NCBI GenBank assembly: GCA_964591855.1 | Contig: CAZQAZ010000002.1 | Location: 36,851-100,850, forward strand | Source: Candidatus Woesearchaeota archaeon | Lineage (GTDB): Archaea; Nanobdellota; Nanobdellia; CAZCWL01; CAZQAZ01 | Direction of reading: 5' to 3' | DNA length: 64,000 bases | Shown: piece after piece, positions 1 to 64,000 of the stretch | Layout of the letters: each line of letters opens with the position of its first letter | Numbering within the stretch: position 1 is the first letter of the stretch | Notes under the pieces: model-generated | Databases searched by the model: none | What the model saw: the letters and a program-made list of their open reading frames with translations, nothing else | What the model was told of the DNA's origin: nothing | Position numbers and translations under genes: made by a program

Positions 1-9
1 TACACTTAC

Positions 10-2979
10 TTGAGTAGTCTTGGAAGTTTGACATGCGAGACTATAGAGAGATTAGAAAGAGAATCAGGTGTTATAAAGAATGTGGGTGAGGGTTACTTTG
101 TTAGTGAGGAATATAATTCTATGTATAATTACATTCCAGAGTATTGGGGAGAGGTTGATGATAACTTCAAAGGGACACTTGACTTGATGAAAGAAATATT
201 TGAGAAGGGGGTAGATTGGGAAGTAAGTCCAAAGCTAACTGTACCTAGTTACTTGGATTCAAGGTACCTTGAATACGAGGTTACAGCATATTCATTTGAT
301 CAAAATTTCTGTACGAATGGAAGACTAAGTAGTGAATCTAAAGGGTTATATACTCTAAAAGGGCAGTGTAATAGCAAGGATCTCCAGACCGATGAAACTT
401 GTAAGGACCCTTCAGTATATCCAAGCGAAGATGACGAATCCAAATATGCTGGCAGAGCCTTTAGAGATGATCTAAGTAACGATGATAATTACTTCTGTTC
501 AGACTTTACGTGTCATGCATGTTATAGAGGTCCAGAGGACATGTGGTTTAGCGGTGAGGCTAAAGAGTCGGAAAAGTTAAGTTTCGGACCATTCTGTCCT
601 ACAGGTATAAGCGTAAGCAATTCTTATGTTTATGGGATAAATTTAACTCTTAAGCCAGGAGCGTATCCAAAGGAGTGGACACCTGGTTTTGTGGTTTATA
701 TAGAACCTGACTATGATTTAGGTGTGAGTAAGGATGATTTAGAAAATGTACAAGTTAATATCTCAAATGTAGATCCCATAGGCAGGGAAGTAGACCACCC
801 CCTTTGTGAGGAAGTCACAGTATACGGTAAAGATGGCAATATTCTTACTGCAGATGAAGAGGGATGGTATACTGGTGCTAAAAAGGTTGTATGTAAACTA
901 GACTGGACGAAGCATGATGATCCAAGTGATGCGTTATATTACCTCGTATACGGTGGACCGACTAGATTAATCCCTGATAGCATTAATCTAACCTCCTACT
1001 TCCGTATAAAAATGAAAGAAGGAGACAACAGCAAAGCACATGTCAACTTCTTTATAGATATGGGTGTTGTTGGTAGTGATAGTGCATCAAGTCAAGGTGT
1101 GACCCCAGTTCTTCACGAGTATGATTGTTATAATGGGATAGACGATGATGGAGATGGAGCTATAGATCAAGATGACGATGATTGTAAGGAGGTTTGTAAT
1201 AATGGTGAAGACGATGACCACACAGTAAGCTCTAAAAAATTTGTAGAGATAATAAAAGGTTTTTATGAGGATCAAAATGATGAGTGTTACCAAGATTATT
1301 CCTGTGCTTTACAAAAAGCTATACAAAACGATCTTTTAACAGATACAGACCCCACTACTGGTGTTGATAGGGATGATTGGAAGTGTCACGAATATTCATG
1401 TACAGACGGGTCTGACGAGTATGATCCTAATAAATTCCCTGAGTTTTTCAACGACAACGATGGCAATGCGGATGGGAAAGATCCCGACTGTTGGGTTTAT
1501 GCAGACTTTTCTTGCTTAAGAGATTATGATCCAAGCAATCCATATACAACAAGCAAATTAAAAGATGGTGCTGAGGTGTTAAAACTTGTAGCAATAGTCA
1601 AAGTAAAAGATGAAGATGGGAATTGGCACTTTGTTAGAAGTGTTGATCTGGGTACAAGCGTTGTGGAGAACTACATAAACTTTTGTCCAACAAGCGAGAA
1701 TGATGAGGGACTCGTCTCCTTCTCCGGAGCTAATAATGGTTTGGTATCTATAGACTATCTTGGGACTGAGAGAAATTTCAGACCAATGCAGAGCCAGATC
1801 TCTCCTGGACTAGAAAAACCAATTGAAACTCCAGAAATACAGCCCATAAGAGGTCCATTTAGAATAGTACCTATAGAACCTGCTGACAAAGACATTGTTA
1901 CAGGAGATAGTGTTGAACTGAAGGCAGATGTTTTCAATGGGGATTCAAACTATCTTTATAGGTTTTACGTTAAGGACGTAACAAACCCTTCGGAGGGGGT
2001 GGAGACATGTGATGGAAGTGTGAAGAAATTGGAGGACAAACTAGAAGCTAGCTGTACATTTGAGGGCTTGAAAGAAGGACATGTATATGAATGGTATGTA
2101 GGAGCATATGATAAAGATGTGCCTGTGGGAACATTCTCCGATAAAAGTTTATTTAGAGTATCACCTGGTCCTGGAAGTATTTGCTACGATTACAAGGGAA
2201 ATGAGATTCCTTGTTCGTCCTTCGCAACTAAAAAGTATATAGATAGAAATCTTGTTACCCTTCCTTTAAGCTTCAAGTATGGTGCGTCAGTACACAAAAC
2301 GTATGAGTCAGAGGAACCACCAACGCCTAAGAACCCATCTTGCGGTGATTATCCAGTGGTTCAGTACTTCCCTGAAGAAGATAGGGCGAGTGATTTCTTA
2401 TTCGCATATAAGATACCTATTGAATCGTGTACAGGAAGCGACCAATGTAAGAAATGTACAATACGTTGTGGAATAGAGAGTGGAGGTATACTAAGTGAGA
2501 GTAAAGAAAGTGAGATCCTATCAAATGGTGAGGTTTGTAGTTTAGTTTGCTACGAAGAGAATGGTGATGAGGAATGCACAATATGGTGTAATCCATCTGA
2601 ACCGGAAGTGTCATGTTCTTGTAGTAAGAATGTGGCTAATGATCTTTATTATGATTACTACAACAAAGATGGCGTCCAAAGCAACGTTCGATGTAAAGAT
2701 GAGGAAGGCAAAGTTGAGTGTGTTGTGGATTACTTGGACTCGGATACAGGCGAAACAAAGAGGGTTTGCGATGTGATACACGATAAAACATGCGATGAAG
2801 AAAGGTGTGTATCTTGGGATTCAAATGATAATTGTGTGCCCGAGAGCTTTATTGCGTTTGAGAATAGAACTCTTGTTAATATGAGCTTTAAGTTCAAGTT
2901 TGATATAGATTACAATGCTTTGATCTCGCTTTACTCTAATGAAGATAGAGTACCAATGTTAATAGGGAGGGCAATATGA
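10..2979 (+). CDS. Large acidic cysteine-rich secreted protein; 5' end lies outside the window; contains a MopE/thrombospondin-like Ca-binding motif (CYNGIDDDGDGAIDQDDDDC) and an Ig/Fn3-like segment
   Basis: Open frame runs from the window edge for 989 aa. Very high Cys and Asp/Glu content. The CxDxDxDGxxDxDDDC motif was read directly. Its stop overlaps the next start (ATGA). Confidence 0.55.
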   Translation: MSSLGSLTCETIERLERESGVIKNVGEGYFVSEEYNSMYNYIPEYWGEVDDNFKGTLDLMKEIFEKGVDWEVSPKLTVPSYLDSRYLEYEVTAYSFDQNFCTNGRLSSESKGLYTLKGQCNSKDLQTDETCKDPSVYPSEDDESKYAGRAFRDDLSNDDNYFCSDFTCHACYRGPEDMWFSGEAKESEKLSFGPFCPTGISVSNSYVYGINLTLKPGAYPKEWTPGFVVYIEPDYDLGVSKDDLENVQVNISNVDPIGREVDHPLCEEVTVYGKDGNILTADEEGWYTGAKKVVCKLDWTKHDDPSDALYYLVYGGPTRLIPDSINLTSYFRIKMKEGDNSKAHVNFFIDMGVVGSDSASSQGVTPVLHEYDCYNGIDDDGDGAIDQDDDDCKEVCNNGEDDDHTVSSKKFVEIIKGFYEDQNDECYQDYSCALQKAIQNDLLTDTDPTTGVDRDDWKCHEYSCTDGSDEYDPNKFPEFFNDNDGNADGKDPDCWVYADFSCLRDYDPSNPYTTSKLKDGAEVLKLVAIVKVKDEDGNWHFVRSVDLGTSVVENYINFCPTSENDEGLVSFSGANNGLVSIDYLGTERNFRPMQSQISPGLEKPIETPEIQPIRGPFRIVPIEPADKDIVTGDSVELKADVFNGDSNYLYRFYVKDVTNPSEGVETCDGSVKKLEDKLEASCTFEGLKEGHVYEWYVGAYDKDVPVGTFSDKSLFRVSPGPGSICYDYKGNEIPCSSFATKKYIDRNLVTLPLSFKYGASVHKTYESEEPPTPKNPSCGDYPVVQYFPEEDRASDFLFAYKIPIESCTGSDQCKKCTIRCGIESGGILSESKESEILSNGEVCSLVCYEENGDEECTIWCNPSEPEVSCSCSKNVANDLYYDYYNKDGVQSNVRCKDEEGKVECVVDYLDSDTGETKRVCDVIHDKTCDEERCVSWDSNDNCVPESFIAFENRTLVNMSFKFKFDIDYNALISLYSNEDRVPMLIGRAI

Positions 2980-5078
2980 GAAAATTTGTTTATATTGCTG
3001 CTGTTGTATTGATTCTGCTAGTTGTACATCTGTCACTAGGGCTGCAGTACGACCAGAATACTAAGTGTGGAGATAAGGCCTTATCTAACAAGTTTGTTTT
3101 CTCTATTGATAACGGCTGTAAGCCATACGGTCAGAGTGGTAAGTATGTATTTACTTTTAGGGATGGGTTAGCAGCTAGAGGGGCATGTTTTGCAGAGGAT
3201 GGAAGATGTACAGAAAGCAGGTGTGATTTCTCACAACCAGATGGTTCCTTTTGTGCAGTAGGTGTTGGCATAGATAAAGGTGCTACGGAGTATGGTGCTA
3301 TTTGTAGTAGTAAAGATTATGCAGCATGGGACAACTCTTCAGGAGCATGCGTCGAATGTTCAGGAATATATGAGCTTGGAAAGTATGCCGACCAAAAAGA
3401 TATATACTTATCTCCAGAGAGTCCGCGTATAGACTCAAGTATAATGACTTTGCCAAAAGACACTCTTGGTGAGACAAGAAAGACAGTAGAGTCAGGTTGT
3501 GCAATTAGGATGGGATCTCCACTTGATGTTTATTGGTGCGATGAGTACTATCCCTTCTCTGAGGGCGAAGAATTAAACGAAGATCAAATTGACTTTTACC
3601 TTGATAAAGGAATATTTAGGCCAGATTCCTACAGGAAGGTTATTAAAAGTGAAGGTGATGACTTTGAAAAGTATGAATACTCGGATCCTATTCCCTCTAC
3701 AGAACTTCCACCGATAGCAACAGAGTGTTATACAAAGAATAAGTTTGGACAAGGGAAGTGTGCAGCTTACTGTGGTTATGATGGACAGTTGCATGCTATG
3801 GAATGTGTTGACGATAATGAGTGCCCAGACGCATTCCTCATCACCAAAGATCCAGACTCATCGGACTACTTCCCAAGATATGAAATAAGAAGATCTGTGA
3901 GGCACTGTACAAGGAAACTCCCATTTGAATGTGCAGTCGATTCCGAAGAGGATTTGGATGACTCAAGACAGGCATGTGCAGCTTACGGACTTCAATACAT
4001 TAAAGCAGGAGAGGAAAATGTAGGAGAGTATGTAGACACAGATACACTTGGATGTTGTGGAGATGATGTTTATGCAAATGGGAGACCAAAGGAATTTATA
4101 AGGTACAGGGTGGTTGTTGGAGGAAGGACAGATTATAGTGATGTAGCTTGTTGTGGAGGAGAGGATAGATGTGTATACAATGGCAAGTGTTACAAAGAAG
4201 GATCAGCTGTTACCATAGATGGAAGGAAAGCACATTGTTATAACGGTGTTTGGGTGGCAAGAGGCTTAGACTTATATTATGGCTATCCTTCATATGTAGA
4301 ACTTCCAAAGTGTGGAGACTATATATGTGATGTCTCCACAGGTGAGAATTGTTTCACCTGCCCAATAGACTGTAGCTTTGATAGAGAATTCTCAAGTGTG
4401 GAAGTGTTTGACAAGGAAGTAATGCACAAAGGAGATAAGGATTATTATCCAGACGAAGTTGGAAATTACCATAACAATTCCTTTGATCTTACATGGTCCG
4501 ATAAGATAGTATGCGCTCCGTACTCCAACTTAAAATATAAAAGTCTTTATGGCTGGACTAGAGAAAAGACTAATTTCAATAATTCAAGAGTTGTTGTAAA
4601 GTGCGATAGTGACGAAGGTAAGGGTTGCGACGATGAGTTATCCTGCGAAGGACTATTCTGGTTCAAGCAATCCTCTAATGCTTTCTGCGTTAAGGCTTCG
4701 CCTGGGGATAAGCTTGAAGTTGAGTTGGAGGATGAAAATAGTGGTGATCACAGCAAGATCTTCACTGTAGAAGAAATAGATCCAACAGCAACAGACAGGA
4801 CGAAACCATTTGGATGCTTAAACAAAGGGATAGTATGTTTTTATGTTGATGTACTTGGATTTGACTCCCATAATGTGGAAGAAGACTACGTAGATAAAAT
4901 TAAGAGTGTTAAATACATTCAGTATCCTAAATCAGTTAGATCAACATGTGAATATGATTCGGAATGTGAATCTCATAACTGTGCTAAGTTTGGAGTGACA
5001 GGTGTGTGCTGTCCTTATGGTTACAAATTCAACGGAGAGGAGTGTTACCTTCCAGAGCAGTTTGATTACGACTCTTAG
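2976..5078 (+). CDS. Cysteine-rich secreted/membrane-anchored protein (700 aa) with N-terminal hydrophobic signal/anchor
   Basis: ATG overlaps the upstream stop. N-terminus MRKFVYIAAVVLILLVV is hydrophobic. Many paired Cys (CCGG, CxxC). Confidence 0.6.
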   Translation: MRKFVYIAAVVLILLVVHLSLGLQYDQNTKCGDKALSNKFVFSIDNGCKPYGQSGKYVFTFRDGLAARGACFAEDGRCTESRCDFSQPDGSFCAVGVGIDKGATEYGAICSSKDYAAWDNSSGACVECSGIYELGKYADQKDIYLSPESPRIDSSIMTLPKDTLGETRKTVESGCAIRMGSPLDVYWCDEYYPFSEGEELNEDQIDFYLDKGIFRPDSYRKVIKSEGDDFEKYEYSDPIPSTELPPIATECYTKNKFGQGKCAAYCGYDGQLHAMECVDDNECPDAFLITKDPDSSDYFPRYEIRRSVRHCTRKLPFECAVDSEEDLDDSRQACAAYGLQYIKAGEENVGEYVDTDTLGCCGDDVYANGRPKEFIRYRVVVGGRTDYSDVACCGGEDRCVYNGKCYKEGSAVTIDGRKAHCYNGVWVARGLDLYYGYPSYVELPKCGDYICDVSTGENCFTCPIDCSFDREFSSVEVFDKEVMHKGDKDYYPDEVGNYHNNSFDLTWSDKIVCAPYSNLKYKSLYGWTREKTNFNNSRVVVKCDSDEGKGCDDELSCEGLFWFKQSSNAFCVKASPGDKLEVELEDENSGDHSKIFTVEEIDPTATDRTKPFGCLNKGIVCFYVDVLGFDSHNVEEDYVDKIKSVKYIQYPKSVRSTCEYDSECESHNCAKFGVTGVCCPYGYKFNGEECYLPEQFDYDS

Positions 5079-5080
5079 GA

Positions 5081-6325
5081 GTGAATAAAATGGTATCAAG
5101 TAAAGCTGTAGTTTTTGTTGTCTCGACGATAATAGTAGTGATAACCTTGTTTTACTTTGCTTTACCTGTTACATCAATTCTTCATGCTTCGGCAGTCGAA
5201 CTGAACATGAAATCTTACTATGCTTTAACCGATGCTATAAAAGAAGCAAACACAAAAGGCATGGGAATAACAGATAAAATCTACCTTCAGAACAATTATT
5301 TCATAGTCTTTTTCAGGAATAATGAAGTTCTTGATAAACTTGTTAAAGGGGAGATATCGGGGTTTGAGGTCAAAGAGTATGTTTTTGATGGGAGTAGGTC
5401 AGGTTATATGTATTACAGGTCTGGTGTAGATAAGAAAGTGTATGAAGTGGACAGTAAGGCGTTTTATGGTGAAGACGAATTGAACAAGTGCGATATGGAT
5501 GAAAACTGCGTATGTTTGGTGAATTTAGATTACTATGATCCCAGCAACATTAACACGTGGATATACCAAATAGGTACTGAGCAGGGCGGGTTTGGTTGTT
5601 TAGATAGAGTATCCATCCAAGATACAACTATGAATAAATGGGAGACAAATACAGAACCGTACTTTTATGAGGTGAAGCTTTTCAAGCCACTAGGATGTTC
5701 TATCCCACAGAATAATATGAAGGCACCAATTCTGGAGTACAGAGATGGTGAAGGGAAAACACACAGGTTCTTTACGGATTTCTCTACGCTTGCCTTCATG
5801 GATCAATTTATATCCAAAGTTGGGAAGAACTTTACCTTGACTTTCGTTGAGTGTAAGCCTATGAAGGAATTATGTTCATGTGATATCTGTAGTCTATATG
5901 CAGATGAATACTCATGTACAGGAACAGGCTACGAGGAAGGTAGCCACTTTGGATGTGCATGGGATAGTGAGAAAGGAATGTGCTACAATGAGAAAAATTA
6001 TGAAAACTCAACCAACGACTGTTCGTTATGGATAATAAGTGATAAGGTGCGTCAGATATATTCTATCACCGAAAGGTCTAAGTTTGATTACATAATCTTT
6101 AAGAAAGAAGGCTGTGCTTTGCAGTGGTTTGATTCTTCGAAGAGGCCAATTGGCACAGACTCTATCTTTTATGAAGATTATGGAGGAGAGCTATTTGTAG
6201 AGGGGAAGGGCGAGGATAAGGATAAGATTGGAGCATGTGAGCCATGTTTCCAGACTATACCTGTGGAGCAATGTGGGGATCAACAACCTTGCTGTAAAGA
6301 GGAGGCAAAGTGTTCTCCCATATAG
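5081..6325 (+). CDS. Cysteine-rich surface protein (414 aa) with class III-like signal (SSKA/VVFVVSTIIVVITLF) and a C-terminal CCK...C module
   Basis: Third gene of the translationally coupled operon. N-terminal basic stretch followed by a hydrophobic helix. C-terminus is CEPCFQTIPVEQCGDQQPCCKEEAKC. Confidence 0.55.
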   Translation: MNKMVSSKAVVFVVSTIIVVITLFYFALPVTSILHASAVELNMKSYYALTDAIKEANTKGMGITDKIYLQNNYFIVFFRNNEVLDKLVKGEISGFEVKEYVFDGSRSGYMYYRSGVDKKVYEVDSKAFYGEDELNKCDMDENCVCLVNLDYYDPSNINTWIYQIGTEQGGFGCLDRVSIQDTTMNKWETNTEPYFYEVKLFKPLGCSIPQNNMKAPILEYRDGEGKTHRFFTDFSTLAFMDQFISKVGKNFTLTFVECKPMKELCSCDICSLYADEYSCTGTGYEEGSHFGCAWDSEKGMCYNEKNYENSTNDCSLWIISDKVRQIYSITERSKFDYIIFKKEGCALQWFDSSKRPIGTDSIFYEDYGGELFVEGKGEDKDKIGACEPCFQTIPVEQCGDQQPCCKEEAKCSPI

Positions 6326-6385
6326 TAAGCTTTTTAAACAAATCCTTTCATATTGTTTTAATCTTAAATGCAGAGGTGATACAAA

Positions 6386-6664
6386 ATGGCAGAAAACGAA
6401 AACGTCATATACATTGGTTCAAAGCCTACAATGAACTACGTCTTAGCTGTGATAACACAGTTCCACAGCGGTGCAAAGCAAGTTGTTGTGAAGGCGAGGG
6501 GAAGAGCAATCTCCAAAGCCGTAGACGTGGTGGAGATTGTGAGAAACAAGTTCATGAACGACGTTAAGCCAACAAAGATAGAAGTCATGACAGAAGAGAT
6601 AGAAACAGAGAAAGGAACAAGGAACATATCAACAATGACAATAACACTTGAGAAGAGTGCATGA
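6386..6664 (+). CDS. albA: Alba chromatin/RNA-binding protein
   Basis: 92 aa. Sequence [22 protein letters not shown]...[21 protein letters not shown] is typical Alba. GAGGTGAT Shine-Dalgarno sits 8 nt upstream. Confidence 0.85.
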
Positions 6665-7338
6665 AAATGGCAATCAAAGCAAACGATTTTTTAATTATTA
6701 ATTTTTCTGCTAAACTTAAGTCCACTGGAGAGGTCTTTGATAGCACTTTCCCAGACGAGGCTAAAAAGCTTGGAATAGAGAATCCAAAACCTGTTAAGGT
6801 CATCGTTGGGCAGGAAATGATAGTTAAAGGTTTAGATGAAAGCTTTTTAGGAAGGGAAGAAGGAGAGGAGTACACTATAGAAGTTCCACCTGAGAAGGCA
6901 TTTGGTAAGAGAGATCCAAGCCTTGTAAAGCTTATACCTATGAAGGAATTTAAAAAACAAGGAATAACTCCTTATCCAGGCATGCAGCTAAGGATAGATA
7001 ACATTCCTGCAAGAGTCATAACTGTTTCTTCAGGTAGGGTTGTTATAGATTTTAACTTTCCTCTTGCAGGCAAGGACATAATTTATAAAGTTAAAATAGA
7101 AAAGGTTATAAAGGACCCAAAAGAGAAGATAGATACCCTTCTTGAGATGTTTAACATACAGGCTGAAAAAGAATATAAAGATAAGAGTGTTATAATAAGG
7201 TTAGAAAAAGACCTTCCAGAAAGTTTAAAAAATGAGATTTCAAAGAAAATTCAAGAGTTTACTGGTTACGAAGCTAAGTTTGAGGTGAAGTCAGATGGAG
7301 TCGATAATAAGGAACGCAAAGTTGAGAATGGAGAATGA
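6661..7338 (+). CDS. FKBP-type peptidyl-prolyl cis-trans isomerase (long archaeal FKBP with IF domain)
   Basis: FKBP fold motifs read in [17 protein letters not shown]...[19 protein letters not shown]. Confidence 0.75.
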
Positions 7339-8434
7339 AGAGAAAGGAGCTTTGGCTGTAAAAACTTTGAGATCAACAGACAAAACAAAGAACGTTGATG
7401 CTGAATTAGAGAAGTTACTTGAGAACAGGAGAGCTGCAATAAAAGTTATAGGTGTGGGTGGAGCAGGTAATAACTCAATAACAAGAATGTCGGAGGTTGG
7501 AATTAAAGGTGCAGAGTTGATAGCAGTTAACACAGATGCTGCTGACTTGTTATGTACACAGTGTGATGTTAAGATACTAATAGGAAGGGAGATCTCACAG
7601 GGACTTGGTGCAGGTGCAGATCCAAAGGTTGGTAGAGAAGCTGCTAAAGAACAAGAGCAAGAATTAAAGAAAGCTCTTAAGGGAGCAGATTTAGTTTTCA
7701 TAACAGCAGGTTTGGGTGGAGGTACTGGTTCTGGAGCAGCACCAATTATAGCAGAGCTAGCTAAGAAACAAGGCATATTAACAGTTGCCGTGGTTACTTT
7801 ACCTTTCTCAATGGAAGGTAAAGTAAGAATGGAGAATGCAATGGAAGCATTAGAAAGATTAGAAGCTGTCACGGATACAATAATAGTTATACCAAATGAT
7901 AAACTTCTTGAGATAGCTCCTGACTTACCATTACATGTATCATTCAAAGTAGCAGATGAGATCTTAACAAACGCTGTTAAAGGAATCACAGAGTTAATAA
8001 CAAAGAGCGGATTGATAAACTTAGACTTTGCGGACATTAAGGCGGTGATGAAGGAAGGAGGAGTAGCAATGATTGGTGTTGGAGAAGACGATTCAGAGAA
8101 CAGAGCACAGATGGCAGTTGAGAAAGCAATTAACAACCCATTGTTGGATGTTGATATAGCAGGAGCATCAGGTGCATTAATTAATGTTACTGGTGGAACA
8201 AACATGACTCTTGACGAAGCAAAGAAAGTAGTTGAAACCATATCTAAGATGTTAAGTGAGGATGCAAAGATAATATGGGGAGCACAAATTGAACCAGACA
8301 TGAAAAATAGCATAAGAGCTATGTTAATAGTAACTGGTGTTACTAGCCCACAGATCTATGGTAAAGACAAACTAATACTTGAAGAGAGACACAGCGAATA
8401 CGAGGATGAATTAGGAATTGAGTACTTAAAGTAA
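7295..8434 (+). CDS. ftsZ: Cell division GTPase FtsZ
   Basis: GVGGAGNN and GLGGGTGSGAAP tubulin signature motifs. Confidence 0.9.
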   Translation: MESIIRNAKLRMENEEKGALAVKTLRSTDKTKNVDAELEKLLENRRAAIKVIGVGGAGNNSITRMSEVGIKGAELIAVNTDAADLLCTQCDVKILIGREISQGLGAGADPKVGREAAKEQEQELKKALKGADLVFITAGLGGGTGSGAAPIIAELAKKQGILTVAVVTLPFSMEGKVRMENAMEALERLEAVTDTIIVIPNDKLLEIAPDLPLHVSFKVADEILTNAVKGITELITKSGLINLDFADIKAVMKEGGVAMIGVGEDDSENRAQMAVEKAINNPLLDVDIAGASGALINVTGGTNMTLDEAKKVVETISKMLSEDAKIIWGAQIEPDMKNSIRAMLIVTGVTSPQIYGKDKLILEERHSEYEDELGIEYLK

Positions 8435-8446
8435 AGAGTTGATACC

Positions 8447-8647
8447 ATGAGATTCAACATTAAAGCATGGATAAGAAGCTTGCCCCACAAGTTAAGAGAG
8501 TACATTAGGATAATTAAGATAGCAAGAAAACCAACCAAAGAAGAGTTTACAAGAATAGCAAAGATCACAGGGGCAGGTATAGTGATTATAGGACTTATAG
8601 GTTTCATTGTACAAGCAGTATACAATGTGGTGACACACCTTGTCTAA
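8447..8647 (+). CDS. secE: Protein translocase subunit SecE (Sec61 gamma)
   Basis: 66 aa with a single C-terminal transmembrane helix, placed immediately upstream of nusG-L11. Confidence 0.7.
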   Translation: MRFNIKAWIRSLPHKLREYIRIIKIARKPTKEEFTRIAKITGAGIVIIGLIGFIVQAVYNVVTHLV

Positions 8648-9095
8648 GATATTCATAGTAAGAACAACATCTGGAAGAGAAACACAAGTAGTTGAGAGAC
8701 TTGTTTCAAGATACAATCATGAGAAAGAAAACTACCCAGGAATCTTTGCTATAATGAAGCCGCATGAGATCAGAGGTTACATATTTGTTGAGGCAGATTC
8801 AAGGGAGCAAGTGTCCCAGTTAATATATGGAGTCACATATGCAAAGGGAGTTATAAATGAGCCAATAACAATAAAGGAGCTTGAGCACTTCTTTGCGCCA
8901 GTGTCGGAGATTATTAACATACAAAAAGGAGACATAGTAGAAATAACCTCAGGACCATTCAAAGGTGAGAAAGCAAAAGTTAGGAGAGTAAACAAAATAA
9001 AAGAAGAGGTTGTTGTAGAGCTAATCGAAGCAGCAGTCTCCATACCAATAACTTTAAAACTTGATGCTGTCAGAGTTATAAGAAGAGAGGAGTGA
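8640..9095 (+). CDS. nusG: Transcription elongation factor Spt5/NusG
   Basis: NGN domain at the N-terminus (IFIVRTTSGRE) and a KOW motif (GDIVEITSGPFKGEKAKV). Conserved position between secE and L11. Confidence 0.85.
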   Translation: MSKIFIVRTTSGRETQVVERLVSRYNHEKENYPGIFAIMKPHEIRGYIFVEADSREQVSQLIYGVTYAKGVINEPITIKELEHFFAPVSEIINIQKGDIVEITSGPFKGEKAKVRRVNKIKEEVVVELIEAAVSIPITLKLDAVRVIRREE

Positions 9096-9099
9096 GATT

Positions 9100-9576
9100 A
9101 TGAGTGAAGTAATAGAGTTGCTTATTGAAGGAGGTAAGGCAACAGCCGGACCACCACTAGGTCCAACTTTAGCTCCACTTAAGGTTAATGTTGGTAAAAT
9201 TGTAGCAGACATAAATGAAAAAACAAAGTCATTTGCTGGAATGAAAGTTCCAGTGAAGGTCATAGTTGATCCAGAGACTAAAGAATACGAGATAGAAGTT
9301 GGACTTCCACCAACGTCTCAGTTAATAAAGAAAGAACTAAACCTTGAGAAAGGAAGCCAGCAAGCTGGGAGAGAAATAGTTGGTGACATAAGTCTAGAGA
9401 AGGTTATCGAGATAGCAAAGATTAAAATGGAGAGTATGCTAACAAAGGACTTGAAGAACGCAGCCAAGCAAGTCATTGGAACTTGTTTGTCCATGGGGAT
9501 AACAGTAAATGGAAAGGATCCAAGAGAAGTGATACAAGAAATAAACGAAGGCAAGCATGATTCTTTATTCAAGTAA
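9100..9576 (+). CDS. rpl11: 50S ribosomal protein L11
   Basis: GKATAGPPLGPTLAPLKVNVGKIV L11 signature. GAGGAGTGA Shine-Dalgarno upstream. Confidence 0.9.
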   Translation: MSEVIELLIEGGKATAGPPLGPTLAPLKVNVGKIVADINEKTKSFAGMKVPVKVIVDPETKEYEIEVGLPPTSQLIKKELNLEKGSQQAGREIVGDISLEKVIEIAKIKMESMLTKDLKNAAKQVIGTCLSMGITVNGKDPREVIQEINEGKHDSLFK

Positions 9577-9578
9577 AT

Positions 9579-10592
9579 TTAGTGTTCTTTTACTTTCTCC
9601 TTAAGATAGTAATTATAAATAGTTTGAATTATACCTGCTATGAAAGGTCCATAGATGAAACCCATAGGTCCAAATAACATTGGACCTGCAATAAGTGATA
9701 CAAGGACCAAAGCAGGATGAATATCAGAACCTTTTGATGTAAGCATTGGGATTATGTAGAAAGTAGGTAAGATCGATAAGAATATTCCACCATAGAAGAA
9801 GAGGAATACTCCTTGCCATATGTGCCCAACATAAATATGCCATATCGAAGCTGGAATGTATATGAGATATGTTGTAAGGATTGGAAGTAATGCTCCTAAT
9901 GCACAAAGCATTGCAAGTAGAAGGGCAAATGGAGTATTTGTTAAGAAGAAACCTAAGTATGCTAAGACACCAACGATTATTGCAGCTAAGATATATCTTA
10001 TGAAGAAAGACCTGTATACCTCCTCAAGAATTACCAAGAAGCTTTTAACGTTTTTCTTCACATTTTTTGGGGTCAAATAATCCACGAACTCAGATACAGA
10101 GCTTCTGACCTCTTCCTGTTCTGCCAGTAAGAAGAATAGAATGTACAATCCAACTGCTAACTTAAGCAGCGAAATTAAGAACCACTTCGCTGTCTCTTGT
10201 GTTACGACCATGTTATTGACATAGTTAAGCACAAAGCTGGATAGAGTGGGCCCAACTCCTGATAAGCCATACTTGCTAAGTGTTTCACTTAGTTTGTCTT
10301 CTAAGCTAAGTGATTCCGAATAGAAAGAATTAAAGAATGTAAACAAGAAGTACGAGGAGTACACTAAAAAGATGAGTAAGAGAAGCAACAAGATGCCAAT
10401 AATAATAGCCGTTGACTTGAATCTGTTCTTAGTGCGCTTGTCTAATTTTTTTCTGAGGGGGTAGAGTATGAAACTTCCTAGCAAAGCAAGGACCACAGCG
10501 TCTATAAGTGGTGATATCAACAGTAGGCCAAGAGCAAGAAATATGAGCAAAGTAATTGTTTTAAAGTCAAGCTTCATGTTTTTTATTAACAA
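9579..10592 (-). CDS. Polytopic membrane protein, AI-2E (UPF0118/PerM-like) transporter family candidate
   Basis: 337 aa with about 8 predicted transmembrane helices. It sits on the opposite strand between L11 and L1. Confidence 0.45.
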   Translation of the reverse strand: MLIKNMKLDFKTITLLIFLALGLLLISPLIDAVVLALLGSFILYPLRKKLDKRTKNRFKSTAIIIGILLLLLLIFLVYSSYFLFTFFNSFYSESLSLEDKLSETLSKYGLSGVGPTLSSFVLNYVNNMVVTQETAKWFLISLLKLAVGLYILFFLLAEQEEVRSSVSEFVDYLTPKNVKKNVKSFLVILEEVYRSFFIRYILAAIIVGVLAYLGFFLTNTPFALLLAMLCALGALLPILTTYLIYIPASIWHIYVGHIWQGVFLFFYGGIFLSILPTFYIIPMLTSKGSDIHPALVLVSLIAGPMLFGPMGFIYGPFIAGIIQTIYNYYLKEKVKEH

Positions 10593-10608
10593 AAACCTTT
10601 ATAAATAG
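10591..10608 (+). promoter_or_regulatory. BRE/TATA promoter (AAAAACC-TTTATAAATA) for the L1-L10-L12 operon
   Basis: AT-rich TATA box about 55 bp upstream of the L1 ATG. Matches the recurrent consensus seen elsewhere in this window. Confidence 0.6.
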
Positions 10609-10660
10609 ATTACTGTTAATAAATAGCAATCCGCTTACTGCTTCGGCAGGAGGAAGAAGA

Positions 10661-11308
10661 ATGGATAAAAAGAAACTTTTGGAAGCAATTAAGAAAGTAA
10701 GAGAGAATTCTAAGAAGAGGAATTTTGTACAGTCAGTTGATATGATCATAGCCCTTAAGGGTGTAGACTTAAAGAAGCCTGAAGACAGGGTTTCTGTTGT
10801 TGTTGCGTTACCACATGGCAAAGGAAAGAAGCCAAAAGTGTGTGCTCTTGTAGACAAGTCCTTAATAGTTCAAGCAAAAGAAGTCTTTGACAAAGCAATT
10901 GTCAAAGACGAGTTTAAAGACATAAAACCAAAGGAAGCAAAGAAGATAGTTGAAGATTATGATTACTTTGTAGCGCAGGCAACGATAATGTCCGATATAG
11001 CTTCTACATTTGGTAAGTATTTGGGTCCAAAAGGGAAGATGCCAGATCCAAAGTTGGGACTCATTATAACTCCAAAGACAGACTTGAAAGCCTTGAAAGA
11101 AAGATTAGGTAAGGTTCTAAGGTTAAGGATTAAGAAGAACCCTGTTTTAAGTGGAATGATTGGTGTTGAAACTATGTCTGATGAAGAATTAGCAGACAAT
11201 GCACTAGCTGTTTATAATGCTGTTGAGAAAGCTCTTCCAAGAGGAAAGCAGCAGATAGGTAAAGTTTACTTAAAGACTACAATGGGTAAGCCAGTGGTGG
11301 TCGAATGA
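10661..11308 (+). CDS. rpl1: 50S ribosomal protein L1
   Basis: 215 aa L1 family protein. GGAGG Shine-Dalgarno 7 nt upstream. Stop overlaps the L10 start. Confidence 0.9.
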   Translation: MDKKKLLEAIKKVRENSKKRNFVQSVDMIIALKGVDLKKPEDRVSVVVALPHGKGKKPKVCALVDKSLIVQAKEVFDKAIVKDEFKDIKPKEAKKIVEDYDYFVAQATIMSDIASTFGKYLGPKGKMPDPKLGLIITPKTDLKALKERLGKVLRLRIKKNPVLSGMIGVETMSDEELADNALAVYNAVEKALPRGKQQIGKVYLKTTMGKPVVVE

Positions 11309-12159
11309 GAAAAGCTGTTGAGATGAAAAAGAAAAAGGTAGAAGAATTGAAGAAGATAATGGAGTCTTACCCAGTTATAGGTATACTGGACTTAAGGAAT
11401 CTTCCTTCCAAGCAGTTCCACGAGATAAAGAAGAAGCTTTCTGATCATGCTAAGATTATTGTTTCTAAGAAAGTTGTCATCTTAAAGGCTCTTGAAGGAT
11501 TGAAGGACAAATATAAAGGCATAGAGAAGTTAGAAAGCTATGTTAAAGACATAATACCTGCAGTTATAGTCTCTGATTTGGACGCTTTCAAGTTAATGAA
11601 GAAGATAAGGGAGAACTTATCGCCAGCCCCTGCGAAGGCTGGCCAAATAGCACCAGAGGACATTGTGGTCAAGAAGGGACCTACTCCTTTTGCTCCAGGC
11701 CCAATGTTATCCGAGTTTGGTAAGATAGGTGTGAAAGCTAAGGTTGAAAATCAAAAGATAGTTGTTTTGAAGGACACAGTTGTTACGAAAAAAGGTGAAG
11801 AGGTAACAGAAGAAGTAGCAAGTATGCTTTTAAAACTTGGGATACAACCTATGAAAATAGGATTAAATCTTCTTGCTGCATATGAAGGTGGAGTTGTATT
11901 CGATAAAGATGTCTTAACAATAAATGAAGAGGAGTACATCAATAAGATTGAGACTGCATATAGGCATGCATTTAACTTGGCAATGAACGTTGGTATATTA
12001 ACCAAAGAAACAGTTGAACACATAATCCAAAAAGCATTTATAGATGCAAAGGCTCTTGCTGTTGAGTGTAATATAGTTTCAAAAGAGGTCATGGACTTAA
12101 TACTAGCGAAGGCGGAAGGTCAAGCTTCCGCTATTCATAAAATGATCCAAGGAGGGTAA
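11305..12159 (+). CDS. rpl10: 50S ribosomal protein L10 (acidic stalk protein P0)
   Basis: 284 aa, conserved L1-L10-L12 gene order. The C-terminal region resembles L12. Confidence 0.9.
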
Positions 12160-12161
12160 GT

Positions 12162-12467
12162 ATGGAATACGTATATGCTGCGTTGATATTGCACAAGCTA
12201 GGAAAGGAAATAAACGAAGAGAACGTTAAGAAAGTATTAGAAGCAGCAGGAGCACAAGTAGACGAAGCAAGAGTAAAAGCATTAGTATCAGCTCTTGAAG
12301 GTGTGAACATAGATGAAGTGATAGAGAAGGCAGCTATGCCTGTAGCAGCACCAGTTGCGGCTGCAGCAACAGAGGAAGCTAAGGAAGAGAAGAAAGAAGA
12401 GAAGAAAGAGGAAGAAAAGAAGTCAACTGAGGAAGCAGTGGCAGGATTAGGTGCATTGTTCGGCTAA
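12162..12467 (+). CDS. rpl12: 50S ribosomal protein L12 (P1 stalk protein)
   Basis: N-terminus [22 protein letters not shown]. Ala/Glu/Lys-rich hinge and a C-terminal GLGALFG. Confidence 0.9.
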
Positions 12468-12528
12468 ACACTCTTTTTATTTTCTATTTTATAGCAAAGT
12501 TTTTAGTCTAGGGTATCTTAGTTTTTGT

Positions 12529-13755
12529 ATGGATAAGTTATTATACATAATACTAGATGGTGTTGCTGATAGACCTAATAAGATCTTAGATGGCAAGACT
12601 CCGTTGGAAGCTGCAAGTACACCACACCTTGATTACTTTGCAAGAGAAGGAAAGCTAGGATACGTTTACACTGTTAAAGAAGGTATAGCTCCTGAGTCTG
12701 ATATAGCAGTTTATGCTCTTCTAGGAAATAAGCCTGAGAAGCACACAGGTAGAGGTCCAATTGAAGCACTTGGTTCGGGAATGACTCTACCTAGAAATTA
12801 TCTTGCAATGAGAACAAACTTTGCTACACTTAAAGGAGATGAGATTGTAGATAGGAGGGCAGGTAGAATAATAACTAAGAAAGAAGGGAAAGTTCTTGAG
12901 GATGCAATTAATAGTATAAATTTGTCTGTACCTTTTAAGTTCAAACACACAATTTCGCATAGAGGAGTTGTTGTTTTTGAGGGTGTGTTCTCTCCAAACA
13001 TCTCCAATACAGATCCTGCTTATACGAGGGTTGGAACATTTGGTGTTGTAAATTCAAAGTTCAAGAACAAGGTGCAGGAGTGTAAGCCTCTTGAGAACAG
13101 TCTAGAAGCCAACAATGCAGCTTTGGTTGTTAACGAGTTTGTGTCCAAAGTTAGAGATGTCCTATCGAGATTAGAGCTTAATGAAGAAAGAATACAAAGA
13201 GGCTTGAATCCAGTTAATGGGATTCTTCTTAGAGATGCAGGAGTTTCTTTACCAAAGATGGTTGATCTAAATAAACTTACTGGAAGAAAGTGGGCATCGA
13301 TTGTTGGCATGCCTTTGGAGAATGGTTTATCCATTCTAGCGCACATAAAGCCAATACACTTTTCTTATCCCGATGTTGAGGATTTACACTCTTTCTTGAT
13401 TACGGAGATAAAAGAAGCACTTAAGAACATAAGTAAAAGCTATGATGCATTTTACATTCATATAAAGCAGACTGACATCCCTGGACACGATGGGAATCCT
13501 ATGCTTAAAAAGGAGTTAATAGAGATACTTGATCAAGAGTTCTTCTCAAGGCTTGTTGATCAAGACTTTGATATTTGCGTCACTGCTGATCATGCTACAC
13601 CTTGTGAACTAAAAGCCCATTCCTCAGACCCTGTACCTCTCCTTTTCTTCTCAAGAAGAATGGAGGGAGATTCTGCAAAGAGATTCACAGAAAAGGAAGC
13701 TATGAAAGGTTCCCTGGGCAAATTATATGGTTACCAAGTACCTTTACTGTTCTAA
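12529..13755 (+). CDS. apgM: 2,3-bisphosphoglycerate-independent phosphoglycerate mutase, archaeal type (ApgM)
   Basis: LYIILDGVADRP N-terminal motif. Start placed at the internal ATG (MDKLLYI); the track ORF begins at 12451 and overlaps L12. Confidence 0.8.
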   Translation: MDKLLYIILDGVADRPNKILDGKTPLEAASTPHLDYFAREGKLGYVYTVKEGIAPESDIAVYALLGNKPEKHTGRGPIEALGSGMTLPRNYLAMRTNFATLKGDEIVDRRAGRIITKKEGKVLEDAINSINLSVPFKFKHTISHRGVVVFEGVFSPNISNTDPAYTRVGTFGVVNSKFKNKVQECKPLENSLEANNAALVVNEFVSKVRDVLSRLELNEERIQRGLNPVNGILLRDAGVSLPKMVDLNKLTGRKWASIVGMPLENGLSILAHIKPIHFSYPDVEDLHSFLITEIKEALKNISKSYDAFYIHIKQTDIPGHDGNPMLKKELIEILDQEFFSRLVDQDFDICVTADHATPCELKAHSSDPVPLLFFSRRMEGDSAKRFTEKEAMKGSLGKLYGYQVPLLF

Positions 13756-13756
13756 C

Positions 13757-13774
13757 AAAAACCTTAAATAATAG
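13757..13774 (+). promoter_or_regulatory. BRE/TATA promoter (AAAAACC-TTAAATAATA) for tRNA-Val
   Basis: TATA centre lies about 29 nt upstream of tRNA nucleotide 1. Confidence 0.6.
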
Positions 13775-13796
13775 ACTTTAGTTTTTAACTTTGAAT

Positions 13797-13868
13797 GGGC
13801 TTGTGGTCTAGGGGTATGACGTCGCCCTTACACGGCGAAGGTCGCCGGTTCGAATCCGGCCAAGCCCA
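13797..13868 (+). tRNA. tRNA-Val (anticodon TAC)
   Basis: Cloverleaf folded by hand. Acceptor GGGCTTG/CAAGCCC, anticodon loop CTTACAC, T-arm GCCGG-TTCGAAT-CCGGC. No encoded CCA. Confidence 0.85.
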
Positions 13869-14399
13869 TTACTTCTTTTTACCCCACATCTCATAGAAGA
13901 TAAGATCATGTAGGCCTCTTCTTATAGGTATTCTAGCACTTTTGGAGTAGTGGCCTATTGTCACTAGACCAATAACTTTCACATGCTTTGGTATGCCAAG
14001 TATAGTTCTTACTTTCTCAGAGTCAAAGGCACCAACCCAACAAGAACCAAGTCCCAATTCTGTAGCCATTAATAACATGTTTTCTATAGCTGCCCCACCA
14101 TCGCACAATGCATATCTATATGCCATCTCGCCATACTTTGCCTCTAGAATCTCAAGGTTGGCACAAACAGCTATAATCACAGGAGCTTTGACTATCCAGT
14201 CCTGACCAAATGCTGCTTGGGCAAGTCTTTCTTTAATGAACTTTTTCCTTACTATAATGTATCTAATCTCTTGTGAATTACCAGCTGTTGGAGCCCATCT
14301 CCCGGCATTTATGATCTTAAGAACATCGTCCTCAGAAACAGGCCTGTCATCATACTCTCTTATGGACCTTCTATTTATTACAAGGTTCTCGAAGTTCAT
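13869..14399 (-). CDS. Nitroreductase-family NAD(P)H oxidoreductase
   Basis: RRSIREYDDRPVSEDDVLKIINAGRWAPTAGNSQ nitroreductase fold signature. Confidence 0.75.
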   Translation of the reverse strand: MNFENLVINRRSIREYDDRPVSEDDVLKIINAGRWAPTAGNSQEIRYIIVRKKFIKERLAQAAFGQDWIVKAPVIIAVCANLEILEAKYGEMAYRYALCDGGAAIENMLLMATELGLGSCWVGAFDSEKVRTILGIPKHVKVIGLVTIGHYSKSARIPIRRGLHDLIFYEMWGKKK

Positions 14400-14454
14400 A
14401 AACTTTATAAATAAATGTTAGTAATAAACCTTTCTGATACAACTCTTGAATAGT

Positions 14455-14470
14455 AAAAACATTTATAAAT
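14455..14470 (+). promoter_or_regulatory. BRE/TATA promoter (AAAAACA-TTTATAAAT) for the TrmB-like regulator gene
   Basis: TATA about 31 nt upstream of the ATG at 14501, consistent with a near-leaderless transcript. Confidence 0.5.
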
Positions 14471-14500
14471 GTGAAACTCAAACAATAATTGTGGTGTAAG

Positions 14501-15277
14501 ATGGTACTAAGCGAAGAGACGTTGGCAAAATTAAGGAGAATGTTTGGATTGAATCTTTATGAAGTAAGGATCTGGACAGCTTTGCTATCTAGAGGTAAGA
14601 GTACAGCTGGAGAATTATCTGAGATAGCAAATGTTCCAAGATCAAGAACCTATGATATTCTAGAATCCTTAGAGAAGAAAGGTTTTGTGATGATGAAGAT
14701 GGGTAAGCCAATTCAGTATTTAGCTATACCACCAAACGAGGTTATAGAAAGAGCGAAGGCAAATCTTGAGAAGGAAAAGAAGATGAAAGAGAAGATGTTA
14801 GATGAGCTAAAGAAGTCAAAGGAAATGAGTGAACTTCAATTGTTGTTCAAGCAAGGAATAGAGTATATCGACCCACTTGATCTTTCTGGTGTAGTTAGAG
14901 GTAGAGAAAACATATATGCAAGATTGGAAGCCATGATAAACAATTCCAAAAAGCATGTTAACATAGTAGTTCCTCCATCAGAGGTTAAGGACAAGTTTGA
15001 AGCAGTGAAGAAGGCCATTGAGAAGGCAAAGAAAAGAGGTGTGAAGGTTAATATCATAACTAAATCCACGCCGGAGAATAAAGACTTAATTCAAGCTGTT
15101 GCAAAGATGGCCAACATAAAAGAAAAAGATTTGAATGCAAGAATAGCAATAGCCGACAACAAACAAGTTTTATTCATGCTCTTGCCTCATGAAGAAGTGC
15201 ATCCAAAGTACGATGTTGGTGTTTGGGTGCAGTCTGAATTGTTTGCAAATGCTTTGAACAAGATGATAGGCCAGTAA
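14501..15277 (+). CDS. TrmB-family winged-helix transcriptional regulator
   Basis: N-terminal TrmB-type HTH (YEVRIWTALLSRGKSTAGELSEIANVPRSRTYDILESLEKKGFV) followed by a coiled coil. Start moved to the ATG downstream of the promoter; the track start at 14489 is TTG. Confidence 0.7.
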   Translation: MVLSEETLAKLRRMFGLNLYEVRIWTALLSRGKSTAGELSEIANVPRSRTYDILESLEKKGFVMMKMGKPIQYLAIPPNEVIERAKANLEKEKKMKEKMLDELKKSKEMSELQLLFKQGIEYIDPLDLSGVVRGRENIYARLEAMINNSKKHVNIVVPPSEVKDKFEAVKKAIEKAKKRGVKVNIITKSTPENKDLIQAVAKMANIKEKDLNARIAIADNKQVLFMLLPHEEVHPKYDVGVWVQSELFANALNKMIGQ

Positions 15278-15317
15278 TTTCAATAAGTTTTTATATCGAA
15301 TTCTTTGTTCTGTTCTT

Positions 15318-16859
15318 ATGACCAATGAAGAGCAAAGAGAGTTAGCTATAAAAGAGATAATAGATAATTTAGATAGTGTTAACTCTAAAGAAGAATTAGA
15401 AAAGTTGAAGTATAAGGTTTGTAGGAAGTACAAGGTTCCATTGATGCTCAATGCAGATATTCTATCCAGGATCAAAAACCCGTCAGATAAAGTAAAGGAG
15501 CTGCTGACCACGAAACCAATTAGAAGTTTATCTGGTGTTAGTGTCGTTGCTGTGATGACAAAACCATTCCCATGTCCCCATGGTAAATGTGTGATGTGTC
15601 CACAAGGTAAGAATGCCCCGCAAAGTTATACTGGAAAAGAACCTGCCACAATGAGAGCCATTAGTGCTAATTATGATCCCACACTCCAAGTTAAGAATAG
15701 GATAAGACAACTTGAATTAACTGGGCATCCAACTGATAAAATAGAAGTAATTGTTATGGGAGGAACTTTTACTTCTATGCCAAGAGATTACACCACGAAT
15801 TTTGTTAAGGGCATCTTTGATGGTCTGAATGGAGTAAAGGCTAGAACTCTTGAAGAAGCACACATGCTAAATGAGGAATCTAAGCACAGATGCGTTGGAT
15901 TAACTATAGAGACAAGACCTGATTATTGCTTTGAGGACGACATAAGGTATATCCTTAGCCTTGGTGCTACAAGAGTAGAGATTGGTGTGCAGTCTACTTT
16001 TGATGATGTGCTTAAGAAGATAAAGAGAGGACATACTGTGCAGGATTCCATCAAAGCAACACAACTACTGAAGGACTCTTCTTATAAAATAAACTATCAC
16101 ATGATGACGGGTCTCCCAGGATCTAACCCAAAGAAAGACCTTGAGTCATTTAAAAAAATATTTCAAGATCAAAGATTCAAGCCAGATATGATTAAGATAT
16201 ATCCTACTATGGTCATAAAAGGTACGGAGTTGTATGATATGTGGAAGAGGGGAGAATACGAGCCTTACTCTCAAGAAACTCTGATTAACTTATTGGCTGA
16301 CATAAAAAGAATAACTCCAAGATGGGTTAGAATAATGAGGATACAAAGAGACATTCCTCTCAATCAGGCTGAAGCAGGAGTTTTAAAGGGAAATATAAGA
16401 GAAATCTTAAAGACAAAAGTGAAGTGTAATTGTATAAGGTGTAGAGAAGTAGGACATAAGGATCCAAAGTTAGTTAAGGGTCTAAAGCCAAAACTTTTCG
16501 TGGAGGAGTATAGAGCATCCAACTCGAAAGAGTTTTTCATATCCTTCGAAAGCGAAGATCAAGAAGTACTCTTCGGCTTCATAAGGTTAAGAATACCTTA
16601 CAAGCCATTCATGGAGCAAATAACTAAGACTACTGGCTTAATTAGAGAGCTTCACGTGTATGGTAAAGAAGCAAGTTTAGGAAAGGAAGGGTATGTGCAA
16701 CACAAGGGCCTTGGTAGAAAACTTCTAGAGGAAGCGGAGTCCATAGCCAAGTCTGAAGGTATGGACAAGATGGTGATAATAAGTGGTGTTGGAGTTAGGC
16801 CATACTTTAAAAAGTTTGGCTATAGAAGAGATGGTCCATACATGTCAAAATCATTATAA
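15318..16859 (+). CDS. elp3: Elp3-like radical SAM/GNAT tRNA uridine-34 modification enzyme
   Basis: CPHGKCVMC (CX4CX2C) radical-SAM cluster, a C-terminal GNAT domain, and the FPCPHGKC motif typical of Elp3. Confidence 0.9.
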   Translation: MTNEEQRELAIKEIIDNLDSVNSKEELEKLKYKVCRKYKVPLMLNADILSRIKNPSDKVKELLTTKPIRSLSGVSVVAVMTKPFPCPHGKCVMCPQGKNAPQSYTGKEPATMRAISANYDPTLQVKNRIRQLELTGHPTDKIEVIVMGGTFTSMPRDYTTNFVKGIFDGLNGVKARTLEEAHMLNEESKHRCVGLTIETRPDYCFEDDIRYILSLGATRVEIGVQSTFDDVLKKIKRGHTVQDSIKATQLLKDSSYKINYHMMTGLPGSNPKKDLESFKKIFQDQRFKPDMIKIYPTMVIKGTELYDMWKRGEYEPYSQETLINLLADIKRITPRWVRIMRIQRDIPLNQAEAGVLKGNIREILKTKVKCNCIRCREVGHKDPKLVKGLKPKLFVEEYRASNSKEFFISFESEDQEVLFGFIRLRIPYKPFMEQITKTTGLIRELHVYGKEASLGKEGYVQHKGLGRKLLEEAESIAKSEGMDKMVIISGVGVRPYFKKFGYRRDGPYMSKSL

Positions 16860-16871
16860 ACAGGAACAGAC

Positions 16872-17987
16872 TTGTTATATTTGGTGATGGAGATGAAGAT
16901 AAAGTTCTCAAGGAAACCTGTTGTCTGCTACGAAGATGAATCTGTGTTTAAGGCAATATCTAGAATGGAGAGAAATAAAGTTAAGGCCTTACCTGTTGTG
17001 GACAAGAAGGGAAGGCTTAAGGGAATTTTCTCAGAGTACAGGATTTTATATCAGCTCAAAAATCCAAATGAGTACACTAAGGTTAAGTCGGCTATGCAAA
17101 GTGCAACTTCTTTAGAAAAAGATAAAGATGAACTTCAAGCCCTTAATCTAATGGTACAGACAGGATTTGAAACTATACCAGTAGTTGTGAAGGACAAAGT
17201 TGTAGGTATAATCTCAGACTATGATATGCTTAAGAAGTTCAAGGATTCACCTTTGTTTAAGCACATGCTTGTAACAGACATAATGTACAAGGCTGTGAAG
17301 GTTAAGCACGATGACCCAATATCAAAAGCTAGAGACCTAATGAAGAAAAACAGGGTGGACTCCCTCCCTGTTTATAAGAGAGATGATTTCATAGGCGTAG
17401 CTGTGGCCCGCAGGTTGCTTGAGAAGTTCTTAAGCATACCAATAACAAAAGAAGCCAGGAAGGGCGAGAGGGTTGGAATAAAACTTAAAAGATTTTCTGC
17501 ACCAGTTGAGACTTTAATTGAGAGATCAATAAAGCCAATATCCGATACAGACACATTAAGTGAAGGTCTAGCAAAACTCTTGAAGTATAATTTATCATCA
17601 CTTCCTATCCTTAAAGGAAGTGAAGTGGTTGGCTTTTTAAGAAGAATGGACATAATGAAGCTAATTAGTAACAAGCTTAAATCTAAAGACATATTCGTTA
17701 ACGTATCCGGTAAAGTTAGTCTCGAAGAGGCTAGAGCTATAATCGAACAGGTAAAGGATAGAATTAAAAAAGTGAATTACTTGTTTAAGAACACAAGAAG
17801 GGTGGACATTTACATAAAGAGGCCATTAATCAAACATTACTTCGTAGCACATATGTACCTTGATAACCCAAGATTACAGGTTAAGTACGAAGGAAAAGAT
17901 CTTATGAAGACCATACACGACACTATGGACAAGGTTGAGGAGATACTAGAAAAAGAGCTAAGGATTAAAAAGTCTAGAAAGCATTAG
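16872..17987 (+). CDS. Four-CBS-domain protein fused to a C-terminal HPF/YfiA (S30AE)-like ribosome hibernation domain
   Basis: Four CBS repeats across aa 10-265. The C-terminal 95 aa (IFVNVSGKVSLEEARAIIEQVKDRIKK...MYLDNPRLQVKYEGKDLMKTIHDTMDKVEEILEKELRIKKSRKH) aligns by eye with bacterial HPF/RaiA. Confidence 0.55.
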   Translation: MLYLVMEMKIKFSRKPVVCYEDESVFKAISRMERNKVKALPVVDKKGRLKGIFSEYRILYQLKNPNEYTKVKSAMQSATSLEKDKDELQALNLMVQTGFETIPVVVKDKVVGIISDYDMLKKFKDSPLFKHMLVTDIMYKAVKVKHDDPISKARDLMKKNRVDSLPVYKRDDFIGVAVARRLLEKFLSIPITKEARKGERVGIKLKRFSAPVETLIERSIKPISDTDTLSEGLAKLLKYNLSSLPILKGSEVVGFLRRMDIMKLISNKLKSKDIFVNVSGKVSLEEARAIIEQVKDRIKKVNYLFKNTRRVDIYIKRPLIKHYFVAHMYLDNPRLQVKYEGKDLMKTIHDTMDKVEEILEKELRIKKSRKH

Positions 17988-17996
17988 TTTTAGGGA

Positions 17997-18069
17997 AGCC
18001 CCGTCGTCTAGTGGTCAAGGATGCGGGCCTTTGGAGCCTGAGACCCCGGTTCGAATCCGGGCGGGGCTA
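17997..18069 (+). tRNA. tRNA-Gln (anticodon TTG)
   Basis: Acceptor AGCCCCG/CGGGGCT. Anticodon stem CGGGC/GCCTG with loop CTTTGGA. T-arm CCCGG-TTCGAAT-CCGGG. The D-arm pairing is imperfect in the hand fold. Confidence 0.75.
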
Positions 18070-18106
18070 TCATAATTTTTATAAAAGTTCTTATGGTGTT
18101 GAGAAC

Positions 18107-18946
18107 ATGGACTTCGATTCTAATAGAGGAGAAGAGCTTGTCAGGATAGTAATGGATGCTTACTCTTCTAGAGATCCAAAGGAATACTTGGGAAACTTGC
18201 TCCTCCCAGGCGTAGAAACAAATAGCAGAGAGCAAGCTAATTTCTTGTTCTTTGTTGCTATGTTATCCCCCTTCAACAATTCAAATACTTTAGTCAAGAG
18301 AGCAAAGCGCATCTACTCAAAACATAGCGAGATTTTTGACCCAGATAGTGTGGTAGAAGCTATAGAGAAGGATAGAAGTCTCTTTATAGCAACCCTGAGG
18401 GATTTGGAGAATAGGGAAGATTATATAGAAGCGTGGTGTAACAACTCACGAAGGCTGAAGGAGAAGTACAGCTCAGATGCTAGGAAGATATTCGAAACAT
18501 CATCTTACAAGCAGGCTATGGACAACATAACATCCTTCGATAGGTTTGGTGAGAAAACTGGTTCTATGCTTTTAGGATGGTACATCACTCTTGGATTGGT
18601 CGAAGATAATTGGGATGATATATACAATTATCCTACACCTTTAGACACACAAGTTATGAAGTTACTTGTTGGAAGAGAGGTTGTGAGCTTTGAAGGTGAG
18701 GTTGATTACGAGCCTTTGTTTAAGAGAGTTAGACAGGAATTCTCAAGTTTACTTCATGAGTTGGGAGTTAATCCATACTTGTTCCACGACGCAGCTTGGG
18801 ATTATGTTACAGGAGTGTGTAGATATTGTGAAAGGGCGCAGCACCCAGAGTGTTTATTTGGAGAACCTTGTAGGGTAGAATTAGTCACCTCAGATACGAA
18901 ACGTAGGGGGAAAGTTCGAATTACAAAGAAGGAATTTTTCACTTAA
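18107..18946 (+). CDS. Hypothetical protein with a possible HhH-GPD-like motif (PLDTQVMKLLVGRE) and a C-terminal 4-Cys cluster (CX2CX6CX5C)
   Basis: Start moved to the first ATG downstream of the tRNA (MDFDSNRGEEL). A TATA box (TTTTTATAAAAG) lies about 20 nt upstream. The function call is weak. Confidence 0.45.
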   Translation: MDFDSNRGEELVRIVMDAYSSRDPKEYLGNLLLPGVETNSREQANFLFFVAMLSPFNNSNTLVKRAKRIYSKHSEIFDPDSVVEAIEKDRSLFIATLRDLENREDYIEAWCNNSRRLKEKYSSDARKIFETSSYKQAMDNITSFDRFGEKTGSMLLGWYITLGLVEDNWDDIYNYPTPLDTQVMKLLVGREVVSFEGEVDYEPLFKRVRQEFSSLLHELGVNPYLFHDAAWDYVTGVCRYCERAQHPECLFGEPCRVELVTSDTKRRGKVRITKKEFFT

Positions 18947-18950
18947 GAAG

Positions 18951-19703
18951 TTAGATGACTTTCTCTAGCTCCTTCAAGGATTCTATCTTCTTCTTGATGG
19001 CGTTTATTTCATTGAGAATATCCCTCTTGATTCTCTCCACGTCAATAACCTGCATTGGAGTTCCACAGTAGGGACAGAGATAATTAGTTTCCATAGCTTT
19101 AAGCATGCTCATTTGTACTCCACACTCATTGCAAGAGAAGAATTCCTTTCCTTCTTGCTTTAAGTGGTACTTCTTCTCGAGAACCTTAATATCCGAGTTT
19201 AGCTCGTTAATAACGTATTTTATAATGTTCTTGGGATTTATTTCCCAAGTGAAGATGTACCATCCCTTTCTTTTGTCTCTCCTTCTTGAGAAAGATACTA
19301 TCCCTCTGGTTTGTAGCTTGTAAAGTATGGACCTCACCTTATTGACTTTGAGGTTCATTAGTGAAGCTAGCTTGAACTCTGAGATTTTTCTCTTCTCTAA
19401 AAGTATCTTTAGAAGTGTAAATCCGGTCTCATCTAAGAAAGCACTTAATTTCTCATTTATGATCTTGTTCCTTAGTATGAGTTGGTTCTTCTGAGCTTTG
19501 GTTAATCTCTTTGACTTCCTTTTCGTTGTTTTTGTTGGTTTCCCCGCACTTTTCTTCTTTGTGGTTTTAGACTTAGCTTTCCCCGCAACTCTTTTTTTAC
19601 TTCTGGTTATCCTTCCCTTGTGCTTAGTTCTCTTAGAGCGTGTAGAAGAAGCCTTTTTCCTACTAGACTTTGTTGCCATCGTATTAAGTTTACATACAGT
19701 CAT
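18951..19703 (-). CDS. tfe: Transcription factor E (TFIIE-alpha homolog) with a lysine-rich N-terminal extension
   Basis: Winged helix (ISEFKLASLMNLKVNKVRSILYKLQTRGIV) plus zinc ribbon (CNECG...CPYCG). The N-terminal ~75 aa are K/R/S/T-rich. Confidence 0.7.
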   Translation of the reverse strand: MTVCKLNTMATKSSRKKASSTRSKRTKHKGRITRSKKRVAGKAKSKTTKKKSAGKPTKTTKRKSKRLTKAQKNQLILRNKIINEKLSAFLDETGFTLLKILLEKRKISEFKLASLMNLKVNKVRSILYKLQTRGIVSFSRRRDKRKGWYIFTWEINPKNIIKYVINELNSDIKVLEKKYHLKQEGKEFFSCNECGVQMSMLKAMETNYLCPYCGTPMQVIDVERIKRDILNEINAIKKKIESLKELEKVI

Positions 19704-19720
19704 GAAATATATACTTTACC

Positions 19721-20848
19721 CTAAAGAATGTATGGTCCAACAATGTTAATTATAAGAATGATGGTCACGAATCCTATTATGGCATTTGCTATGCTAAGCC
19801 TTAACTTATCGTTCTTCGTGAAGTATCCTAAGAACTCAAAGAGCATCTTACACCCATCTGTTATCCAGAGTACGGGCAAGAAGTTGATTATACCTATAGC
19901 CATATTCAACAAGCCAAGCCAGAATATTAAGTTATATAATCCTATTAGTATTGATCCTTCAAAGTCCCTTGGTGCGTAGTGATCTCTAAATTCCCCACCC
20001 AATCTTCCAGATCCGGTGGCTTCGTCTTTGCTTAGTGTTACAATATATTCCCCACGGGATGTATTAAGTACTAGGGTTTGATTAGGCAAGGTATTTGACA
20101 TGAAAGCCTTGAATGTTGTTATGTTCATATGGGTTCCGTTTATAGTGTATATTACGTCACCACTTGATAAATTTGTTAAGGAAAGAGGCTCACCTTTTAT
20201 GTTGAATATACCTATACCCTCATGCATCACATGTGGGGAGCTTGCTATGTGCACAGCGAGGTATGACCCCAAAAGCATGAAAACAAAAGCAAACACTATG
20301 TTTGCACCACTACCTGCGGAAAGAATCCTCAACCTATCTATGATTCTTGCTTTGTTCATACTCTTCTCATCAGGTTCGACAAATGCTAATGGTATAGGTA
20401 AAGGTAATAGAAATCCAAACCCAGCATTTTTAATACGCACTTTCCTAGCGAATGCAACTATTCCATGGGAAAATTCGTGGACAAACGCTAAGAATATTAT
20501 GGATATTATCCCACTTAGCAATGGAAGGTATGGTCCTCCTGGTAACTTTATTCCAGGAAGTATGAAAGAAGCTCCAGGTGTGGTTACTTTGCCAGTAATT
20601 ATGTCAATGGCATTGTTGTACAAAGCTTTTACTCCGACAGCAGTGAAGTAAACTGCAAGCAAAATGAACAGTGTCGACAACACTGTCCAGAACAGAGCTG
20701 GCTTTGCTAGTTTCTTCATGAGGTTTACTCCTTTCTTTGTTCTGTGAAGAAAGAAGACTTTGTTCTCAATCTGAAACTTTTTCCTATTCAAAAGTATGAG
20801 AACAATGACTAATACGTAAAAACTTAAGCTCACTAGGAGAGAGTTCAT
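19721..20848 (-). CDS. Site-2 protease family (M50) membrane metalloprotease with PDZ domain
   Basis: HEFSHG HExxH motif within a transmembrane helix, multiple TM segments, and a central PDZ-like region. Confidence 0.8.
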   Translation of the reverse strand: MNSLLVSLSFYVLVIVLILLNRKKFQIENKVFFLHRTKKGVNLMKKLAKPALFWTVLSTLFILLAVYFTAVGVKALYNNAIDIITGKVTTPGASFILPGIKLPGGPYLPLLSGIISIIFLAFVHEFSHGIVAFARKVRIKNAGFGFLLPLPIPLAFVEPDEKSMNKARIIDRLRILSAGSGANIVFAFVFMLLGSYLAVHIASSPHVMHEGIGIFNIKGEPLSLTNLSSGDVIYTINGTHMNITTFKAFMSNTLPNQTLVLNTSRGEYIVTLSKDEATGSGRLGGEFRDHYAPRDFEGSILIGLYNLIFWLGLLNMAIGIINFLPVLWITDGCKMLFEFLGYFTKNDKLRLSIANAIIGFVTIILIINIVGPYIL

Positions 20849-20849
20849 C

Positions 20850-21026
20850 TTACCCCTTCTTTGAGACTTCCTTTTTCTTAGGCCTTAGGCCCTTGTATCC
20901 ACACTTTCTGCACTTGGCTCTGCCCTTCTTTAGAGCGGAAGGGTTACTAACCCTTATCTTAGACTTACACTTCTTACATACGTAAACATTTTTGAACAAT
21001 CTGTTTTCTACCTCTTTGAATTTCAT
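20850..21026 (-). CDS. rpl40e: 50S ribosomal protein L40e
   Basis: Hand-translated 58-aa ORF below the track cutoff: [59 protein letters not shown]4 zinc-ribbon pattern of L40e. Confidence 0.8.
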
Positions 21027-21040
21027 AGCGCATCTAATCT

Positions 21041-21982
21041 TTAAGCAAATTCTCTATTTAAAAAGCTTTTGAAGTAGAGAAAGAAGCCAATAACCTTATC
21101 TTTGAGGTCCTCTTCATATCCAATGCCATTTATCTCTTGACTCTTGATGTAACCATTTGTAACTATAAATGGCCATGAGCCATACTTGTTTTCTTTGTAC
21201 GTTAAGATCTTCCTATAGGGATTATAAAGATAGGGACCTCTTTTTCTTAATTTGAGTTGACATTCTCTCTGCTCCACAGGATTAAAATTGTAATCAAAAG
21301 GTTCTGAGGGGTCTGTGCTGTACATGTATCTTGCTTTACTGTAACCAAGAAGGGTGTAATCTGGGCCAAGGTACCCGTACCTTCCAAAGGTTGGATCCAC
21401 TGGAAGCCAAGAGTTTGAGTAGTTGACTTCTATCCAAGAGTGAGGTTCTCCACTCTTCCATCCATACACAACCCGCGATTCAATCCCAATGGAGTTTAGC
21501 ATACTAACTGTAAGTTTTGATATGGACTCGCAGTTCCCACTCTTAGTCTCGAATGTTAACTCTGGGCTTTTCTCGTCCTGTGAGTAGTATATGCTTTCGT
21601 AAACCCATGTTGTGATGTTTAAAATAGCGTCCATTAGTGTTTTGGAACCAGAAGTAAGCTCAAAAGCCTTTTCGCAGTAGGCTTTTGAGCAGTTGCCTTG
21701 CACATGCTTGAATGGCACGTCTTTGAATTCGAAAGGCTTTGAGTATGGTTTACTCACGCCGTAGAAATAAAACTTCCCTGAGCAGTTTAAGTATTCTCCT
21801 TCAACCTCGCAGTTCGTAGAGTAGGATTCTAAGTATGGCATTTTAATCGCAAATGATGCATTTGTCTCACCACCGAGTGTTATGTTGTAAAGAGTGTAAC
21901 AAGGTGGGGAAGCCAAGGATATTGTAGGCATTGTACATATAAGACTAATAACAAGTACAAAGGCTATAAACTTCTTTAGCAT
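21041..21982 (-). CDS. Secreted transglutaminase-like cysteine protease-fold protein
   Basis: Sec signal peptide. Cys-His core ([28 protein letters not shown]...HSWIEV). Confidence 0.65.
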
Positions 21983-22015
21983 AAGCTTATTAATCTGGAG
22001 ATTTTAATATACTTT

Positions 22016-22528
22016 ATGATAGTTGATGCTTACTTGCAGTTTAAGCCAGATGAGGAAGCTCTTAACTTAGCATACAGACTTGGCTTCGACACAGTTTTCT
22101 ATAACAAATTAAAGGTGCTTAAGAAGTATACTAAATCAAGCTTGCTATCAAATATCAAGTCGCTAAAATACGACTTGATTTTAGGCTTGGAGAAGAATCC
22201 TAGCTATTTTACATCAGGCTTGGCTAAGATAGCAGGACAGAAGAAAGTGGGTGTATTGTTCTTATTTAGCACACTATTGAACTCCAAGCCTATAGAGAGA
22301 TCTAAGTACTTAAGAAACATGAGAAAAGTAACAAGGCTATGTGTCAAATACGATGTTCCTATAGTTCTGTCATCTGGAGCAAGGGATATATGGGAGCTTA
22401 GGGGAAAATCTGAATTACTTGCTCTGGGTTCTATAATTGGACTGAATGGGAAACAAGCAAAGAACGCAATAAGCATATGGCCAATGAAGTATATCCATAA
22501 GGAAGAAATAGTCAAGGTTTTGGAATGA
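22016..22528 (+). CDS. rnp3: RNase P protein component 3 (Rpp30), shortened form
   Basis: The C-terminal half aligns with Pyrococcus Rpp30 (PIVLSSGARDIWELRGKSELLALGSIIGL). Only 170 aa. Located in the superoperon position. Confidence 0.65.
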   Translation: MIVDAYLQFKPDEEALNLAYRLGFDTVFYNKLKVLKKYTKSSLLSNIKSLKYDLILGLEKNPSYFTSGLAKIAGQKKVGVLFLFSTLLNSKPIERSKYLRNMRKVTRLCVKYDVPIVLSSGARDIWELRGKSELLALGSIIGLNGKQAKNAISIWPMKYIHKEEIVKVLE

Positions 22529-22562
22529 AAGTTATATATATAGTTAACTTTATGTAAAGAAT

Positions 22563-23465
22563 ATGAGGAAATTTGTGTTGTTGGCCATGCTTGTGTTGTG
22601 TCTAGGTTTATCTTATGCTGCAGACATAGATAAGGCCCTTATATCTATTAATCCCTATGGGAAGGCCCATGTTGAGTATACTTTGGATGTAAATGCGTCT
22701 TCATTAGAGACCATAACTATCCCAAAACCCCTAGCTGGAAGTGTTAAACTGTATCAGGATGGAGAACCTTTGGATTACAAGCTTATCAAATCAGGTGCTG
22801 AGACTTATGATGTGATCTTCACATCAAGAATAAGTAAGGTAAAACTTGAGTTTGATACTTATCTTCTAACCAGCAAGATTGGAGAGTATTGGCATGCAAA
22901 TGTAACAATGAATGTGAAACCAGATGCAACTGTTCTACTAACTCTCCCAATAAATGTGATAATCGAAGACATTAAAAGCAATGGCAACACAAGAACGTAT
23001 GCAGGTACAACCGCATTAATAGTAGAAGCTAAAGCCATAGAGCCACATTTTAACCTGTTTGTTAAGTACATGGTTAAAGGCTCTTCATCAAAGAAAAGCA
23101 ATATTCTCCCATATCTATTGGGAGGAGCCCTTATAGTTTTAGTTGGGGTTGTAATATTCTTGTATCACAGGTTTAAGGCTGCACAATTAAAGCTTAAGAG
23201 GAAGGTTAAAAGAAAGCCAAGAAAAGTTAAAGGTAAGAGGATCAAGAAGAGTGTTGATAAAGTTTTAGATAGAAATGAGAGGAAAGTGGTTTACTTTTTG
23301 AAAGACGTGGTAGACGCTACACACTCACAGATACATAGAGCAACTAAACTTCCAAAGACAACCTTAACTAAAGTACTTCAAAGGCTGGAGAAGAGAAACT
23401 TAATTAAGAAGATACCATTTGGTAAGAGGTATAGATTTGCTCTTCAGGATTGGGTCTTTGAGTAG
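22563..23465 (+). CDS. Membrane-anchored winged-HTH protein: Sec signal, extracytoplasmic domain, one TM helix, cytoplasmic basic linker plus wHTH
   Basis: Signal MRKFVLLAMLVLCLGLSYA. TM helix ILPYLLGGALIVLVGVVIFLY. C-terminal HTH VVYFLKDVVDATHSQIHRATKLPKTTLTKVLQRLEKRNLI. Confidence 0.5.
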   Translation: MRKFVLLAMLVLCLGLSYAADIDKALISINPYGKAHVEYTLDVNASSLETITIPKPLAGSVKLYQDGEPLDYKLIKSGAETYDVIFTSRISKVKLEFDTYLLTSKIGEYWHANVTMNVKPDATVLLTLPINVIIEDIKSNGNTRTYAGTTALIVEAKAIEPHFNLFVKYMVKGSSSKKSNILPYLLGGALIVLVGVVIFLYHRFKAAQLKLKRKVKRKPRKVKGKRIKKSVDKVLDRNERKVVYFLKDVVDATHSQIHRATKLPKTTLTKVLQRLEKRNLIKKIPFGKRYRFALQDWVFE

Positions 23466-23780
23466 GTGCATTGTATGAAGACCATAAGGAATAGGTATAT
23501 ACTGTTTGAGATCATTTCAGATGAAGAGATAGGTTATGAGGAGTTTAGGAAAAGCTTTTTAAATGTATGCTTCTCTCTGCTTGGAGAATTAGACTATAAG
23601 AATGCAAACATTTTAATATTAGAAAATGAGTTTAAAGGTAGGAAAGGAATAATCAAATGTTCGCATAAATATGTTGATCCCGTGAAACTGGGATTAGGCT
23701 TGTTAAGGGAGATAAACGGTAAAAAAGTCATAGTACAAAGCTTAAAAGTAAGTGGGACTTTAAAATCTTTGAAAAGGTGA
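23466..23780 (+). CDS. rnp2: RNase P protein component 2 (Pop5)
   Basis: RNRYILFEI...CFSLLGEL...GIIKCSH...VSGTLKSLKR matches archaeal Pop5. Confidence 0.7.
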   Translation: MHCMKTIRNRYILFEIISDEEIGYEEFRKSFLNVCFSLLGELDYKNANILILENEFKGRKGIIKCSHKYVDPVKLGLGLLREINGKKVIVQSLKVSGTLKSLKR

Positions 23781-23785
23781 TGTGA

Positions 23786-24490
23786 ATGGAAGCTCCTGAA
23801 TTGATGGGATATGACCGTGCTATAACTGTTTTTACTCCGGATGGAAGATTATTACAAGTAGAGTATGCAAGGAAAACCGTATCTCAAGGAACAACAGCTA
23901 TAGGAATGGTGTGTAAAGACGGTGTAGTTCTAATAACAGATAAGAGAGTAACCGAGAAGCTATTGGTACCAACAAGTATCGAGAAGATACATCAGATAGA
24001 CACACACATAGGCGCAACTATGTCTGGTCTTGTATCCGATGGAAGAGTATTGATAGAAAGAGCACAAGATGAAGCACAGAAGCATAGATTAACTTATGGT
24101 GAACCTTCTGACATACTAAGTATAGTTAGAAGTTTATGTGATTATATGCAATTGTACACACAGTATGGAGGAATGAGACCCTTTGGTGTTTCATTATTAA
24201 TAGCGGGTGTCGATGAGAGGCCAAAGCTTTATCTCACCGAGTTGTCGGGTGTATACTTTGAGTACAAAGCAACCGCTATTGGGGAAGGTTCGGACACTGC
24301 AATAAAGATGTTAGAAACTAATTATAAAGAAAGCATGACTATGGAGCAAGGAATAAAGCTGGGGATAAGGATAATAAAGAAAATTCTTGGACCTAAGTTC
24401 AAGAATGAGAGGTTAGAGGTGGCGGTTATTCCTACCGAAACCAAAAAGTTTAAGAAGCTTACACAAAAGGAAATAGATAAGTATATTTAA
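23786..24490 (+). CDS. psmA: Proteasome subunit alpha
   Basis: GYDRAITVFTPDGRLLQVEYA N-terminal signature. Confidence 0.9.
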   Translation: MEAPELMGYDRAITVFTPDGRLLQVEYARKTVSQGTTAIGMVCKDGVVLITDKRVTEKLLVPTSIEKIHQIDTHIGATMSGLVSDGRVLIERAQDEAQKHRLTYGEPSDILSIVRSLCDYMQLYTQYGGMRPFGVSLLIAGVDERPKLYLTELSGVYFEYKATAIGEGSDTAIKMLETNYKESMTMEQGIKLGIRIIKKILGPKFKNERLEVAVIPTETKKFKKLTQKEIDKYI

Positions 24491-24501
24491 AATGATGAGT
24501 T

Positions 24502-25185
24502 ATGGTAGACATTGACAAAGCTGTTATTGCTAGGTTAAAGAAACAAGGTAAAACTTTTGAGGTCCTAGTTGACTGCGAGAAGGCTATTGATCTTAGACAT
24601 GGTAAGGACGTTGATGTAAGAGAAGTTCTCGCAGTAGAGGATGTATTTACAGACGCTAAGAAAGGGTTAAGAGCAGGCGACCTCAAAAGTGTGTTTGGGA
24701 CGGAAGACGTCCTAGAAATAGCAAAGGAAATAATAAAACATGGTGACATTCAGCTTACACAAGAGTACAGAAAGAAACTTTTAGAACAGAAAGTGAACAG
24801 AATAATCAACACAATAACAACGAATGCATACGACCCACGCACAAATGCACCAATACCTCCGGAGAGAATAAGACTTGCTATGGAACAAGCTAAGGTTCAT
24901 ATAGACTTATACAAGCCAGATAAAGAAGTGATGGACGAAGTTGTGGAAGCTTTAAAGAAGATCATGCCAATCTCATTTGAAAAAAGAAAGTTAAGAGTGA
25001 TAGTACCTGCGCAGTATGCTATGAAAGCTTACTCTTTAATAAACAAGTATAAAGTATCTGAGAAATGGTTGGCTAATGGTGATTTAGAATGTTACTTAGA
25101 AGTCTTGGGTGGTCTTGTCCCCGAGCTTTATGATAAACTTAACAAGTTAACACATGGAAACGTTGATATAAAAGAGGTGAATTGA
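24502..25185 (+). CDS. Ribosome maturation factor SBDS/Sdo1
   Basis: FEVLVDCEKAIDLRHGKDVDVREVLAVEDVF motif. Superoperon position. Confidence 0.85.
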   Translation: MVDIDKAVIARLKKQGKTFEVLVDCEKAIDLRHGKDVDVREVLAVEDVFTDAKKGLRAGDLKSVFGTEDVLEIAKEIIKHGDIQLTQEYRKKLLEQKVNRIINTITTNAYDPRTNAPIPPERIRLAMEQAKVHIDLYKPDKEVMDEVVEALKKIMPISFEKRKLRVIVPAQYAMKAYSLINKYKVSEKWLANGDLECYLEVLGGLVPELYDKLNKLTHGNVDIKEVN

Positions 25186-25186
25186 T

Positions 25187-25873
25187 ATGGGAGAAGTGTT
25201 ATTTCAAGAGGGAGATATAGTTTTACCTGGAGACACTGTTGCAAAAGGTATGGACTTACTTCCTGCAAGAGGAACTTATAGGGATGGCGAGGAAATAGTC
25301 GCCACAAACATAGGTATCCTAAAGAGAAGAGACAACATTATTAATGTGATCCCTTTATTTGGACCTTACGTGCCAAGGGTTGGGGATCAGGTTATAGGTA
25401 AGGTCATAGAGGTTGGATACTCTCACTGGGTTGTAGACATAGGCACACCATATCCAGCGGTTTTGCTAGTTAAGGATGGTGTGTCAGAGTATGTAGACCT
25501 AGAGAAAGTTAGTTTAGACAGATTCTACAAAAAAGGAGACTTGATTGTGGCAAGGATACTTAAGAAGGAAGATCCAACCTTTATAAGAATCACAACGAGA
25601 GGACCTGGATTAAAGAAACTAACAGGTGGAAAGATAATAGAAATTACACCATATAAAATACCAAGACTCATAGGAAAAGAAGGGTCCATGGTAAATATGA
25701 TCAAGAACAAAACGAATACAAATATAATTGCAGGACAGAATGGTTGGGTCTGGATAAGTGGAGACCCTCTTGATGAGTTAAAAGCTGCTAAGGCAATAGA
25801 GATAATTGAAAACCAAGCCCATACGCAAGGGCTTACTGAAAAGGTTGAAAAGTTTTTAGGTGGTGAAAAATGA
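25187..25873 (+). CDS. rrp4: Exosome RNA-binding cap subunit Rrp4 (S1 + KH)
   Basis: S1 domain (GDQVIGKVIEVGYSHWVVDIG) and KH domain (IPRLIGKEGSMVNMI). Confidence 0.85.
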   Translation: MGEVLFQEGDIVLPGDTVAKGMDLLPARGTYRDGEEIVATNIGILKRRDNIINVIPLFGPYVPRVGDQVIGKVIEVGYSHWVVDIGTPYPAVLLVKDGVSEYVDLEKVSLDRFYKKGDLIVARILKKEDPTFIRITTRGPGLKKLTGGKIIEITPYKIPRLIGKEGSMVNMIKNKTNTNIIAGQNGWVWISGDPLDELKAAKAIEIIENQAHTQGLTEKVEKFLGGEK

Positions 25874-26574
25874 GTTATGAGAAAAGATTTGATGGTAGAG
25901 CATTTGATGAACTAAGGCCAATCGATATTAAGATAGGCGTTATAAAGAATGCTAAAGGAAGTGCTATGTTTAAGATAGGAGATACGATAGCAATAGCAGG
26001 AGTTATGGGTCCTAAAGAGGTTCATCCAAAGCACTTAAGAAACCCAGAGAAGGGAATACTACAAGTTCATTATGATATGATGTCCTTCTCTGTTTCGGAT
26101 AGAGCAAGACCAGGACCTGACAGAAGAGACATAGAACTTAGCAAGGTTATAAAGAATGCATTAGAACCTGCACTTATACTAAATGATCTACCGGAAACAG
26201 GTGTGTATCTCTATGTGTACATATTACAGGCAAACGCAGGAACGAGATGTGCAGCAGTATGCGCATCCTCTCTAGCACTTGCCCATGCAGGTATACCTAT
26301 GAAAGATTTAGTTCCAGCTGTAGCTGCTGGTAAAGTAGCAGATAAAATAGTTCTGGATTTAAGCAAAGAGGAGGAAGACCATCCAGAAGGAGCTACAGAT
26401 ATGGCTATAGCTATGGTTCCACGTGGGGAAAAAATAACTCTCTTAACGATGGATGGGAACATATCAGATAAAGAACTACGTCAAGCTTTAGAGTATGCTA
26501 AGAAAGGATGTATGCAGATATACAAGCTTCAAAAGGAAGCTTTAAGAAAATTCTTAAAGGGTGAAGAAAAATGA
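25870..26574 (+). CDS. rrp41: Exosome catalytic subunit Rrp41 (RNase PH family)
   Basis: RNase PH fold motifs. ATGA overlap with rrp4. Confidence 0.9.
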   Translation: MSYEKRFDGRAFDELRPIDIKIGVIKNAKGSAMFKIGDTIAIAGVMGPKEVHPKHLRNPEKGILQVHYDMMSFSVSDRARPGPDRRDIELSKVIKNALEPALILNDLPETGVYLYVYILQANAGTRCAAVCASSLALAHAGIPMKDLVPAVAAGKVADKIVLDLSKEEEDHPEGATDMAIAMVPRGEKITLLTMDGNISDKELRQALEYAKKGCMQIYKLQKEALRKFLKGEEK

Positions 26575-27338
26575 ACAATTATATTATAGGATTAATAAAA
26601 AAGAAGATAAGACCTGATGGAAGAACATTTCTAGAACATAGAAAGATAAACATAACAAAGGACCCTTCAAAATATGCTGAAGGATCTGTTATTGTTGAGT
26701 TAGGGAAAACAAAAGTGGCAGTTGGCGTGAAGATGGGTATAGGAGAGCCTTTCAAAGACACACCAAACGAAGGAATACTTATAACGAGTGCAGAATTCGT
26801 ACCCTTTGCATCTAAAGAGTTTGAGCCAGGGCCACCATCTCCAGATGCAATAGAGTTGGCAAGAGTTGTAGACAGAGGAATAAGAGAGTCAAAGGCCGTT
26901 GACTTGGAGAAACTTTGTATAAAGGAAGGAGAAAAGGTTTGGATGGTCTTTGTGGACATTTATGTTCTCAACCACGATGGTAACCTTATAGACGCGGCAG
27001 GAATAGGAGCTATAGCAGCATTACTAAATGCAAAGATACCAAAGCTTGATGAGAATGAAGAGATTGTACATGGAGAGTACCAGGGAGAATTGCCAGTGGT
27101 TAAGAAACCTGTTCCAGTAACTTTTTATAAAATCGCCGACCAAATAATAGTAGATCCAACTAAAGAAGAAGAGGATGCAGCAGAAGCAAGATTAACTATA
27201 ATTTTCAATGACGATGGGAACATAGTTGGAATGCAGAAGGAACTTCCAGGATACTGGACAGTCGACGAGATAAAATCTTGTATAGAAACAGGAAAGAGGT
27301 TGTCAAGCAAAATAAGAAGTGAGGTGTTATCAAAATGA
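26571..27338 (+). CDS. rrp42: Exosome subunit Rrp42 (RNase PH family)
   Basis: RNase PH-like domain. ATGA overlap with rrp41. Confidence 0.85.
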   Translation: MNNYIIGLIKKKIRPDGRTFLEHRKINITKDPSKYAEGSVIVELGKTKVAVGVKMGIGEPFKDTPNEGILITSAEFVPFASKEFEPGPPSPDAIELARVVDRGIRESKAVDLEKLCIKEGEKVWMVFVDIYVLNHDGNLIDAAGIGAIAALLNAKIPKLDENEEIVHGEYQGELPVVKKPVPVTFYKIADQIIVDPTKEEEDAAEARLTIIFNDDGNIVGMQKELPGYWTVDEIKSCIETGKRLSSKIRSEVLSK

Positions 27339-27505
27339 AGTACACCAAATTTGAAAAAGCAAGGATCCTTGGAGCGAGAGCTTTACAAATCTCAATGGGT
27401 GCTCCTATCCTAGTAAAAGTACCCAAGGATATCAAATCACCTTTAGCTATAGCTGAGCTAGAGCTTGAGAAAGAAGTAATACCTATAGAAGTTAGATACG
27501 AGTAA
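27335..27505 (+). CDS. rpoK: DNA-directed RNA polymerase subunit K (RpoK/Rpb6)
   Basis: Hand-translated 56-aa ORF below the track cutoff: MKYTKFEKARILGARALQISMGAPILV...IPIEVRYE. Matches the Rpb6 C-terminal consensus. ATGA overlap with the rrp42 stop. Confidence 0.8.
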   Translation: MKYTKFEKARILGARALQISMGAPILVKVPKDIKSPLAIAELELEKEVIPIEVRYE

Positions 27506-27537
27506 ACTTTTTAACATCTTACTTTTTTACTTTTAAC

Positions 27538-28611
27538 ATGCGTTTGAAGTTTTTGAAAATACTTAACTCTTGTGGAGAGTTTACTTTACAAGTTGATATA
27601 GATGGGTTTAAATCCTCTGTACCTAGAGGAACTTCTAGGAGTAAATACGAAGCCAAACCTTCAAGTTTAAGAGATCTTAGTTCGAAAGCAAGATGTATAC
27701 AAAGAAAACTTAATTCTCACTCGTTCTCGGACTTAAGGTCTATACTCGAGTTTGAAAAGTATACTGAGAAGTTTGGTTCGGAGATCTGTTTGGGCGTAAC
27801 TTATTCTTTGTTGAGAATGTTGGCACATAAGAAAGGAGTTGGGGTTTGGAGATTGTTTACAAATAAGAAGGAAGCTCCAAGAGTGATATCAAAGATTATG
27901 GGTGGAGGAAAGCACTTCATTACTGGGCCAAAGATCCAGGAGTTCCTCTTCTCTTCTAATTCTAAAGGTTTGGTTGGGAATATAACAGGGAATGTTAAAG
28001 TGTACGATGAAGTAAAAGAAAAGCTTGCAAAGAGTAAGAGGATATTGGGTGTGGACTTGGAAGGTGGGCTAGTTCCAAACATGAGTAGCGAGGAAAGCCT
28101 TAACCTCCTAAGAAGATACAGACACAATGGTAAGGTTGGTGTGGACATTGCTGGAGTCAATCTTGTTAGGGGAAAGTCTAAGAACTTTGCTTACGTAGAC
28201 TGGTTAACCTCAAGATACAAACTGGATTATGTGGAAGATCCATTTGACGAGGACGAATTTAAACTGCATGCAAAGTTATGGGCCAAGCATAGCAAGGTCT
28301 TAATAGTTGGAGACGATTTATACGCAACAAACCCATCAAGATTATTAGAAGGCATAAAAGAAAACTCTACGAATGCGTGTATTGTTAAGCCAAATCAAGC
28401 AGGAAGTTTAAGCAAAACAATGGACTTTGTCAACCTGGCAAAGAAATATAAATTAGTAACTGTTATCTCCCACAGGTCTAGGGAGACAAATGACAGCATA
28501 CTTGCTGACTTAGCCGTTGGTTTGGGGGCTGATATGATAAAAGTAAGTATTATAAATGGAGAAAGGGTTTCAAAATTGAATAGATTGATTGAGATAATGG
28601 AGGGAGAGTAA
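27538..28611 (+). CDS. eno: Enolase, compact/divergent form
   Basis: Conserved catalytic motifs DLEGGLVP, VEDPFDEDEF, IVGDDL, KPNQAG and ISHRSRETND. Only 357 aa, with a shortened and divergent N-terminal domain. Conserved rpoK-eno-rps2 context. Confidence 0.75.
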   Translation: MRLKFLKILNSCGEFTLQVDIDGFKSSVPRGTSRSKYEAKPSSLRDLSSKARCIQRKLNSHSFSDLRSILEFEKYTEKFGSEICLGVTYSLLRMLAHKKGVGVWRLFTNKKEAPRVISKIMGGGKHFITGPKIQEFLFSSNSKGLVGNITGNVKVYDEVKEKLAKSKRILGVDLEGGLVPNMSSEESLNLLRRYRHNGKVGVDIAGVNLVRGKSKNFAYVDWLTSRYKLDYVEDPFDEDEFKLHAKLWAKHSKVLIVGDDLYATNPSRLLEGIKENSTNACIVKPNQAGSLSKTMDFVNLAKKYKLVTVISHRSRETNDSILADLAVGLGADMIKVSIINGERVSKLNRLIEIMEGE

Positions 28612-29202
28612 ATGGAAAAGCTATTGGTTCCATTGGATGTGTACCTTAAATCTGGGATTCACATAGGATCTAGATTTAGAACAAAGTACATGCTACCTTT
28701 TGTTTATAAGATAAGAGCAGATGGTCTTTCTATTATCAATGTTCAGGACGTGGACAAGAGAATAAAGCTGGCTATAAATTTCATATCAAGGTATAAACCT
28801 GAAGAGATATTGGTTGTTTGTAGACGAAGAAAGGGTAGAAAGGCAGCAGAACTCTTTTCAAAGCTGATAGGATGTAAGAGTTATATCGGGAGATACCTTC
28901 CAGGTTCCATGACGAACATACACTACGAAAAGTATATGGAACCTAAGCTTGTTATTACAGTTGATCCATGGCAAGATAGAAATGCTATAAAGGATGCAAA
29001 GAAAGTTGGTGCTGTGGTTCTATCTCTTGCTGATACGAACAATGTATATTCAAATGTAGATCTTGTCATACCTGGAAACAACAAGAGCAAGAAGAGTATA
29101 GGTTTGGTGTTTTATTTACTTGCTAAGGGCTATCTTGAGAAGACTAAGCAATTAACACCTGAGTTAGAAAAAGAACTTAAGTTAGAGGATTTCCAAGAGT
29201 AA
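28612..29202 (+). CDS. rps2: 30S ribosomal protein S2
   Basis: LLVPLDVYLKSGIHIGSRFRTKYM S2 N-terminal signature. Confidence 0.9.
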   Translation: MEKLLVPLDVYLKSGIHIGSRFRTKYMLPFVYKIRADGLSIINVQDVDKRIKLAINFISRYKPEEILVVCRRRKGRKAAELFSKLIGCKSYIGRYLPGSMTNIHYEKYMEPKLVITVDPWQDRNAIKDAKKVGAVVLSLADTNNVYSNVDLVIPGNNKSKKSIGLVFYLLAKGYLEKTKQLTPELEKELKLEDFQE

Positions 29203-30048
29203 ATGATTATGAGGAAGCCTGTTGCCGCTGGGACCTTTTACCCTTCAGATGAGAAGGAACTCTTAGAAGAGATAACTTACAGTTTTACATCTAAGTTTGG
29301 GTTTGGTAGTTTAGACTCGTATGGCAAAGCTGTTGGAGCCATAGTTCCACATGCAGGTTATGTGTATTCGGGACCATGTGCATCACATGCCTATTCCTCC
29401 CTTAAGAAAGATATTAACACAGTAGTTATCTTTGGAACCAATCACACAGGGCTTGGGGAGAGCATTGCGCTATCCGATGAGGTGTGGATGACACCCTTAG
29501 GAAAGGTCAAGCCGGACACTTTGTTCATAGAAGGGCTTAAGAAAGAAGGATTTAAGGTTGACAACACAGCCCACAAGTTTGAGCATTCAATAGAGGTGCA
29601 ATTACCTTTCCTTCAGTTTAAGTACAAGAACTTTTTGATTGTACCTATCTGTGTTTCACACAGAGCAAGCTTAGATGAAGTAAAGAAGCTTGCTAAAGCT
29701 GTGATAAAGCTTAGCAATTCAAGAACTATTTACTTAGCGTCTTCGGACTTCACACATTATGGTTATAATTATGGCTTTCTTCCTTTTGTAGGAAGCAGAG
29801 AAGAAGTTAGAACACAACTTTACAACCTTGATAAGAGAGCAATATTTGCTATAGAGAATCTTGACACAAAAACATTTCTTAACATCGCAAACCAAACAAC
29901 CATATGTGGTACAAATGCTATAGTAACCATGATAGAATTGGCCAAAATCAAAAAGCTAAAGCCAAGACTATTGCAATATTACACATCTGGGGATCTGCTT
30001 GGTGATTATTCTAATGCGGTTGGTTATGCGGCCATAGTTTTTGAGTAG
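29203..30048 (+). CDS. MEMO1-family protein (AmmeMemoRadiSam system protein B-like)
   Basis: RKPVAAGTFYP...AIVPHAGYVYSG MEMO1 motifs. Confidence 0.8.
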   Translation: MIMRKPVAAGTFYPSDEKELLEEITYSFTSKFGFGSLDSYGKAVGAIVPHAGYVYSGPCASHAYSSLKKDINTVVIFGTNHTGLGESIALSDEVWMTPLGKVKPDTLFIEGLKKEGFKVDNTAHKFEHSIEVQLPFLQFKYKNFLIVPICVSHRASLDEVKKLAKAVIKLSNSRTIYLASSDFTHYGYNYGFLPFVGSREEVRTQLYNLDKRAIFAIENLDTKTFLNIANQTTICGTNAIVTMIELAKIKKLKPRLLQYYTSGDLLGDYSNAVGYAAIVFE

Positions 30049-30056
30049 GTGAGTGT

Positions 30057-30302
30057 ATGGAGACAATTATATGTAACACAAAGCTTAAACAGCTTAGAGG
30101 TCTTATGTTTAGATTCAAAAAAGTTAGAGCTGTCTTCCCGGCAATACCTGTCCACACTTGGTTTGTCTTCTACCCAATAAAGTTAAAGTGGCTAGACAAA
30201 AACAAGAATTTAATCAAGGAAGAAATAGCAAAACCCTTCTCACTTAGGGTCTTCCACCCCCCAAAGAACGCATCCCATCTAATCGAGGAACCTCCTAATT
30301 AA
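30057..30302 (+). CDS. DUF192/COG1430-like small protein
   Basis: LRGLMFR and WFVFYPIKLKWLD motifs resemble DUF192. The match is weak. Confidence 0.4.
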   Translation: METIICNTKLKQLRGLMFRFKKVRAVFPAIPVHTWFVFYPIKLKWLDKNKNLIKEEIAKPFSLRVFHPPKNASHLIEEPPN

Positions 30303-30664
30303 CTGCAGGTAGATGCTGAGCAGTTTAGTCGACAAGATATTCCCGAAGGGTCCGTTAGTCTACATATTGTTAACTCTTTACATGTCATAGATTTACCACC
30401 GACAGTTACGGGCTCTGTACAGAAACTTATACCTACAGGTATACAATCACATTCCCCATCTTCATCATCATCTACTAATGATGTTATTAGCTCTTGGTCT
30501 TTGGCGCATACATTCTTACAGTGTGCTATTGCTTGAGCTGAAGATATACCTGCACCACCACCTTTTTGTGCGGATGTGAAGAATAGAAGTATAGCAGCAA
30601 GAGTAATAACTGCTAACGCCAAGACAATTATAAACTCAATTGGAATGGATACCCCTTTTTTCAA
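30299..30664 (-). CDS. Class III signal peptide (type IV pilin-like) cysteine-rich protein, paralog 1
   Basis: Pilin-like N-terminus KKG/VSIPIEFIIVLALAVITLAAILLFF followed by HCKNVCAKDQE...CKELTICRLTDPSGISC. The track ORF extends to 30742 (TTG) and overlaps the upstream gene, so start is placed at the in-frame TTG giving MKKGV. Confidence 0.6.
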   Translation of the reverse strand: MKKGVSIPIEFIIVLALAVITLAAILLFFTSAQKGGGAGISSAQAIAHCKNVCAKDQELITSLVDDDEDGECDCIPVGISFCTEPVTVGGKSMTCKELTICRLTDPSGISCRLNCSASTCS

Positions 30665-30705
30665 GTTACCACCTAAGTCTAAGAGACATTTGTTCTTTTT
30701 AAGCT

Positions 30706-31107
30706 TTAAGTTTGGCCAGACTGTCCACAAGAGGCCACACAAGTTCCTCCAAAGTTGTCTACTAGTTTACATGTTGTAATTTCATAGCATGGCGTCTTTT
30801 TGCCTTCAATGTAATAATGTCCATTACAGAACTTTGATGCAAGATTACCATACTCCTTACTACTATCTATACATCCTTCGTATCTAAGCTCCCCAGAATC
30901 TAATCTTTCGGTAAGATTTATCCCAGCAGGTAGAGCAGATCTGTCTTGCATACATAAGTTCAAACAAAAGGAAGTAGCCTTAATTGAAGAAGTTCCACTT
31001 TCTCCTTTAGCAGATTTTGAGATAAGCATAACGGCTGCTGCTAAGACCATTAGACCTATCCCAACTGCTACTAGAAAATTCATCATAGCACTTCCTTTCT
31101 TTGGCAT
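30706..31107 (-). CDS. Class III signal peptide (type IV pilin-like) cysteine-rich protein, paralog 2
   Basis: MPKKG/SAMMNFLVAVGIGLMVLAAAV followed by FCLNLCMQDRS...CYEITTCKLVDNFGGTC. Confidence 0.7.
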   Translation of the reverse strand: MPKKGSAMMNFLVAVGIGLMVLAAAVMLISKSAKGESGTSSIKATSFCLNLCMQDRSALPAGINLTERLDSGELRYEGCIDSSKEYGNLASKFCNGHYYIEGKKTPCYEITTCKLVDNFGGTCVASCGQSGQT

Positions 31108-31145
31108 AATTATCTAAAGAATGCTGAGTATATAAACTTTACAAT

Positions 31146-31706
31146 CTAACAGTTCACCCATGAGGCTAAGCAGCCCTCTTTTGGCAATTTACAGCATGCG
31201 CCAATGTTTAAGCATTTTTGTTTGTTAAGGATAGTGCTGTGGTAGTCTGGTCCTATGTAATTCAATTTACATAGTCTCTCCATTTTTCTTGTACCAACTT
31301 CACATGTATCACCTATACAACTAGGTATTCCACCATCTAATACACATGCAATTTCACATGCTTTTTTCATATCAACAGTTAGATTCGTAATCTCACAAGT
31401 CTCACCAAATGAATCCTTGATTACACAGCTTGTTAGGTCAAAGCATGTTACAGTTTCTCCACCTATTCTAAACTTAAGTTTCGCGAACTCTGATTCTTGA
31501 GACGTAACGCATACACCTTCTATGCTAACACTATCTAACCTCGAGTCGTTAAGACATGCAGCTTCACACATCTTTATAGCAGTGGTCCTTGAGACAGTTC
31601 CTATCCCAAGCAGTCCTACATTCCTAAGCATGATAAGAGCGACCAATATAACAGCTACTATTATAACAATTGTTATAAGCATGGTGAATTGTATTCCTCT
31701 TTTCAT
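31146..31706 (-). CDS. Class III signal peptide (type IV pilin-like) cysteine-rich protein, paralog 3 (two Cys modules)
   Basis: MKRG/IQFTMLITIVIIVAV. Module A is KMCEAACLNDS...TCFDLTSCVIKDSFGETC. Module B is KACEIACVLDGG...CCKLPKEGCLASWVNC. The track start 31715 (MVFM) lies 9 nt upstream. Confidence 0.7.
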   Translation of the reverse strand: MKRGIQFTMLITIVIIVAVILVALIMLRNVGLLGIGTVSRTTAIKMCEAACLNDSRLDSVSIEGVCVTSQESEFAKLKFRIGGETVTCFDLTSCVIKDSFGETCEITNLTVDMKKACEIACVLDGGIPSCIGDTCEVGTRKMERLCKLNYIGPDYHSTILNKQKCLNIGACCKLPKEGCLASWVNC

Positions 31707-32230
31707 GAACACCAACTCTTACTAAAGTATTTCCCATCTCTTATACACTTCTTCCCACCAACCGTCTCGCAGTCTGTTTTCAAAACAGTCCAAAGCTCAC
31801 ATAGCTTTGGGAACCTATCAGGTTCTTGGTCTGAGAGAAGACCATAACTTCCACCGTCTATCTCGCACGCCTTCTGACATGTTTTAATCTTGCTGAATGT
31901 AATGGGAGATACAGCACAGATGCCATACTCTGTTGACATCCTACACTCTGTTAAGTTGTAACAATTAACTTTTCCCATACCTTCCACATTTAGGTATGTG
32001 TGAATAAAAGAATAGTCATCACTATATGCACATGAGCCTTCTAGGTTAACGGCTCCATGTATAGAGTCCTCTGAACATAGATCATCGCATTTTGATATCG
32101 CACTAAGTTGTGTTATTGTTGCTGCACTTGGCTTCGTAAGGGATCCAGATAAATAAAGACCAACGAGAAGAACCATAACCCCCACGGCGACTGCTAGCAA
32201 AAAGCTAAATCCTGCTTGCAAAGCTTTCAT
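31703..32230 (-). CDS. Class III signal peptide (type IV pilin-like) cysteine-rich protein, paralog 4
   Basis: MKALQAG/FSFLLAVAVGVMVLLV followed by KCDDLCSEDS...NCYNLTECRMSTEYGIC...CQKACEIDGG. Confidence 0.7.
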   Translation of the reverse strand: MKALQAGFSFLLAVAVGVMVLLVGLYLSGSLTKPSAATITQLSAISKCDDLCSEDSIHGAVNLEGSCAYSDDYSFIHTYLNVEGMGKVNCYNLTECRMSTEYGICAVSPITFSKIKTCQKACEIDGGSYGLLSDQEPDRFPKLCELWTVLKTDCETVGGKKCIRDGKYFSKSWCS

Positions 32231-32257
32231 ATCAAATCTAAGGCTTTTGCAGTTTAA

Positions 32258-33913
32258 TTAGTTTTTCCTTACAACAACTGCTACTCCACTATCAAAGTCC
32301 ATTATCTCCTTTGGACTAAGTAAAGCATCTCCATTACCAATGTACTCTCCTTTCTCGTCTACTATTGCAACTTGATCCCCAGCTAGGAAGCTGCCTACGT
32401 CCTTAACAAACTTACAAAATACACTCTTCCCTTTCTTAACAAAGGGTACAGCCTCCTCATCTATTTTAACGTAGTAATCTTTGGCCAACTTGAATATGTC
32501 CCTCATACCTTCGTCCCCGAATACTATCCTTCCATCACCAGGTCTTATGGTTGCGTACACTCCCCCTTTCTTTAAGATTCTCCTTATCCTTCCAGTCTTT
32601 CTGCTCTTTTCAATCACGGCTCCTTTCAAGACTTTCTTACCTATGCCTTTCCCAAATTGAAAGTCCACAAGCTTTTCGATTCTTTTCATGTCGCTGAATT
32701 CTTTCTTGGAGAATTTGAATACATTTTCTCCTCCAAGCATGTTGAATGGAAACACTTCTTTGAAAGAAGGATTCACTTTAGAACCTACTCTCTCTTTGTA
32801 AAGTCTCAAGGCAACCTTAACATCAGGTCTTAGCTTTGTTTCCATTCCCAAGAAATGAGGTGCCTTTTTCTTCTTTAAACTTACAAACTCCTCCATGAAC
32901 TTACCATACTTTTTAAGTAAATGAATGTATGCAGAGTAAATGTCTGCATGGAGCCTTGCCCTATTTACTAGAAACTCAAAGAATCTCCCACCTTTTATAG
33001 CAACCCTTATCTTCCTTATCTCATCCAATGTAACATTCAGATTGTGTCTTGCAATTAATTCTTCTGTCATCTCAGATGGTGATCTTCCTTTACAGACATC
33101 GCATGTACATGGCAATTCATGCATTTCCTTAAGCTCATTAATGTCTATAATCTTTTCAATAGTCATGTATGCGCCCCTGCTTGCATACAAAGCATATGCA
33201 GCTGAATCAAATATGTCAACACCCATTGCTACAAGAAGAGCGAATATCTGTGGATTGCCTGCACCAAAAGCATGAATTGGTATGTTCTGTGGCAAGCTCA
33301 TTTTGCAAGTCATTATTATGTCTACAAGGTCTTTGAAGTTGTAGTTTTCCATAAGGGGAACTATCCCACCTATTGCTGCTATGTCCCCATATACCTTAGA
33401 ACAAGCTTTCTTTCTTAGGTCTAAGAACTTGCCTCCTTGAATAGGCTGACACAGTAACCTATCTTCTTTCATTTCCTTAGCAGCTTCTATCCTTTTAAAG
33501 GTCTCTTCCAACTTTCTTTTGGCTGTAGTGTAATCATCGTCAGGGAATGTGAATACGTCTAAAGGAGTTATTATATCAGATCTTATCTTCTTTTGAAATT
33601 CAAGGGTTTCTTCATTTGTTATGCGTGCATCTCCAATAGAATACATTTGGAATGTTCCAGAATCCGTATATATTGGCTTATTCCACCTGAAGAACTTATG
33701 TAGTCCTTTCTTTTCTATCTCTTTTCTTGATTTGGAGCTCTTGATGATGTAAGAGTTAGTGATTATCAAGTCAAAGTCCTTCAAGTCTTTGATTGGGACT
33801 GTCATCTTGTTGGGGTTTACAACTACGGCAATAGTAGGTGTAGTTATCTTTTTGCCTCTTATGTTCAGCTCTCCAACTCTTGCTAATCCATCCTTAGCTT
33901 TAATCTGAAACAT
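32258..33913 (-). CDS. tgtA: Archaeosine tRNA-guanine transglycosylase (ArcTGT) with C-terminal PUA domain
   Basis: Catalytic YTDSGTFQ and PLDVF motifs. Zinc site CTCDVCKG. C-terminal PUA domain (AIVDEKGEYIGNG). Confidence 0.85.
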   Translation of the reverse strand: MFQIKAKDGLARVGELNIRGKKITTPTIAVVVNPNKMTVPIKDLKDFDLIITNSYIIKSSKSRKEIEKKGLHKFFRWNKPIYTDSGTFQMYSIGDARITNEETLEFQKKIRSDIITPLDVFTFPDDDYTTAKRKLEETFKRIEAAKEMKEDRLLCQPIQGGKFLDLRKKACSKVYGDIAAIGGIVPLMENYNFKDLVDIIMTCKMSLPQNIPIHAFGAGNPQIFALLVAMGVDIFDSAAYALYASRGAYMTIEKIIDINELKEMHELPCTCDVCKGRSPSEMTEELIARHNLNVTLDEIRKIRVAIKGGRFFEFLVNRARLHADIYSAYIHLLKKYGKFMEEFVSLKKKKAPHFLGMETKLRPDVKVALRLYKERVGSKVNPSFKEVFPFNMLGGENVFKFSKKEFSDMKRIEKLVDFQFGKGIGKKVLKGAVIEKSRKTGRIRRILKKGGVYATIRPGDGRIVFGDEGMRDIFKLAKDYYVKIDEEAVPFVKKGKSVFCKFVKDVGSFLAGDQVAIVDEKGEYIGNGDALLSPKEIMDFDSGVAVVVRKN

Positions 33914-33934
33914 AAAAATAAAGATTATACATAG

Positions 33935-33944
33935 TTTTATAAAT
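33935..33944. promoter_or_regulatory. Near-palindromic TATA box (TTTTATAAAT) shared by divergent tgtA and the radical-SAM gene
   Basis: Centred at about 33939.5, which is the midpoint between the two divergent start codons (33913 and 33965), 22-31 nt from each. Confidence 0.5.
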
Positions 33945-33964
33945 GCTTCTAGTGTAGTGCTTTT

Positions 33965-35251
33965 ATGGCAACGATAATACTCTCTTCAGGTAAGTGTAGA
34001 TGGGGAAAGTGTGTATTCTGTGGATGGGGTAAGTTAGTTGCAGATAGGGATGAGAATAGAGTTAAGCGTGACTTCCTTAGGAAGCTTTCTAACATTAAAG
34101 GCGAAGATACACTCTCCATATTTGCTTCTGGATCTTTTTTGGACGATTTACAATTCTCCCCAGAACTGAGAAAGTGGATTGTAGAGAAATTAAAGGAGAA
34201 AGGCTTTAAGAACCTAACTATAGAATCTAGGCCTGAGTTCATAACCAAAGAGAAACTTGAAGAGTTTAAGGGATTAAACCTCACAGTTGCTATTGGGTTA
34301 GAAGTTGCAGATGATGAGGTTCTTAAGAAGTTAAAGAAAGGGATAACCCTAAAAGACTTTGAGAGAGCAGCAAAAATAATACACGATTCTGGAGCCAAGC
34401 TTAGGGTTTACTTGCTTGTAAATCCCCCATTTGTGGATGATCCAAAAGAGTCTTTTAGGAAATCTGTTGAGTACGCTAAAAAGTTTGCGGATTCAATAGT
34501 CGCTATAAATTGCTATCCTCACTCTAAGTCAGAGTTGTTTGACATGTGGGTAAGGGGTGAGTGGAGACCTTTAGACGAGGAGGAGTTTAAAGAAGTGACG
34601 AAGGGTTATGATGTGGAGCTAGACTTCAGCAATTATAATTTCATCCCGAAGTTTCCTAAAGATAAACAAGAGAGGATAGTAGGTGTCTCTAAGGATACTT
34701 TACTTCACCCATATTATGAAGTTTGGCAGGATTATTTTCAGAGATTTTACAAGGTTCCAAAGGGTAAGAGATTTGCCCTTTTCTTACCATGTTCTTACAT
34801 TAAGCCTTACAGAAGATCCCCCACACACAGAGCTATCCTGAGAAAGCTACTAAAGCTTCCAACATACAAACAAATACATCAGATTATGATCTCATCACCT
34901 GGAGTTATACCAAGGGAGTTTGAGAACTACTATCCATTTAACTCATATGAGTGGAACGAGAAAGACGAGACAGAAGAGATAAAGAAACTTTACATAGACG
35001 TTAATAAAGAAAGGATTAAGAAGTATTTGCGAAGGCACAAATATGAGAAAGTATTCTCATATTTGAAGCCAGACTCAGAATCTTATAAGGCTCTTAAAGA
35101 AGCATGTGATGAGCTTGGGATAAACCTAATAAATCTTGTGGACGAGGAGAAGTACTTAGAACTTAAAGATAGAATCAAGGCAAGAATTTTAACACATGAA
35201 AGTTTGTTGGAATCGATGTGTAATAAGCTCTTGGAAGAAACGAAGAGTTAA
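33965..35251 (+). CDS. Elp3-like radical SAM protein (CX4CX2C), candidate archaeosine-pathway RaSEA-like enzyme
   Basis: N-terminal SSGKCRWGKCVFCGWGK parallels the Elp3 CPHGKCVMC motif. Divergently adjacent to tgtA. Pathway assignment is inference. Confidence 0.5.
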   Translation: MATIILSSGKCRWGKCVFCGWGKLVADRDENRVKRDFLRKLSNIKGEDTLSIFASGSFLDDLQFSPELRKWIVEKLKEKGFKNLTIESRPEFITKEKLEEFKGLNLTVAIGLEVADDEVLKKLKKGITLKDFERAAKIIHDSGAKLRVYLLVNPPFVDDPKESFRKSVEYAKKFADSIVAINCYPHSKSELFDMWVRGEWRPLDEEEFKEVTKGYDVELDFSNYNFIPKFPKDKQERIVGVSKDTLLHPYYEVWQDYFQRFYKVPKGKRFALFLPCSYIKPYRRSPTHRAILRKLLKLPTYKQIHQIMISSPGVIPREFENYYPFNSYEWNEKDETEEIKKLYIDVNKERIKKYLRRHKYEKVFSYLKPDSESYKALKEACDELGINLINLVDEEKYLELKDRIKARILTHESLLESMCNKLLEETKS

Positions 35252-35259
35252 AATGAAAG

Positions 35260-38200
35260 TTAACACTGTAGCCATGAAGCTATGCAGTTGTATTCTGGGA
35301 GCTTACAGCAGTAGCCGCTTGCCTTACACTTCTCTAGGTTGTCTTGATTTGTTTGGAAGGTTGGCCCTATCTTGTTAAGCTCACAAACTGTAGGGGTTGG
35401 ACTTTCACCCTCTTCGAAGTTCCACACGTCACTTCCACAGCTATTCAAGCTCCCACAAGTGACAGGCTCTCCACCATCTTTCAAACAAGCCTCCACACAA
35501 GCTTTTCCAAAATCCGTTGAATCCCTGCTTATGTAACAATCACCCAAACTGCAGGTTAGCACTTGATCACAATATACAGTTGTTCCTTCGACATTGAAAC
35601 TTAAGCTTGCAAAGTCTGAACTATTAAAGTAACACACCCCATTGATGTTAACAAACTCTTTGTTTGTGTCATTCATACAAGCTTCCTCACACATCCTCTG
35701 AATCTCAGGATGTGTGGATATTATCTTCTCCACATTTGTATGTTTGATTAATGTGTTACAATCGTACACGTTATTGGATCCAAGATCGTTAGGGAGTATA
35801 TCACCTTTTGTATCCAGTAGACACACATTTCCTTCCATCTTGTTATTGTTGAAAGTCACAGGAGTATCAAACACAAACCCATATACATTGTTCACGAAGT
35901 TGTTACTGTCAAACACACCACTGCATTCGCTACATAGCACACCATAGTAATTAGAGTAGAATGTATTACCTACCACGTTTACATTTCCACCTATAGCACT
36001 TATGCCAGAGTCTGAGTTCGAGAATGAAGATGATTTGATATTTCCAACACCAGAGACTCTGACATAATTTAACCCAGTTATATCGGAGTCTTCGATTGTT
36101 ATATTACCATAAGATTCAATCTTAAAGTCCTTATCTGCATAATGGATTTTAACCCCCTTCAGCGTGAGGTTTCCATAGTTCACCAAACTACATGGAGATG
36201 TACAGTTGATGTACAAGTTAACATTCTCTAAAGTAAGATTTCCATGCACAGTTGTATTCTTAAGGAGCACAACACCTAAGTTCTTAACATTACAGTTGTC
36301 GGATTTCTCAACTATCCAATCTTTGTACGTTGAAGGATAGCACCTATTCTCTTCGAGAACAGCAATAATCTTTTTTGGAGAATCAAATCTAACTTTAAGT
36401 GTGGTGTAGTTATAATGTCTCCAGTAATTTAAGACCTGAGCACCTGTTACGTTGACTGTGTAATCTCCCACATCAATTAAGTTAAAGTCCTTGTCGAGAT
36501 AATACGCCTGTCCACACCATGTTTTAACTGGCGAAGAAATGTATCCTGCATCACATTCTAAAATCCTTGTGGTTGGATAGGGTCTTATCTTATTTCCATT
36601 TGTGTCTTTAATTTCTATCTCTATTATGCTTGTTGATGCAATTAAACCTTTAGTATTGCTATCAGGCAAGAGTGTGTTTTTCGAACTCAAGCTATTAAAG
36701 AAAGCTTCGATATCACTCCCAGATATGTCTGAGTTGACGAGCATTATTAAGAATGAACCTCCTTTTAAAGTGTTCCCTTCTATGTCAACATTGTTTTCCG
36801 AAGTAAGTCTTATAGGATTGTTATAGTACTTGTAGTCCTTTACGGTTACAGAGTTGTGTTTAATGGAACCTGAGGAGTTGGATACAGAGATCCATCCAAC
36901 ATTCATATCATTTGATGTTAAGTTTATTGTAGAGTTTGTTATTGCTAAACCAATTGATTGATCTACATCATTGTTGCTAAACTCCACCGTTGAGTTGTAA
37001 GAGTAGAGAGGATAGACTACACCAACTATGTTGCTCTCATTAATCTTAGCTTTTGAGTTAAGCACATAAAATCCATAGTATGTTTTGTAACTTCTACCGC
37101 CAGAGAATGTGAAGTTGGTGTTTGATATGTTCACACCCTTTTCATCGGATATGTAAACACCGCCATACATTCTCTTATATGGACCCGACATGAATCTATT
37201 CTTATAGAATGTGACATTCTTGTTATTTATGAGGTAGACCTCAAATATGTAACTTGATGTATTTGTGTGGAAGGTGTTATTTGTTATGTTGATGTATGAG
37301 TTTGTTGAATAGATCCCCCTCGCTCCGAAAAATGTGGAGTTGGAGACAGTTATGTTAGAGCCTCTTGCGAAGAGTCCATAATAACTCTTGTCCACCACAT
37401 TTTTAAGTGTCAAGTTAGACTCAACCGAAACAACACTTACTCCCTTGTTGTTGAAGAAAGCGTCCTTAATTTCCCCACTTGAGTTGAAGTAGTAAAGAAG
37501 CTTATTGACCTTACCAAAATCTCCAAATGATCCATAAAAGTCTTGCTTGGTGTTGAGATTGTATAGAAGTATCTTAACATTGTCTGCTTTGTTACCCCTT
37601 CCATATACTTTGTTGGTGTTGTGGATTCCTAACTTATAGTCGTATGAGAACGAGTTACCGAAGAATAATGCTTCTCCGTAATTGTAGACGAAGGAATATG
37701 CATGATCCCATGTGTTACTAATAAACCTTGTCCCTACAGCATAGTTTTTAACAGGGATGTATGCGTTTGTGAATACATTCTTTAATAGAACAGTGGGCTC
37801 CACTATGTTTAAAGCCCTCCTTCCAAAGAAAGTGTTTCCAACGAGTTTAATCTTCTCGCCCACATCAAAGTCTTTGTCTAGTTCTATGTTATTCCCTTTT
37901 AGAACGATATGATTACTAAGTGACAGTTGGCTGGTTTTGATACTGTTTCCTCTTATCACAGCCTTACTTGTTCTCACATCTAACTCTGAGTTGTGAAGTA
38001 TTGATTTTTGGATGTTCAATGAGGATCCTTCTAAAGCAGTTATGTATGCCTTACTAACAAACGAGCTGGCTATTAGTATTTGACCACCCTGGTTAGCTTG
38101 TATGGTCTTTGAGTTTCCATTAAGGTAAGAGTTTATTAAAACAAGCGCTCCACCGTCCTTCACCACAATAGGATACTTTAAGTCTATGTCTTTACCATAA

Positions 38201-39273
38201 CAAACCTCCACGTCTTTAATCTCCCAAGTTCTATCTTCTGGTATTCTACAATTGGATATGTCGTACACTCTATATTCGTTGTTTGTGTAGTTTGCATCGC
38301 CTTGTGTGGAGTTTACCACAAGTCTCAATGGAAGAATAGAACCCATATTGAAAGCATCGTATTTTGTGTTGAGCATTATAGTGCCTGCAGTCCCAACTGG
38401 GAGTGTTCCTTTTGTATACTCCAGAAGCTTTTGGTTTCTTTTGTTGAACAAGGTTAAGTTATAGTCCTCAGCGTCTACGAGTCCAAGATTATAAACTGAA
38501 GTCTGAAGAGTTCCTTCTAGAGGAGTGTAGTATAACACGTATGGCTTAATTTCTGCTTGGGAACCCATATCAAATTTAATTGATATGGTATTCGAATTAA
38601 AGAGATGTGAGAAGTCATAAGGTTCAGAATCATTTGAGGCACCATTCTCTATAATAGCTTCGTATGTTCCATCGGCTCCAAAGTCTACTCTTATTTTCCC
38701 AGAGTAGCTTGTTGTCAAGTTTGCGAAGTAGATGACAGCTCCTTGTGGTAAAGTAATATGTACTACGTCCCCTGGATTAATAGTGTTTCCCTCATTAAAA
38801 GTGTTGGTTACGTTGATCTCATTAAGAGTGAAGTTAAACTCAGCACCAAGTATTGTTTGGTCTGGAAGATAAACGAGTGAACAGTCTTGTGGACACGTTT
38901 CTTCTGTTTCATTCCCATTACATATTCCATCTCCACAGTATGCCCCAACACATGTTCTCTTGGATACGACACAAGTACGTCCAGAACTATCGGTCAATGT
39001 ACATTTAACGTAGTTATAACAGTCCTTCGAACAGAAGTTTGGAGCCAGACCTTGGCTACAGAACCCCCTATCAGATGTAACGGTTCTGACGATATTATTG
39101 TCCTCTTCACATAACTCCCTACATTCTTTCTCAAGGCTAACTATACTTTGAACTTGCTCCGTTCCACCTTTAGATCTGATAACCAAGAAGTATACTGCTG
39201 CAAGAACGGCAACTGCTATTATTACAACAGCTAGAATCTCTACGCTGCTAGCCCTCTTGTAAGCTTTGTACAT
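35260..39273 (-). CDS. Giant (1337 aa) class III signal peptide surface protein/adhesin candidate: pilin-like N-terminus, Cys module A, long N-x-S/T-rich beta-helix-like repeat region, C-terminal Cys modules A and B
   Basis: N-terminus MYKAYKRA/SSVEILAVVIIAVAVLAAV. Then EKECRELCEEDNN...CSQGLAPNFCS. Central region is rich in N, S, T and Y with dozens of NxS/T sequons (NITNNTFHTNTSSY...). C-terminus MCEEACMNDTN...YCDQVLTCSLGDC and KACVEACLKDGG...CCKLPEYNCIASWLQC. Confidence 0.75.
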   Translation of the reverse strand: MYKAYKRASSVEILAVVIIAVAVLAAVYFLVIRSKGGTEQVQSIVSLEKECRELCEEDNNIVRTVTSDRGFCSQGLAPNFCSKDCYNYVKCTLTDSSGRTCVVSKRTCVGAYCGDGICNGNETEETCPQDCSLVYLPDQTILGAEFNFTLNEINVTNTFNEGNTINPGDVVHITLPQGAVIYFANLTTSYSGKIRVDFGADGTYEAIIENGASNDSEPYDFSHLFNSNTISIKFDMGSQAEIKPYVLYYTPLEGTLQTSVYNLGLVDAEDYNLTLFNKRNQKLLEYTKGTLPVGTAGTIMLNTKYDAFNMGSILPLRLVVNSTQGDANYTNNEYRVYDISNCRIPEDRTWEIKDVEVCYGKDIDLKYPIVVKDGGALVLINSYLNGNSKTIQANQGGQILIASSFVSKAYITALEGSSLNIQKSILHNSELDVRTSKAVIRGNSIKTSQLSLSNHIVLKGNNIELDKDFDVGEKIKLVGNTFFGRRALNIVEPTVLLKNVFTNAYIPVKNYAVGTRFISNTWDHAYSFVYNYGEALFFGNSFSYDYKLGIHNTNKVYGRGNKADNVKILLYNLNTKQDFYGSFGDFGKVNKLLYYFNSSGEIKDAFFNNKGVSVVSVESNLTLKNVVDKSYYGLFARGSNITVSNSTFFGARGIYSTNSYINITNNTFHTNTSSYIFEVYLINNKNVTFYKNRFMSGPYKRMYGGVYISDEKGVNISNTNFTFSGGRSYKTYYGFYVLNSKAKINESNIVGVVYPLYSYNSTVEFSNNDVDQSIGLAITNSTINLTSNDMNVGWISVSNSSGSIKHNSVTVKDYKYYNNPIRLTSENNVDIEGNTLKGGSFLIMLVNSDISGSDIEAFFNSLSSKNTLLPDSNTKGLIASTSIIEIEIKDTNGNKIRPYPTTRILECDAGYISSPVKTWCGQAYYLDKDFNLIDVGDYTVNVTGAQVLNYWRHYNYTTLKVRFDSPKKIIAVLEENRCYPSTYKDWIVEKSDNCNVKNLGVVLLKNTTVHGNLTLENVNLYINCTSPCSLVNYGNLTLKGVKIHYADKDFKIESYGNITIEDSDITGLNYVRVSGVGNIKSSSFSNSDSGISAIGGNVNVVGNTFYSNYYGVLCSECSGVFDSNNFVNNVYGFVFDTPVTFNNNKMEGNVCLLDTKGDILPNDLGSNNVYDCNTLIKHTNVEKIISTHPEIQRMCEEACMNDTNKEFVNINGVCYFNSSDFASLSFNVEGTTVYCDQVLTCSLGDCYISRDSTDFGKACVEACLKDGGEPVTCGSLNSCGSDVWNFEEGESPTPTVCELNKIGPTFQTNQDNLEKCKASGYCCKLPEYNCIASWLQC

Positions 39274-39315
39274 GAAAAATTAAAGAAGTAATACTTAATA
39301 AAACTAATTAAGCAA

Positions 39316-39666
39316 CTAGCAGCTATTAGAGGTCACAACACAAGTTCTCCCATCTTCAAATGTTAGAACACATTTAGTTATGTCGTAACATCTCAAGGTT
39401 CTGCCTGCTATCTTAAATGAACCGCTACAGAAGTTTGGAGCTAGACCCTGTCCACAAGACCCATCTTCATATATCTCTCCACTAATAAGAAGCTGGTTGT
39501 CCTTAGCACAGGCAGCTTCACATGAGGACTTAGCATCGGATAGGGTTATAGACTCCCCAGATTGTGCTTTCCCTTTGAAAACTAGGTAAAGTCCAGCTAC
39601 CGCCACCATAGCACTTAATATGATAACGACTATCAAGTTTATCGAACTTTGTCCTCTCATCCACAT
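39316..39666 (-). CDS. Class III signal peptide (type IV pilin-like) cysteine-rich protein, paralog 6
   Basis: MWMRG/QSSINLIVVIILSAMVAVAG followed by SSCEAACAKDNQ...CGQGLAPNFCSG...CYDITKCVLTFEDGRTCVV. Closely matches the N-module of the giant protein. Confidence 0.7.
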   Translation of the reverse strand: MWMRGQSSINLIVVIILSAMVAVAGLYLVFKGKAQSGESITLSDAKSSCEAACAKDNQLLISGEIYEDGSCGQGLAPNFCSGSFKIAGRTLRCYDITKCVLTFEDGRTCVVTSNSC

Positions 39667-40076
39667 CTCACTCCTATAGCTTCTAATCTATCAACGACAC
39701 CAAGCTGTTCGGCATAATTACATATCTCTTCTTCATCGTAGCTTGAGAGCTCACCAAAGTAACATATCCCCCAAGGTGTTTCAGCTGAACATTGGACTAT
39801 GTCATAACAGTGTTTGGTCTTGCCACTTAACTTGAACTCAAGCTTTCCAAAATCTGACTTTGGATTTGTATAGCATTGTCCATCTATGCTTGTTATGTTT
39901 TTGTATTGGTCAAGCAGACAAAAATCGCTGCATTTTGATTTTAAAGATGCTCTTGAGAGGGAGCCGAGATTGGAGATGTAACCTTTATTGAATATGAAGA
40001 TGACTATTAGTATAACTGAGAGAGCAAGTAAAGCTGCTATGACATAGTTTATTCCCAGTGAAACACCTTTTTTCAT
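39657..40076 (-). CDS. Class III signal peptide (type IV pilin-like) cysteine-rich protein, paralog 7
   Basis: MKKG/VSLGINYVIAALLALSVILIV followed by KCSDFCLLDQ...HCYDIVQCSAETPWGIC. Confidence 0.7.
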   Translation of the reverse strand: MKKGVSLGINYVIAALLALSVILIVIFIFNKGYISNLGSLSRASLKSKCSDFCLLDQYKNITSIDGQCYTNPKSDFGKLEFKLSGKTKHCYDIVQCSAETPWGICYFGELSSYDEEEICNYAEQLGVVDRLEAIGVRCG

Positions 40077-40118
40077 AAATAATAAATGATTTATTTGTTA
40101 ATAAAGTTTTATTTTAGT

Positions 40119-40706
40119 ATGAACTACTCCGATGCTACAAGGAGAACTTATGATAAGGTGGCAGACCTTTGGAAGGTTTATAGAAACAAACCATTTAAGG
40201 AAGTTGTGGATTTCATGTCCAATGTGAAGAACTCGTATGTGTTGGATTTGGGATGTGGAACTGGAAGAAACTTAAAGGCAATCAACAAGACAAACTTCAT
40301 AGTTGAAGCAGATTACTCCTTGGGTATGTTAAAGCTTAATCCTCACCCCGTAAAGGTTTTGTGTGATGCAAGAAAACTCCCTTTTGCCGAGAGAAGTTTT
40401 GATGTGGTCTTAGCAGTATCAGTTCTACACCATCTTCCAATAGATGGTGTAAAGAGGGCAGCGAGTGAGGTAAGAAGAGTATTAAAAAACAAAGGTAGGG
40501 CTTTACTGACCTTTTGGAAGAAAGAAGGAGTTGAAGAAGGGAAACCGGTAAATGTGCCTTGGAAGAAAGAAGGTGTGAGTTACGACAGATATTACTACTT
40601 CTACTCCAAGGAAACCATAAAGACTATAATACAAGACATTTTAAGAATTGATAAGATATACATAGATGAGAAAGATATGAACTACATTGTGGAGGTAAGA
40701 AAATGA
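40119..40706 (+). CDS. Class I SAM-dependent methyltransferase
   Basis: VLDLGCGTGRN motif I. Start taken at the second in-frame Met of the track ORF (40086..40706); the exact start is uncertain. Confidence 0.7.
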   Translation: MNYSDATRRTYDKVADLWKVYRNKPFKEVVDFMSNVKNSYVLDLGCGTGRNLKAINKTNFIVEADYSLGMLKLNPHPVKVLCDARKLPFAERSFDVVLAVSVLHHLPIDGVKRAASEVRRVLKNKGRALLTFWKKEGVEEGKPVNVPWKKEGVSYDRYYYFYSKETIKTIIQDILRIDKIYIDEKDMNYIVEVRK

Positions 40707-42025
40707 TAGAAGTTTGGGCAGTTGGAGGGTACTCTGAGATTGGAAGGAACATGACTGGTATTAACATAGATGGAGAGGTAGTAATTCTTGACATGGGTTT
40801 GCATATGGATAAGATTGTAGCTTATTCTGGAGATGATGTGCACTTGCTTCCTTATGATAAAATGCTTGAAATGGATATGATTGCTGATGATAGAGAGTTC
40901 AGGAAAGAGTGGGGACAAAAAGTTAAAGCCATAATATGTGGACATGCACATCTAGATCATGTTGGGGCAATTCCAGTTATGGCTAAGAATTATAATGCAC
41001 CCATAATTGTTACACCATTCACTGCAGAGGTTATTAAAGGTTTATTTGAAAAAAGAAGGCTTAGAAACAAATTAATTCCAATGAACGCTGGCCAGACACG
41101 TAAGATCTCGGACAACATAGAATTAGAATTTGTACACATAACTCACTCTACTCTCCAGACTGTAGTTGTAGTACTTAAGACGAAGTATGGAAACATAGTG
41201 TATGCCAATGATTACAAGTTAGATAACCATCCTGTGATTGGAAAGAAGCCAAATTACAAAAGACTAAAAGAATTGGGAAAGGAAGGAGTTGTACTCTTTA
41301 TTTGTGACACTACAAGAATAGAACTTGAAGGGCACACATACTCAGAGCAAGTTGTTAAAGCAATGCTTGAGGACCTGTTTGAGTTCCAAGACACAGAGGG
41401 TAAGGCAGTTTTTGTCACGACTTTCGCTTCTCATATAGCAAGAATATCCACTTTGGTCTCCATAGCTAAAAAGCTTGGGAGAACACCAGTTATATTGGGT
41501 AGAAGTATGGCAAGTTATGTTGGTGCAGCAGAAAGGCTGGGTTTGTACAGACCAAAGTGTGAAGTTTTGGGTTACAAAAAACAAATTGCTAAGAAGCTTA
41601 GGGAGATAAACAGAAACAGAGAGAAGTATTTTGTGATCCTAACAGGAAATCAAGGTGAACCTGATGCAGTGTTATCTAGAGTAGCAAATGATAAGTTTGA
41701 TTTCAGATTTAATCCAGGAGACATAGTTATATTCTCGACCAGTACGATACCAACAGCTACTTGTCAAGCTAATCGTGAAACCTTGGAGAGCAAATTGAAG
41801 GAAAAGAAGGTTAGAGTATTTAAGGATGTACACGTTAGTGGGCATGCATCTAGAGAGGACTTAAGAGACATGTTAGAAATGCTTAAACCAAAACACTTTA
41901 TACCAACACATGGAGGTATAGAGAAGATAACAAAGGCTGCGGAGCTTGCTGTAGAGGAAGGATACATCATTGGTAGAACAGTCCATATTCTACAAAATGG
42001 ATCGAGGTTGATCCTAAATGTCTAG
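40703..42025 (+). CDS. rnj: Archaeal RNase J (beta-CASP metallo-beta-lactamase ribonuclease)
   Basis: HAHLDHVGAIP MBL motif and beta-CASP region. About 440 aa, typical of aRNase J. Confidence 0.8.
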   Translation: MIEVWAVGGYSEIGRNMTGINIDGEVVILDMGLHMDKIVAYSGDDVHLLPYDKMLEMDMIADDREFRKEWGQKVKAIICGHAHLDHVGAIPVMAKNYNAPIIVTPFTAEVIKGLFEKRRLRNKLIPMNAGQTRKISDNIELEFVHITHSTLQTVVVVLKTKYGNIVYANDYKLDNHPVIGKKPNYKRLKELGKEGVVLFICDTTRIELEGHTYSEQVVKAMLEDLFEFQDTEGKAVFVTTFASHIARISTLVSIAKKLGRTPVILGRSMASYVGAAERLGLYRPKCEVLGYKKQIAKKLREINRNREKYFVILTGNQGEPDAVLSRVANDKFDFRFNPGDIVIFSTSTIPTATCQANRETLESKLKEKKVRVFKDVHVSGHASREDLRDMLEMLKPKHFIPTHGGIEKITKAAELAVEEGYIIGRTVHILQNGSRLILNV

Positions 42026-43670
42026 GCTTAAAGAAAGCATTAGGAAGTGGGTTCTTAAGAATGCAATAGACCACGATGGAAAGGCAGTTGTGGGAGCCAT
42101 AATCCCTAAGCTCATAGGGGAAAACAAGGAGCTTAAGAACAAGGTAAAAGAATTAATTCCATTAATAAAGGAAGAGGTAGAGAAAGTTAACAAGATGAGC
42201 ATAGATGATCAAATTAAGGAACTTAAGGACCTTGCTCCTGAATTACTTGAGAAGAAAGAGCAACAATTGTTACCCGATCTTCCACACGGGAAGGAAGTTA
42301 GAATGGCATTTCTTCCCGAACCAAGTAAACACTTGCATATAGGCCATGCTAAAGCATGTATTATGAATTACTACTACGCTAGGAAGTATAATGGAAAATT
42401 CTTCATAAGATTTGAAGACTCGAATCCAGAAAAAGCTAAGCTTGAGTTTTACGACTCAATACTTGAGGACCTAAAATGGTTAGGTGTGGATTGGGACGAA
42501 GTGCATTACATCTCAGACTACTTTGATGTCATGCTTGAGGACATAAAAGGACTCATAGAGAGAGACAAAGCTTATGTTTGCACATGTGATGTGGAAACCA
42601 TAAGGGAAGGGCGTAGATTAAAGAAAGCCTGTCCTTGCAGATCGAATACAAAGGAAGAGAATCTTAAGAGATACGAAAGAATGTTAGAAGGGAAATACTC
42701 AGAAGGCGAAGCTATTGTCAGATTGAAAATAGATATGGCCCATAAGAATGCTGCTATGAGAGATCCTGCCATAGCAAGAATAATCTTAACACCCCACCCA
42801 AGAACAGGAAGTAAGTATAAAGTTTATCCTCTCTACGATTTCGCTACAGCTTATATGAATGGCGTAGAAAAACTCACTCATAGAATAAGGTCCAAAGAGT
42901 TTGAGCTTAAAAAGGAATTGCAGGATTACATACATGATCTGTTTGGCATAAAGAAACCCTTTATATTTGAGATAGGGAGGTTTAATCTCGAAGGCAAAAT
43001 TGCATCTGGAAGGCAGATAAGAGAGTTAGTGGAGAGTGGTGAGGTAAGTTCTTGGGACGATCCAAGGCTTACGACTCTTAAAGCATATAAGAGAAGAGGT
43101 TTCCAGCCACAAGCCATATTTAATTTCATACTTCAGACAGGTCTCTCTAAAGCAGAGGCTCATGTATCCGAGGATGTCTTAGCCGCTGAGAACAGGAAAA
43201 TAATCGATCCAATAGCAAAGAGATACTTCTTTGTACACGATCCAGTAACTTTGGAGTTGACAAATATACCAGAGAATTATGAAGTAGAAGTTCCTTTACA
43301 TCCGGATAAGAACCTTGGCGTTAAGACATATGCAATCAAAAATGGAGACAAAGTTCTAATAGAAAGAAGAGACTACATCAATGGAAAGACTGTTAGGTTG
43401 AAGGACTTAATGAACATAGAGATAAAAGGTAAAACAGGCAAATACATTGGTAACGAAATAATTAAAGATATGAGTAAGATACATTGGGTTTTAGACAGTA
43501 AAAAAGTAAAGGTTGTTGTTGTTATGCCAGATGCTTCTGAATTGGAAGGATATGCAGAGGAGTATGTGCTGGATCTAAATGTGGACGACGTAATTCAGTT
43601 TGAGAGATTTGGGTTTGTAAGAGTAGATGACATGGGAGAAGTCATAAGATTTTACTTTGCTCACAAGTAG
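42018..43670 (+). CDS. gltX: Glutamyl-tRNA synthetase (archaeal/eukaryotic-type GluRS)
   Basis: HIGH motif (HLHIGHAKA) within a class I catalytic core. About 550 aa. Confidence 0.85.
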   Translation: MSRLKESIRKWVLKNAIDHDGKAVVGAIIPKLIGENKELKNKVKELIPLIKEEVEKVNKMSIDDQIKELKDLAPELLEKKEQQLLPDLPHGKEVRMAFLPEPSKHLHIGHAKACIMNYYYARKYNGKFFIRFEDSNPEKAKLEFYDSILEDLKWLGVDWDEVHYISDYFDVMLEDIKGLIERDKAYVCTCDVETIREGRRLKKACPCRSNTKEENLKRYERMLEGKYSEGEAIVRLKIDMAHKNAAMRDPAIARIILTPHPRTGSKYKVYPLYDFATAYMNGVEKLTHRIRSKEFELKKELQDYIHDLFGIKKPFIFEIGRFNLEGKIASGRQIRELVESGEVSSWDDPRLTTLKAYKRRGFQPQAIFNFILQTGLSKAEAHVSEDVLAAENRKIIDPIAKRYFFVHDPVTLELTNIPENYEVEVPLHPDKNLGVKTYAIKNGDKVLIERRDYINGKTVRLKDLMNIEIKGKTGKYIGNEIIKDMSKIHWVLDSKKVKVVVVMPDASELEGYAEEYVLDLNVDDVIQFERFGFVRVDDMGEVIRFYFAHK

Positions 43671-43710
43671 AAACACTAAATTTATAAAAGCAATTCTTAT
43701 TTCTTTAATT

Positions 43711-44319
43711 ATGAAAATTTTAGCCGTAGCAGATATACATGGTGATAAAGAGTTTGTTAGGAAACTAGCTAATAAAGCTAGAGACGAGAACGTTGATTTG
43801 GTTATCCTAGCAGGGGATCTTACCTTCTGGGAACAAGACTTAGAAGGATTAATAGGCCCATTCAAGGAAGTAGACAAGAAAGTTGTTATCATACCTGGAA
43901 ATCATGAGACCGTAGCTACAGTTGATTTTCTAGCTAAGTTGTATAGTCCTGGAACATATAACATTCATGGTTACGCACTCAAGCTTGATTCTATTGGGCT
44001 TCTTGGTTTTGGTGGAGCAAGAATTGGGATGTTTAGAGTGGACGAAGAACAGGTTCTAAACTCTCTTTTAAAGTCTAACGAGTACTTAAAAGGAGTGAAG
44101 AAGAAAATAATGGTGGTACATATGCCTCCAAAAGGTACTAAGTTAGATGCTCTTGGGGAGTATAGTACTGGCTCAGAAGCTGTACGTGAGGCTATTGAGA
44201 GAATAAAGCCAGACCTTTGTTTGTGTGGCCATATCCACGAGAATGGAGGGCTTGAAGACAAACTTGGCAGCACAAGAATAATAAACGTCGCAGGCCGCGA
44301 CGTCATCCTTGAGATATAA
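43711..44319 (+). CDS. Calcineurin-like metallophosphoesterase
   Basis: MKILAVADIHGD...VILAGDLT...GNHE phosphoesterase motifs. Start at the internal ATG; the track ORF begins at 43657 within gltX. Confidence 0.75.
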   Translation: MKILAVADIHGDKEFVRKLANKARDENVDLVILAGDLTFWEQDLEGLIGPFKEVDKKVVIIPGNHETVATVDFLAKLYSPGTYNIHGYALKLDSIGLLGFGGARIGMFRVDEEQVLNSLLKSNEYLKGVKKKIMVVHMPPKGTKLDALGEYSTGSEAVREAIERIKPDLCLCGHIHENGGLEDKLGSTRIINVAGRDVILEI

Positions 44320-44334
44320 GGAAATATTTATTAT

Positions 44335-44988
44335 ATGCTGTCTCTGTTTATTCTTATGATCTTCAGGGTCAAGTCAAGTTCGGATGAAAAGATAGATGAA
44401 GTATATAAAGAAGCTATAAGAGAAATGGAAAAGTTTTTTGGGATAAAGTGGACTCACAGAAGACCAAATATCTTTATAGTTCCAGATAGGAGAACAATAG
44501 ATCCACTTTTGGGATACAAAACACCAAAGTGGTTAGTCGCCTGGGCAGAAGGGAAGGATGTGTTTATCTTGGATAGGAAATCTTATGGAAAAGAAAGCGT
44601 GCATAAATATTCTTGGAAGAAATATGTAACAGTAATAAAGCATGAGTTAGCACACTCGTTTTTAAATTCCTTGTTTAATACACAAAACATGCCTGGGTGG
44701 CTTCTTGAAGGGCTTGCAATGTATCTTAGTGAGAAAGAGAGATGCTCTAAAATGCCCAAAAAATTTTCAAGCTTCTTGGAATTCTATACAAAGAATGGTC
44801 CGGGGATATATAAGGAGTCTGGACATGCAGTGTACTTACTCATCAAAAGATTTGGGAGAGGAAAGATCTTAAAGCTGCTGAAATGTGCTAGTTATATAAA
44901 AACGAAGAAAGAGTTTTATTTTCAGTTCGAGAGAATCTATGGCTTCAAGTTGAACTACACTAACTTTAACAAACTCCTTAAACTCTAG
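44335..44988 (+). CDS. Hypothetical protein with HExxH (HELAH) zincin-like motif
   Basis: IKHELAHSF...GWLLEGLA suggests a zincin-like metallopeptidase fold. No firm family assignment. Confidence 0.4.
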   Translation: MLSLFILMIFRVKSSSDEKIDEVYKEAIREMEKFFGIKWTHRRPNIFIVPDRRTIDPLLGYKTPKWLVAWAEGKDVFILDRKSYGKESVHKYSWKKYVTVIKHELAHSFLNSLFNTQNMPGWLLEGLAMYLSEKERCSKMPKKFSSFLEFYTKNGPGIYKESGHAVYLLIKRFGRGKILKLLKCASYIKTKKEFYFQFERIYGFKLNYTNFNKLLKL

Positions 44989-45001
44989 TGTCCCACCCAC
45001 C

Positions 45002-45018
45002 AAAAACCTTTTAAATAC
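45002..45018 (+). promoter_or_regulatory. BRE/TATA promoter (AAAAACC-TTTTAAATAC) for the L7Ae-S28e-L24e operon
   Basis: Consensus promoter about 50 nt upstream of the L7Ae ATG, with an AAAGGAGGGG Shine-Dalgarno in the leader. Confidence 0.55.
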
Positions 45019-45067
45019 ATTCTTTCCAAATTTATTAACCAATGACCTTTAAAAGGAGGGGTTAAAG

Positions 45068-45430
45068 ATGGAGTTGAAGTTTGAAGTCCCAAAGGAGCTT
45101 CAAGATAAGATCTATGAGCTTGTAGAGACAGCTAGAACATCTGGTAAGGTAAAGAGAGGTACCAATGAGGTAACAAAAGCTATTGAGAAGAATCAGGCTA
45201 AGTTTGTTGTCATAGCAAAGGATGTTGATCCACCAGAGATAGTGATGCACTTGCCTGGCTTATGTGACGATAAAAAAGTCCCATTTGCATACGTTGACTC
45301 CAAGAAGGAGCTTGGAGCAGCAGCAGGTTTGGAGGTTGCAACAGCATCTGTTGCAATAATAGATGCTGGTACAGGAAAAACTGCCTTACAAGATATAGCC
45401 GATCAAGTCCAAAAGCTAAGAAAAGAGTGA
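45068..45430 (+). CDS. rpl7ae: 50S ribosomal protein L7Ae (K-turn binding)
   Basis: L7Ae/L30e fold signature VKRGTNEVTKAIEKNQAKFVVIAKDVDP. Confidence 0.9.
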   Translation: MELKFEVPKELQDKIYELVETARTSGKVKRGTNEVTKAIEKNQAKFVVIAKDVDPPEIVMHLPGLCDDKKVPFAYVDSKKELGAAAGLEVATASVAIIDAGTGKTALQDIADQVQKLRKE

Positions 45431-45436
45431 TTTTAG

Positions 45437-45700
45437 ATGCCAAGGAAAAAGCAAGAGAAGAAACAAGACGTGGAAAAGGTAGAGGAAGAAATGGAGCCGT
45501 ACAATGAGGCGTACCCAGCTAGAGTTATAGAGATAATTGGAAGAACAGGTATGTCTGGGGAAGTAACACAAGTGAGATGTAAAATACTAGCAGGAAGGGA
45601 CAAAGGAAAAGTGTTAAGAAGAAATGTACTTGGCCCAGTAAGGAAGGATGATATATTAATGTTGAAGGAAACAGTTATGGAGGCAACTCCTCTTAAGTAA
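45437..45700 (+). CDS. rps28e: 30S ribosomal protein S28e
   Basis: [24 protein letters not shown]...[15 protein letters not shown]. Carries a short basic N-terminal extension. Confidence 0.85.
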
Positions 45701-45711
45701 GGTGATAGACT

Positions 45712-45879
45712 ATGAAGTGTTCGTTCTGCGGAAAGACGATACCGAAAGGAACAGGTAAGGAGTATGTAAAAAGTGATGGTAAAGTACTTTACTTCTGTTC
45801 ATCTAAATGCCAGAAGAACATGTTAAAGCTTAAGAGAGACCCTAAGAAGCTAAAGTGGGCTAGACCCAAGAAGGCTTAA
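45712..45879 (+). CDS. rpl24e: 50S ribosomal protein L24e
   Basis: Hand-translated 55-aa ORF below the track cutoff: [37 protein letters not shown]... C4 TRASH-like L24e pattern. Confidence 0.85.
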
Positions 45880-46476
45880 AGCTTTGTTAATTAATTCTAA
45901 GTCTCTTTTTTCATTTTTCTCATCAAGAGCACTCATTCTAAGTATGAAGTCAAGCTTATCTAACTCTTTCTTAATCTCGTCGTAATTGGATAGGGACTTT
46001 AGTCTCTCCAACTCTTCTTTTTTCTTCCTCATGATCTCTTGATGCCTCAACAAAACTTTTTCTCTATCCTCTTCTGTTAAGTGAAGAGTATAGGGAAAAT
46101 CTGGATGTAAAAGAACATTCAAATCGAATCCAGCAGGAATTAGTTTTACAAGCTTTTCTTCTTGTCTCCCAAGTAGAGAGTTCATACCATTGTCTAAAAT
46201 CATTCTAGATGCAGCTAATCTCACTACACATTCGAACAGAAATTCTTTGTCTTCATCATCTGTTACTCCTTCCTCTGTTAGTTCCTTCAGAATCTCTCTT
46301 GACTTCTCTTTTATTTTTAGTAATTCGCTTAGATCTTTTTCTTTGAGCTCTTTTATTATGGCTTGAACCTTTGGGTGGTGTTCATATTTCTCCTTTAGCT
46401 CCTTAAATGAGCTTATCATGTTAAGAAATTCTCTTCCAAATTTAAAAAGGTTTTTAAACCATTGCGAAATTTTCAT
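45850..46476 (-). CDS. Hypothetical coiled-coil-rich protein
   Basis: 208-aa ORF with no recognisable family. Its 3' end overlaps the L24e 3' end by about 30 nt on the opposite strand. Confidence 0.35.
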
Positions 46477-48240
46477 ATCATGATAAGACAGCCTATTGTG
46501 TCAGTACTTGCACACGTAGATCATGGTAAAACAACACTTCTAGACACAATTAGGAATAGTGCTGTGGCTCAAAAGGAGGCTGGTGGAATAACACAATGTA
46601 TTGATGCAACCGAAGTCCCAATAGATGCCATCAAGAAAATCACAAAGAACCTCTTGAAGAATGTTAAGATTACTATACCTGGCTTATTGTTTATAGATAC
46701 GCCTGGCCACGAAGCCTTCTCTTCTTTAAGGAAAAGAGGTGGAGCTATATCTGACTTAGCAATACTGATCATAGACATAAATCAAGGCGTCCAACCCCAA
46801 ACAAGGGAATCAATTGAAATATTAAAGACATTCAAGGTCCCATTTGTTGTAGCTCTAAATAAGATAGATATGATAAATGGGTGGAAGCCTCAAAATACAT
46901 ATTCTTACTTGGAGTCCATTAAGCATCAAAATGATTTTGTTAAAGAGGAAATACAGAATAAAGTTTATGAGATCATGGGTGAACTTTCAAGCTTTGGCTT
47001 TGATTCTGATTTATTCACAAATATATCGGATTATACGAAAACCCTTTCAATTATCCCCATCTCCGGTAAGACAGGAGAGGGGATAGCAGAGTTACTTGCA
47101 GTACTTGTTGGTATGGCTCAAAAATACTTAGAGAATAGGCTTGAAATAGACCCAAACTCTGAAGCACTTGGAACTATTCTTGAAGTTAAAGAGGTAAAAG
47201 GTCTTGGGAAGGTTATAGACGCAATAATATACGATGGCTCATTGAAGAGGGGCGATTTGATAGTTATAGGTACAAATGATGAGCCAATAGTTACTAAAGT
47301 AAAGGCGCTCTTGAAACCTAAGCCTCTTACAGAAACGAGAGAAAAAATGATCAACTTTAGGCCTGTGGATAAAGTTGTAGCAGCATGTGGGGTTAGAATT
47401 GCAGCTCCAGATTTAGACAGGGCGGTTGCAGGTATGCCTTTAATGTCTGCTAAGGGAGACATAGAGAAAGTAAAGGAGTACATAAAAAAGGAGATTTCTT
47501 CTGTGAAAGTCGATACTCAGGAAGAAGGTGTTGTGATAAAAGTTGACACCCTTGGTTCTCTGGAGGCCATACTCTCACTTGTTAGGAAAGAAAACATACC
47601 TATCAAGAAGGCAGAAATAGGACCTGTTTCTAAATCTGATGTTATAACGGCAAGAAATGTGGAGGACAAATACCTTAGAGTTATATTTGCATTCAATACG
47701 CAAGTTCTTCCAGATGCGAAAAAACTAGCAGAGGAATTTAAGATAAAAATCTTCAGAAGTGATGTGATATACAAGATACTTGAAGATTATGAAGAATGGA
47801 AGAAAGAGGAAGAAGAAAGAGAGAGAAAAGAAGCCATGGCAAAGCTAACACTTCCTGCTAAAATTAGAATACTTCCAGGATATGTGTTCAGACAGTCTAA
47901 GCCAGCGGTTTGTGGTATTGAAGTACTTGAGGGTAAGCTTACAAAAGGTTCTAAGCTTATGAATGCTGAGGGTAAAGTTATAGGTGAAGTGAAGGATATT
48001 CAGGATCAAGGAGAAAGTATAGAAAGTGCGGATAAGGGAATGAAGGTTGCAATATCAATAGAGGGTGCTGTTATAGGTAGAAATGTAGACGAAGGAGAGG
48101 ACTTGTGGACAGACATACCTCTAGACGACTTCAAAACCATGACAACTAAGTATAAAGACCTTCTTAGAGACACAGATCTGGAAGCCCTAAGGCAAATCCT
48201 CGAGCTCAAACGCAAGCATGATCCTATGTGGGGTTTATGA
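46462..48240 (+). CDS. infB: Translation initiation factor aIF5B (IF-2 homolog)
   Basis: G domain starting VSVLAHVDHGKTTLLD, plus DTPGHEAF and NKID motifs. About 590 aa. Confidence 0.85.
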   Translation: MRNFHIMIRQPIVSVLAHVDHGKTTLLDTIRNSAVAQKEAGGITQCIDATEVPIDAIKKITKNLLKNVKITIPGLLFIDTPGHEAFSSLRKRGGAISDLAILIIDINQGVQPQTRESIEILKTFKVPFVVALNKIDMINGWKPQNTYSYLESIKHQNDFVKEEIQNKVYEIMGELSSFGFDSDLFTNISDYTKTLSIIPISGKTGEGIAELLAVLVGMAQKYLENRLEIDPNSEALGTILEVKEVKGLGKVIDAIIYDGSLKRGDLIVIGTNDEPIVTKVKALLKPKPLTETREKMINFRPVDKVVAACGVRIAAPDLDRAVAGMPLMSAKGDIEKVKEYIKKEISSVKVDTQEEGVVIKVDTLGSLEAILSLVRKENIPIKKAEIGPVSKSDVITARNVEDKYLRVIFAFNTQVLPDAKKLAEEFKIKIFRSDVIYKILEDYEEWKKEEEERERKEAMAKLTLPAKIRILPGYVFRQSKPAVCGIEVLEGKLTKGSKLMNAEGKVIGEVKDIQDQGESIESADKGMKVAISIEGAVIGRNVDEGEDLWTDIPLDDFKTMTTKYKDLLRDTDLEALRQILELKRKHDPMWGL

Positions 48241-48247
48241 ATAAAAA

Positions 48248-48258
48248 TATTTATAAAT
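48248..48258 (+). promoter_or_regulatory. TATA box (TATTTATAAAT) for the S6e-aIF2gamma operon
   Basis: About 50 nt upstream of the S6e ATG. GAGGAAAGGTGA Shine-Dalgarno in the leader. Confidence 0.5.
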
Positions 48259-48305
48259 CCCTCTTTTATTCTTCTTTTAGTTTTTAAAGAGGAAAGGTGA
48301 TACTG

Positions 48306-48689
48306 ATGGCAAAATTCGTCATAGGAACAAAATCTGGAAAAACATACACTATAGAGAAAGATATAGACATAGTTCTCAATAAGCAAATAGGCGACGTAAT
48401 AAAAGGAGAGCTCTTAGATTTGCCAGGATATGAGTTAGAGATAACAGGAGGTTCTGATAAGCAAGGTTTCCCCATGAGGAAAGATATAGTTGGATCAAGG
48501 AGAGCAAGACCTATACTAACTAAGGGTGTAGGGATGAGAGAAAAAGGAGTAAGAAGAAGGAAAACTGTTAGAGGAAATACAATATCAGAAGAGATAATAC
48601 AGGTTAATTTGAAAGTTGTTAAGGAAGGGCCTAAAAAGTTAGAAGAAATATTTAACAAGGAGGCGGAAGGTGGAGAGCAAACAGCCTGA
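48306..48689 (+). CDS. rps6e: 30S ribosomal protein S6e
   Basis: MAKFVIGTKSGKTYTIE...GGSDKQGFPMRKD S6e signature. Start at the ATG just after the SD; the track start 48297 lies 9 nt upstream. Confidence 0.85.
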   Translation: MAKFVIGTKSGKTYTIEKDIDIVLNKQIGDVIKGELLDLPGYELEITGGSDKQGFPMRKDIVGSRRARPILTKGVGMREKGVRRRKTVRGNTISEEIIQVNLKVVKEGPKKLEEIFNKEAEGGEQTA

Positions 48690-49887
48690 GATTAATATAG
48701 GAGTCATAGGTCACATAGCCCATGGCAAATCAACTTTAGTTTATGCTTTGACCAAAAAAAGGACACAAACTCATTCTGAGGAGCTTAAGAGAGGAATAAC
48801 GATAAGACTTGGGTATGCGGAGTTTTCTGTATATAAATGTAAAGATCATGGCTACACTACTGATAAGGTTTGTCCAGTGTGCAAAAAGAAATGTGAGTTT
48901 GTTAGGAAGATCTCATTTGTAGATGCACCAGGACATGAAACATTAATGGCGACAATGTTGGCTGGTGCGTCTATAATAGATGGCGCTATACTTGTCATAG
49001 CTGCAAATGAACCTTGTCCTCAACCTCAAACTAGAGAGCATCTTATGGCCATAGAAATAAGTGGGATTAAGAACATAGTCATAGTCCAGAATAAAATAGA
49101 TCTTGTAAGCAAAGAACAAGCTTTAGAGAACTATAAGCAAATAAAGGAGTTTGTTAAGGGAACTGTTGCTGAGAATGCTCCAATCATACCTGTTTCTGCT
49201 CAATATGGAACGAATATTGACTTGTTACTTAAAGCTATGGAAGAGAATATACCAACTCCTAAGAGAGACGAAAATGCTACTCCATTATTCTTAACAGTTA
49301 GAACTTTCGATGTTAACAAGCCAGGTACAGATGTTATGAAGTTAGTTGGGGGAGTTTTTGGAGGGTCTATAATTAAAGGTAAGTTAAGTGTTGGAGATGA
49401 GATAGAGATTGTTCCTGGAATTAAAAAGATCAAACAAAACAAGGAAGTATGGGAACCTTTGGTTACAAAAATAAAAGCCATATACTCAGGGAATACACCT
49501 TTAGATGAAGCAAGACCTGGTGGAAACATTGCTTTATCCACAGGGTTAGATCCTAGTTTAACAAAGTCAGACTCTTTGGCTGGATCTGTCATCAGCCTAA
49601 AAGGGAAAACTCCAGAGGTTTATCATGAATTAACTTTGGAAGCTCATTTGCTTAGTAGAAGTGTTGGTACTAAGGAGGAGCTTAACCAAGAGCCATTTAA
49701 GACCAATGAACCTTTACTTCTAAATGTCTGGACATCGAAGACCTTGGGAGTAGTAAAGAAAGTTGTAGGCAACAAACTAGAGCTTGTTCTTAAGCTACCA
49801 GTGGCTGTTAACAAAGGCGAAAAAGTAGCTATCTCCAGAAGACTTGGAACAAAATGGAGATTGGTTGGGTACGGTATTGTTCTGTGA
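48670..49887 (+). CDS. eif2g: Translation initiation factor aIF2 gamma subunit
   Basis: GVIGHIAHGKSTL G1 motif, a zinc knuckle (CPVCKKKC) and DAPGHE. Confidence 0.9.
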   Translation: MESKQPEINIGVIGHIAHGKSTLVYALTKKRTQTHSEELKRGITIRLGYAEFSVYKCKDHGYTTDKVCPVCKKKCEFVRKISFVDAPGHETLMATMLAGASIIDGAILVIAANEPCPQPQTREHLMAIEISGIKNIVIVQNKIDLVSKEQALENYKQIKEFVKGTVAENAPIIPVSAQYGTNIDLLLKAMEENIPTPKRDENATPLFLTVRTFDVNKPGTDVMKLVGGVFGGSIIKGKLSVGDEIEIVPGIKKIKQNKEVWEPLVTKIKAIYSGNTPLDEARPGGNIALSTGLDPSLTKSDSLAGSVISLKGKTPEVYHELTLEAHLLSRSVGTKEELNQEPFKTNEPLLLNVWTSKTLGVVKKVVGNKLELVLKLPVAVNKGEKVAISRRLGTKWRLVGYGIVL

Positions 49888-50721
49888 TTATGCCAAATAC
49901 CATCCAACGAGAGCTCTCTCTATCTTTTTTAGTGGAGAGTAAACATCACTCCCCTCCAAGTCTTTAAGTACACTGTTGTATTCCCATATCTTATCAAATG
50001 AGAGATCTTCCAACAAAACAATAGCAAGTCCTATTAGTTTCTTTACTTTCTCTCTAGCATCTTGGTTAACACTTGTATAAAGCTTATCTAACTCTCTTAC
50101 TTGTTCTGCTATCTTACTTATGAAAAAGCAATCTATTGGTTTGAGCTTTGAGCCAAGTAAAATTGAAGGGTTGATCAAAGCTCTTCTGAAGAATCTTTCA
50201 ATTGAGAGATGTGACTTCTCAAGCTCCTTTCTATGCCATTCCCTAATGTCTTTCTCGTTTTTCTTAGTTCTATAAATGTTTAGTAATCTGTTCAAAGAAT
50301 TCTTAAGAAGATCTCTCAAAGGCATGTAAGACTCAGCACTATAAAACACTGCCTTCTCCTGTGTGAATTCAAGTACATCTACAGGTAAACCTAACTCTTC
50401 TATTCTTTTTTGATGGTACTTAATCTCATTCTTGTTAAGTTTTTGCCCAAACACAACCTCAAATTTGTTGTAGCCATCCAAATAAAGGTTTGTTATGAAC
50501 CTATGAGCAAGAAGAGGTTCATACTTCTCCAGCTTGACTTTCTTTTCTGTTATCTTCTCTTCTAATGGTTTTGTTGGGGAGATGATCACATTTCCATTTG
50601 TGTCTATTACGATATCAACGTACGGATTCTCTTCCAACTTGACACTCTCAACCCACTTTTTGGGCAAGTACACAAAGTAAGAACTCCCAACTTTCTGTAC
50701 TTTCTTCCTGATGGAATCCAT
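49888..50721 (-). CDS. AbrB/SpoVT-type N-terminal domain protein, possibly a PhoU-like regulator
   Basis: N-terminal KKVQKVGSSYFVYLPKKWVESVKL swapped-hairpin motif. The helical C-terminal region is weakly PhoU-like. Confidence 0.35.
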   Translation of the reverse strand: MDSIRKKVQKVGSSYFVYLPKKWVESVKLEENPYVDIVIDTNGNVIISPTKPLEEKITEKKVKLEKYEPLLAHRFITNLYLDGYNKFEVVFGQKLNKNEIKYHQKRIEELGLPVDVLEFTQEKAVFYSAESYMPLRDLLKNSLNRLLNIYRTKKNEKDIREWHRKELEKSHLSIERFFRRALINPSILLGSKLKPIDCFFISKIAEQVRELDKLYTSVNQDAREKVKKLIGLAIVLLEDLSFDKIWEYNSVLKDLEGSDVYSPLKKIERALVGWYLA

Positions 50722-50796
50722 ATACTTTATATATATTATAAGTATTTAAGCCTTCCCATACGCAAAGATTAAAAACACATTAATCCTCCTTTTTCT

Positions 50797-51165
50797 ATGA
50801 AAGTCTTCCTTGACACCAACTTTTTGGTACTTCCCTTTGAGGAAAGGATTGACATATTCGATGAAATAATTGGACTTGTGGAAGCACCAGAGATAATAGT
50901 GCTAGAGGAAGTTTTGGGCGAGCTTAAAAAAATAAAGCCAAAGCTTTACAATTCTGTTTTAGACCTTCTAAAGCTTAAGAAGGTGAAGATAGTAAAGTCT
51001 AACACAAAATCCACGAGAGCAAGTGTAGATGATCTTCTTTTAACTCGTGCATCATCCGAAAAAGGAGCCATTGCTACTTTAGACAGAGAACTGAAACAAA
51101 AAGCTTTAAAACAGGGAGTTCCAATAATAAGTGTTAGAGGAAATAAGCTTGAAATGAGGTGGTAA
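50797..51165 (+). CDS. PIN-domain protein (putative ribonuclease)
   Basis: MKVFLDTNFLV...TLDRELKQKA PIN acidic-residue pattern. Confidence 0.5.
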   Translation: MKVFLDTNFLVLPFEERIDIFDEIIGLVEAPEIIVLEEVLGELKKIKPKLYNSVLDLLKLKKVKIVKSNTKSTRASVDDLLLTRASSEKGAIATLDRELKQKALKQGVPIISVRGNKLEMRW

Positions 51166-51695
51166 GGATTAATTTAGAGGCCGGACCTAAAGGAAAAGTT
51201 CCAGACGAGATCTATGTCGTTGTTGAGATACCAAAGGGCCTAAACTTAAAATACGAGTTTAGAGACGGGAACTTATTCCTAGACAGAGTTCTTAGGTACA
51301 ATCTCTTTCTTCCAGGGGATTACGGTATAATTCCAAGCACTTTGGCAGAAGATGGGGACAACTTGGATTGCGTTGTTCTAGTAAACCATGCTAACTTCCC
51401 TGGGTCTGTTATAAGAGCTAGACCTATTGGTTATTTAGAGATGGAAGACGAGAAAGGAATAGATAAGAAGGTGATAGCAGTCCCAGTTAAGGACGTAGAT
51501 CCAAGCTTCTCTAAGATAAAAAATATAAATGATGTGTCAAAATACACACTTGCTCAGATAAGGTTTTACTTCGAGCATTACAAATCTCTAGAAGAGGGCA
51601 AGTGGACAAAAATAGGTAAATTTAAAAATGCGAAACAAGCCAAAATGTTAATAAAGAAAAGTATAAAAGCATATAAGGAGCAAAATAATGAGTGA
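51159..51695 (+). CDS. ppa: Inorganic pyrophosphatase (family I)
   Basis: IYVVVEIPKG...DGDNLDCVVL...KVIAVP motifs. Confidence 0.85.
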   Translation: MVRINLEAGPKGKVPDEIYVVVEIPKGLNLKYEFRDGNLFLDRVLRYNLFLPGDYGIIPSTLAEDGDNLDCVVLVNHANFPGSVIRARPIGYLEMEDEKGIDKKVIAVPVKDVDPSFSKIKNINDVSKYTLAQIRFYFEHYKSLEEGKWTKIGKFKNAKQAKMLIKKSIKAYKEQNNE

Positions 51696-51701
51696 TGTGT
51701 T

Positions 51702-52268
51702 ATGTATAAAGTTTTGACCATAAGAGATAGAATAAGAGTGCCCCCAGACAAATTGGGGTCAAGGGTAAAGTCAAGTATAAAGGAGTCTATAAAGCACAAG
51801 TTCGAGGGCATGGTATTCAATAACACCTTGATCTTAGCATTTATGGAATTAAAAGACATAGGAGAAGGTATAATCATTCCTGGAGATGGAGCTGTTTATT
51901 ACGATTCTACATTTACAGTATTGGCTTACGAACCAAGGTTAAATGAAGTTGTTGAAGGAAAGGTTAGTGAAGTGACAGAGTTTGGAGCTTTCATAGAGAT
52001 AGGGCCAATAGATGGACTTTCTCACTTATCACAAGTGATGGATGATTATGTTTCGTACTCCAAATCAGGCACTTTATCTGGAAAGAAAACCAAGAAAACA
52101 TTATCTGTTAATGATAAGGTAAGAGCAAGGATAATTGCTATATCGTTAAAAGCTACGAAGGGAGCAAAGATAGGTCTTACAATGAGACAAGCTGGTTTAG
52201 GTAAGTTAGAGTGGTTAGAAAAGGAGAAAGCTAAAAAGGCAAAACAAAGTAAGGTGAAGAAGAAATGA
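51702..52268 (+). CDS. rpoE: DNA-directed RNA polymerase subunit E' (Rpb7 homolog, S1 domain)
   Basis: MYKVLTIRDRIRVPP N-terminal signature followed by an S1 fold. Confidence 0.85.
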   Translation: MYKVLTIRDRIRVPPDKLGSRVKSSIKESIKHKFEGMVFNNTLILAFMELKDIGEGIIIPGDGAVYYDSTFTVLAYEPRLNEVVEGKVSEVTEFGAFIEIGPIDGLSHLSQVMDDYVSYSKSGTLSGKKTKKTLSVNDKVRARIIAISLKATKGAKIGLTMRQAGLGKLEWLEKEKAKKAKQSKVKKK

Positions 52269-52447
52269 AGAAAGCATGTAAGGTTTGCAAAAGGTTAACA
52301 TCTGAAAAGAAATGTCCAGTCTGTGGATCAACAGAATTCGAATCAAATTGGAAAGGTTTAGTCATAATCTTTGATCCTGATAACTCTGAGATTGCAAAGA
52401 AAATGGGTATAAAACTACCGGGAGAATATGCACTTAAGTTAAGGTGA
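52265..52447 (+). CDS. spt4: Transcription elongation factor Spt4 (RpoE'')
   Basis: 60 aa with the zinc ribbon CKVCKRLTSEKKCPVCGS. ATGA overlap with rpoE. Confidence 0.8.
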   Translation: MKKACKVCKRLTSEKKCPVCGSTEFESNWKGLVIIFDPDNSEIAKKMGIKLPGEYALKLR

Positions 52448-52453
52448 GTAAGC

Positions 52454-52864
52454 ATGGAACTTAAAATCATATCACAAAAGGAAAATCCATTACTAAATAG
52501 GCTCGAAGTAGAAGTAGAGATTACACACCCAAAAGAGCCTACACCTACAAGACAGGTTGTTTTGTTAGAAGTTGCTAAGATGCTTAATAAGCCTGTGAAT
52601 TTAGGTGTTGTTAAGACCATAAGAACAAGCTTTGGTTCGAACATATCTAAGGCCAGGATAAACTTTTATAACACTGAAGAGGATCTAAAGAAGACTGAAC
52701 CTGAACACATAATAAAGAAGTCAAAAGTTGAAGTCCAAGAGAGTAAAGAGGAACAAAAGGAAGAACAAAAAGAAGAGACAGAATCTAAACCCGAGACGGG
52801 AGGAGTAGAAGATGGGGAAGAAAAAGGAGAGAGTAAAGAAGGGGAAGAAGAAAAGAAAGAATAG
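52454..52864 (+). CDS. rps24e: 30S ribosomal protein S24e with acidic/lysine-rich C-terminal tail
   Basis: [26 protein letters not shown]24e N-terminal signature. Confidence 0.85.
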
Positions 52865-53036
52865 AGTCCCATCTAAGAAATGGGAAGCTTATGCAAAGAA
52901 GAAGAGGATTTGCCCAAAGTGTGGTCCAGGAGTATTTCTAGCAGAGCATAAAGATAGGTTACACTGTGGTAAGTGCGGGTACACAGAATTTAAGAGACAA
53001 GAAAAGCAAGAAAATACTCAAGAATCGAAGCAGTAA
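52812..53036 (+). CDS. rps27ae: 30S ribosomal protein S27ae
   Basis: [28 protein letters not shown] zinc ribbon. K-rich N-terminus. Overlaps the S24e 3' end in another frame. Confidence 0.75.
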
Positions 53037-53314
53037 AGCACGTCTTTAAAGTTTACTATCTTATCTCCTTTGATTTTCACACCTTCGGATTTTAACATCT
53101 TTATCTTAGATTTCTTCCCACCTTTGCCAGAGTATCCACCAACTTTTCCAGAGCTTAATACAACCCTATGGCAAGGTACTCTTGGGGCATAAGGATTCTT
53201 TTTCATCAGCATTCCAACAACTCTTGGATGCAATCCTAAAGCTTTTCCCAATTCTTTATAAGTTGTTACCTTTCCCTTAGGGACCTTTAACAATCTCTTG
53301 TAGATTTCTTCCAT
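53018..53314 (-). CDS. ogt: O6-alkylguanine-DNA alkyltransferase (MGMT/Ogt) C-terminal-domain-only protein
   Basis: [17 protein letters not shown]...PCHRVV active-site motif. Only about 98 aa. Start at ATG; the track start is TTG at 53317. Confidence 0.65.
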
Positions 53315-53329
53315 CAAAAGTATTTTAAC

Positions 53330-54313
53330 TTGTGTTCAATTATAAGGATTATGATAGTGTTGGGTATAGAGTCAACTGCACATACATTTGGTGTAGGAAT
53401 AATAGATTCAGAAGAGAGAAAAGTTCTATCAAATGTAAGAGACACTTTTAAACCTCCTAAAGGAGGTTTTGTTCCAAGAGATTTGTCAGAACATCATGCT
53501 AAAGTTTGTTATGATGTGACACAAAAGGCATTGGATGAGGCTAAGCTTTCTATAAAAGATATTGACAGGATAGCCTATTCTCGTGGGCCAGGAATAGGAC
53601 AAGCTCTTTTGATAGGTTCAACTTTTGCCAAGACTCTTCACATAAGACATAAGATACCTGTAGTTGGAGTCAATCACTGTATAGCTCACTTGGAGATAGG
53701 GAGATTCTTAACGGAGTGTAAGGATCCAGTTATGCTTTACGTTTCGGGAGGAAACACCCAAGTCATATCTTACGAAGGTAAAAGATACAGAGTCTTTGGA
53801 GAGACTATGGATATAGCTCTAGGGAACTTGATAGATGTTTTTGGTAGAGAAGCAGGCCTTCCCACCCCAGCAGGTCCTATTGTTGAAAAGCTTGCAAAGA
53901 ACGGGAAATATGTAGAATTGCCTTATGTGGTCAAGGGTATGGATGTGTCACTAGCAGGAATGTTAACTAACCTTAAAGATAAACTTAAGAGAGGATACAA
54001 AGTTGAAGATCTTGCATATTCGTTGCAGGAAACAGCGTTTGCTATGTTGGTTGAAGTAACAGAGAGAGCTATGGCTCATACCGAGAAGAAGGAAATGTTG
54101 CTTACTGGTGGGGTGGCTGCAAATAAAAGACTCCAGGAAATGAGTAAGATTATGTGCGAAGAAAGAGGTGCACGTTTTTACACCATACCTTTACAGTATG
54201 CAGGAGACAATGGTGCAATGATAGCCGTTGTTGGAGCCTTAGCAGAACCTGATAACAACTTTGACATAGACCCAAACTGGCGTACAGACCAAGTTAAGAT
54301 AACTTGGCGTTAG
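53330..54313 (+). CDS. kae1: KEOPS subunit Kae1 (tRNA t6A37 threonylcarbamoyltransferase)
   Basis: GIESTAHTFGVGI and HH metal-binding motifs of the Kae1/TsaD family. The true start is possibly the internal Met at 53351. Confidence 0.9.
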   Translation: MCSIIRIMIVLGIESTAHTFGVGIIDSEERKVLSNVRDTFKPPKGGFVPRDLSEHHAKVCYDVTQKALDEAKLSIKDIDRIAYSRGPGIGQALLIGSTFAKTLHIRHKIPVVGVNHCIAHLEIGRFLTECKDPVMLYVSGGNTQVISYEGKRYRVFGETMDIALGNLIDVFGREAGLPTPAGPIVEKLAKNGKYVELPYVVKGMDVSLAGMLTNLKDKLKRGYKVEDLAYSLQETAFAMLVEVTERAMAHTEKKEMLLTGGVAANKRLQEMSKIMCEERGARFYTIPLQYAGDNGAMIAVVGALAEPDNNFDIDPNWRTDQVKITWR

Positions 54314-54498
54314 AATGTTGGAAAGTATTATTAAAGTTAATCCCTTCTAAATCTTATGGCAGAAGGGGAAGTAAGTGTTGTGCCATTTTTGCTGCAGATG
54401 TTAATAGGAGTAATAATAGGACTATTCTTTGGGCCAGGAATAGCTTAATATTAATCTGTTAATAGCGAGTTGGATTGGTTATGGTGGGGTTGTTGTAG

Positions 54499-55320
54499 AT
54501 GCCAGCGAATGTTAATGTGGCATTTGTAGAGGCTGAGAAAGAATACGAGGAAGCTAGAACTAATGAGGAGAAGCTTAAAGCCTTAAAGAAGATGCTTTCT
54601 GTGGCGCCAAAGCACAAAGGTACAGAAAAAATGCTAGCCGAAATAAAAGCAAAGATATCAAAGCTCCAGAAAATAATCCAAAGAGAGAAGCAATTAAAGA
54701 GGAAAGGTAAACCCACTTCAATTAGGAAGCAAGGTGCAGCCACAGTATGTCTTTTCTCTTTACCGAATACAGGAAAGTCTTATCTTATGAATATGTTAAC
54801 AGGATCGAACATTCCTTCGACTTTAAAACCATTTGAAACTGTTGAACCGAAGGTTGGAATGATAGACTATGATGGCGTTAAGATTCAGCTAGTAGAACTT
54901 CCATCAGTATTTGAAGGCTACCACAAAAAGTATCCAAATTACATGAGTATAGCAAGAGTCTCTGATCTCATTGCAATACTTGGTGATCCAAAGATTCCAA
55001 CTAAGGAGTTGGAACAAGCAGGAGTGAAAGTGCCTACAGTTCTTATAACTCCAGAAAATGCTAAAGATTTAATATGGAAAAAGCTGGATCTGATAAGGGT
55101 GTATACTAAAGAACCGGGGAAGAGTGTTACTAAAGAGGCTATGGGTCTTAAAAGGGGCTCGAGGGTAATAGACGCAGCTGAGAGAATACATAAAGACTTT
55201 GTCAAGAAGTTTAAGTATGCGAGAATATGGGGCAAGAGTGCTTCGTTCCCAGGGCAGACAGTTGGACCTAATCATGTACTTGAGGATGGTGATGTTATTG
55301 AAATCCACACCAAAAAATAA
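54499..55320 (+). CDS. DRG/Obg-family-like protein with TGS domain and degenerate GTPase motifs
   Basis: N-terminal DRG helix and C-terminal TGS domain (RVIDAAERIHKDFVKKFKYARIWGKS) are conserved. G1 reads SLPNTGKS (no first Gly), G3 reads ELPS instead of DxxG, and NKxD is absent. 273 aa versus about 365. Confidence 0.6.
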   Translation: MPANVNVAFVEAEKEYEEARTNEEKLKALKKMLSVAPKHKGTEKMLAEIKAKISKLQKIIQREKQLKRKGKPTSIRKQGAATVCLFSLPNTGKSYLMNMLTGSNIPSTLKPFETVEPKVGMIDYDGVKIQLVELPSVFEGYHKKYPNYMSIARVSDLIAILGDPKIPTKELEQAGVKVPTVLITPENAKDLIWKKLDLIRVYTKEPGKSVTKEAMGLKRGSRVIDAAERIHKDFVKKFKYARIWGKSASFPGQTVGPNHVLEDGDVIEIHTKK

Positions 55321-55921
55321 AGAGAAAGTAGCAAGGGAGAAAATAGCCCAAGCTGCGGAGGCTATTATCTATAAAGAAGGGGATAAAATAATCAAATATA
55401 GGATCAAGAAAAAGTATAGAATCCAAAAGATAGATGAAGAACTAAGGAGAAGAAGAACAAAGCTCGAGTCTAAAATATTACTCCGTGCAAGAAGATATGG
55501 AGTGAATGTTCCAGCAGTTCTAGAGGAAAATAAATATGAAATAATTATGGAATACATAGACGGCCAACAACTCAAGAATGTTTTGAATAAGAAAAACTAC
55601 AAATCCTTAATGAAGAAGGTAGCAGAACAGGTTTCTTTGTTGCATGGAGCAGGTATAGTTCATGGAGACTTAACAACATCTAATATGATCTTAAGGAATA
55701 ATGATGTGTTCTTAATAGACTTTGGGCTTGCACAGAATTCTAATAAAATAGAGGATAGGGCAGTAGACTTGTATCTACTCAAGCAAGCCTTAGAGTCTAA
55801 GCATCATGAGATTTCAGATGCTTGCTTCGAGACTTTTATGAAATACTATAAGATAGAGGACAAACAACAAGTTGTTGATAGGTTGAAGGACATTGAGAAA
55901 AGAAGAAGGTACAAGTCTTAG
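55199..55921 (+). CDS. bud32: KEOPS kinase Bud32
   Basis: IAQAAEAIIYKEG...IIMEYIDG...HGDLTTSNMIL RIO-like kinase motifs. True start is probably an internal Met around 55286-55292. Confidence 0.75.
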   Translation: MSRSLSMREYGARVLRSQGRQLDLIMYLRMVMLLKSTPKNKEKVAREKIAQAAEAIIYKEGDKIIKYRIKKKYRIQKIDEELRRRRTKLESKILLRARRYGVNVPAVLEENKYEIIMEYIDGQQLKNVLNKKNYKSLMKKVAEQVSLLHGAGIVHGDLTTSNMILRNNDVFLIDFGLAQNSNKIEDRAVDLYLLKQALESKHHEISDACFETFMKYYKIEDKQQVVDRLKDIEKRRRYKS

Positions 55922-55922
55922 C

Positions 55923-57947
55923 TTAGATTGTTTTCAAATCAAAGAACTTCCTGTTGAAATACTCTTCTCTCCTTCCAGGGTTCCACCTATTGATTGGTCT
56001 TATGTAGCCTGAGATCTTGGAATAAACTTCAACTTCCCCTTCGCACTTTGGACACCTTTCAACATAGCCTTTAAAATAACCGTCTTTTCTGCAAATACTG
56101 AATGTTGGGCTTGTTGTCATGTAAGGAATCTTGTAATCTTTCAAGATCTTTCTAGTAGCGTCTCTTATCATGTTTACATCAGGTTTTTCTTTTAGATACA
56201 AGTCAAACATGTTTCCTCCAGTGTATAACTTTTGTATTTCACTCTGAATTGTAAGCTCTTCTTTTAGATTGTGTGTGAAATAAACAGGAAGGTTGGCAGC
56301 TGTTGTGTAATAAGGTTCTTTCTTTCCGGACGTTATTATGTCAGGATATTTCTCTTTATCAAGGAGTGCAAGTCTATAGCTTGCACTTTCAGCAGGTGTT
56401 GCTTCTAGTAAAAATCTATGTCCACTCTCCTCTTCGAACTCTTTTAGTCTTCTTGCTATGAACTCCATAACTTTCTTGGCAAACTTTAGGCCTTCTTTTG
56501 TGTTAAGCCCTTCTCCCAAGAAGTTAAGTAGGCTTTCGTGCATACCAACAAATCCTACTGTAGAGAAATGATTGTCCCAATACCTTTCTTTCTTTCCCCT
56601 TAAACCCCTAAGGTAGAATCTCGAGTATGGATAAAGTCCTTGCTTTGTGAAATTCTCCATCACTTTCCTTTTAATATCCAAAGCTTCTTTTGCCAACTCA
56701 AGCATTTTATCAAGCTTGTTGAAGAAAGTACTTTCATCTTTTGAAACGTAACCTATTCTCGGAAGGTTTATCGTAACAGCCCCCACAGATCCAGAGTTTG
56801 GACGTGACCAATGTACGCCCATGACTCTTTCTTCACACCCTTCTTTAATAGGTATTGTGAAGTTAGCGAAGTGGGGGTTTCCATACTTTGACACCACTTC
56901 CCAAAGTTCTTCGTTGTCCCAGTTGAAGTCTTTGTTCACTTTTATTGTAGGTATTGGGAATGTAAAAGCTCTTCCTTTGCTGTCACCTTCTTTAAGGACT
57001 TCCATCAATGCTTTGTTAAGCATGTCAACTTCTTTCTGGAAATCTTCGTACTTTTTATCTTCTTCTATACCACCAATGATAACATTCTTATCTTTTAGCT
57101 CATTCGGAACTCTAACATCCAAGGAAATATTTGTGAATGGTGTTTGGAACCCAACTCTTGTTGGAACATTCATATTGAACATGAACTCCTGCATGGCCTG
57201 TTTAACTTCTTTGTAACTTAGGTCATCATGTCTTATGAAGGGTGCTAGAAGTGTGTCGAAGTTAGAGAAAGCTTGGGCTCCAGCAGCTTCTCCTTGTAGT
57301 GTATAGAAGAAGTTAACCACTTGTCCAAGGGCTGTTCTGAAGTGTTTTGCAGGTCTGGATTGCACTTTTCCTCTCACACCTGTGAAACCATGCTTTAACA
57401 AGTCCATTAGATTCCATCCAACTCTATATGCTCCAAAGACAGATAGAGAATGAATATGTAAGTCCCCCAGAGTGTGAGCAGCTCCAACTTCATTTGGGTA
57501 TATCTTATCTCTCCAGTATCTTGATACAAGTTTTGAAGATAGGTAAAAATTTAGCCCTTGAAGAGAGAATGTTAGGTTGGAGTTCTCTCTTAACATCCAG
57601 TCAGCCCTTTGTAGATAAGCATCAACTATGTCAATGTAATCAAACATGTATTTTAAGTTCCTTATGTCACTACGTTGTTTTCTGTATAGGATGTAAGCTT
57701 TTGCGACTTTGGATAAACCTTCTTCTATCAACACCTTCTCGACAAGGTTCTGTATATCTTCAACTCCAGGAATTCTATCCTTAAACTTCTCCTTAGCCAG
57801 ATCGACAACTTTATCTGCTAGCTTGTCAGCCAGCTCTTCGTTTCCCTCCCCTACAGCTCTAAGTGCTTTCCATATTGCATTAGAAATCTTCTCCTTTTGA
57901 AAATCTACAACTCTTCCATCCCTCTTTCTTATTTTGTCTAGAACCAT
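55923..57947 (-). CDS. nrdD: Anaerobic ribonucleoside-triphosphate reductase NrdD (class III)
   Basis: N-terminal ATP-cone, a C-terminal Cys cluster (CPKCEG) and the glycyl radical motif KISGYIRP. Confidence 0.85.
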   Translation of the reverse strand: MVLDKIRKRDGRVVDFQKEKISNAIWKALRAVGEGNEELADKLADKVVDLAKEKFKDRIPGVEDIQNLVEKVLIEEGLSKVAKAYILYRKQRSDIRNLKYMFDYIDIVDAYLQRADWMLRENSNLTFSLQGLNFYLSSKLVSRYWRDKIYPNEVGAAHTLGDLHIHSLSVFGAYRVGWNLMDLLKHGFTGVRGKVQSRPAKHFRTALGQVVNFFYTLQGEAAGAQAFSNFDTLLAPFIRHDDLSYKEVKQAMQEFMFNMNVPTRVGFQTPFTNISLDVRVPNELKDKNVIIGGIEEDKKYEDFQKEVDMLNKALMEVLKEGDSKGRAFTFPIPTIKVNKDFNWDNEELWEVVSKYGNPHFANFTIPIKEGCEERVMGVHWSRPNSGSVGAVTINLPRIGYVSKDESTFFNKLDKMLELAKEALDIKRKVMENFTKQGLYPYSRFYLRGLRGKKERYWDNHFSTVGFVGMHESLLNFLGEGLNTKEGLKFAKKVMEFIARRLKEFEEESGHRFLLEATPAESASYRLALLDKEKYPDIITSGKKEPYYTTAANLPVYFTHNLKEELTIQSEIQKLYTGGNMFDLYLKEKPDVNMIRDATRKILKDYKIPYMTTSPTFSICRKDGYFKGYVERCPKCEGEVEVYSKISGYIRPINRWNPGRREEYFNRKFFDLKTI

Positions 57948-58066
57948 ATATCCTAACTTGTAAAGCGCTTTATATTGTTTTGTGTCTCAGAAAGCATAGA
58001 AAGCTTTTTAAATAGAAATTTTTATGAAACAGCAGGGATTAGCAAGCTTCGGCGTGCTAATGCTCG

Positions 58067-58525
58067 GTGATGAACTTGGCAAGGAATAGAAGTGGAAAGA
58101 GTGGATCTAAAAAACCAATAAGAAAGACTCCTCCAGTTTGGGTTAAGTTTAAGCCTGAGGAAGTTGAAAAGATAGTTGTTAAGCTAGCAAAGGAAGGTTT
58201 AACCACTTCTAAGATAGGTATTGTTTTAAGGGATTCTTATGGTGTACCTGATGTAAAGCAGCTTACAGGCAAGAGTATATTAAAGATTCTTGAGGAGAAT
58301 AACCTAGCTCCTGAAATACCTGAAGATCTTTATGCACTATTAAGGAAGGCAGTTATAATCAGAAATCACCTAAGCAAAAACAAGAAAGACAATGTCTCTA
58401 AAAGGGGACTTATATTCACTGAATCGAAAATAAGAAAGCTTGCAAGATACTATGTAAGGAAAGGTAAACTTCCAGAGGGTTGGAAGTACGATCCAGAAAA
58501 GGCTAAATTAATAGTTAACTTGTAG
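58067..58525 (+). CDS. rps15: 30S ribosomal protein S15 (uS15/S13e)
   Basis: S13e N-terminal domain plus S15 C-terminal motifs ([23 protein letters not shown]). GTG start in the track; the ATG is 3 nt later. Confidence 0.85.
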
Positions 58526-58534
58526 GGTGTTTAG

Positions 58535-59149
58535 ATGGCAAAGAAAAGGAGAGCAATTAAGAAAGTGAAATCAAAGACATGGTACGAAGTACATGCCCCA
58601 GAGATATTTAACAAGGAAAATGTAGTTGGGCATACTTTAAGTTCCGACCCTGAGAAGTTGTTGGGGAGAACACTTGAAATTAAGTTATCGCAGCTAGTTG
58701 GAGATAGAGGTAAGTCCAACCAAAAGTTAAAGCTTAAGATTATTGAGGTGAAAGGAGCAGATGCGTACACAGAGATAGTAAAGTATGATCTTTCAAGAAT
58801 ATACTTAGCAAGATTGATTAGGAGGAGAACTTCTAAGGTAGAAGTTATAACAGACCTTAAGACAAAGGATGGTAAGATGGCTAGGATTAAAGCTTTGGCC
58901 ATAACAAGAGGGAGAGCTGCTGAGAGTCAGAGAAAGTTGATAAGAAAGAAACTTACAGAATATTTAGAGAACTTCGTTAAAGAGAACACCTTTGACTCTT
59001 TGATACTTGCAACCATATCAAATAAGATCCAGAAAGAAGTGTACAAGATACTTAAGAAGATATTCCCAATAAATGTTGTTGAGATAAGAACCATAGAACT
59101 AAAGAAAGAAAAGAAGACAACGGGTACGGCAAAAGGAATAGAAGAGTAA
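58535..59149 (+). CDS. rps3ae: 30S ribosomal protein S3Ae (eS1)
   Basis: MAKKRRAIKKVKSKTWYEVHAPEIF S3Ae signature. Confidence 0.85.
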   Translation: MAKKRRAIKKVKSKTWYEVHAPEIFNKENVVGHTLSSDPEKLLGRTLEIKLSQLVGDRGKSNQKLKLKIIEVKGADAYTEIVKYDLSRIYLARLIRRRTSKVEVITDLKTKDGKMARIKALAITRGRAAESQRKLIRKKLTEYLENFVKENTFDSLILATISNKIQKEVYKILKKIFPINVVEIRTIELKKEKKTTGTAKGIEE

Positions 59150-59150
59150 G

Positions 59151-60083
59151 TCACTTAACTTTTAGTATTCTCCAAGGATAATCTTCCTTTGCTACGAGTG
59201 CAACTCTCGATTCTTCTTTCTCATCTATTACTTTCCATCCTAGTAAGCTTGCTAGTTTATCAGCCATCTCCATAATCTCTGTGTGCTCCATCTGGTTCTT
59301 TGGGGATAGTCTATACTTAGCATTACCAACACTAACGAATGATTTTACCTCAACAAAGTGAGGGTTAGCCTTTGATATGAGTTTAGCATAGCCTTCAAGG
59401 TCTGTATCATTGTATCCTTTAACAACTGTTATTCTTATGACTTTTCTTGTATCCAGACTTGGTAGAAGTTCAAGTGTCTTGTTTAGGTTCTCCCAGTTTT
59501 GTTTTATTATTGGTTGGCATAGCGAGTTGTAGATTTTTTCATTTGGTGCTGATAGAGATATGTAAAGTTGTGTTGGCATGACTTTTAAGTTCTTGAGAGC
59601 ATTTGGTAAAGTACCATTTGTTACAAGGAAAGAAGTCATATCTCTCTTGTGTATTTCTTCTAGGAATTCGCTCATGTAAGGGTAAAGCATAGGCTCCCCA
59701 GCAAGAGATATGGCAAAATGTTTTGGATTCCATGCTTCTTCGAACACTTCCTTTTTGACTTTCGGGTTGCCCTTGAAACCAACAATTAATTTCCTTTGAG
59801 CTTCGATACATTTGTCTACGATGTCTTCTGGTTTGTCGACTATTTTTTCCTTAGACATGTACTCAGCAGGTCTCCAGCAGTATAAGCAGTTTTGAGTACA
59901 TGCAGATACTATTGGAGTCATCTGTACACATCTATGGGATTGGATACCATAGAATTTTTGTTTGTAGCAGAAACCTTCTCCTACCATGGCTTTCTTAAGC
60001 CATAGACATGTCTTTACACAAGAGTGCTCTCCACAGAAGGCATAGCCCTGCTTCTTTAAAAGATTTCTGAAGGTCTCATCCAT
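59151..60083 (-). CDS. taw1: Radical SAM tRNA 4-demethylwyosine synthase Taw1 (TYW1)
   Basis: YKQKFYGIQSHRCVQMTP and CTQNCLYC (CX3CX2C) motifs typical of TYW1. Confidence 0.8.
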   Translation of the reverse strand: MDETFRNLLKKQGYAFCGEHSCVKTCLWLKKAMVGEGFCYKQKFYGIQSHRCVQMTPIVSACTQNCLYCWRPAEYMSKEKIVDKPEDIVDKCIEAQRKLIVGFKGNPKVKKEVFEEAWNPKHFAISLAGEPMLYPYMSEFLEEIHKRDMTSFLVTNGTLPNALKNLKVMPTQLYISLSAPNEKIYNSLCQPIIKQNWENLNKTLELLPSLDTRKVIRITVVKGYNDTDLEGYAKLISKANPHFVEVKSFVSVGNAKYRLSPKNQMEHTEIMEMADKLASLLGWKVIDEKEESRVALVAKEDYPWRILKVK

Positions 60084-60119
60084 ACAAAGCTTTAAATTCT
60101 AATGAATATTTAAATATTT

Positions 60120-61127
60120 ATGGATTTGAAGGCGAAGAAGTACGAGGTCTCATTTAAATCTTTACTTGGATTAATTCCAAAGCCAAGTAGAAGCTTTGAG
60201 CCAACTAAGTTAAGTAAGCCAAAGGCAGTGAAGTTTTTGGCTTTGTTCACAATCCTATTCGCCGTTGCTTTTGGATTTAATCTTTTTGTGTACAAGAGTG
60301 TATTCTCTTATACTTATGAGGGAATACTTTATTCCCTTTTCCAATTTAAGACAGAGTTTTTTAATTTGTTCCTAATCTTGCCTTTCTCCTTACTTTTCCT
60401 ACTGGTTTTTGTACTCGTGGTATCATTTTCAGGTGTGTTTGAGAAGTCTGATGGAATATATGCATCTATAATTGTTTTTATCATAATTATGGTTGAGTCA
60501 ATTTTAATTCTCGGCCACTCTCCCGTCACAATAATATCCTCGTTATTTATAGCTATATCCATACCATATGCAATGAATTACATAAGGAAAAGATTAGGAT
60601 TGTTTAAAGTTAGACAATTATTTTGGAAGGGAACATATATCCTCTTTATAGCAGTGTCTCTTTCCTTAGCCTTAGCGTTTTTCACATCGTTCTTAGTAGA
60701 CCTTGATTACAACATCCTAGCAACAAAACAAGCATTCATCAATGCACCTTCCATAGGTTCAACTTCAGGTCTAGATGCTCTTAAGAATCAAATAAGGCAA
60801 GCTTACATAATAGGCTTCATGGAAGGTGTAGATTACCAAGCAGGATCTAATTTAACAGACTTTGAAAGACAACTTGCTAAGGAGGAGGCAAAATCTAGAG
60901 CTTCTGAGATACTTGAATCAGCTAGAGGTTTACAGATTCTTAGCCAGTACGCGGAGGAATTCCCTTACTTTAACATTCTAATCATACTCATACCAATCTT
61001 AATCTCAGCAGCCATATTCTCCTTATCATTCTTATTCTTCACATTCGTGTTAAGGCCAATATGTGTCGTCCTTTCCTTATTGCTTTACGAGAAATTGATG
61101 AGGTTGTACATAAGATTGAATTATTAG
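60120..61127 (+). CDS. Polytopic membrane protein of unknown function
   Basis: 335 aa with several predicted TM helices. No recognisable family. Confidence 0.4.
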   Translation: MDLKAKKYEVSFKSLLGLIPKPSRSFEPTKLSKPKAVKFLALFTILFAVAFGFNLFVYKSVFSYTYEGILYSLFQFKTEFFNLFLILPFSLLFLLVFVLVVSFSGVFEKSDGIYASIIVFIIIMVESILILGHSPVTIISSLFIAISIPYAMNYIRKRLGLFKVRQLFWKGTYILFIAVSLSLALAFFTSFLVDLDYNILATKQAFINAPSIGSTSGLDALKNQIRQAYIIGFMEGVDYQAGSNLTDFERQLAKEEAKSRASEILESARGLQILSQYAEEFPYFNILIILIPILISAAIFSLSFLFFTFVLRPICVVLSLLLYEKLMRLYIRLNY

Positions 61128-61165
61128 TTAAATTAATAAATCAGAAGTTAAACTTTTATAATGAT

Positions 61166-61237
61166 GCGCCAATAGTCTAGTGGTTAGGATGCGGGCTTGC
61201 CAAGCCTGTGACCCGGGTTCGAATCCCGGTTGGCGCA
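61166..61237 (+). tRNA. tRNA-Gly (anticodon GCC)
   Basis: Acceptor GCGCCAA/TTGGCGC. Anticodon stem CGGGC/GCCTG with loop TTGCCAA. T-arm CCCGG-GTTCGAATC-CCGG. TATA-like TTTTATAAT/TAATAAAT upstream. Confidence 0.85.
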
Positions 61238-61288
61238 CTTCTCGTTACATTTATAAACTCTTCTTACTTCTTTTTCTATTGTGAGAGC

Positions 61289-62488
61289 ATGAAAGTGGCG
61301 ATCTTCACGGAGACTTTCCTTCCAAACAAAGATGGTGTTGTTACATCTATTCTAAGTACAATTAAAGCATTAAGAGAAAGAGGAATAGAGGTGGTGGTCT
61401 TCACCCCTGGTGACGAAACAAAGTTAGAAGTTATAGACGGTGCCAGAGTGTATTATATCAAGGGAAGGCCATTTAGGCCGTATCCAGACTACAAAGTGGT
61501 CAACCCCACTAAACTTGCCATAAGACTTCTCACCTTGCTTGAGATAGAGAGACCTGATGTTTATCACATCATGTCACCATTTTCATTTGGTGTCCTTGGT
61601 TTAGTCTTTGCTAGGAAGTTTAGAAAGCCAACTGTTGGAACATTCCACACTTACCTTGAGGAGTATACAGGGTACCTTTTTAACGGAAGGTTTAGAGAAG
61701 GTTCAAAGAAGATACTTGGTACACCTAGTTGGGTTTACTTCAGAACTGTGTTTAACAGGTGTAATTTAACCATAGCTCCAACTAAGGAGCTTGCAAGTAT
61801 TCTTAAGAGAAAAGGATTCAAGAGAGTAAAAGCATTATCTAATCCTGTGGATTTTGACAAGTTTAAGGGGGTAAAGCTAAAGGACGTAAGGAAGAAACAT
61901 AAGATACCTAAAGATGCTATACTCTTACTTTATGTTGGTAGGGTAACCTTTGAGAAGAAACTTGATGTACTTTTCGACGCTCTTAAGGAGATTAACAGGA
62001 AGGATGTTTATCTTCTTGTAGTGGGAAAAGGACCTTTCTTAAAGCAGTATAAGAAATATGTGAGAGAAAACAAAGTAAAAAATGTTAAGTTCGTTGGCTA
62101 TGTTAAAGACGAAGATCTTGGGAGTTATTACAATTCATGTGATATATTCGTTAGCCCTTCTGATACAGAAACACAAGGGCTAACTTTTGTTGAGGCTATG
62201 TACTTCGGTAAGCCGGTAGTTGGTGCTAATAAGCTTGGTGTTAAAGACTTAATAAGGGACGGTAAGAATGGTTTTAAATTTAGACCAGGCGATCCACACG
62301 ATCTTAAGTTAAAGTTAGAGAAGTTAATCTCAAGTAAAAGTTTAAGGGCAAAGATGGGGAAGAAGTCAAAGCAGTATTCAAAGATGTATTCTAAGGAAAA
62401 AATAGTGGGTTCTTTATTGAGGATATACAAAACAATAAAGTACAAGGATTGGAAGGATAATAAGGCTTGGAAGATTAAAGTAGAATAG
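61289..62488 (+). CDS. GT4-family glycosyltransferase (glycosyl transferase group 1)
   Basis: MKVAIFTETFLPNKDGV N-terminal fold motif. C-terminal EX7E-like signature (ETQGLTFVEAMYFGKPVV). Start at the ATG after the tRNA. Confidence 0.8.
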   Translation: MKVAIFTETFLPNKDGVVTSILSTIKALRERGIEVVVFTPGDETKLEVIDGARVYYIKGRPFRPYPDYKVVNPTKLAIRLLTLLEIERPDVYHIMSPFSFGVLGLVFARKFRKPTVGTFHTYLEEYTGYLFNGRFREGSKKILGTPSWVYFRTVFNRCNLTIAPTKELASILKRKGFKRVKALSNPVDFDKFKGVKLKDVRKKHKIPKDAILLLYVGRVTFEKKLDVLFDALKEINRKDVYLLVVGKGPFLKQYKKYVRENKVKNVKFVGYVKDEDLGSYYNSCDIFVSPSDTETQGLTFVEAMYFGKPVVGANKLGVKDLIRDGKNGFKFRPGDPHDLKLKLEKLISSKSLRAKMGKKSKQYSKMYSKEKIVGSLLRIYKTIKYKDWKDNKAWKIKVE

Positions 62489-62489
62489 A

Positions 62490-62759
62490 TCACTTAGACT
62501 TCCTTAACTTATCTACTCTTATTTTCTTTCCACATTTCTCACACTCGAACTTGAAAGGGACTTTGAACTCTCCCCTTACTTCTCCCTTGTGTCCACAGTA
62601 TGGGCAAGTGTACTTGCCCTGCATTTCATTGCTATTCTTGTAGCACCACAGGAATACAGAACCGGTTGGCTCTTTAGAACCTCTTTTAGTTAGAACTTGC
62701 CTTGTAAAGAACTTAACTTCTGATATGTCCTCCGGTTCTCTTAGTGCCATACTTGCCAT
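62490..62759 (-). CDS. Small zinc-ribbon protein (C4), unknown function
   Basis: CPYCGHKGEV...CEKCGKK zinc ribbon. Start placed at MASMALREPEDI, about 20 nt downstream of a TATA box; the track ORF extends to 62810. Confidence 0.4.
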   Translation of the reverse strand: MASMALREPEDISEVKFFTRQVLTKRGSKEPTGSVFLWCYKNSNEMQGKYTCPYCGHKGEVRGEFKVPFKFECEKCGKKIRVDKLRKSK

Positions 62760-62770
62760 AAAATAAAAAC

Positions 62771-62780
62771 AAATATAAAT
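62771..62780. promoter_or_regulatory. TATA box (AAATATAAAT) in the divergent promoter region between the zinc-ribbon gene and the deoxyhypusine synthase gene
   Basis: Lies 16-25 nt from the divergent start codons at 62759 and 62801. Confidence 0.45.
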
Positions 62781-62800
62781 ACTTATCTGAACTAAGAAGT

Positions 62801-63718
62801 ATGGAACCAATATTCGATGTTAAAAAAACAGATTCGATTAAAGATCTGGTTGATCAGTTTAAAGACGTGGGTGGTTTTACCGCGGCCAAGGTTTACACAG
62901 CTAGGAGGATCTGGAATGATATGCAGAAAGAGGATTGCTTTAAGTTCTTATCATTCCCATCGTGTCTTATAGCTACGGGAATAAGGGGAGTAATAAAGGA
63001 CCTTGTCAAAGATAAAAAAGTAGATTTGATAATCACGACAGCAGGAACTGTTGCATTGGATTTCATACGTTGCTATAGAGACTTCTACAAGGGATCTTTT
63101 ATGTTAGATGATAAGGAGTTACGCAAGAAGCATCTCTTTAGGCTTGGAAGTGTGATAATAAAGGAAGAAGACTATGGGGCTTTCTTGGAGGACAAGCTCC
63201 AGCCCTACTTTGAGAAGCTTTACTCTATAAAGAAGTCGTGGCCAACCTACGAGTTGATTTGGAAGATAGGAGAATTCCTAGAGAAAGACTCCAGTAAGAA
63301 GGAAGAGTCAATTCTATATTGGGCATATAAAAACAAGATTCCAATCATAGTTCCTGGTATTACAGATGGAGCTTTTGGATCACAGCTTTGGCAGTTCTGG
63401 CAGGACCACAAAGATTTTAACATAGATCTCTTCTCAGATGAGCAGTTACTTGCGGACATAGTATTCAAGCACAAGAAGACTGGAGCTTTGATATTGGGTG
63501 GAGGAATATCAAAGCATCATACAATCTGGTGGAATCAGTTTAAAGATGGTTTGGATTACGCAGTTTACATAACCACAGCGCCGGAGTACGATGGTTCTCT
63601 CTCAGGAGCAAGAATGAGAGAAGCAATCTCTTGGGGAAAATTAAGCGAGAACGCAAAGTACGTCACAGTAGAAGGGGATGCAACTCTTATTCTTCCTTTG
63701 ATCGTTTATGGCAATTGA
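62801..63718 (+). CDS. dys: Deoxyhypusine synthase
   Basis: GGGISKHH motif and ITTAGTVALDF. About 305 aa, typical of archaeal DHS. Confidence 0.8.
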   Translation: MEPIFDVKKTDSIKDLVDQFKDVGGFTAAKVYTARRIWNDMQKEDCFKFLSFPSCLIATGIRGVIKDLVKDKKVDLIITTAGTVALDFIRCYRDFYKGSFMLDDKELRKKHLFRLGSVIIKEEDYGAFLEDKLQPYFEKLYSIKKSWPTYELIWKIGEFLEKDSSKKEESILYWAYKNKIPIIVPGITDGAFGSQLWQFWQDHKDFNIDLFSDEQLLADIVFKHKKTGALILGGGISKHHTIWWNQFKDGLDYAVYITTAPEYDGSLSGARMREAISWGKLSENAKYVTVEGDATLILPLIVYGN

Positions 63719-63755
63719 AATTGATAATTTGAACGAGCGTTAGAATAAGTCCAAG

Positions 63756-64000
63756 CTATCTAAACCCAATAATCTGGAATCCATATCTTTTTATGTCTTC
63801 ATCCGACCAAAATTTTATGTTTTTAGTTTTAATTACATAAGTGACCTTCTTTTCGATAATCCTGCCTGTATACTTTTTTGTTTTTGGGTCCCATTCTCTT
63901 AAGATTAATATATCGCCGGGACTACATTTAAAGTCTGCTAGTCTTAGTTCGAAAGTCTTGTCCCCGTCGATTATCTTTTGAAAATACTCTGGCCAAACTT
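63756..64000 (-). CDS. ASCH/DUF3850-like domain protein, N-terminus beyond the window edge
   Basis: Hand translation of the minus strand gives ...DKTFELRLADFKCSPGDILILREWDPKTKKYTGRIIEKKVTYVIK..., matching the ASCH/DUF3850 pattern. Stop at 63756-63758. Confidence 0.5.
   Translation of the reverse strand, partial: VWPEYFQKIIDGDKTFELRLADFKCSPGDILILREWDPKTKKYTGRIIEKKVTYVIKTKNIKFWSDEDIKRYGFQIIGFR

Follow-up and report, generated by a model that had tools for sequence, protein, structure and literature searches.

A predicted transmembrane winged-helix protein encoded between rpp30 and pop5 in a DPANN archaeon, a candidate one-component regulator

To our knowledge, little is known of how archaea, and above all the small-genome DPANN, pass signals across the membrane to transcription, and the cases characterised so far come down essentially to ArnR and ArnR1. 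ToxR and CadC carry an N-terminal cytoplasmic winged helix (wHTH) of the OmpR type and a C-terminal periplasmic sensor. In Sulfolobus acidocaldarius, archaellum and pili genes are switched on by two membrane-bound proteins, ArnR and ArnR1 (PMC6396743); ArnR consists of an N-terminal HTH followed by membrane segments, with no large ectodomain described (PMC6396743, PMC13286277). A further family of membrane-bound regulators, arCOG00381, has been predicted near pilin genes (PMC4858521). A different arrangement is found in Ost1 (ribophorin I), a subunit of the eukaryotic oligosaccharyltransferase that has otherwise been reported only in TACK and Asgard archaea and that combines two luminal domains with a ribosome-binding cytosolic four-helix bundle (PMC11417166).

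The DNA analysed here, referred to as the window, is a continuous stretch of 64,000 nucleotides with a GC content of 38%. Its proteasome alpha subunit has its best named matches in Parvarchaeota (68%), Aenigmarchaeota (65%) and Nano-/Woesearchaeota, which places the uncultivated source organism among the DPANN archaea. An initial annotation, made from the sequence, had singled out one open reading frame in it, here called gene X, as the gene of a transmembrane transcription regulator seated within the RNase P-exosome superoperon. The features of this locus are collected in Table 1.

Table 1. Positions of gene X, its protein segments and the flanking elements within the window
Feature	Position	Strand	Basis
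rpp30 (RNase P component 3), upstream neighbour, short (170 aa)	22016..22528	+	RNase_P_p30, 3.6e-19
Palindrome AAGTTA-N10-TAACTT enclosing the gene X TATA-like box	22529-22550		read from sequence
TATA-like box TTATATATATA, centre ~26 nt upstream of the ATG, within the 34 nt that separate rpp30 and X	22532..22542	+	read from sequence
Gene X, 300-aa predicted type I membrane protein with C-terminal winged helix	22563..23465	+	ORF, homologues, AF2
Predicted signal peptide, aa 1-19 (MRK + hydrophobic core + SYA/AD)	22563..22619	+	hydropathy; cleavage inferred
Predicted extracytoplasmic all-beta domain, aa 20-183 (164 aa)	22620..23111	+	Ost1 / M1-aminopeptidase-N-domain-like sandwich fold
Predicted transmembrane helix, aa 184-204	23112..23174	+	hydropathy, AF2, relatives
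Polybasic juxtamembrane linker, aa 205-232, net +14	23175..23258	+	sequence composition
Predicted cytoplasmic MarR/ArsR-like winged helix (DUF7343 type), aa 233-300	23259..23462	+	family profile, PDB matches, AF2
AGGTG, Shine-Dalgarno-like, overlapping the gene X stop codon, 6 nt before the pop5 ATG	23464..23468	+	read from sequence
pop5 (RNase P component 2), downstream neighbour	23475..23780	+	Rpp14/Pop5, 2.7e-14

Topology, fold and family of the gene X protein

The reading frame was recovered at exactly the coordinates first given for it, with all of the peptides then quoted. On comparative grounds, gene X is a genuine gene and no chance ORF, because phmmer finds equally long orthologues that are 47%, 36% and about 33% identical and because codon changes between strains show an excess of synonymous ones (synonymous/non-synonymous 6/3, 7/2 and 4/1). 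All amino-acid differences among the strain variants fall within the ectodomain, and the strains differ at 5-9 nucleotides in gene X versus 0 in rpp30, pop5 and psmA; both observations fit a surface-exposed sensor. A strain near-identical to that of the window is represented by GCA_053993735.1. A metagenome scan returned the same species alone, which is present in the JGI metagenomes Ga0190313 and Ga0190314, and the 64-kb window contains no paralogue of gene X.

We assign the order of signal peptide, ectodomain, transmembrane (TM) helix and C-terminal wHTH to this protein with high confidence, in agreement with the topology first proposed. Kyte-Doolittle windows exceed the cut-off (>1.4) at aa 1-27 and 178-209 and nowhere else. 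The first of these segments, together with SYA/AD, a putative cleavage site with small residues at -3 and -1 that was read from the sequence by eye, bears out the claimed Sec signal, so that export and cleavage are predicted. The second is the single internal hydrophobic segment and, with a long helix at aa 181-214 in the AF2 model (the TM helix and its extension), substantiates the claim of one TM helix. The polybasic stretch described next to the membrane is likewise present: aa 205-232 hold 15 K+R against one D+E, and the C-terminal 68 residues add a further charge of +10. Two N-x-S/T sequons lie in the ectodomain.

The AF2 model, built on 52 homologues, has a mean pLDDT of 93, with all segments at 50 or above and lower confidence in the linker after the TM helix. 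It places an all-beta domain of about 14 strands at aa 21-171, consistent with the extracellular domain of about 170 aa in the initial annotation, which we predict to comprise 164 aa. The fold of this domain is a beta sandwich like that of Ost1, the N-domains of M1 aminopeptidases being about as good a match, and the ectodomain has zero Pfam matches even at E<=10. In the cytosolic part, a winged helix of the H-H-H-beta-beta type is modelled at aa 229-294 (helices 229-234, 237-248, 254-261 and 265-277, hairpin 281-294), in which aa ~265-277 would form the recognition helix and aa 281-294 the wing, and the protein ends in the tail L-x-D-W-V-F-E. The model has no C-terminal helix after the hairpin.

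Since the protein's own scores against Pfam are below threshold, namely 22.3 bits for TrmB (gathering threshold 25.6), 21 bits for MarR_2 (27), 18.1 bits for MarR (24.6) and 13.3 bits, E 0.075, for DUF7343 (PF24034; cut-off 27.6), the wHTH assignment relies on the family profile, on PDB matches and on the fold. Searched against the PDB, the family profile matches the HTH domains of XylR, Lrp/AsnC, MarR and Lrs14 proteins at E-values of 4e-6 to 3e-4, and no OST chain at E<=1. The claimed C-terminal winged helix is thus corroborated by profile, PDB matches and model alike. The structures closest to the cytosolic domain are regulators that bind dsDNA, which counts against a domain for RNA or ribosomes.

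Homologues with the same architecture, which the initial annotation had called for, are numerous. When 1.84 billion representatives were searched exhaustively with phmmer, at least 272 clusters (50% identity) were recovered at E<=1e-3, many of them with alignments that span residues 1 to 300, and full-length homologues outside the species reached E-values down to 1e-39. Among 52 aligned relatives, DUF7343 is matched in 49 (best 1.2e-16), MarR_2 in 40 and TrmB in 38. By transitive homology, and not by model threshold, the gene X protein is a member of the DUF7343 membrane-protein family, which may correspond to COG2512. The claim that such a protein is rarely described in archaea therefore divides: as a sequence the architecture is not rare, at least 272 clusters sharing it and most aligned members matching DUF7343, and the family is indeed unstudied. 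Public databases name its members merely "hypothetical protein" or "uncharacterized membrane protein", and no mention of DUF7343 was found in the literature searched. An identity with arCOG01055 was considered and rejected, since a "dark matter" paper of 2014 gives arCOG01055 as a MarR protein that is soluble and associated with viruses or plasmids.

Topology statistics were drawn from 137 relatives, each of at least 220 aa and with an internal TM segment. An N-terminal hydrophobic segment is present as well in 116 of them, and the medians are 191 residues before the TM segment and 102 after it. K+R average 5.5 in the 15 residues after the TM segment versus 1.3 before it, and 97% of the 137 obey the positive-inside rule. 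Because it is shared across these relatives, the layout of ectodomain, TM helix and cytoplasmic wHTH is a trait of the family. In the close subfamily, the ectodomain residues G33, K105, W110, P129 and Y169 are invariant, and two motifs are conserved, K-x-S-[VI]-x-x-[VM]-L-[DE]-x-N-E at the end of the linker before the wHTH and L-x-D-W-V-F at the protein end. Outside the close clade, the basicity of the linker is not kept, several members having an acidic one, and some family members carry CarboxypepD_reg-type ectodomains in place of the gene X type.

The RNase P-exosome operon setting

The placement of gene X between rpp30 and pop5 was confirmed by the Pfam matches of both neighbours (Table 1). 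The pop5 frame is also readable from 23466; gene callers start it at the ATG equivalent to 23475. Downstream of pop5 follow proteasome alpha, SBDS, Rrp4, Rrp41, Rrp42, RpoK, enolase and S2, the three Rrp genes having been named through two related loci (L003 and L021). This archaeal exosome superoperon context has been described (PMC2695463).

A comparison with relatives showed the insertion to be retained, as rpp30-X-pop5, at 47% and 36% identity. At 47% (P0002), the contig of locus L001 begins at the Rpp30 C-terminus and runs through X into Pop5. At 36% (P0004, on a 273-kb JGI contig), the full block is kept, comprising TFE-alpha, an M50 protease, a Zn-ribbon protein and rpp30-X-pop5-psmA-SBDS-rrp4/41/42-rpoK-eno-S2. 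Near-identical strains likewise keep rpp30-X-pop5. In another clade member, P0005, the gene X orthologue lies outside the RNase P operon, so the context of gene X varies.

Equivalents of the TATA-like box are found 26-27 nt before the start codon in L003 and, counted from the second ATG, in L001. The position of the box, some 26 nt upstream, suggests that gene X has a promoter of its own and a transcript with little or no leader. At the other end of the gene, AGGTG stands 6-7 nt ahead of the pop5 ATG in the window and in L001, which shares the TAGGTG arrangement. Since this motif overlaps the stop codon of gene X, X and pop5 are probably co-transcribed and translationally coupled in both. In L003, a 182-nt spacer lies between X and pop5 and holds a stem-loop, a run of T and a further TATA-like box; this spacer has no Rfam match, and the stability of its stem-loop is unremarkable (z -1.15).

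These data bear on whether the protein is a partner of RNase P or the exosome, for instance a membrane tether for RNA processing, which would account for its position between rpp30 and pop5. The placement is kept in three lineages, down to 36% identity, and in the window and L001 a gap of 9 nt and a Shine-Dalgarno-like motif within the X stop link the gene to pop5. We nevertheless consider such a role very improbable. The arrangement is limited to a small clade, with P0005 and all more distant relatives elsewhere; the L003 spacer with its stem-loop, T-run and additional TATA-like box sets X apart from pop5; and gene X has a promoter-like box of its own. Moreover, reference archaea have rpp30 and pop5 adjacent with no such gene, as in M. 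thermautotrophicus, where rpp30 (MTH688) adjoins pop5 (MTH687) at the head of the exosome superoperon. In our view, the position reflects a stable insertion, specific to this lineage, in an operon with strong expression, and is no evidence for a role in RNase P. The superoperon is probably not a functional clue to gene X, because beyond this small clade family members are associated with genes of the cell surface and not with RNase P.

The palindrome that encloses the TATA-like box raises a further idea, namely that the surface sensor also drives and autoregulates the transcript running into pop5, proteasome alpha, SBDS and the exosome genes. If true, one membrane protein would let a signal from outside or from cell contact directly tune the core operon for RNA processing and protein turnover in an archaeon that probably depends on a host. 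We think this quite unlikely. The pattern AAGTTA-N10-TAACTT has 11 matches in the window against 9.8 expected, the copy upstream of gene X being the sole perfect one, and the palindrome is not conserved in L001 or L003.

The block upstream of rpp30 suggests another route from the surface to DNA, in which the ectodomain would be clipped on a surface signal, a site-2 protease would cut the TM helix and the freed, soluble wHTH would act on DNA. Regulated intramembrane proteolysis of this kind has precedents in SREBP/ATF6 and in bacterial anti-sigma factors. A gene for an M50 site-2 protease, with a weak PDZ match, is located on the opposite strand at a distance of 1.7 kb (19721-20848), and its proximity is kept in L003 and L021, but this adjacency is whole-block synteny between close relatives. 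The M50 gene is absent at L002, L004, L005, L007, L009-L014 and L018-L020, and L015 has one 6 kb away. The TM region in the window includes the helix-destabilising residues P183, G188, G189 and G197, but these are not conserved in the family and P0004 has none. In favour of release, a wHTH on a tether of about 25 residues would gain access to more of the chromosome once freed. No conserved site-1 cleavage motif was seen. On this evidence, proteolytic release appears unlikely.

Altiarchaeota relatives and candidate targets

In a scan of GTDB species genomes, seven Altiarchaeota loci emerged as the nearest outgroup of the gene X clade. The gene order is MJ0538-family, X, S-layer-family in 7/7 Altiarchaeota genomes recovered and on four metagenomic contigs (L005-L008). 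The MJ0538-family gene, of about 160 aa, often overlaps X, and its product has no Pfam, NCBIfam or PDB match. The S-layer-family protein is about 950 aa long (PF05124, 5e-18), and its gene is separated from X by a spacer of about 180 nt.

Two 22-nt boxes, AAATAAAG-N7-GAAC-N-TT, are conserved between X and the TATA box of the S-layer-family gene. They stand 30 nt apart in 7/9 loci at <=3 mismatches, and in 9/9 in the alignment, and begin at the X stop codon in 8/9 loci, the exception being L009, where they begin 128 nt downstream. In L010, for example, X occupies 7269-8234 and the boxes 8229-8280. The element GAAC-N-TT is invariant in both copies, and a TGTTC element and then the TATA box follow the boxes. 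Within those loci, matches at <=2 mismatches are restricted to the spacer between X and the S-layer-family gene. This arrangement makes the tandem boxes look like an upstream regulator-binding site, a candidate one, of the S-layer-family promoter. We do not claim the S-layer-family neighbour as a hamus subunit; the published hamus gene context, with a TraB-family protein, Glu-tRNA ligase and acylphosphatase, differs from that of the X locus. In other DPANN members, the downstream genes are unannotated or carry DUF5667, and the one such neighbour that was read, in L002, has an N-terminal signal-like segment.

The adjacency to an S-layer-family gene may also be taken to mean that the protein is an accessory of the envelope or translocon, its Ost1-like ectodomain taking part in the assembly, anchoring or N-glycosylation of S-layer proteins and its wHTH binding RNA, ribosomes or protein. 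The overall layout does match that of Ost1, whose cytosolic domain binds ribosomes (PMC11417166), and in the window the gene lies within an RNA-processing and translation superoperon, probably coupled to pop5. Even so, we find no Ribophorin_I similarity, either at E<=10 or by profile against the PDB, and there is a single sandwich domain in place of the two of Ost1, and aminopeptidase N-domains match this domain about equally well. The cytosolic domain is predicted as a wHTH and no four-helix bundle, with dsDNA-binding regulators as its closest structures, and the tandem boxes in Altiarchaeota resemble protein-binding DNA sites. An accessory role is in our judgement improbable.

For a transcription regulator, the likely targets, by analogy with Altiarchaeota, are genes for cell-surface proteins, because there the orthologue always lies directly upstream of an S-layer-family gene with the boxes in between. 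In the window itself, no target or regulon can be named, because it contains neither an S-layer (PF05124-type) nor an MJ0538 homologue and because neither the Altiarchaeota box (22 matches against 19 expected) nor the palindrome is enriched. Naming a target is further barred by a differing recognition helix, KTTLTKVL in the window versus KATLSDIM in Altiarchaeota, and by the TATA palindrome being unique and unconserved.

Proposed function and comparison with known systems

The explanation that we favour, with moderate confidence, is a one-component transmembrane transcription regulator with predicted DNA binding. A Sec signal peptide would export the protein and the single TM helix would keep it anchored, with the 164-aa beta-sandwich domain facing the cell exterior. 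Inside, the basic linker of about 25 residues would hold the MarR-like wHTH within a few nanometres of the inner membrane face. The ectodomain may monitor the condition of the envelope or recognise a ligand or partner on the cell surface, upon which the tethered winged helix would bind promoter DNA. In this DPANN lineage, gene X may have been inserted with its own promoter between rpp30 and pop5 and then become coupled to pop5. We infer the DNA binding, the signal, the targets and the choice between activation and repression; counting against a regulator are the sub-threshold Pfam scores, the missing dimerisation helices, the lack of a nameable target in the window, the differing recognition helix, the unconserved palindrome, the variable context seen in P0005 and the fact that winged helices can also bind RNA or proteins.

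A family of at least 272 clusters working in this way would offer a simple means of passing information from the cell surface to DNA with no phosphorelay. The most useful lead to its function is the Altiarchaeota module, in which the regulator gene, two 22-nt boxes and the S-layer-family promoter lie within 200 bp and form a testable pairing that could give access to how archaea regulate their S-layer genes, a largely unexplored subject. For the window, the gain is more modest: a hypothetical gene receives a well-supported annotation, and the otherwise highly conserved RNase P-proteasome-exosome superoperon is seen to carry an insertion specific to this lineage.

The likeness to ToxR and CadC pointed out in the initial annotation stands as far as the logic is concerned: as in these proteins and TcpP, a single polypeptide with one TM helix would join a predicted outside sensor to an inside wHTH with no phosphorelay. 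It does not extend to family membership. In the gene X protein, the predicted sensor comes first, after a signal peptide, and the C-terminal end carries a MarR/ArsR-like wHTH; neither this protein nor its relatives have an OmpR-type (Trans_reg_C) match in Pfam. With its orientation reversed and its wHTH MarR-like rather than OmpR-like, the protein lies outside the ToxR/CadC family.

The MarR family shares the core fold of the wHTH. In MarR proteins the dimer interface is formed by the flanking helices alpha1, alpha5 and alpha6; the gene X protein differs from MarR repressors in having no dimerisation helices in the AF2 model, in scoring below threshold in Pfam and in its predicted membrane tether. 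Being sub-threshold and devoid of dimerisation helices, it is no bona fide MarR.

As a type of regulator the protein is less unusual than was first proposed, since membrane-bound archaeal regulators have already been described in ArnR/ArnR1 (PMC6396743) and predicted in arCOG00381 (PMC4858521). The role proposed here resembles that of ArnR/ArnR1, in which a membrane-bound HTH protein controls genes for surface structures of an archaeon. The domain order is opposite, and no sequence relationship between ArnR/ArnR1 and the gene X family appeared in any search.

With Ost1, the protein has in common a signal peptide, a beta sandwich on the luminal or outer side, one TM helix and a basic cytosolic domain; it differs in its one domain of about 160 aa, in the lack of sequence similarity and in its cytosolic wHTH. 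The closest likeness is to the DUF7343 membrane proteins, which have the same type of wHTH, an N-terminal hydrophobic segment, an ectodomain of about 190 aa, one TM segment and a tail of about 100 aa, although the gene X protein itself scores well below the DUF7343 cut-off and has an ectodomain with no Pfam model. Thus, membrane-tethered one-component regulation is already known, with ArnR/ArnR1 as archaeal precedents, whereas what appears to be new in gene X is a type I layout not described before and, as modelled, a sensor domain like Ost1 or the M1 N-domain in a membrane-tethered one-component regulator.

Strain diversity in X and candidate surface targets

Gene X, which encodes the membrane-spanning winged-helix protein, differs at 5-9 of its 903 nucleotides from its counterparts in three near-identical strains (L021, L022, L023), whereas in the same strains rpp30, pop5 and psmA (proteasome alpha) carry no nucleotide differences and SBDS carries one (window 22016-22528 and 23475-25185 set against X at 22563-23465). 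The amino-acid changes in X, at residues 25, 151, 159 and 166, all fall within the ectodomain, which is predicted to be surface-exposed and is a local diversity hotspot.

Elsewhere in the window, large cysteine-rich proteins of 989, 700, 414 and 1337 aa, probably DPANN cell-surface proteins, are encoded at 10-6325 (+) and 35260-39273 (-), and their genes are candidates for control by a surface-sensing regulator. The 700-, 414- and 1337-aa proteins begin with a signal-peptide or TM-anchor-like segment, and the largest contains 32 N-x-S/T sequons; the 989-aa ORF (10-2979) lacks such an N-terminal segment at its current start, which is possibly mis-called. A Pfam scan of the 989-, 700- and 1337-aa proteins returned no matches, and a search for an upstream motif common to the cysteine-rich protein genes revealed none.

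Genes flanking X

The Rpp30 encoded in the window is unusually short, at 170 aa (192 aa in the relative L003), and aligns to the Pfam model over its last ~107 residues only (model positions 106-212 of 214); in this DPANN lineage, the RNase P subunit may be a reduced form. Between a Zn-ribbon gene and rpp30 lies a gene for a transglutaminase-like secreted protein. Because this gene is missing from the otherwise syntenic L003 block, it counts as a second insertion at this locus that is lineage-specific and encodes an exported protein. A site-2-protease (M50) gene adjoins TFE-alpha and a zinc-ribbon gene (58 aa), in a block kept in L003 and L021. It is conceivable that X is among the substrates of archaeal S2P. 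Further upstream, a tRNA at 17997-18069 (61 bits against Rfam) extends into the 5' end of an unannotated 311-aa ORF listed at 18011-18946, the real start of which is probably an ATG further downstream (MDFDSN...).

Candidate regulatory DNA at X loci

A near-perfect palindrome, AAAGTTATATAT/ATAGTTAACTTT, spans window 22528-22551 with its centre at a TATA-like box 5' of X and may act as an autoregulatory operator; it occurs once within the window and is not kept in the relatives L001 and L003. In L003 (36% identity), X and pop5 are separated by a 182-nt spacer (L003:6946-7126), which opens with the direct repeat GGGGAACAA(T) in two copies; TTGTT and a TATA-like box come next, and after them a stem-loop (GGCACGG...CCGTGCC), a T-run, and another TATA-like box. 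This spacer, which has no match in Rfam, may combine a terminator with a promoter, or may encode a small RNA.

In Altiarchaeota, the X orthologue stands in a strictly conserved trio (L005, L009-L015), between a gene of the MJ0538 family and one of an S-layer family. The first product (~160 aa) lacks a signal peptide and yielded no matches in Pfam, NCBIfam, and PDB searches, and the third (~950 aa, PF05124) may be either the S-layer protein itself or a hamus paralogue. Two 22-nt boxes (three in some loci), AAATAAAG-N7-GAAC-N-TT, lie at a spacing of 30 nt and in 8 of 9 Altiarchaeota loci begin where the X orthologue ends, at its stop codon. They are followed by a conserved TGTTC and then by the S-layer-family gene's own TATA box, and are a candidate regulator-binding site.

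Coordinates of genes and boxes at X loci (L005 and L007, metagenomic contigs; L009-L015, Altiarchaeota genomes)
Feature	Location	Strand	Remarks
Transglutaminase-like secreted protein	window 21041-21982	(-)	signal peptide; Transglut_core 4e-18
Site-2-protease (M50) gene	window 19721-20848	(-)	weak PDZ match
Altiarchaeota trio	L005:557-5185		
Altiarchaeota trio	L010:6554-11278		example among L009-L015
22-nt boxes	L005:1989-2040		
22-nt boxes	L007:5298-5349		
22-nt boxes	L009:3701-3752		
22-nt boxes	L010:8229-8280		
22-nt boxes	L011:8794-8845		
22-nt boxes	L012:8251-8302		
22-nt boxes	L013:7205-7256		
22-nt boxes	L014:8242-8293		
22-nt boxes	L015:8236-8290

Follow-up and report, generated by a model that had tools for sequence, protein, structure and literature searches.

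Seven paralogous genes on the minus strand

Within the window (the whole 64-kb stretch of DNA that was analyzed), ORF reading identified four consecutive minus-strand ORFs at positions 30299-32230, which bears out the original observation of four paralogous genes in this region; we refer to them as genes A to D. Together with genes E and F and a large gene that we call BIG, they encode the seven proteins considered here. Gene D (31703-32230, minus strand) encodes a 175-aa protein with the N-terminus MKALQAG/FSFLL… (slashes mark candidate processing sites), a hydrophobic helix, a conserved Cys module (module A), and a short variant of a second Cys module (module B); it has 12 Cys (HMM match: P0003, E = 1e-39). 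Gene C (31146-31706, minus strand) encodes a 186-aa protein with the N-terminus MKRG/IQF…, a hydrophobic helix, modules A and B, and 16 Cys (HMM match: P0001, E = 7.5e-44). The ATG of gene C overlaps the stop codon of gene D (ATGA), which suggests translational coupling.

Gene B (30706-31107, minus strand), which has a TATA-like aaagtttatata ~30 nt upstream of its ATG, encodes a 133-aa protein (MPKKG/SAMMNF…) with module A and 8 Cys; an identical protein, P0006, is present in NCBI, JGI, and ENA. The start of gene A had been placed at 30742, which proved wrong; translation begins instead at a TTG at 30664, based on an aggtgg 5 nt upstream, the JGI gene call, and the ortholog P0007. Gene A (30299-30664, minus strand) encodes 121 amino acids with module A and 10 Cys, and its N-terminus (MKKG/VSIPIEFIIV…) is the most canonical class III sequence among the window copies.

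Gene F (39657-40076, minus strand) encodes a 139-aa protein (MKKG/VSLGINY…) with module A and a C-terminal extension that contains one further Cys pair. The start of gene E (39316-39660, minus strand; 114 aa; MRG/QSS…; module A; 8 Cys; relative: P0004) overlaps the gene F stop codon, also as ATGA, and the head of its product is most similar, at 46% identity, to the first module A of BIG.

BIG (35260-39273, minus strand) encodes a 1337-aa protein that begins MYKAYKRA/SSVEIL… and continues with a helix, a module A (38935-39150), a CGDGICNGNETEETCPQDC knot, a middle region of ~1050 aa, and C-terminal modules A and B (35263-35712). The middle region is all-beta and Asn-rich, with 32 N-x-S/T sequons. 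The C-terminal A and B copy is 39-42% identical to the small pilin-like protein encoded by gene C, and BIG has an HMM match to P0002 (E = 7e-52) with two matched stretches. A single-sequence AF2 model of the middle region had a pLDDT of 44, and its Foldseek matches were non-significant; the long top matches were right-handed beta-helix proteins, which is just a hint. Neither the family profile nor BIG retrieved any PDB entry in sequence searches. Two relatives, P0013 (791 aa, with a poly-Gly linker and a CarboxypepD_reg-like domain) and P0017 (804 aa), share with BIG a layout of pilin base, module A, linker, and large domain. By sequence architecture alone, these proteins have the arrangement of modular pilins, in which a pilin module is followed by an independent module within a single polypeptide.

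N-terminal motif and cysteine modules

The N-termini had been read as class III (type IV pilin-like) signals, and this reading is supported. It is strengthened by the conserved motif of the relatives, M[KR]KG/[IVL]S[IL]P[IV][ENQ]F, which is followed by a charge-free hydrophobic helix of 22-25 residues; the family consensus contains both elements that define class III signals, namely a [KR][GA] motif and an uncharged H-domain of ~20 residues. Published archaeal processing sites include KG/QV, RA/LS, and RA/VS, which resemble the family motif (PMC4371748). The strict FlaFind-type pattern is matched by three to four of the seven window proteins (A, F, and E strictly, C nearly), whereas B (KKG/S), D (QAG/F), and BIG (KRA/S) deviate at +1 or -2. 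In a six-frame scan of the window, a [KR][GA] motif followed by a helix was found only at the start of these seven genes and of 5081-6325, and the family N-termini differ from the Sec signals seen on further secreted proteins encoded in the window. The leader would be cleaved by an A24-family prepilin peptidase (PibD/FlaK/EppA).

Curated models for class III signals, pilins, and archaellins (PF04021 Class_IIIsignal, PF07790 Pilin_N, PF01917, and TIGR02537) matched none of the 26 family members at E ≤ 10, and the sole approach to PF07790 came from a non-member, L003 (E = 0.039). The same N-terminal motif occurs in tandem arrays on at least one unrelated family of Cys-containing heads, in DPANN-like contigs and in one Aenigmatarchaeota MAG. 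Variable heads on a conserved N-terminus are the pattern seen in pilins. The DPANN-type proteins L003-L014 (ending …C-x-x-CGC[PS]) have nearly the same N-terminal motif (MKKGISLPIEMIV…), a similar size, and a tandem arrangement, and some of them flank Alba; however, they have no match to the module A and B HMM, so their head domain is a different one.

Module A had been described as a six-Cys module opening with C-x3-C-x-(D/N). The six-Cys form fits the minimal window copies, whereas family-wide only four Cys, together with a D and an F, are invariant or nearly so, and the opening motif is corrected to C-x3-C-x2-D. Further Cys come as one or two pairs that family members may have or lack. As anticipated, the module holds in a proper alignment, and it matches no ferredoxin or zinc-finger family; searches of Pfam, NCBIfam, and PDB returned no match. 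Module B, predicted in two members of the array, is indeed present in C and D, and also at the C-terminus of BIG, but the variant in D is shorter and lacks CCKLP…ASW. The idea that module B is a diverged module A was unsupported, as hhalign aligned just the 16-residue C-x3-C-x2-D helix (probability 8%).

The mature part contains an even number of Cys (6-40) in all 26 members, and the count in the loop equals the count in the tail in 20 of them. Two sets of motifs co-occur, namely G-x-C with G-x-x-C and F-C with the terminal C, and across the family the optional Cys appear and disappear two at a time. For the gene C protein, AF2 predicted a helix at residues 5-33, a hinge, a second helix at 40-54 that holds C47 and C51, and strands at 59-105, with a pLDDT of 84-96 over residues 41-110. 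The module A model had no fold match to pilins, defensins, or toxins. Module A is an unannotated and hitherto undescribed head domain that would add to the archaeal pilin repertoire.

Conservation and gene neighborhood

In a library of 1.84e9 proteins, paralogs match the module HMM at E-values of 1e-12 to 1e-52, and all seven ORFs are intact, with 96-100% aa identity and identical gene order, in an independent NCBI assembly; the family is therefore not a product of chance. In a relative with 44-64% identity in housekeeping proteins, one module A gene lies between ArcTGT and Memo, and one gene with modules A and B lies between a methyltransferase gene and a radical-SAM gene. In the relative's sequencing run, although not established as the same genome, another member, together with a 78-aa pilin-like gene, stands at the head of a cluster whose homolog in the window lies upstream of Alba; in the cluster from that run, members start MRKSQ, MRKAQ, or KKGQ, followed by a helix. 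The 3' part of the Alba-adjacent cluster occupies positions 10-6325 on the plus strand and encodes surface proteins without Pfam matches: the tail of a Cys-rich protein of 1259 aa, a second Cys-rich protein of 700 aa, and one of 411/414 aa that starts MVSSKA/VVFVV… and has 20 Cys. Because a module A gene heads the homologous cluster in the relative, this cluster is linked to the family.

The family is very rare in the sequence searches. A word-index protein search with gene C retrieved just itself; the same search retrieved only three proteins with the 26-sequence alignment and nothing with the concatenated mature regions of the relatives. A scan of genome contigs gave one match, to the N-terminus only, in an Aenigmatarchaeota MAG. 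Scanning metagenomes recovered different pilin-like proteins in arrays but no module A member, and a scan of viral contigs found no family member. The GC content and skew of the locus match the surroundings. An Rfam search of the window identified only three tRNAs, and a sigma-70 promoter and terminator scan is uninformative for an archaeon.

The window was also said to lack a type IV pilus (T4P) ATPase, platform protein, and prepilin peptidase. Every ORF was read, with membrane and unknown proteins scanned against Pfam, and this was confirmed; nor was an assembly ATPase, platform protein, or prepilin peptidase found within ~5 kb upstream or 10 kb downstream of the window. Archaea typically have tandem pilin genes away from T4P loci, and major pilins are often among the products of such genes (PMC4858521); DPANN members also have TFF systems and adhesins (10.64898/2026.04.22.720090).

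A pilin-like family and its alternatives

In our assessment, the paralogs are probably surface proteins of the type IV pilin-like kind, with class III signal peptides, and their source is an uncultivated archaeon with a small genome, probably of DPANN type, from hydrothermal sediment in Guaymas Basin. The precursor would enter the membrane via its N-terminal hydrophobic helix, and the short basic leader would be cut after [KR][GA] by a PibD/FlaK/EppA-type prepilin peptidase encoded elsewhere. The helix would then serve as an assembly or anchoring element in a type IV filament-like structure. An extracellular head of ~65 residues (module A) would sit on a Gly/Ser-rich hinge; two invariant disulfides to C-x5-C, plus one or two optional bonds, would staple its C-x3-C helix to a small beta-sheet, with C47 and C51 predicted to pair with C88 and C94, and C66 with C104 (gene C numbering). 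The small proteins may be major or minor subunits, with B, which has its own TATA box, as a candidate major subunit, whereas BIG and its 791- and 804-aa relatives may be modular pilins in which the same pilin base displays a large beta-rich domain that is glycosylated and adhesin-like. We infer an adhesive or host-contact function. Several observations weigh against the pilin-like reading: no curated pilin or archaellin model matches, and B, D, and BIG stray from the strict FlaFind-type pattern. In solved archaeal pilins, a beta-sandwich head comes straight after the helix, whereas in the present family that helix and the head are set apart by a Gly/Ser hinge and a further helix. No ATPase, platform, or prepilin peptidase was found in the 64 kb and ~15 kb of flanks, although absence from the window does not itself count against the reading: archaeal pilin genes as a rule stand alone or in tandem outside T4P operons (PMC4858521).

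The same features bear on a somewhat unlikely alternative, in which the proteins are tethered to the membrane and form no filament, either through an uncleaved signal anchor or through a class III signal that serves only as an anchor, of which the sugar-binding proteins of the Sulfolobus bindosome are an example. The Cys-rich heads and BIG would then decorate the envelope directly. The hinge between helix and head, the lack of a match to any pilin family or fold, and the lack of nearby assembly genes fit such an arrangement, and many FlaFind-positive archaeal proteins are non-pilins (PMC4371748). However, a plain anchor would not keep K-G-[IVL]-S-[IL]-P-x-[ENQ]-F at its cytoplasmic edge across differing head families, and ~75-150 mature residues, many paralogs, tandem arrays, and pilin-like company are typical of pilin sets (PMC4858521). 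It is very unlikely that the proteins are secreted or tethered Cys-stabilized mini-proteins (toxins, antimicrobials, or host-manipulating effectors) that use the N-terminal segment for export only. A C-x3-C helix pinned to a beta-hairpin does echo CS-alpha/beta defensins, the AF2 model places C-x3-C in a helix and the partner Cys in or beside strands, and the small disulfide-rich heads evolve faster than housekeeping genes (30-40% vs 44-64% identity). However, the partner motif is C-x5-C rather than the C-x-C of CS-alpha/beta proteins, and no defensin or toxin fold matched; moreover, the helix is of transmembrane length and lacks a signal-peptidase I site, adhesin-like domains of 650-1200 aa sit on the same base, and the genes occupy conserved core-genome positions.

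The two close pairs formed by the four invariant Cys could also be taken for a metal-binding (zinc-ribbon-like or Fe-S) site. We regard this as most improbable, since no zinc-finger, ferredoxin, or other Pfam or NCBIfam model matches, the spacings are C-x3-C and C-x5-C rather than C-x2-C, the extra Cys come and go strictly in pairs, every total is even, and the export helix has the domain on its extracytoplasmic side. Spurious ORFs or remnants of mobile or viral insertions might explain why so rare a family is unannotated in every family library, but the conservation data refute this and leave it a negligible chance: the independent assembly has the ORFs intact at 96-100% identity, gene positions are kept in a distant relative, HMM E-values reach 1e-52, viral contigs gave no matches, and GC content and skew are like those of the surroundings.

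As type IV pilin-like proteins, the family members resemble the archaeal type IV pilins (Methanococcus maripaludis Epd, Sulfolobus Aap/Ups, and Haloferax PilA1-6) in their short basic [KR][GA] leader followed at once by a helix of ~20-25 residues, their small mature size, their several paralogs, and their tandem or stand-alone genes remote from an assembly operon (PMC4371748, PMC4858521). Unlike those pilins, they have no match to PF04021, PF07790, or TIGR02537, and they keep Pro at +4 and Glu, Gln, or Asn at +6. Conserved Cys in T4P components of Thermoproteales clade 4E and in a Pyrobaculum pilin are thought to form stabilizing disulfides (PMC4858521; 10.64898/2026.04.22.720090). Those proteins belong to thermophilic archaea, and the present organism also comes from hydrothermal sediment; however, there is no detectable sequence relationship, and lineage and Cys pattern differ. 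BIG, P0013, and P0017, with a large domain grafted by a linker (poly-Gly in P0013 and P0017) onto a pilin module, are comparable to modular pilins such as Streptococcus sanguinis PilB, whose architecture lets the pilus display an adhesin (PMC8179133). They differ in being archaeal, in being unrelated in sequence, and in that the adhesin role here is putative; in addition, BIG ends in a second head copy (modules A and B). To our knowledge, a second head copy at the C-terminus has not been described for modular pilins. A bolder proposal, to which we give a small chance, is that module A would be a new pilin head fold that acts as a portable, self-recognizing plug. BIG would be held by its N-terminal pilin module, and its C-terminal modules A and B, most similar to the small protein from gene C, would dock on, or mimic, the heads of the same or a neighboring filament. 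Together with the Alba-adjacent cluster of pilin-like and giant Cys-rich proteins, this would give a DPANN-type episymbiont a host-attachment apparatus specific to its lineage, working with an unconventional or very remote assembly machinery.

The genes represent a rare new family of a familiar protein kind, not a new kind of system, and the biology is in line with expectation. A whole group of DPANN-type class III signal proteins escapes the curated pilin models, and the practical worth of the locus lies in annotation and in directing structural or proteomic studies. Imaging has revealed pili-like appendages on ultrasmall episymbiotic cells, which by their size are likely CPR or DPANN (PMC7906910); few subunits of these appendages have been identified. 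For the way in which DPANN-type small-genome archaea attach to their hosts and exploit them, the locus provides a concrete conserved candidate set, all of it missed by current family databases: small pilin-like subunits stapled by disulfides, giant fusions of a pilin with an adhesin-like domain, and a linked pilin-like cluster.

Genomic arrangement and conservation of the family

Four co-directional minus-strand genes within 30299-32230, as given in the original prediction, were recovered as ORFs D (31703-32230, 175 aa), C (31146-31706, 186 aa), B (30706-31107, 133 aa), and A (121 aa, MKKGVSIPIEF…), which starts at a TTG codon at 30664 with aggtgg upstream; both the JGI gene call and the orthologue P0007 support this start. 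The D stop and C start overlap (ATGA), and a TATA-like aaagtttatata lies ~30 nt upstream of gene B. Three further members occur on the same strand 3-8 kb from this group: F (39657-40076), E (39316-39660, again with an ATGA overlap), and BIG (35260-39273), which encodes 1337 aa. The two groups are separated by an archaeosine tRNA-guanine transglycosylase gene (TGT; 32258-33913, minus strand) and a divergent radical-SAM/DUF5591 gene (rSAM; 33965-35251, plus strand), probably an archaeosine-pathway pair. The remaining window encodes archaeal housekeeping functions (FtsZ, ribosomal proteins, exosome, enolase, aIF2γ, aIF5B, and GluRS), and its sole Rfam matches are tRNA genes at 13797-13868, 17997-18069, and 61166-61237 (plus strand).

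The source of the window is hydrothermal sediment of the Guaymas Basin (JGI 3300022188 / Ga0190313). The order F-E-BIG-rSAM-TGT-D-C-B-A-orf81-Memo recurs unchanged in a second assembly (NCBI GCA_053993735.1), where all seven family genes are intact and aa identity is 96-100%, as it is for the housekeeping genes. A distant relative (GC 31%, housekeeping identity 44-64%) carries one family member at each of the same two positions: a 115-aa module-A gene between TGT and Memo, and a 190-aa gene with modules A and B between a methyltransferase gene and the radical-SAM gene. From these single members it follows that the window arrays are local expansions at conserved core-genome sites. In this relative, the pilin-like genes have diverged faster than their neighbors (30-40% versus 44-64% identity). 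The divergent rSAM/TGT arrangement is also kept there (contig L028).

An 81-aa ORF without a family match (30057-30302, plus strand) is convergent with gene A. Gene calls in three assemblies (JGI, ENA, and NCBI) include it, and its counterpart in the distant relative (L028 10345-10584) has 64% identity; it is therefore a real conserved small protein, always located between the pilin gene(s) and Memo.

Cysteine modules and predicted structure

All copies of module A, the shared Cys head of ~65 residues, aligned as C-x3-C-x2-D … G-x-C … F … C-[YF]-x-[IL]-T-x-C … G-x-x-C. Across 26 sequences, both cysteines of C-x3-C, the F, and both cysteines of C-x5-C are invariant, and the D is at least 90% conserved. 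Pairwise identity among copies is 23-46%, which marks them as old paralogues; the nearest copy to E is the BIG N-terminal module (46%), and C is nearest to the BIG C-terminal module (39%). A second module had been proposed for two members; module B (C-x2-A-C-x2-DGG … LC[EK]L … C … C) does exist, and it extends to three sites, namely C, D, and the BIG C-terminus. Modules A and B share only the opening helix motif (hhalign probability 8%). Searches of Pfam, NCBIfam, and PDB sequences returned no match for any family member.

The cysteine count of the mature part is even in 26/26 members (6, 8, 10, 12, 14, 16, or 40). In 20 of the 26, the number of cysteines in the C-x3-C/C-x5-C loop equals the number after the hairpin, and parity is kept in the other six. 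The cysteines of G-x-C and G-x-x-C are both missing in P0013, P0017, P0018, P0019, and P0021, and those of F-C and the terminal C are both missing in C, D, the BIG C-terminus, P0005, P0008, and P0009. Because cysteines are thus gained and lost pairwise, as disulfide partners, whereas a metal site would behave otherwise, the alignment argues for disulfides rather than a metal site; we infer their exact pairing.

AlphaFold2, run on the gene C product with a 26-sequence alignment, predicted a helix at residues 5-33, a hinge, a second helix at 40-54 containing C47 and C51, and six short strands within 59-105. The pLDDT was 84-96 at residues 41-110 and <50 in module B. The predicted architecture looks pilin-like overall, and no fold match was obtained for the head.

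Relatives and the class III N-terminus

We scored a profile of modules A and B against 1.84 billion cluster representatives; this analysis identified 24 proteins at E≤1e-3, nearly all of 98-181 aa, with the module beginning at residue 37-43. Two matches are large (P0013 and P0017; 791 and 804 aa) and combine a pilin base, module A, a poly-Gly linker, and a large sequon-rich domain with weak CarboxypepD_reg / Ig-like matches. In P0019, MIKVKCQVCNRLF… without a hydrophobic helix replaces the pilin N-terminus; on an ENA contig this short (523 bp), a wrongly called start or a chimeric assembly is the probable cause, not a genuine cytoplasmic variant.

Most relatives start with the consensus M[KR]KG[IVL]S[IL]P[IV][ENQ]F[IV][IV], followed by ~22-25 uncharged hydrophobic residues and a Gly/Ser-rich hinge. 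The archaeal prepilin-peptidase site is [KR]G immediately preceding the H-domain, and most relatives keep [KR]G at this position, in support of the predicted class III signals. Within the window, A, F, and E fit the site well, C nearly does, and B, D, and BIG are off at one position; reviewed archaeal processing sites include KG|QV, RA|LS, and RA|VS (PMC4371748). Other secreted proteins of the window carry different, Sec-type signals (e.g., MRKFVLLAMLVLCLGLSYA|AD). The same N-terminal motif occurs on unrelated small Cys-containing heads, which are encoded in tandem on DPANN-like metagenome contigs and are also present in an Aenigmatarchaeota MAG. A constant N-terminus with variable heads is the pilin signature. 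Curated pilin models gave no match to the family, so formal pilin-family membership fails on the models.

Tandem arrays of other small pilin-like proteins were found on contigs L004-L014, especially L009 8155-10796, L013 9073-11694, and L006 7684-10781. Their products start with MK(K)G[IL][SE]LP[IV][EN]… and carry a different Cys-rich head often ending in C-x-x-CGC[PS]; none was recognised by Pfam. The L009 and L013 arrays flank an Alba gene and come after large proteins with an N-terminal TM helix. Together these arrays seem to represent an extensive superfamily of DPANN-type pilin-like proteins that lacks annotation.

A candidate surface apparatus

BIG consists of a leader, helix, module A, a CGDGICNGNETEETCPQDC knot, ~1050 Asn-rich residues predicted to be all-beta, and modules A and B. 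The Asn-rich region contains 32 N-x-S/T sequons, compared with 23±4 in shuffles. Its single-sequence AlphaFold2 model was poor (pLDDT 44), and the long matches at the top of its list, right-handed beta-helix adhesins and lyases, were non-significant, a hint only of such a fold. BIG, P0013, and P0017 are built like modular pilins, in which a pilin base presents a functional domain (PMC8179133). A short Cys knot recurs in different giant secreted proteins of the genome: CGDGICNGNETEETCPQDC in BIG (38860-38934, residues 114-131) and CGDYICDVSTGENCFTCPIDC in a 700-aa protein (4300-4380).

Contig L025 stems from the sequencing run of the distant relative, though not demonstrably from its genome. 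It carries a Pfam-less co-directional cluster that opens with a third member, P0020, and a 78-aa pilin-like gene lacking Cys, and that ends at Alba-FKBP. This cluster is collinear and homologous (phmmer E 1e-11 to 1e-40) with the one upstream of Alba here (window 10-6325, plus strand, and upstream DNA in L016 1-11236), whose co-directional Pfam-less genes encode 315+, 197, 360, 611, 1259, 700, and 411 aa. Across the two collinear clusters, several proteins open with MRKSQ…, MRKAQ…, or …KKGQ… and then a helix; among those here, three have MRKSQ/MRKAQ before a TM helix. Such starts are class III-like and place Gln at +1, a feature of EppA substrates (PMC4371748), whereas the S at -1 in two of them is atypical. 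Two other proteins of the cluster here are giant, Cys-rich, and secreted (49 and 44 Cys, CGDxxC…CPxDC knots), and its last product, with 20 Cys, opens with MVSSKA|VVFVV. Since module-A member P0020 heads the homologous cluster, neighborhood ties the family to a wider group of surface proteins, pilin-like ones and giant Cys-rich ones. The 78-aa protein (L025 1233-1469), directly after P0020, has a class III-like start, …NQKG|VSLPVNVIVILIIAVV…; its gene is a minimal pilin-like one and could encode the true major subunit in that relative.

We favor, with moderate confidence, a family of type IV pilin-like proteins restricted to one lineage. In this reading, a prepilin peptidase would cut off the leader, and the helix would either polymerise the protein into a type IV filament or anchor it there. 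The small paralogues would serve as major and minor subunits, and BIG as an adhesin borne on the pilus. The disulfide-stapled head may be an adaptation for stability, which a hydrothermal habitat makes plausible. The main rival, which we consider rather unlikely, holds that these are envelope proteins, either class III or signal-anchored, and do not polymerise at all. As predicted, the window contains no assembly ATPase, platform protein, or prepilin peptidase, nor do ~5 kb upstream and 10 kb downstream; absence of machinery beside pilin genes is common in archaea (PMC4858521). The Alba-adjacent cluster is possibly the core of a surface/pilus-like apparatus without a recognisable ATPase. There is little support for toxin-like, metal-binding, or artefact readings.

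This is a very rare new family inside a known kind, archaeal class III signal/pilin-like proteins; its head domain is unannotated, and its giant member has an unusual double-headed architecture. Its value lies in annotation and in offering a candidate for the attachment apparatus of DPANN-type archaea, although a specialist would find little surprise in it.

Follow-up and report, generated by a model that had tools for sequence, protein, structure and literature searches.

The window analysed here, a stretch of 64,000 nucleotides, contains a divergent gene pair that sits between two blocks of pilin-like genes and is separated by a short spacer. The features discussed below are as follows.

30299-32230, left pilin-like block: four Cys-rich paralogs in separate transcription units
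32258-33913, minus strand: tgtA, 551 aa, with TGT catalytic, C2 and PUA domains
33911-33917, minus strand: tgtA start region TTTTATG, mirroring 33961-33967 as an inverted repeat
33914-33964: divergent intergenic spacer of 51 nt, with an A-to-A start distance of 52 bp
33936-33943: TATA box TTTATAAA, a perfect palindrome that matches the consensus; a box stands at the same distance at 15 window genes
33961-33967, plus strand: start region TTTTATG of the fusion gene, without a Shine-Dalgarno motif and without an in-frame start upstream
33965-35251, plus strand: RaSEA-DUF5591 fusion gene, 428 aa
33995-34021, plus strand: Cys cluster C11-x4-C16-x2-C19 (CRWGKCVFC), the presumed [4Fe-4S]/SAM-binding motif
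34787-34828, plus strand: ArcS signature PC-x3-KPY-x2-S-x2-H, PCSYIKPYRRSPTH, aa 275-288, read from the translation
35260-40076, right pilin-like block: three paralogs, including a 1337-aa member
62773-62780: second candidate shared TATA, which suits the plus-strand gene at 62801 but the minus-strand gene only with a start at 62750

The starts of the pair had been placed at 33913 (minus) and 33965 (plus) in the original prediction; the open reading frames read as claimed, and the N-termini of homologs back both start codons. For the fusion gene, a stop codon at 33950-33952 leaves the frame without a start codon upstream of 33965. An antisense open reading frame at 33949-34398 was set aside because it shadows the conserved fusion gene.

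Products of the divergent pair

The minus-strand product scores 404.6 bits against TIGR00432, for which the curated equivalog cut-off is 350, and matches the Pfam families TGT, TGT_C2 and PUA, the same full-length architecture as in the ArcTGT of Pyrococcus horikoshii and other Euryarchaeota. No difference between TgtA and the euryarchaeal ArcTGT was detected at the level of domains and scores, and no split gene form was seen. By its family score and domain architecture tgtA is a genuine ArcTGT, as had been claimed for it.

The plus-strand product, which NCBI names only as 'DUF5591 domain-containing protein', matches PF04055 and PF17884 (DUF5591), the latter with 71.8 bits against a cut-off of 26. 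Its best family is RaSEA (TIGR01210), with 132.2 bits over model positions 17-229 of 313, and it also matches ArcS (NF040592), with 66.8 bits over model positions 256-413 of 575; both scores lie below the curated cut-offs of 212 and 440, respectively, since the match takes in only part of either model. The RaSEA and ArcS models also match every one of the 34 aligned homologs, with RaSEA giving the best E-value of any family. Conservation among these homologs reaches at least 90% at C11, C16 and C19. In the C-terminal signature, which the literature defines as that of the ArcS C1 catalytic core, it reaches the same level at H288 and is complete at P275, C276, K280, P281, Y282 and S285. The AF2 model of the fusion (pLDDT 94, pTM 0.88) has two domains, and in a fold search the matches to its halves were radical-SAM enzymes, Elp3 and queuine lyase among them, and AF0587. 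Neither RaSEA nor a full ArcS was among the solved structures returned by sequence and fold searches of the PDB, which gave only Elp3, queuine lyase and AF0587.

The same gene had been labelled Elp3-like, which raises the question of whether it encodes an Elp3-type or other unrelated radical-SAM enzyme that adjoins tgtA by coincidence. Elp3 itself is a radical SAM/GNAT enzyme for the cm5 modification at tRNA U34. Elp3 radical-SAM domains are the closest solved structures by both sequence and fold, with the best PDB match over residues 83-212; they represent a related radical-SAM subfamily with related Cys spacing, and their cluster motif aligns with the CX4CX2C motif of the fusion. The family scores, however, point elsewhere, with 132 bits for RaSEA against 50 bits for Elp3 (49.9 bits with TIGR01211, below its cut-off of 350). 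The fusion lacks ELP3_N, Radical_SAM_C and GNAT domains, its C-terminal half being DUF5591 with the invariant ArcS motif; a complete Elp3 is already encoded at 15318-16859; and tgtA lies upstream of and divergent from the fusion in all 23 of the loci where the two occur within 6 kb of each other. We therefore regard a coincidental Elp3-type enzyme as extremely improbable, and the label holds for the fold and the Cys motif only.

In Thermococcus kodakarensis ArcS has activity only within an obligate complex with RaSEA (PMC11298593), and this makes a fusion of the two plausible. The protein described here carries the same catalytic modules as the two-subunit enzyme, namely, a DUF5591/C1 core with the motif and a RaSEA-type radical-SAM domain, but it combines them in a single polypeptide of 428 aa and lacks the TGT-like N domain, C2 and PUA of ArcS; it is not a canonical four-domain ArcS. 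The stand-alone ArcS C1 proteins (phage/virus ArcS2; AF0587, PDB 2q07) resemble it in having a DUF5591 core without the TGT-like domain, whereas they have no radical-SAM domain attached, and the phage versions act on DNA. No described RaSEA-ArcS fusion was found in the searchable literature, although one may have been mentioned before.

We propose that the fusion would function as a single-chain archaeosine synthase. The 428-aa RaSEA-DUF5591 protein occurs mainly in genomes of DPANN archaea and Altiarchaeota. A stronger version, in which this protein would be self-sufficient and perform lysine transfer as well as radical cleavage with none of the tRNA-binding modules of ArcS, is put forward tentatively, at somewhat less than even confidence. 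The fusion might rely on a hand-over from ArcTGT, which retains C2 and PUA, and such a dependence would explain why tgtA has been kept as a divergent, co-expressed neighbor in the 23 loci.

The proposed promoter in the spacer

The TATA box TTTATAAA spans positions -29 to -22 relative to the plus-strand ATG and -30 to -23 relative to the minus-strand ATG. It forms the core of the 10-mer TTTTATAAAT (33935-33944) singled out in the original prediction and is the sole all-A/T 8-mer in the spacer with at least 6 of 8 consensus matches; the remaining A/T runs are AAAAATAAA, which adjoins the tgtA ATG, and the 6-nt ATTATA at 33924-33929. The earlier description of a single near-palindromic TATA box midway between the starts is borne out by a perfect palindrome 22-23 nt from both ATGs, while the special weight given to its symmetry and exact midpoint is lost, for two reasons: (i) TTTATAAA is the promoter consensus of this genome and is itself palindromic, so that palindromy belongs to the consensus generally and is not peculiar to the site at 33936-33943, and (ii) in a spacer of 51 nt, a box placed correctly for one gene automatically fits the other, so that the central position is not independent evidence. 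The presence of the box exceeds chance: when the spacer was shuffled 200,000 times, 0.25% of the shuffles had an exact TTTATAAA no more than 2 nt from the center on either side. Apart from the TATA palindrome and the mirrored TTTTATG starts, the inverted-repeat search found no larger operator-like palindrome. Scans for sigma-70 promoters and intrinsic terminators around the pair, which are irrelevant for an archaeon, gave no more matches than shuffles, and no Rfam family matched over 30000-41000.

The same box recurs across the window, where 10 exact copies of TTTATAAA were counted against 4.4 expected (0 of 100 shuffles reached 10), 8 of them in non-coding sequence, which makes up 7.4% of the window. 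Fifteen window genes have a TATA box ending at -21 to -24, against a background rate of 1%; the Shine-Dalgarno motif is absent from all 15, and each has a pyrimidine at -1. The other window genes have a Shine-Dalgarno motif in 28 of 54 cases and a pyrimidine at -1 in 26 of 54. The box distance, the absent Shine-Dalgarno motif and the pyrimidine at -1 of these 15 genes indicate that leaderless transcripts are the local rule. In the left pilin-like block, TAATTAAA ends at -23 of the ATG at 32230. Some promoters of this genome sit inside neighboring genes (40098-40105 and 46451-46458). Leaderless starts were defined by a box centered about 26 nt 5' of the start codon, no Shine-Dalgarno motif and a pyrimidine at -1 followed by a purine at +1 at the ATG, and tgtA and the fusion gene alike show all of these; for tgtA, T at -1 and A at +1 provide a putative initiator-like context for a leaderless mRNA. 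At the second site, where a similar shared TATA had been claimed at 62771-62780, the reading holds for the plus-strand gene (box at -22 of 62801) and fails for the minus-strand gene as annotated, whose ATG at 62759 is only about 13 nt from the box, unless translation begins at the alternative in-frame ATG at 62750.

Promoters of this geometry are known from other archaea. In T. kodakarensis 52 bp is the dominant spacing of divergent transcription start sites (TSSs) around a shared TATA (10.1101/2020.01.31.928960), and the bidirectional promoters of Thermococcales have a near-palindromic TATA (TTATAAA or TTTAAA) midway between starts that lie 49-52 bp apart; the 52 bp from ATG to ATG around one midway box in the tgtA/fusion pair fits this shared-TATA class, with start codons taken as a proxy for TSSs. 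Thermococcales also have a second divergent class at about 36 bp, and other divergent pairs in the window and in relatives are spaced at 34-38 bp. The DPANN loci that were retrieved hold 113 divergent pairs, whose spacings show only modest peaks at 37-40 and 49-54 bp; with so small a sample and such crude gene calling, these peaks do not amount to proof. The likeness has its limits: the partners in Thermococcales are often non-coding antisense RNAs with 5' leaders, whereas here the predicted products are leaderless mRNAs, the genes being functionally linked and the genome that of a DPANN archaeon, and a BRE on both sides of the box is only weakly recognizable. With a spacing that matches a type of two-way promoter known from archaea, the arrangement is real but ordinary.

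Whether the box fires in both directions bears on this assignment. The local BRE-like consensus, derived from 14 promoters, is A-rich at -3 to -5, and each flank matches it at 2 of 3 positions, with T at -4 on the plus side and G at -3 on the minus side, a position occupied by A in 13 of 14 other promoters; flanks as mediocre as these could make one direction weak. The TATA box may then fire one way only or very unequally, leaving the other gene to a different, weaker element. Such an element could be the A/T hexamer ATTATA at 33924-33929, which exists in the spacer and would give the fusion a leader of about 10 nt, or a promoter within the coding sequence of the neighbor, as at 40098-40105 and 46451-46458; besides the imperfect and unlike flanks, this reading is favored by the fact that relatives drive the same pair from separate boxes. 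On the other hand, ATTATA is short and at the usual distance from neither ATG, the spacer has no second 8-mer of the kind described, and both ATGs have the usual box spacing, T at -1 and no Shine-Dalgarno motif. Bidirectional firing from a shared box is, moreover, experimentally documented in other archaea, as at the PF1918 promoter of Pyrococcus furiosus, where transcription proceeds both ways from one TATA in vitro (PMC6640164). We consider one-way or very unequal firing unlikely, though a rival to be taken seriously, and prefer a box that serves both genes.

Comparison with relatives that have the same adjacent pair shows spacings of 35-38 bp (two crossed boxes), 53 bp (one box) and 80 bp (two boxes), and the nearest relatives have two boxes, with spacings of 38 and 80 bp. 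Of seven further loci without a gene called between the pair, the six examined for boxes (all except L059) have them at about -21 to -25 of each ATG. The predicted leaderless divergent layout is conserved; box sharing is not, since relatives use two crossed boxes (35-38 bp) or two separate ones (80 bp). Several spacings are interchangeable for this pair, of which a single shared box is one, and it is not a selected feature. Of the earlier idea that one TBP site serves two leaderless transcripts, what stands is the leaderless-type distance to both ATGs, the missing Shine-Dalgarno motif, T at -1 and the 52-bp geometry, while the sharing itself is not conserved.

The pair among pilin-like genes

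Both pilin-like blocks belong to one paralogous family, in agreement with the earlier view that the pair splits a pilin-like array. The N-termini of these proteins consist of [KR]-G followed by a hydrophobic helix, and none of the Pfam and NCBIfam families matched the genes. The window, L001/L082 and L081 share the order enolase, S2, Memo, small open reading frame, pilin-like, tgtA, fusion, pilin-like, methyltransferase, RNase J and GluRS, and this order from enolase to GluRS is kept at only 50-60% protein identity. More distant DPANN genomes have the adjacent tgtA/fusion pair without pilin-like flanks.

It had been left open whether the surface-protein island grew around the pair or the pair was inserted. 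A recent insertion into a pre-existing pilin-like array would account for the fact that the pair breaks a paralog array lying wholly on the minus strand, but it is very unlikely given (i) the same gene order in the window, L001/L082 and L081 at such low protein identity, (ii) the retention of the pair without pilin-like flanks in distant DPANN genomes, (iii) a G+C content that is uniform at 0.36-0.40 across the region, with no sign of insertion in the composition profile, and (iv) the lack of repeats or mobile-element genes bounding the pair. We favor the reading in which the pair is part of a conserved backbone and the pilin-like genes are a lineage-specific family expanded in this genome. 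As for the synteny comparison suggested originally, the pair is adjacent in relatives and tgtA is divergent throughout the 23 loci, whereas pilin-like flanks are confined to the nearest relatives.

A probable compact archaeosine cassette

Taken together, the locus is probably a compact archaeosine (G+15) cassette of a DPANN-type archaeon, transcribed divergently as leaderless mRNAs from one shared TATA, the sharing being one of several interchangeable spacings, and forming a backbone pair among expanded pilin-like genes. By homology, the pair is predicted to encode all three tRNA-level steps of archaeosine formation: (i) ArcTGT would swap G15 of tRNA for preQ0, (ii) the DUF5591/ArcS-C1 core of the fusion would add lysine to the preQ0 nitrile, and (iii) the RaSEA-type radical-SAM domain of the fusion would cleave preQ0-Lys to archaeosine. 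For expression, TBP would bind TTTATAAA at 33936-33943, with TFB on either side setting the direction, and initiation on or beside the A of the two ATGs, at points separated by 52 bp, would yield the two leaderless divergent mRNAs. A promoter shared in this way would co-express the first step with the second and third, and would be a member of the bidirectional shared-TATA class of T. kodakarensis and P. furiosus.

To conclude, the promoter is of mainly confirmatory value, as it suggests that the divergent spacing rules of 52 bp and approximately 36 bp, so far mapped in Haloferax and Thermococcales, apply to gene spacing in a small DPANN genome too. With leaderless mRNAs, start-codon spacing becomes a read-out of promoter geometry and can help to annotate the start codons and transcription units of uncultured archaea. 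More notable than the promoter is the uncharacterized fusion. Its annotation should be changed from 'Elp3-like' or 'DUF5591 protein' to a proposed archaeosine synthase fusion. That RaSEA and the ArcS core occur fused in nature is independent support for the obligate partnership reported for ArcS and RaSEA, and the fusion points to a minimal archaeosine synthase that may be easier to study than the two-subunit complex.

Spacer and predicted promoter of the divergent pair

The ORF list and the sequence bear out the coordinates of the original prediction and its single TATA element between the two genes:

32258-33913, minus strand: tgtA, 551 aa, ATG at 33913
33965-35251, plus strand: radical SAM fusion gene, 428 aa, ATG at 33965
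33935-33944: TTTTATAAAT, inside the 51-nt spacer
33936-33943: TATA consensus core TTTATAAA, a perfect palindrome in the inverted-repeat search

The core lies at -29 to -22 of the plus-strand ATG and at -30 to -23 of the minus-strand ATG, so that the A-to-A distance is 52 bp. A scan of the spacer found no second all-A/T 8-mer with at least six of eight consensus matches, the other A/T runs being only the 6-nt ATTATA and an A-run touching the tgtA ATG. Homolog N-termini are consistent with both start codons, a stop at 33950-33952 rules out an earlier start for the plus-strand gene, and the TTTTATG start context is mirrored at both genes. The palindromy and midpoint position that had drawn attention to the box are real, but the consensus is itself palindromic, and the box is central because the spacer is 51 nt; after shuffling of the spacer, an exact box fell within 2 nt of the centre in 0.25% of cases.

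The window (38% G+C, 69 genes, 7.4% non-coding) contains 10 copies of TTTATAAA versus 4.4 expected, 8 of them intergenic. A good A/T box ends at -21 to -24 of the ATG in 15 genes (background rate, 1%); all of these lack a Shine-Dalgarno motif (GGTG or GGAGG type), which 28 of the 54 remaining genes carry, and the base at -1 is a pyrimidine in each of the 15, versus 26 of 54. Box distance, lack of a Shine-Dalgarno motif, and the -1 pyrimidine together make the first genes of transcription units look leaderless, with predicted starts at the A of the ATG, and both genes of the pair conform in all these respects. Preceding the boxes is a weak, A-rich signal resembling a BRE (position -3 is A in 13 of 14 promoters); the flanks of the shared box match two of the three best BRE-like positions on each side, which is compatible with two-way firing, though short of proof. 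Two further exact copies, at 18078-18085 and 61250-61257, lie just 3' of tRNA-Gln (17997-18069) and tRNA-Gly (61166-61238), respectively, each as the promoter of the next protein-coding gene.

Divergent layout in relatives and elsewhere in the window

Among 80 related loci, 52 of which had an upstream flank of at least 5.5 kb, tgtA lay within 6 kb of the fusion gene in 23, and in all 23 it was upstream and divergent.

A-to-A distances in relatives' loci with no gene called between tgtA and the fusion gene
L057: 35 bp, two crossed boxes
L031: 37 bp, two crossed boxes
L001/L082: 38 bp, two crossed boxes
L021: 53 bp, one central box, like the window pair
L074: 53 bp, one central box, like the window pair
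L081: 80 bp, two back-to-back boxes
L059: 278 bp

In all of these except L059, that is, in six loci, the boxes lie at approximately -21 to -25 of each ATG. The conserved feature is the divergent, apparently leaderless layout, and not the use of a common box.

In Thermococcus kodakarensis, divergent transcription start sites that flank a shared TATA (TTATAAA) are mostly separated by 52 bp, with 36 bp a less frequent spacing (Warman et al., 10.1101/2020.01.31.928960). In P. furiosus, a single TATA drives bidirectional transcription, also in vitro, from start sites 49 bp apart, an effect put down to TBP binding symmetrically and to a BRE-TATA-BRE arrangement (Grünberger et al., PMC6640164). With its 52-bp ATG-to-ATG distance, the pair is a straightforward member of this Thermococcales shared-TATA class. 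The original mechanistic reading, in which a single TBP site would serve both divergent transcripts and these would be leaderless, is well supported by the local rules and by this precedent.

Other divergent spacers in the window are arranged variously. The pairs 21982/22016, 53314/53351, and 60083/60120 have starts 34-37 bp apart and two crossed TATA-like boxes, each at a distance of about 22 nt from its ATG, matching the minor 36-bp class of T. kodakarensis. In the pairs 40076/40086 (9-nt gap) and 46476/46480 (3-nt gap), the TATA-like box of one gene lies within the CDS of its partner, at the usual distance from its own ATG:

40098-40105: TTAATAAA
46451-46458: TTTTTAAA

A similar shared TATA had been proposed at 62771-62780. 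This box fits the gene at 62801 (+), at -22, but comes within about 13 nt of the minus-strand ATG annotated at 62759 for an 89-aa Zn-ribbon-like ORF (start region 62748-62759) with a weak DUF7560 match. The usual TATA distance is better matched by codon 4 of that ORF, an in-frame ATG (62750) that would place the box at -23 with an A-to-A distance of 51 bp; sharing is plausible only if the minus start is re-annotated. An exact TTTATAAA at 10598-10605, in an 83-nt divergent gap, is at the leaderless distance (-21) for 10577 (-) and about 56 nt upstream of 10661 (+), a gene with a GGAGG Shine-Dalgarno motif, and may be common to one leaderless and one leadered transcript. Two exact copies (14404-14411 and 14462-14469) occupy one 101-nt divergent spacer; with just 5 nt between one of them and the minus-strand ATG at 14399, either that start is mis-called or the nearby box serves another transcript.

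The pilin-like neighbourhood

As predicted, the pair splits a pilin-like array in two (30299-32230 and 35260-40076), with four and three paralogs on its sides. These seven ORFs form one Cys-rich family, their N-termini reading [KR]-G and then a hydrophobic helix, and gave no match in Pfam or NCBIfam. In the 1337-aa member (35260-39273), the family domain occurs at either end, and residues 1193-1337 share 39% identity with the product of 31146-31706.

Family members in relatives
L001: 3617-4336 and 7237-7966
L081: 2870-3217 and 6261-6833

The original prediction allowed either that the island grew around a conserved pair or that the pair was inserted, as its position within the array might suggest. 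Recent insertion is unlikely: G+C is uniform throughout the region, and the window, L001/L082, and L081 share the order enolase, S2, Memo, small ORF, pilin-like, tgtA, fusion, pilin-like, methyltransferase, RNase J, GluRS, with one pilin-like gene per side in L081 and two in L001/L082. In farther DPANN genomes with an adjacent pair, the pilin-like flanks are absent. These observations argue that the pair is backbone and that the pilin-like family probably expanded around it.

A RaSEA-ArcS fusion and the archaeosine pathway

By homology, the minus-strand gene is ArcTGT, as originally labelled (TIGR00432, 404.6 bits against a cut-off of 350; TGT, C2, and PUA domains). The Elp3-like label of its partner did not stand, for several reasons: (i) residues 3-202 score 132 bits with RaSEA (TIGR01210) versus 50 bits with Elp3; (ii) DUF5591, which is the catalytic C1 core of the archaeosine synthase ArcS, spans residues 229-419; and (iii) the genome's real Elp3 is elsewhere, a complete 513-aa protein (15318-16859, +; ELP3_N, Radical_SAM, Radical_SAM_C, and GNAT). 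The Elp3 gene has the box TTTTTATA at -23 and itself looks leaderless. All 34 homologs of the fusion matched both the RaSEA and ArcS models, and the C-x4-C-x2-C cluster motif and the ArcS signature, PC-x3-KPY-x2-S-x2-H by published definition and PCSYIKPYRRSPTH here, are (nearly) invariant among them. In the confident AF2 model (pLDDT 94, pTM 0.88), the N-terminal half is similar to radical-SAM enzymes, Elp3 and queuine lyase among them, and the C-terminal half to AF0587.

ArcTGT places preQ0 at G15, ArcS adds lysine, and RaSEA turns preQ0-Lys into archaeosine, ArcS being active only in complex with RaSEA (PMC11298593). Judged by domain identities and this pathway, the pair would cover the three tRNA-level steps in full, the two activities that interact being joined in one protein. 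Such fusions are common: a database search gave 434 protein matches at E<1e-5, and among the 120 matches listed (about 410-485 aa) nearly all have both domains, with source names mainly from DPANN and Altiarchaeota; a search of species-representative genomes gave 276 loci. NCBI names the protein only "DUF5591 domain-containing protein," and a literature search, whose reach did not extend to the original RaSEA paper, found no description of the fusion.

To conclude, the shared-box arrangement is an instance of a known architecture, and the more noteworthy feature is the fusion, with which the functional label of the plus-strand gene is corrected from Elp3-like to RaSEA-ArcS(C1).

Follow-up and report, generated by a model that had tools for sequence, protein, structure and literature searches.

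A RaSEA-type radical SAM core fused to the ArcS catalytic domain: a predicted single-chain archaeosine synthase

In the described route to archaeosine (G+), ArcTGT puts preQ0 at tRNA position 15, a lysine transferred by ArcS turns this into preQ0-Lys, and RaSEA, bound to ArcS and using SAM, yields G+ (PMC11298593). The archaeosine synthase of T. kodakarensis is a complex of an alpha subunit, the lysine transferase, and a beta subunit, the radical SAM lyase (Yokogawa et al. 2019, as cited in PMC11298593). Formation of preQ0-Lys prevents the reverse ArcTGT reaction, and ArcS is independent of the L-shape and sequence of tRNA, accepting even the preQ0 nucleoside, with a reportedly very high Km for the nucleotide of 433 uM (PMC11298593). 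The catalytic C1 domain of ArcS corresponds to DUF5591 and carries the signature PC-X3-KPY-X2-S-X2-H (PMC10516641, PMC5699537). In vitro, the ArcS of M. jannaschii can use NH4+, Asn or Gln directly (PMC11298593). Formation of G+ in the absence of a radical SAM partner has been reported for both M. jannaschii ArcS and phage ArcS2; the C1-only ArcS2 of Vibrio phage nt-1 gives dG+ in E. coli without RaSEA.

Here we describe a gene in a 64-kb window (the whole stretch of DNA analysed) whose product combines the catalytic cores of ArcS and RaSEA. The window resembles an ordinary archaeal chromosome, encoding L1, L10, L11, S2, S3Ae, FtsZ, proteasome and exosome components, aIF2-gamma, aIF5B, Kae1, a Tyw1-like protein, NrdD and deoxyhypusine synthase. 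The presence of the anaerobic NrdD fits an organism that harbors an oxygen-sensitive enzyme. A14-G15 is present in each of the three tRNA genes of the window.

A RaSEA-type core and an ArcS catalytic domain in one reading frame

The gene occupies positions 33965-35251 on the plus strand, a complete open reading frame (ORF) of 428 amino acids that begins at the first ATG downstream of a stop in the ORF list. The protein starts with MATIILSSGKCRWGKCVFCGWGK. An antisense ORF (33949-34398) overlapping the start of the gene is most likely spurious. Pfam identifies Radical_SAM at residues 8-155 (1.6e-13) and DUF5591 at residues 254-395 (7.4e-20), and NCBIfam matches RaSEA at residues 3-202 and two ArcS alpha models at residues 229-392 and 229-419. 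Together, these matches delimit an N-terminal RaSEA-type radical SAM core (residues 1-228, 33965-34648, plus strand) and a C-terminal ArcS C1 catalytic domain (DUF5591; residues ~229-400, 34649-35164, plus strand). The [4Fe-4S] cluster-binding motif C11-X4-C16-X2-C19 (CRWGKCVFC; 33995-34021, plus strand) is conserved across homologs. The original prediction had named this ORF and its N-terminal CX4CX2C motif, and both stand, with the three cysteines conserved family-wide.

Among radical SAM families, RaSEA fits the N-terminal half far better than any other: the NCBIfam models score 132 bits for RaSEA, 50 for Elp3 and 35 for MnmL/YtqA, which bears out the earlier proposal of a RaSEA-like enzyme. 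The match to TIGR01210 (RaSEA, archaeosine synthase beta subunit; 132.2 bits, E = 2e-38) spans only profile positions 17-229 of 313 and falls below the equivalog cutoff of 212.15 bits. By BLASTP, the fusion is 34% identical to one canonical RaSEA (E = 3e-31). When the N-terminal domain alone was searched against 1.84 billion cluster representatives, 23 matches at E <= 1e-30 were mainly fusion representatives and fragments, and below them came a long run of proteins of 290-390 amino acids with 30-38% identity to the domain. Seven of these were tested; all score above the RaSEA equivalog cutoff (309-357 bits), and the fusion domain is 30-33% identical to them.

In an alignment of fusions with these seven canonical RaSEA proteins, C11, C16 and C19 are invariant. 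Two parts of canonical RaSEA (~300-350 amino acids) are absent from the fusion in the alignment: an N-terminal extension of ~15-50 amino acids and a C-terminal four-cysteine module (RGxHNCxxCD...CxC..W). In place of the module, the fusion has a conserved linker (F..PKFP...HP..EVWQDY) followed by the C1 domain, where C276 is the sole conserved cysteine outside the cluster motif.

Another reading that had been proposed is a second Elp3-like paralog, which would act on tRNA U34. The window encodes a complete Elp3 at 15318-16859 (TIGR01211, 702 bits; ELP3_N, Radical_SAM, Radical_SAM_C and GNAT by Pfam and NCBIfam), with the cluster motif CPHGKCVMC at residues 86-94. As originally pointed out, this motif and that of the fusion share the CX4CX2C spacing; the two proteins are also 26% identical over the radical SAM core (BLASTP, E = 3e-17), and the best PDB sequence match of the fusion is an archaeal Elp3 (E = 2e-14). 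The spacing itself is not specific to Elp3: canonical RaSEA shows CX4, CX7 or CX9 before the CX2C, and CX4CX2C thus appears to be a trait of the RaSEA/Elp3 clade. The fusion has no GNAT, as had been noted, in either the Pfam or the NCBIfam scan, and no Radical_SAM_C or ELP3_N by Pfam. It scores 49.9 bits with TIGR01211 against a cutoff of 350, its core is closer to RaSEA (34% versus 26% identity), and its C-terminal half is an ArcS C1 domain. Given domain content, HMM scores and BLASTP, and with a full Elp3 already encoded nearby, we consider the Elp3 reading effectively refuted at the level of sequence.

The C-terminal half scores 71.8 bits with PF17884 (DUF5591; cutoff 26) and contains an intact ArcS signature, PCSYIKPYRRSPTH, at residues 275-288 (34787-34828, plus strand). 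The ArcS models NF040592 and NF053620 give 66.8 and 67 bits, with equivalog cutoffs of 440 and 600, and NF040592 is matched over the C1 region only (positions 256-413 of 575). No TGT, TGT_C2 or PUA domain was found by Pfam in the fusion protein. The only solved DUF5591 structure, AF0587 (PDB 2q07), matches the C-terminal domain by sequence and by structure, and the alignment covers the ArcS motif and a second conserved stretch, SSPxVxPREFExxYP. ArcS is thus present at this locus as the C-terminal half of the same polypeptide, and the initial premise that the radical SAM protein lies next to ArcTGT rather than ArcS was wrong, as a C1 domain with PCX3KPYX2SX2H is fused to the RaSEA core. That reading had covered the N-terminus only and overlooked the ArcS catalytic domain in the C-terminal 200 residues.

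The AlphaFold model of the fusion is confident (pLDDT 95.9, pTM 0.90), and the two halves are predicted to pack as one compact body. Judged by its domain matches, the gene encodes a minimal two-core enzyme and not an end-to-end join of complete subunits; its product is roughly half as long as the two canonical subunits taken together, as estimated from RaSEA lengths and the ArcS model lengths of 515 and 575. Exactly the two catalytic cores of that pair are retained, and the most economical interpretation is one chain that performs both steps of the known chemistry. We consider it probable that the protein is a single-chain archaeosine synthase, converting preQ0-tRNA to G+-tRNA via a lysine adduct.

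Potentially, C1 alone could amidate preQ0 with ammonia, glutamine or asparagine, leaving the radical SAM half to a different or additional 7-deazaguanine reaction, which would yield either something different from plain G+ or a G+ that is modified further. The direct use of NH4+, Asn or Gln by M. jannaschii ArcS and the dG+ made by the C1-only ArcS2 of phage nt-1 are consistent with such a division of labor, as is an N-terminal domain that scores under the equivalog cutoff and lacks both the N-terminal extension and the Cys4 module. Nevertheless, RaSEA is by far the nearest radical SAM family, its known partner is the very domain fused here, and the two are known to form a complex, so that the simplest interpretation of their fusion is an unchanged two-step chemistry. 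We regard direct amidation by C1 as unlikely, and retain the single-chain archaeosine synthase as the preferred reading.

Linkage to tgtA and distribution of the family

Upstream of the fusion gene and on the opposite strand lies tgtA (32258-33913, minus strand), which encodes a 551-amino-acid ArcTGT with TGT, C2 and PUA domains (TIGR00432, Pfam). The divergent pairing with tgtA recognized in the original prediction is therefore real: the product passes the TIGR00432 cutoff (404.6 bits; cutoff 350), aligns over its full length with the P. horikoshii ArcTGT 1iq8 (E = 4e-109), and keeps the catalytic and zinc-binding motifs DSGxFQ, GGxVPL, DxFDSA and CxCxxC...H. We also considered whether this neighbor could be the 'missing' Nt-C2-PUA half of a split ArcS; the passed TgtA cutoff, the retained motifs and the end-to-end alignment with 1iq8 rule this out.

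The two genes are separated by 51 bp (33914-33964) containing a palindromic TATA-like box, TTTATAAA, at 33936-33943, located 22 and 21 nt from the two ATGs. Divergent spacers at related loci are likewise short and AT-rich. This spacer may serve as a shared bidirectional promoter for leaderless transcripts.

In the two closest relatives the local gene order is as in the window, with enolase, S2 and Memo, and further along the divergent tgtA and fusion genes, followed downstream by a methyltransferase, RNase J and GluRS. More distant relatives are found among different housekeeping genes, following, for instance, L21e, RpoF and DUF655. In a scan of GTDB with one genome per species, we found relatives at at least 555 species loci, the best 80 of which are near-full-length fusions. 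Upstream sequence of at least 2 kb is available for 62 of these 80. In 17 of the 80, tgtA occurs within 6 kb of the fusion, and in 8 it is immediately adjacent. It is always upstream and on the opposite strand in the 17 linked loci, which are labelled Woese-, Aenigmat-, Parv-, Nanohalo- or Nanoarchaeota or Nanobdellati; no such linkage was seen in Altiarchaeota or TACK loci among the best 80. Linkage of the fusion to ArcTGT is recurrent, far above chance, but restricted to Nanobdellati-type DPANN lineages. Adjacency to tgtA as a family-wide rule can be discarded, given its absence in four of the related loci (L001, L002, L003 and L006) and in 63 of the 80 GTDB loci.

The best 80 of the at least 555 loci come from Altiarchaeota (about 25 loci), from the DPANN groups Woese-, Aenigmat-, Micr-, Nano-, Nanohalo-, Parv- and Iainarchaeota, and from MAGs labelled Thermodiscus, Desulfurococcales, Thermoproteales, Thermofilaceae, Methanomethylicia and Culexmicrobium, with one MAG labelled Asgardarchaeum. 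The closest locus among the matches listed is that of a Woesearchaeota MAG (L007), at 60% identity, which makes a Woesearchaeota-like DPANN archaeon the probable source of the window. In a collection of 5.8 billion proteins, the best 120 matches are 400-485 amino acids long, all 120 have both Pfam domains, and they are 46-61% identical to the fusion, save one identical sequence (P0001, 100%). Their database names are 'DUF5591 domain-containing protein', 'radical SAM protein', 'hypothetical protein' and, inconsistently, 'archaeosine synthase'. Searches of plasmids and phages recovered relatives that are C1-only or radical-SAM-only, and no fusion.

Conservation across the family includes the catalytic motifs of both halves. 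Across 66 aligned homologs, C11, C16 and C19 reach at least 90% conservation, and the cluster motif is found at 83 of 86 homologous loci, so the three cysteines are no chance match. Other invariant or near-invariant positions of the N-terminal domain in the 66 homologs, besides these cysteines, are SGS 55-57, ESRPE 87-91, GLE 111-113, K125, Y149, N182 and W200. Those of the C-terminal domain are WQD 254-256, P275, C276, K280, P281, Y282, S285, H288, S310, G313, P316, PF 324-325, Y328, W330, E332 and E335, with C276, K280, P281, Y282 and S285 fully invariant. The C-X3-KPY-X2-S core is kept at all homologous loci except one truncated locus (L084, Ser to Gly), and the motif histidine is replaced by tryptophan in a subset that includes TACK- and Asgard-labelled sequences.

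Context and distribution also bear on the substrate. The fusion resembles queuine lyase and lacks RNA-binding domains, features that would suit an enzyme acting on free 7-deazaguanine nucleosides or nucleotides, or on DNA, instead of tRNA; a host-dependent DPANN cell, for example, could recycle host-derived preQ0 or G+ nucleotides. Its occurrence in Altiarchaeota and Thermoproteota, however, shows that the family extends beyond the host-dependent DPANN lineages. Furthermore, the RaSEA score (132 bits) far exceeds that of queuine lyase (37 bits), the linkage is to a PUA-bearing ArcTGT and not to DpdA, the other neighbors are translation and housekeeping genes, and ArcS reportedly has a very high Km for the nucleotide. 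A salvage or DNA-directed role is thus quite improbable, and we favor archaeosine synthesis on tRNA.

Proposed function

We infer the substrates of the single-chain archaeosine synthase, its lysine intermediate, the order of its steps and its action at tRNA position 15 as follows. The ArcTGT encoded by the neighboring gene would exchange G15 of the tRNA for preQ0. The ArcS-C1 domain of the fusion would then attach an amine donor to the nitrile of preQ0. Analogy with the ArcS of T. kodakarensis suggests the amino group of L-lysine as this donor, giving preQ0-Lys. Finally, the RaSEA-type domain, with SAM and a [4Fe-4S] cluster bound by C11, C16 and C19, would cleave off the lysine moiety, so that the formamidine of archaeosine (G+) remains. 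As the fusion has no PUA domain, tRNA recognition might be achieved by the surfaces of C1 and the radical SAM domain, which could be enough, or by docking on ArcTGT. A C1-only module is plausible because ArcS activity does not depend on the L-shape or the sequence of tRNA (PMC11298593).

Several observations count against the archaeosine synthase reading. Both halves of the fusion score below their equivalog cutoffs (132 versus 212 bits and 67 versus 440 bits). The lack of PUA, C2 and TGT-like domains and of the Cys4 module leaves tRNA recognition unexplained. Given the reports of ArcS enzymes that make G+ with no radical SAM partner, logic alone does not dictate what the radical SAM half does. 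Adjacency to tgtA is absent in Altiarchaeota, TACK and several other DPANN loci, and genes for preQ0 synthesis were not found in the 64-kb window. For the last of these, Pfam identified no stand-alone arcS, RaSEA, queC, queD, queE or queF-like gene among the ~60 ORFs of the window that were scanned, and a tblastn search of the 64 kb with bacterial QueC, QueD and QueE gave no match; negatives within 64 kb say little about the whole genome. The ArcS-RaSEA pair that the original prediction named as refuting evidence was likewise not found within the 64 kb.

A broader proposal, which we regard as possible yet rather doubtful, is that archaea outside Euryarchaeota make archaeosine mainly with the fusion instead of the two-subunit ArcS-RaSEA, among them TACK lineages for which the usual description is that they lack ArcS. 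The enzyme, free of RNA-binding domains, would dock on ArcTGT and the conversion of G15 to preQ0, preQ0-Lys and G+ would be channelled. If this is true, the C2 and PUA domains of ArcTGT would hold the tRNA during the channelled conversion, and the contact between the two domains in the AlphaFold model would offer a natural picture of the unsolved ArcS-RaSEA interface.

Significance and comparison with known systems

Neither the chemistry nor the families of the two halves are new; the new element is the fused, stripped-down architecture. The fusion passes no curated family cutoff and has no consistent database name. We found no mention of a RaSEA-ArcS fusion in full-text literature searches, the coverage of which did not extend to the key primary papers of 2010, 2012 and 2019, so an earlier mention is possible. 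Yokogawa et al. reportedly found RaSEA 'through comparative genomics', an approach that could have included such a fusion.

As a 'Rosetta stone', the fusion independently supports the partnership of ArcS and RaSEA, which has been established biochemically in a few Euryarchaeota only. The last steps of archaeosine formation could be assigned to hundreds of genomes of DPANN, Altiarchaeota and some Thermoproteota, the function being a predicted one, and the view that most Crenarchaeota lack ArcS may need revision. The fusion would also define a minimal catalytic unit, implying that nature can dispense with the Cys4 module of RaSEA and with three domains of ArcS (TGT-like, C2 and PUA). Dispensability of the ArcS domains fits the 2024 finding that ArcS is independent of the tRNA L-shape. 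Structures of the ArcS-RaSEA-tRNA complex are still needed according to the authors of that work (PMC11298593), and a compact, confidently predicted single chain is an attractive target for crystallography or cryo-EM, also with regard to the radical lyase mechanism. To specialists the fusion offers a minimal enzyme, a target for structural work and an annotation; we do not regard it as deeply surprising.

Among described enzymes, Elp3 (the window protein at 15318-16859; PDB 6iad and 5l7j) has a related radical SAM core with the same CX4CX2C spacing, but functions in U34 modification and has the ELP3_N, Radical_SAM_C and GNAT domains that the fusion lacks. The queuine lyase of Clostridium spiroforme (PDB 6p78) is a bacterial salvage enzyme with no C1 domain, and its sequence score is far under that of RaSEA. 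AF0587 of Archaeoglobus fulgidus, the C-terminal half of a split ArcS, has DUF5591 in common with the fusion; it carries PUA and no radical SAM domain, whereas the reverse is true of the fusion.

The viral ArcS2 proteins of Vibrio phage nt-1, the Sulfolobus viruses STSV1/2 and Methanobacterium virus PhiF1 are stand-alone DUF5591/C1 proteins, 33-47% identical to the C-terminal domain of the fusion. As these examples show, C1 can work without Nt, C2 and PUA. These proteins function with DpdA in DNA modification and have no radical SAM partner, whereas the fusion has a radical SAM half.

The closest system is the euryarchaeal ArcS-RaSEA. Like the fusion, it has the three-cysteine RaSEA core and a C1 domain with PCX3KPYX2SX2H, and ArcTGT is its upstream enzyme. 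The fusion is without the TGT-like Nt, C2 and PUA domains of ArcS and without the N-terminal extension and RGxHNCxxCD...CxC module of RaSEA. Among the loci listed, it occurs in DPANN, Altiarchaeota, some TACK and one Asgard-labelled MAG rather than in Euryarchaeota, and it comprises in one chain of 428 amino acids what the euryarchaeal enzyme divides between two separate subunits.

Gene neighbourhoods of the fusion and other genes of the window

The divergent pair formed by tgtA and the fusion gene is flanked in the window by ORFs that carry a common module (30299-32230, 35260-39273 and 39316-40076, all on the minus strand). The module consists of a hydrophobic pilin-like segment at the N-terminus followed by a cysteine-rich stretch, and it is common to six small ORFs (116-189 aa) and to both ends of a 1337-aa ORF. 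Two module-bearing ORFs, including the 1337-aa ORF, were scanned against Pfam and gave no match. The module-bearing ORFs enlarge this region in the window, whereas the two syntenic loci, L004 and L005, have only one or two small genes there.

Apart from the pairing with tgtA, the fusion has a second recurrent context. In two distant relatives (L001, 5949-9245; L006, 3988-7311), the fusion gene is directly preceded by genes for L21e, RpoF (Rpb4) and DUF655, a conserved archaeal gene string, together with KsgA or Ldh.

Elsewhere, the window encodes Elp3 (15318-16859), Kae1 (53330-54313), a RIO/Bud32-like kinase (55199-55921), a Tyw1-like radical SAM wyosine enzyme (59151-60083) and the anaerobic ribonucleotide reductase NrdD (55923-57947). 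Together, these genes indicate an anaerobic organism whose complement of tRNA-modification genes is fairly complete. Also present is a 357-aa enolase homolog (27538-28611, plus strand), in which the Pfam Enolase match covers only the C-terminal TIM-barrel domain (residues 219-355) and the N-terminal domain was not detected by Pfam. The ortholog in L005 has the same pattern, with a C-terminal TIM-barrel match and no N-terminal domain.

Variation in the C1 motif and in domain architecture

The ArcS C1 signature PCX3KPYX2SX2H varies among fusion homologs (L010, L015, L026, L046, L047, L073, L077 and L086). In a subset that includes the TACK- and Asgard-labelled sequences, its His is replaced by Trp (S-K/R-T-W), and therefore this His is not universally required. 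The Pro of the signature is Q, T or H in a few other homologs.

Searches with the N-terminal domain of the fusion also recovered P0260, a 579-aa protein that scores 236 bits, above the RaSEA equivalog cutoff, and has a GNAT acetyltransferase domain at its C-terminus. It is a RaSEA core in an Elp3-like architecture. Two other matches have variant architectures: in P0134 (635 aa), an insert of ~250 aa separates the radical SAM and DUF5591 domains, and in P0136 (544 aa), the RaSEA-like core is C-terminal and preceded by an unassigned 316-aa N-terminal region.

C1 relatives on plasmids and viruses

Bacillus cereus group plasmids carry a stand-alone DUF5591 gene clustered with queC, queD and queE, and with genes for a carbamoyltransferase, a glycosyltransferase, a methyltransferase, a deacetylase and an ABC exporter. 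This cluster, represented by that on the Bacillus mycoides plasmid NZ_CP071813.1 (L087, 104298-114948), looks like one for biosynthesis of a 7-deazapurine natural product.

In Methanobacterium virus PhiF1 (L090), the C1-only, ArcS2-like gene ORF75 (72368-72979 of the record) shares 47% identity with the C-terminal domain of the fusion. The tblastn match begins upstream of the annotated start, and thus the annotation may be too short.

Haloarchaeal megaplasmids of Haladaptatus (L088) and Natrinema (L089) encode 650-670-aa proteins annotated as tRNA-guanine transglycosylases, in which the DUF5591 match lies in the C-terminal part. Their genes adjoin AAA or helicase genes, and the proteins may represent DNA-modification systems similar to DpdA-ArcS2.
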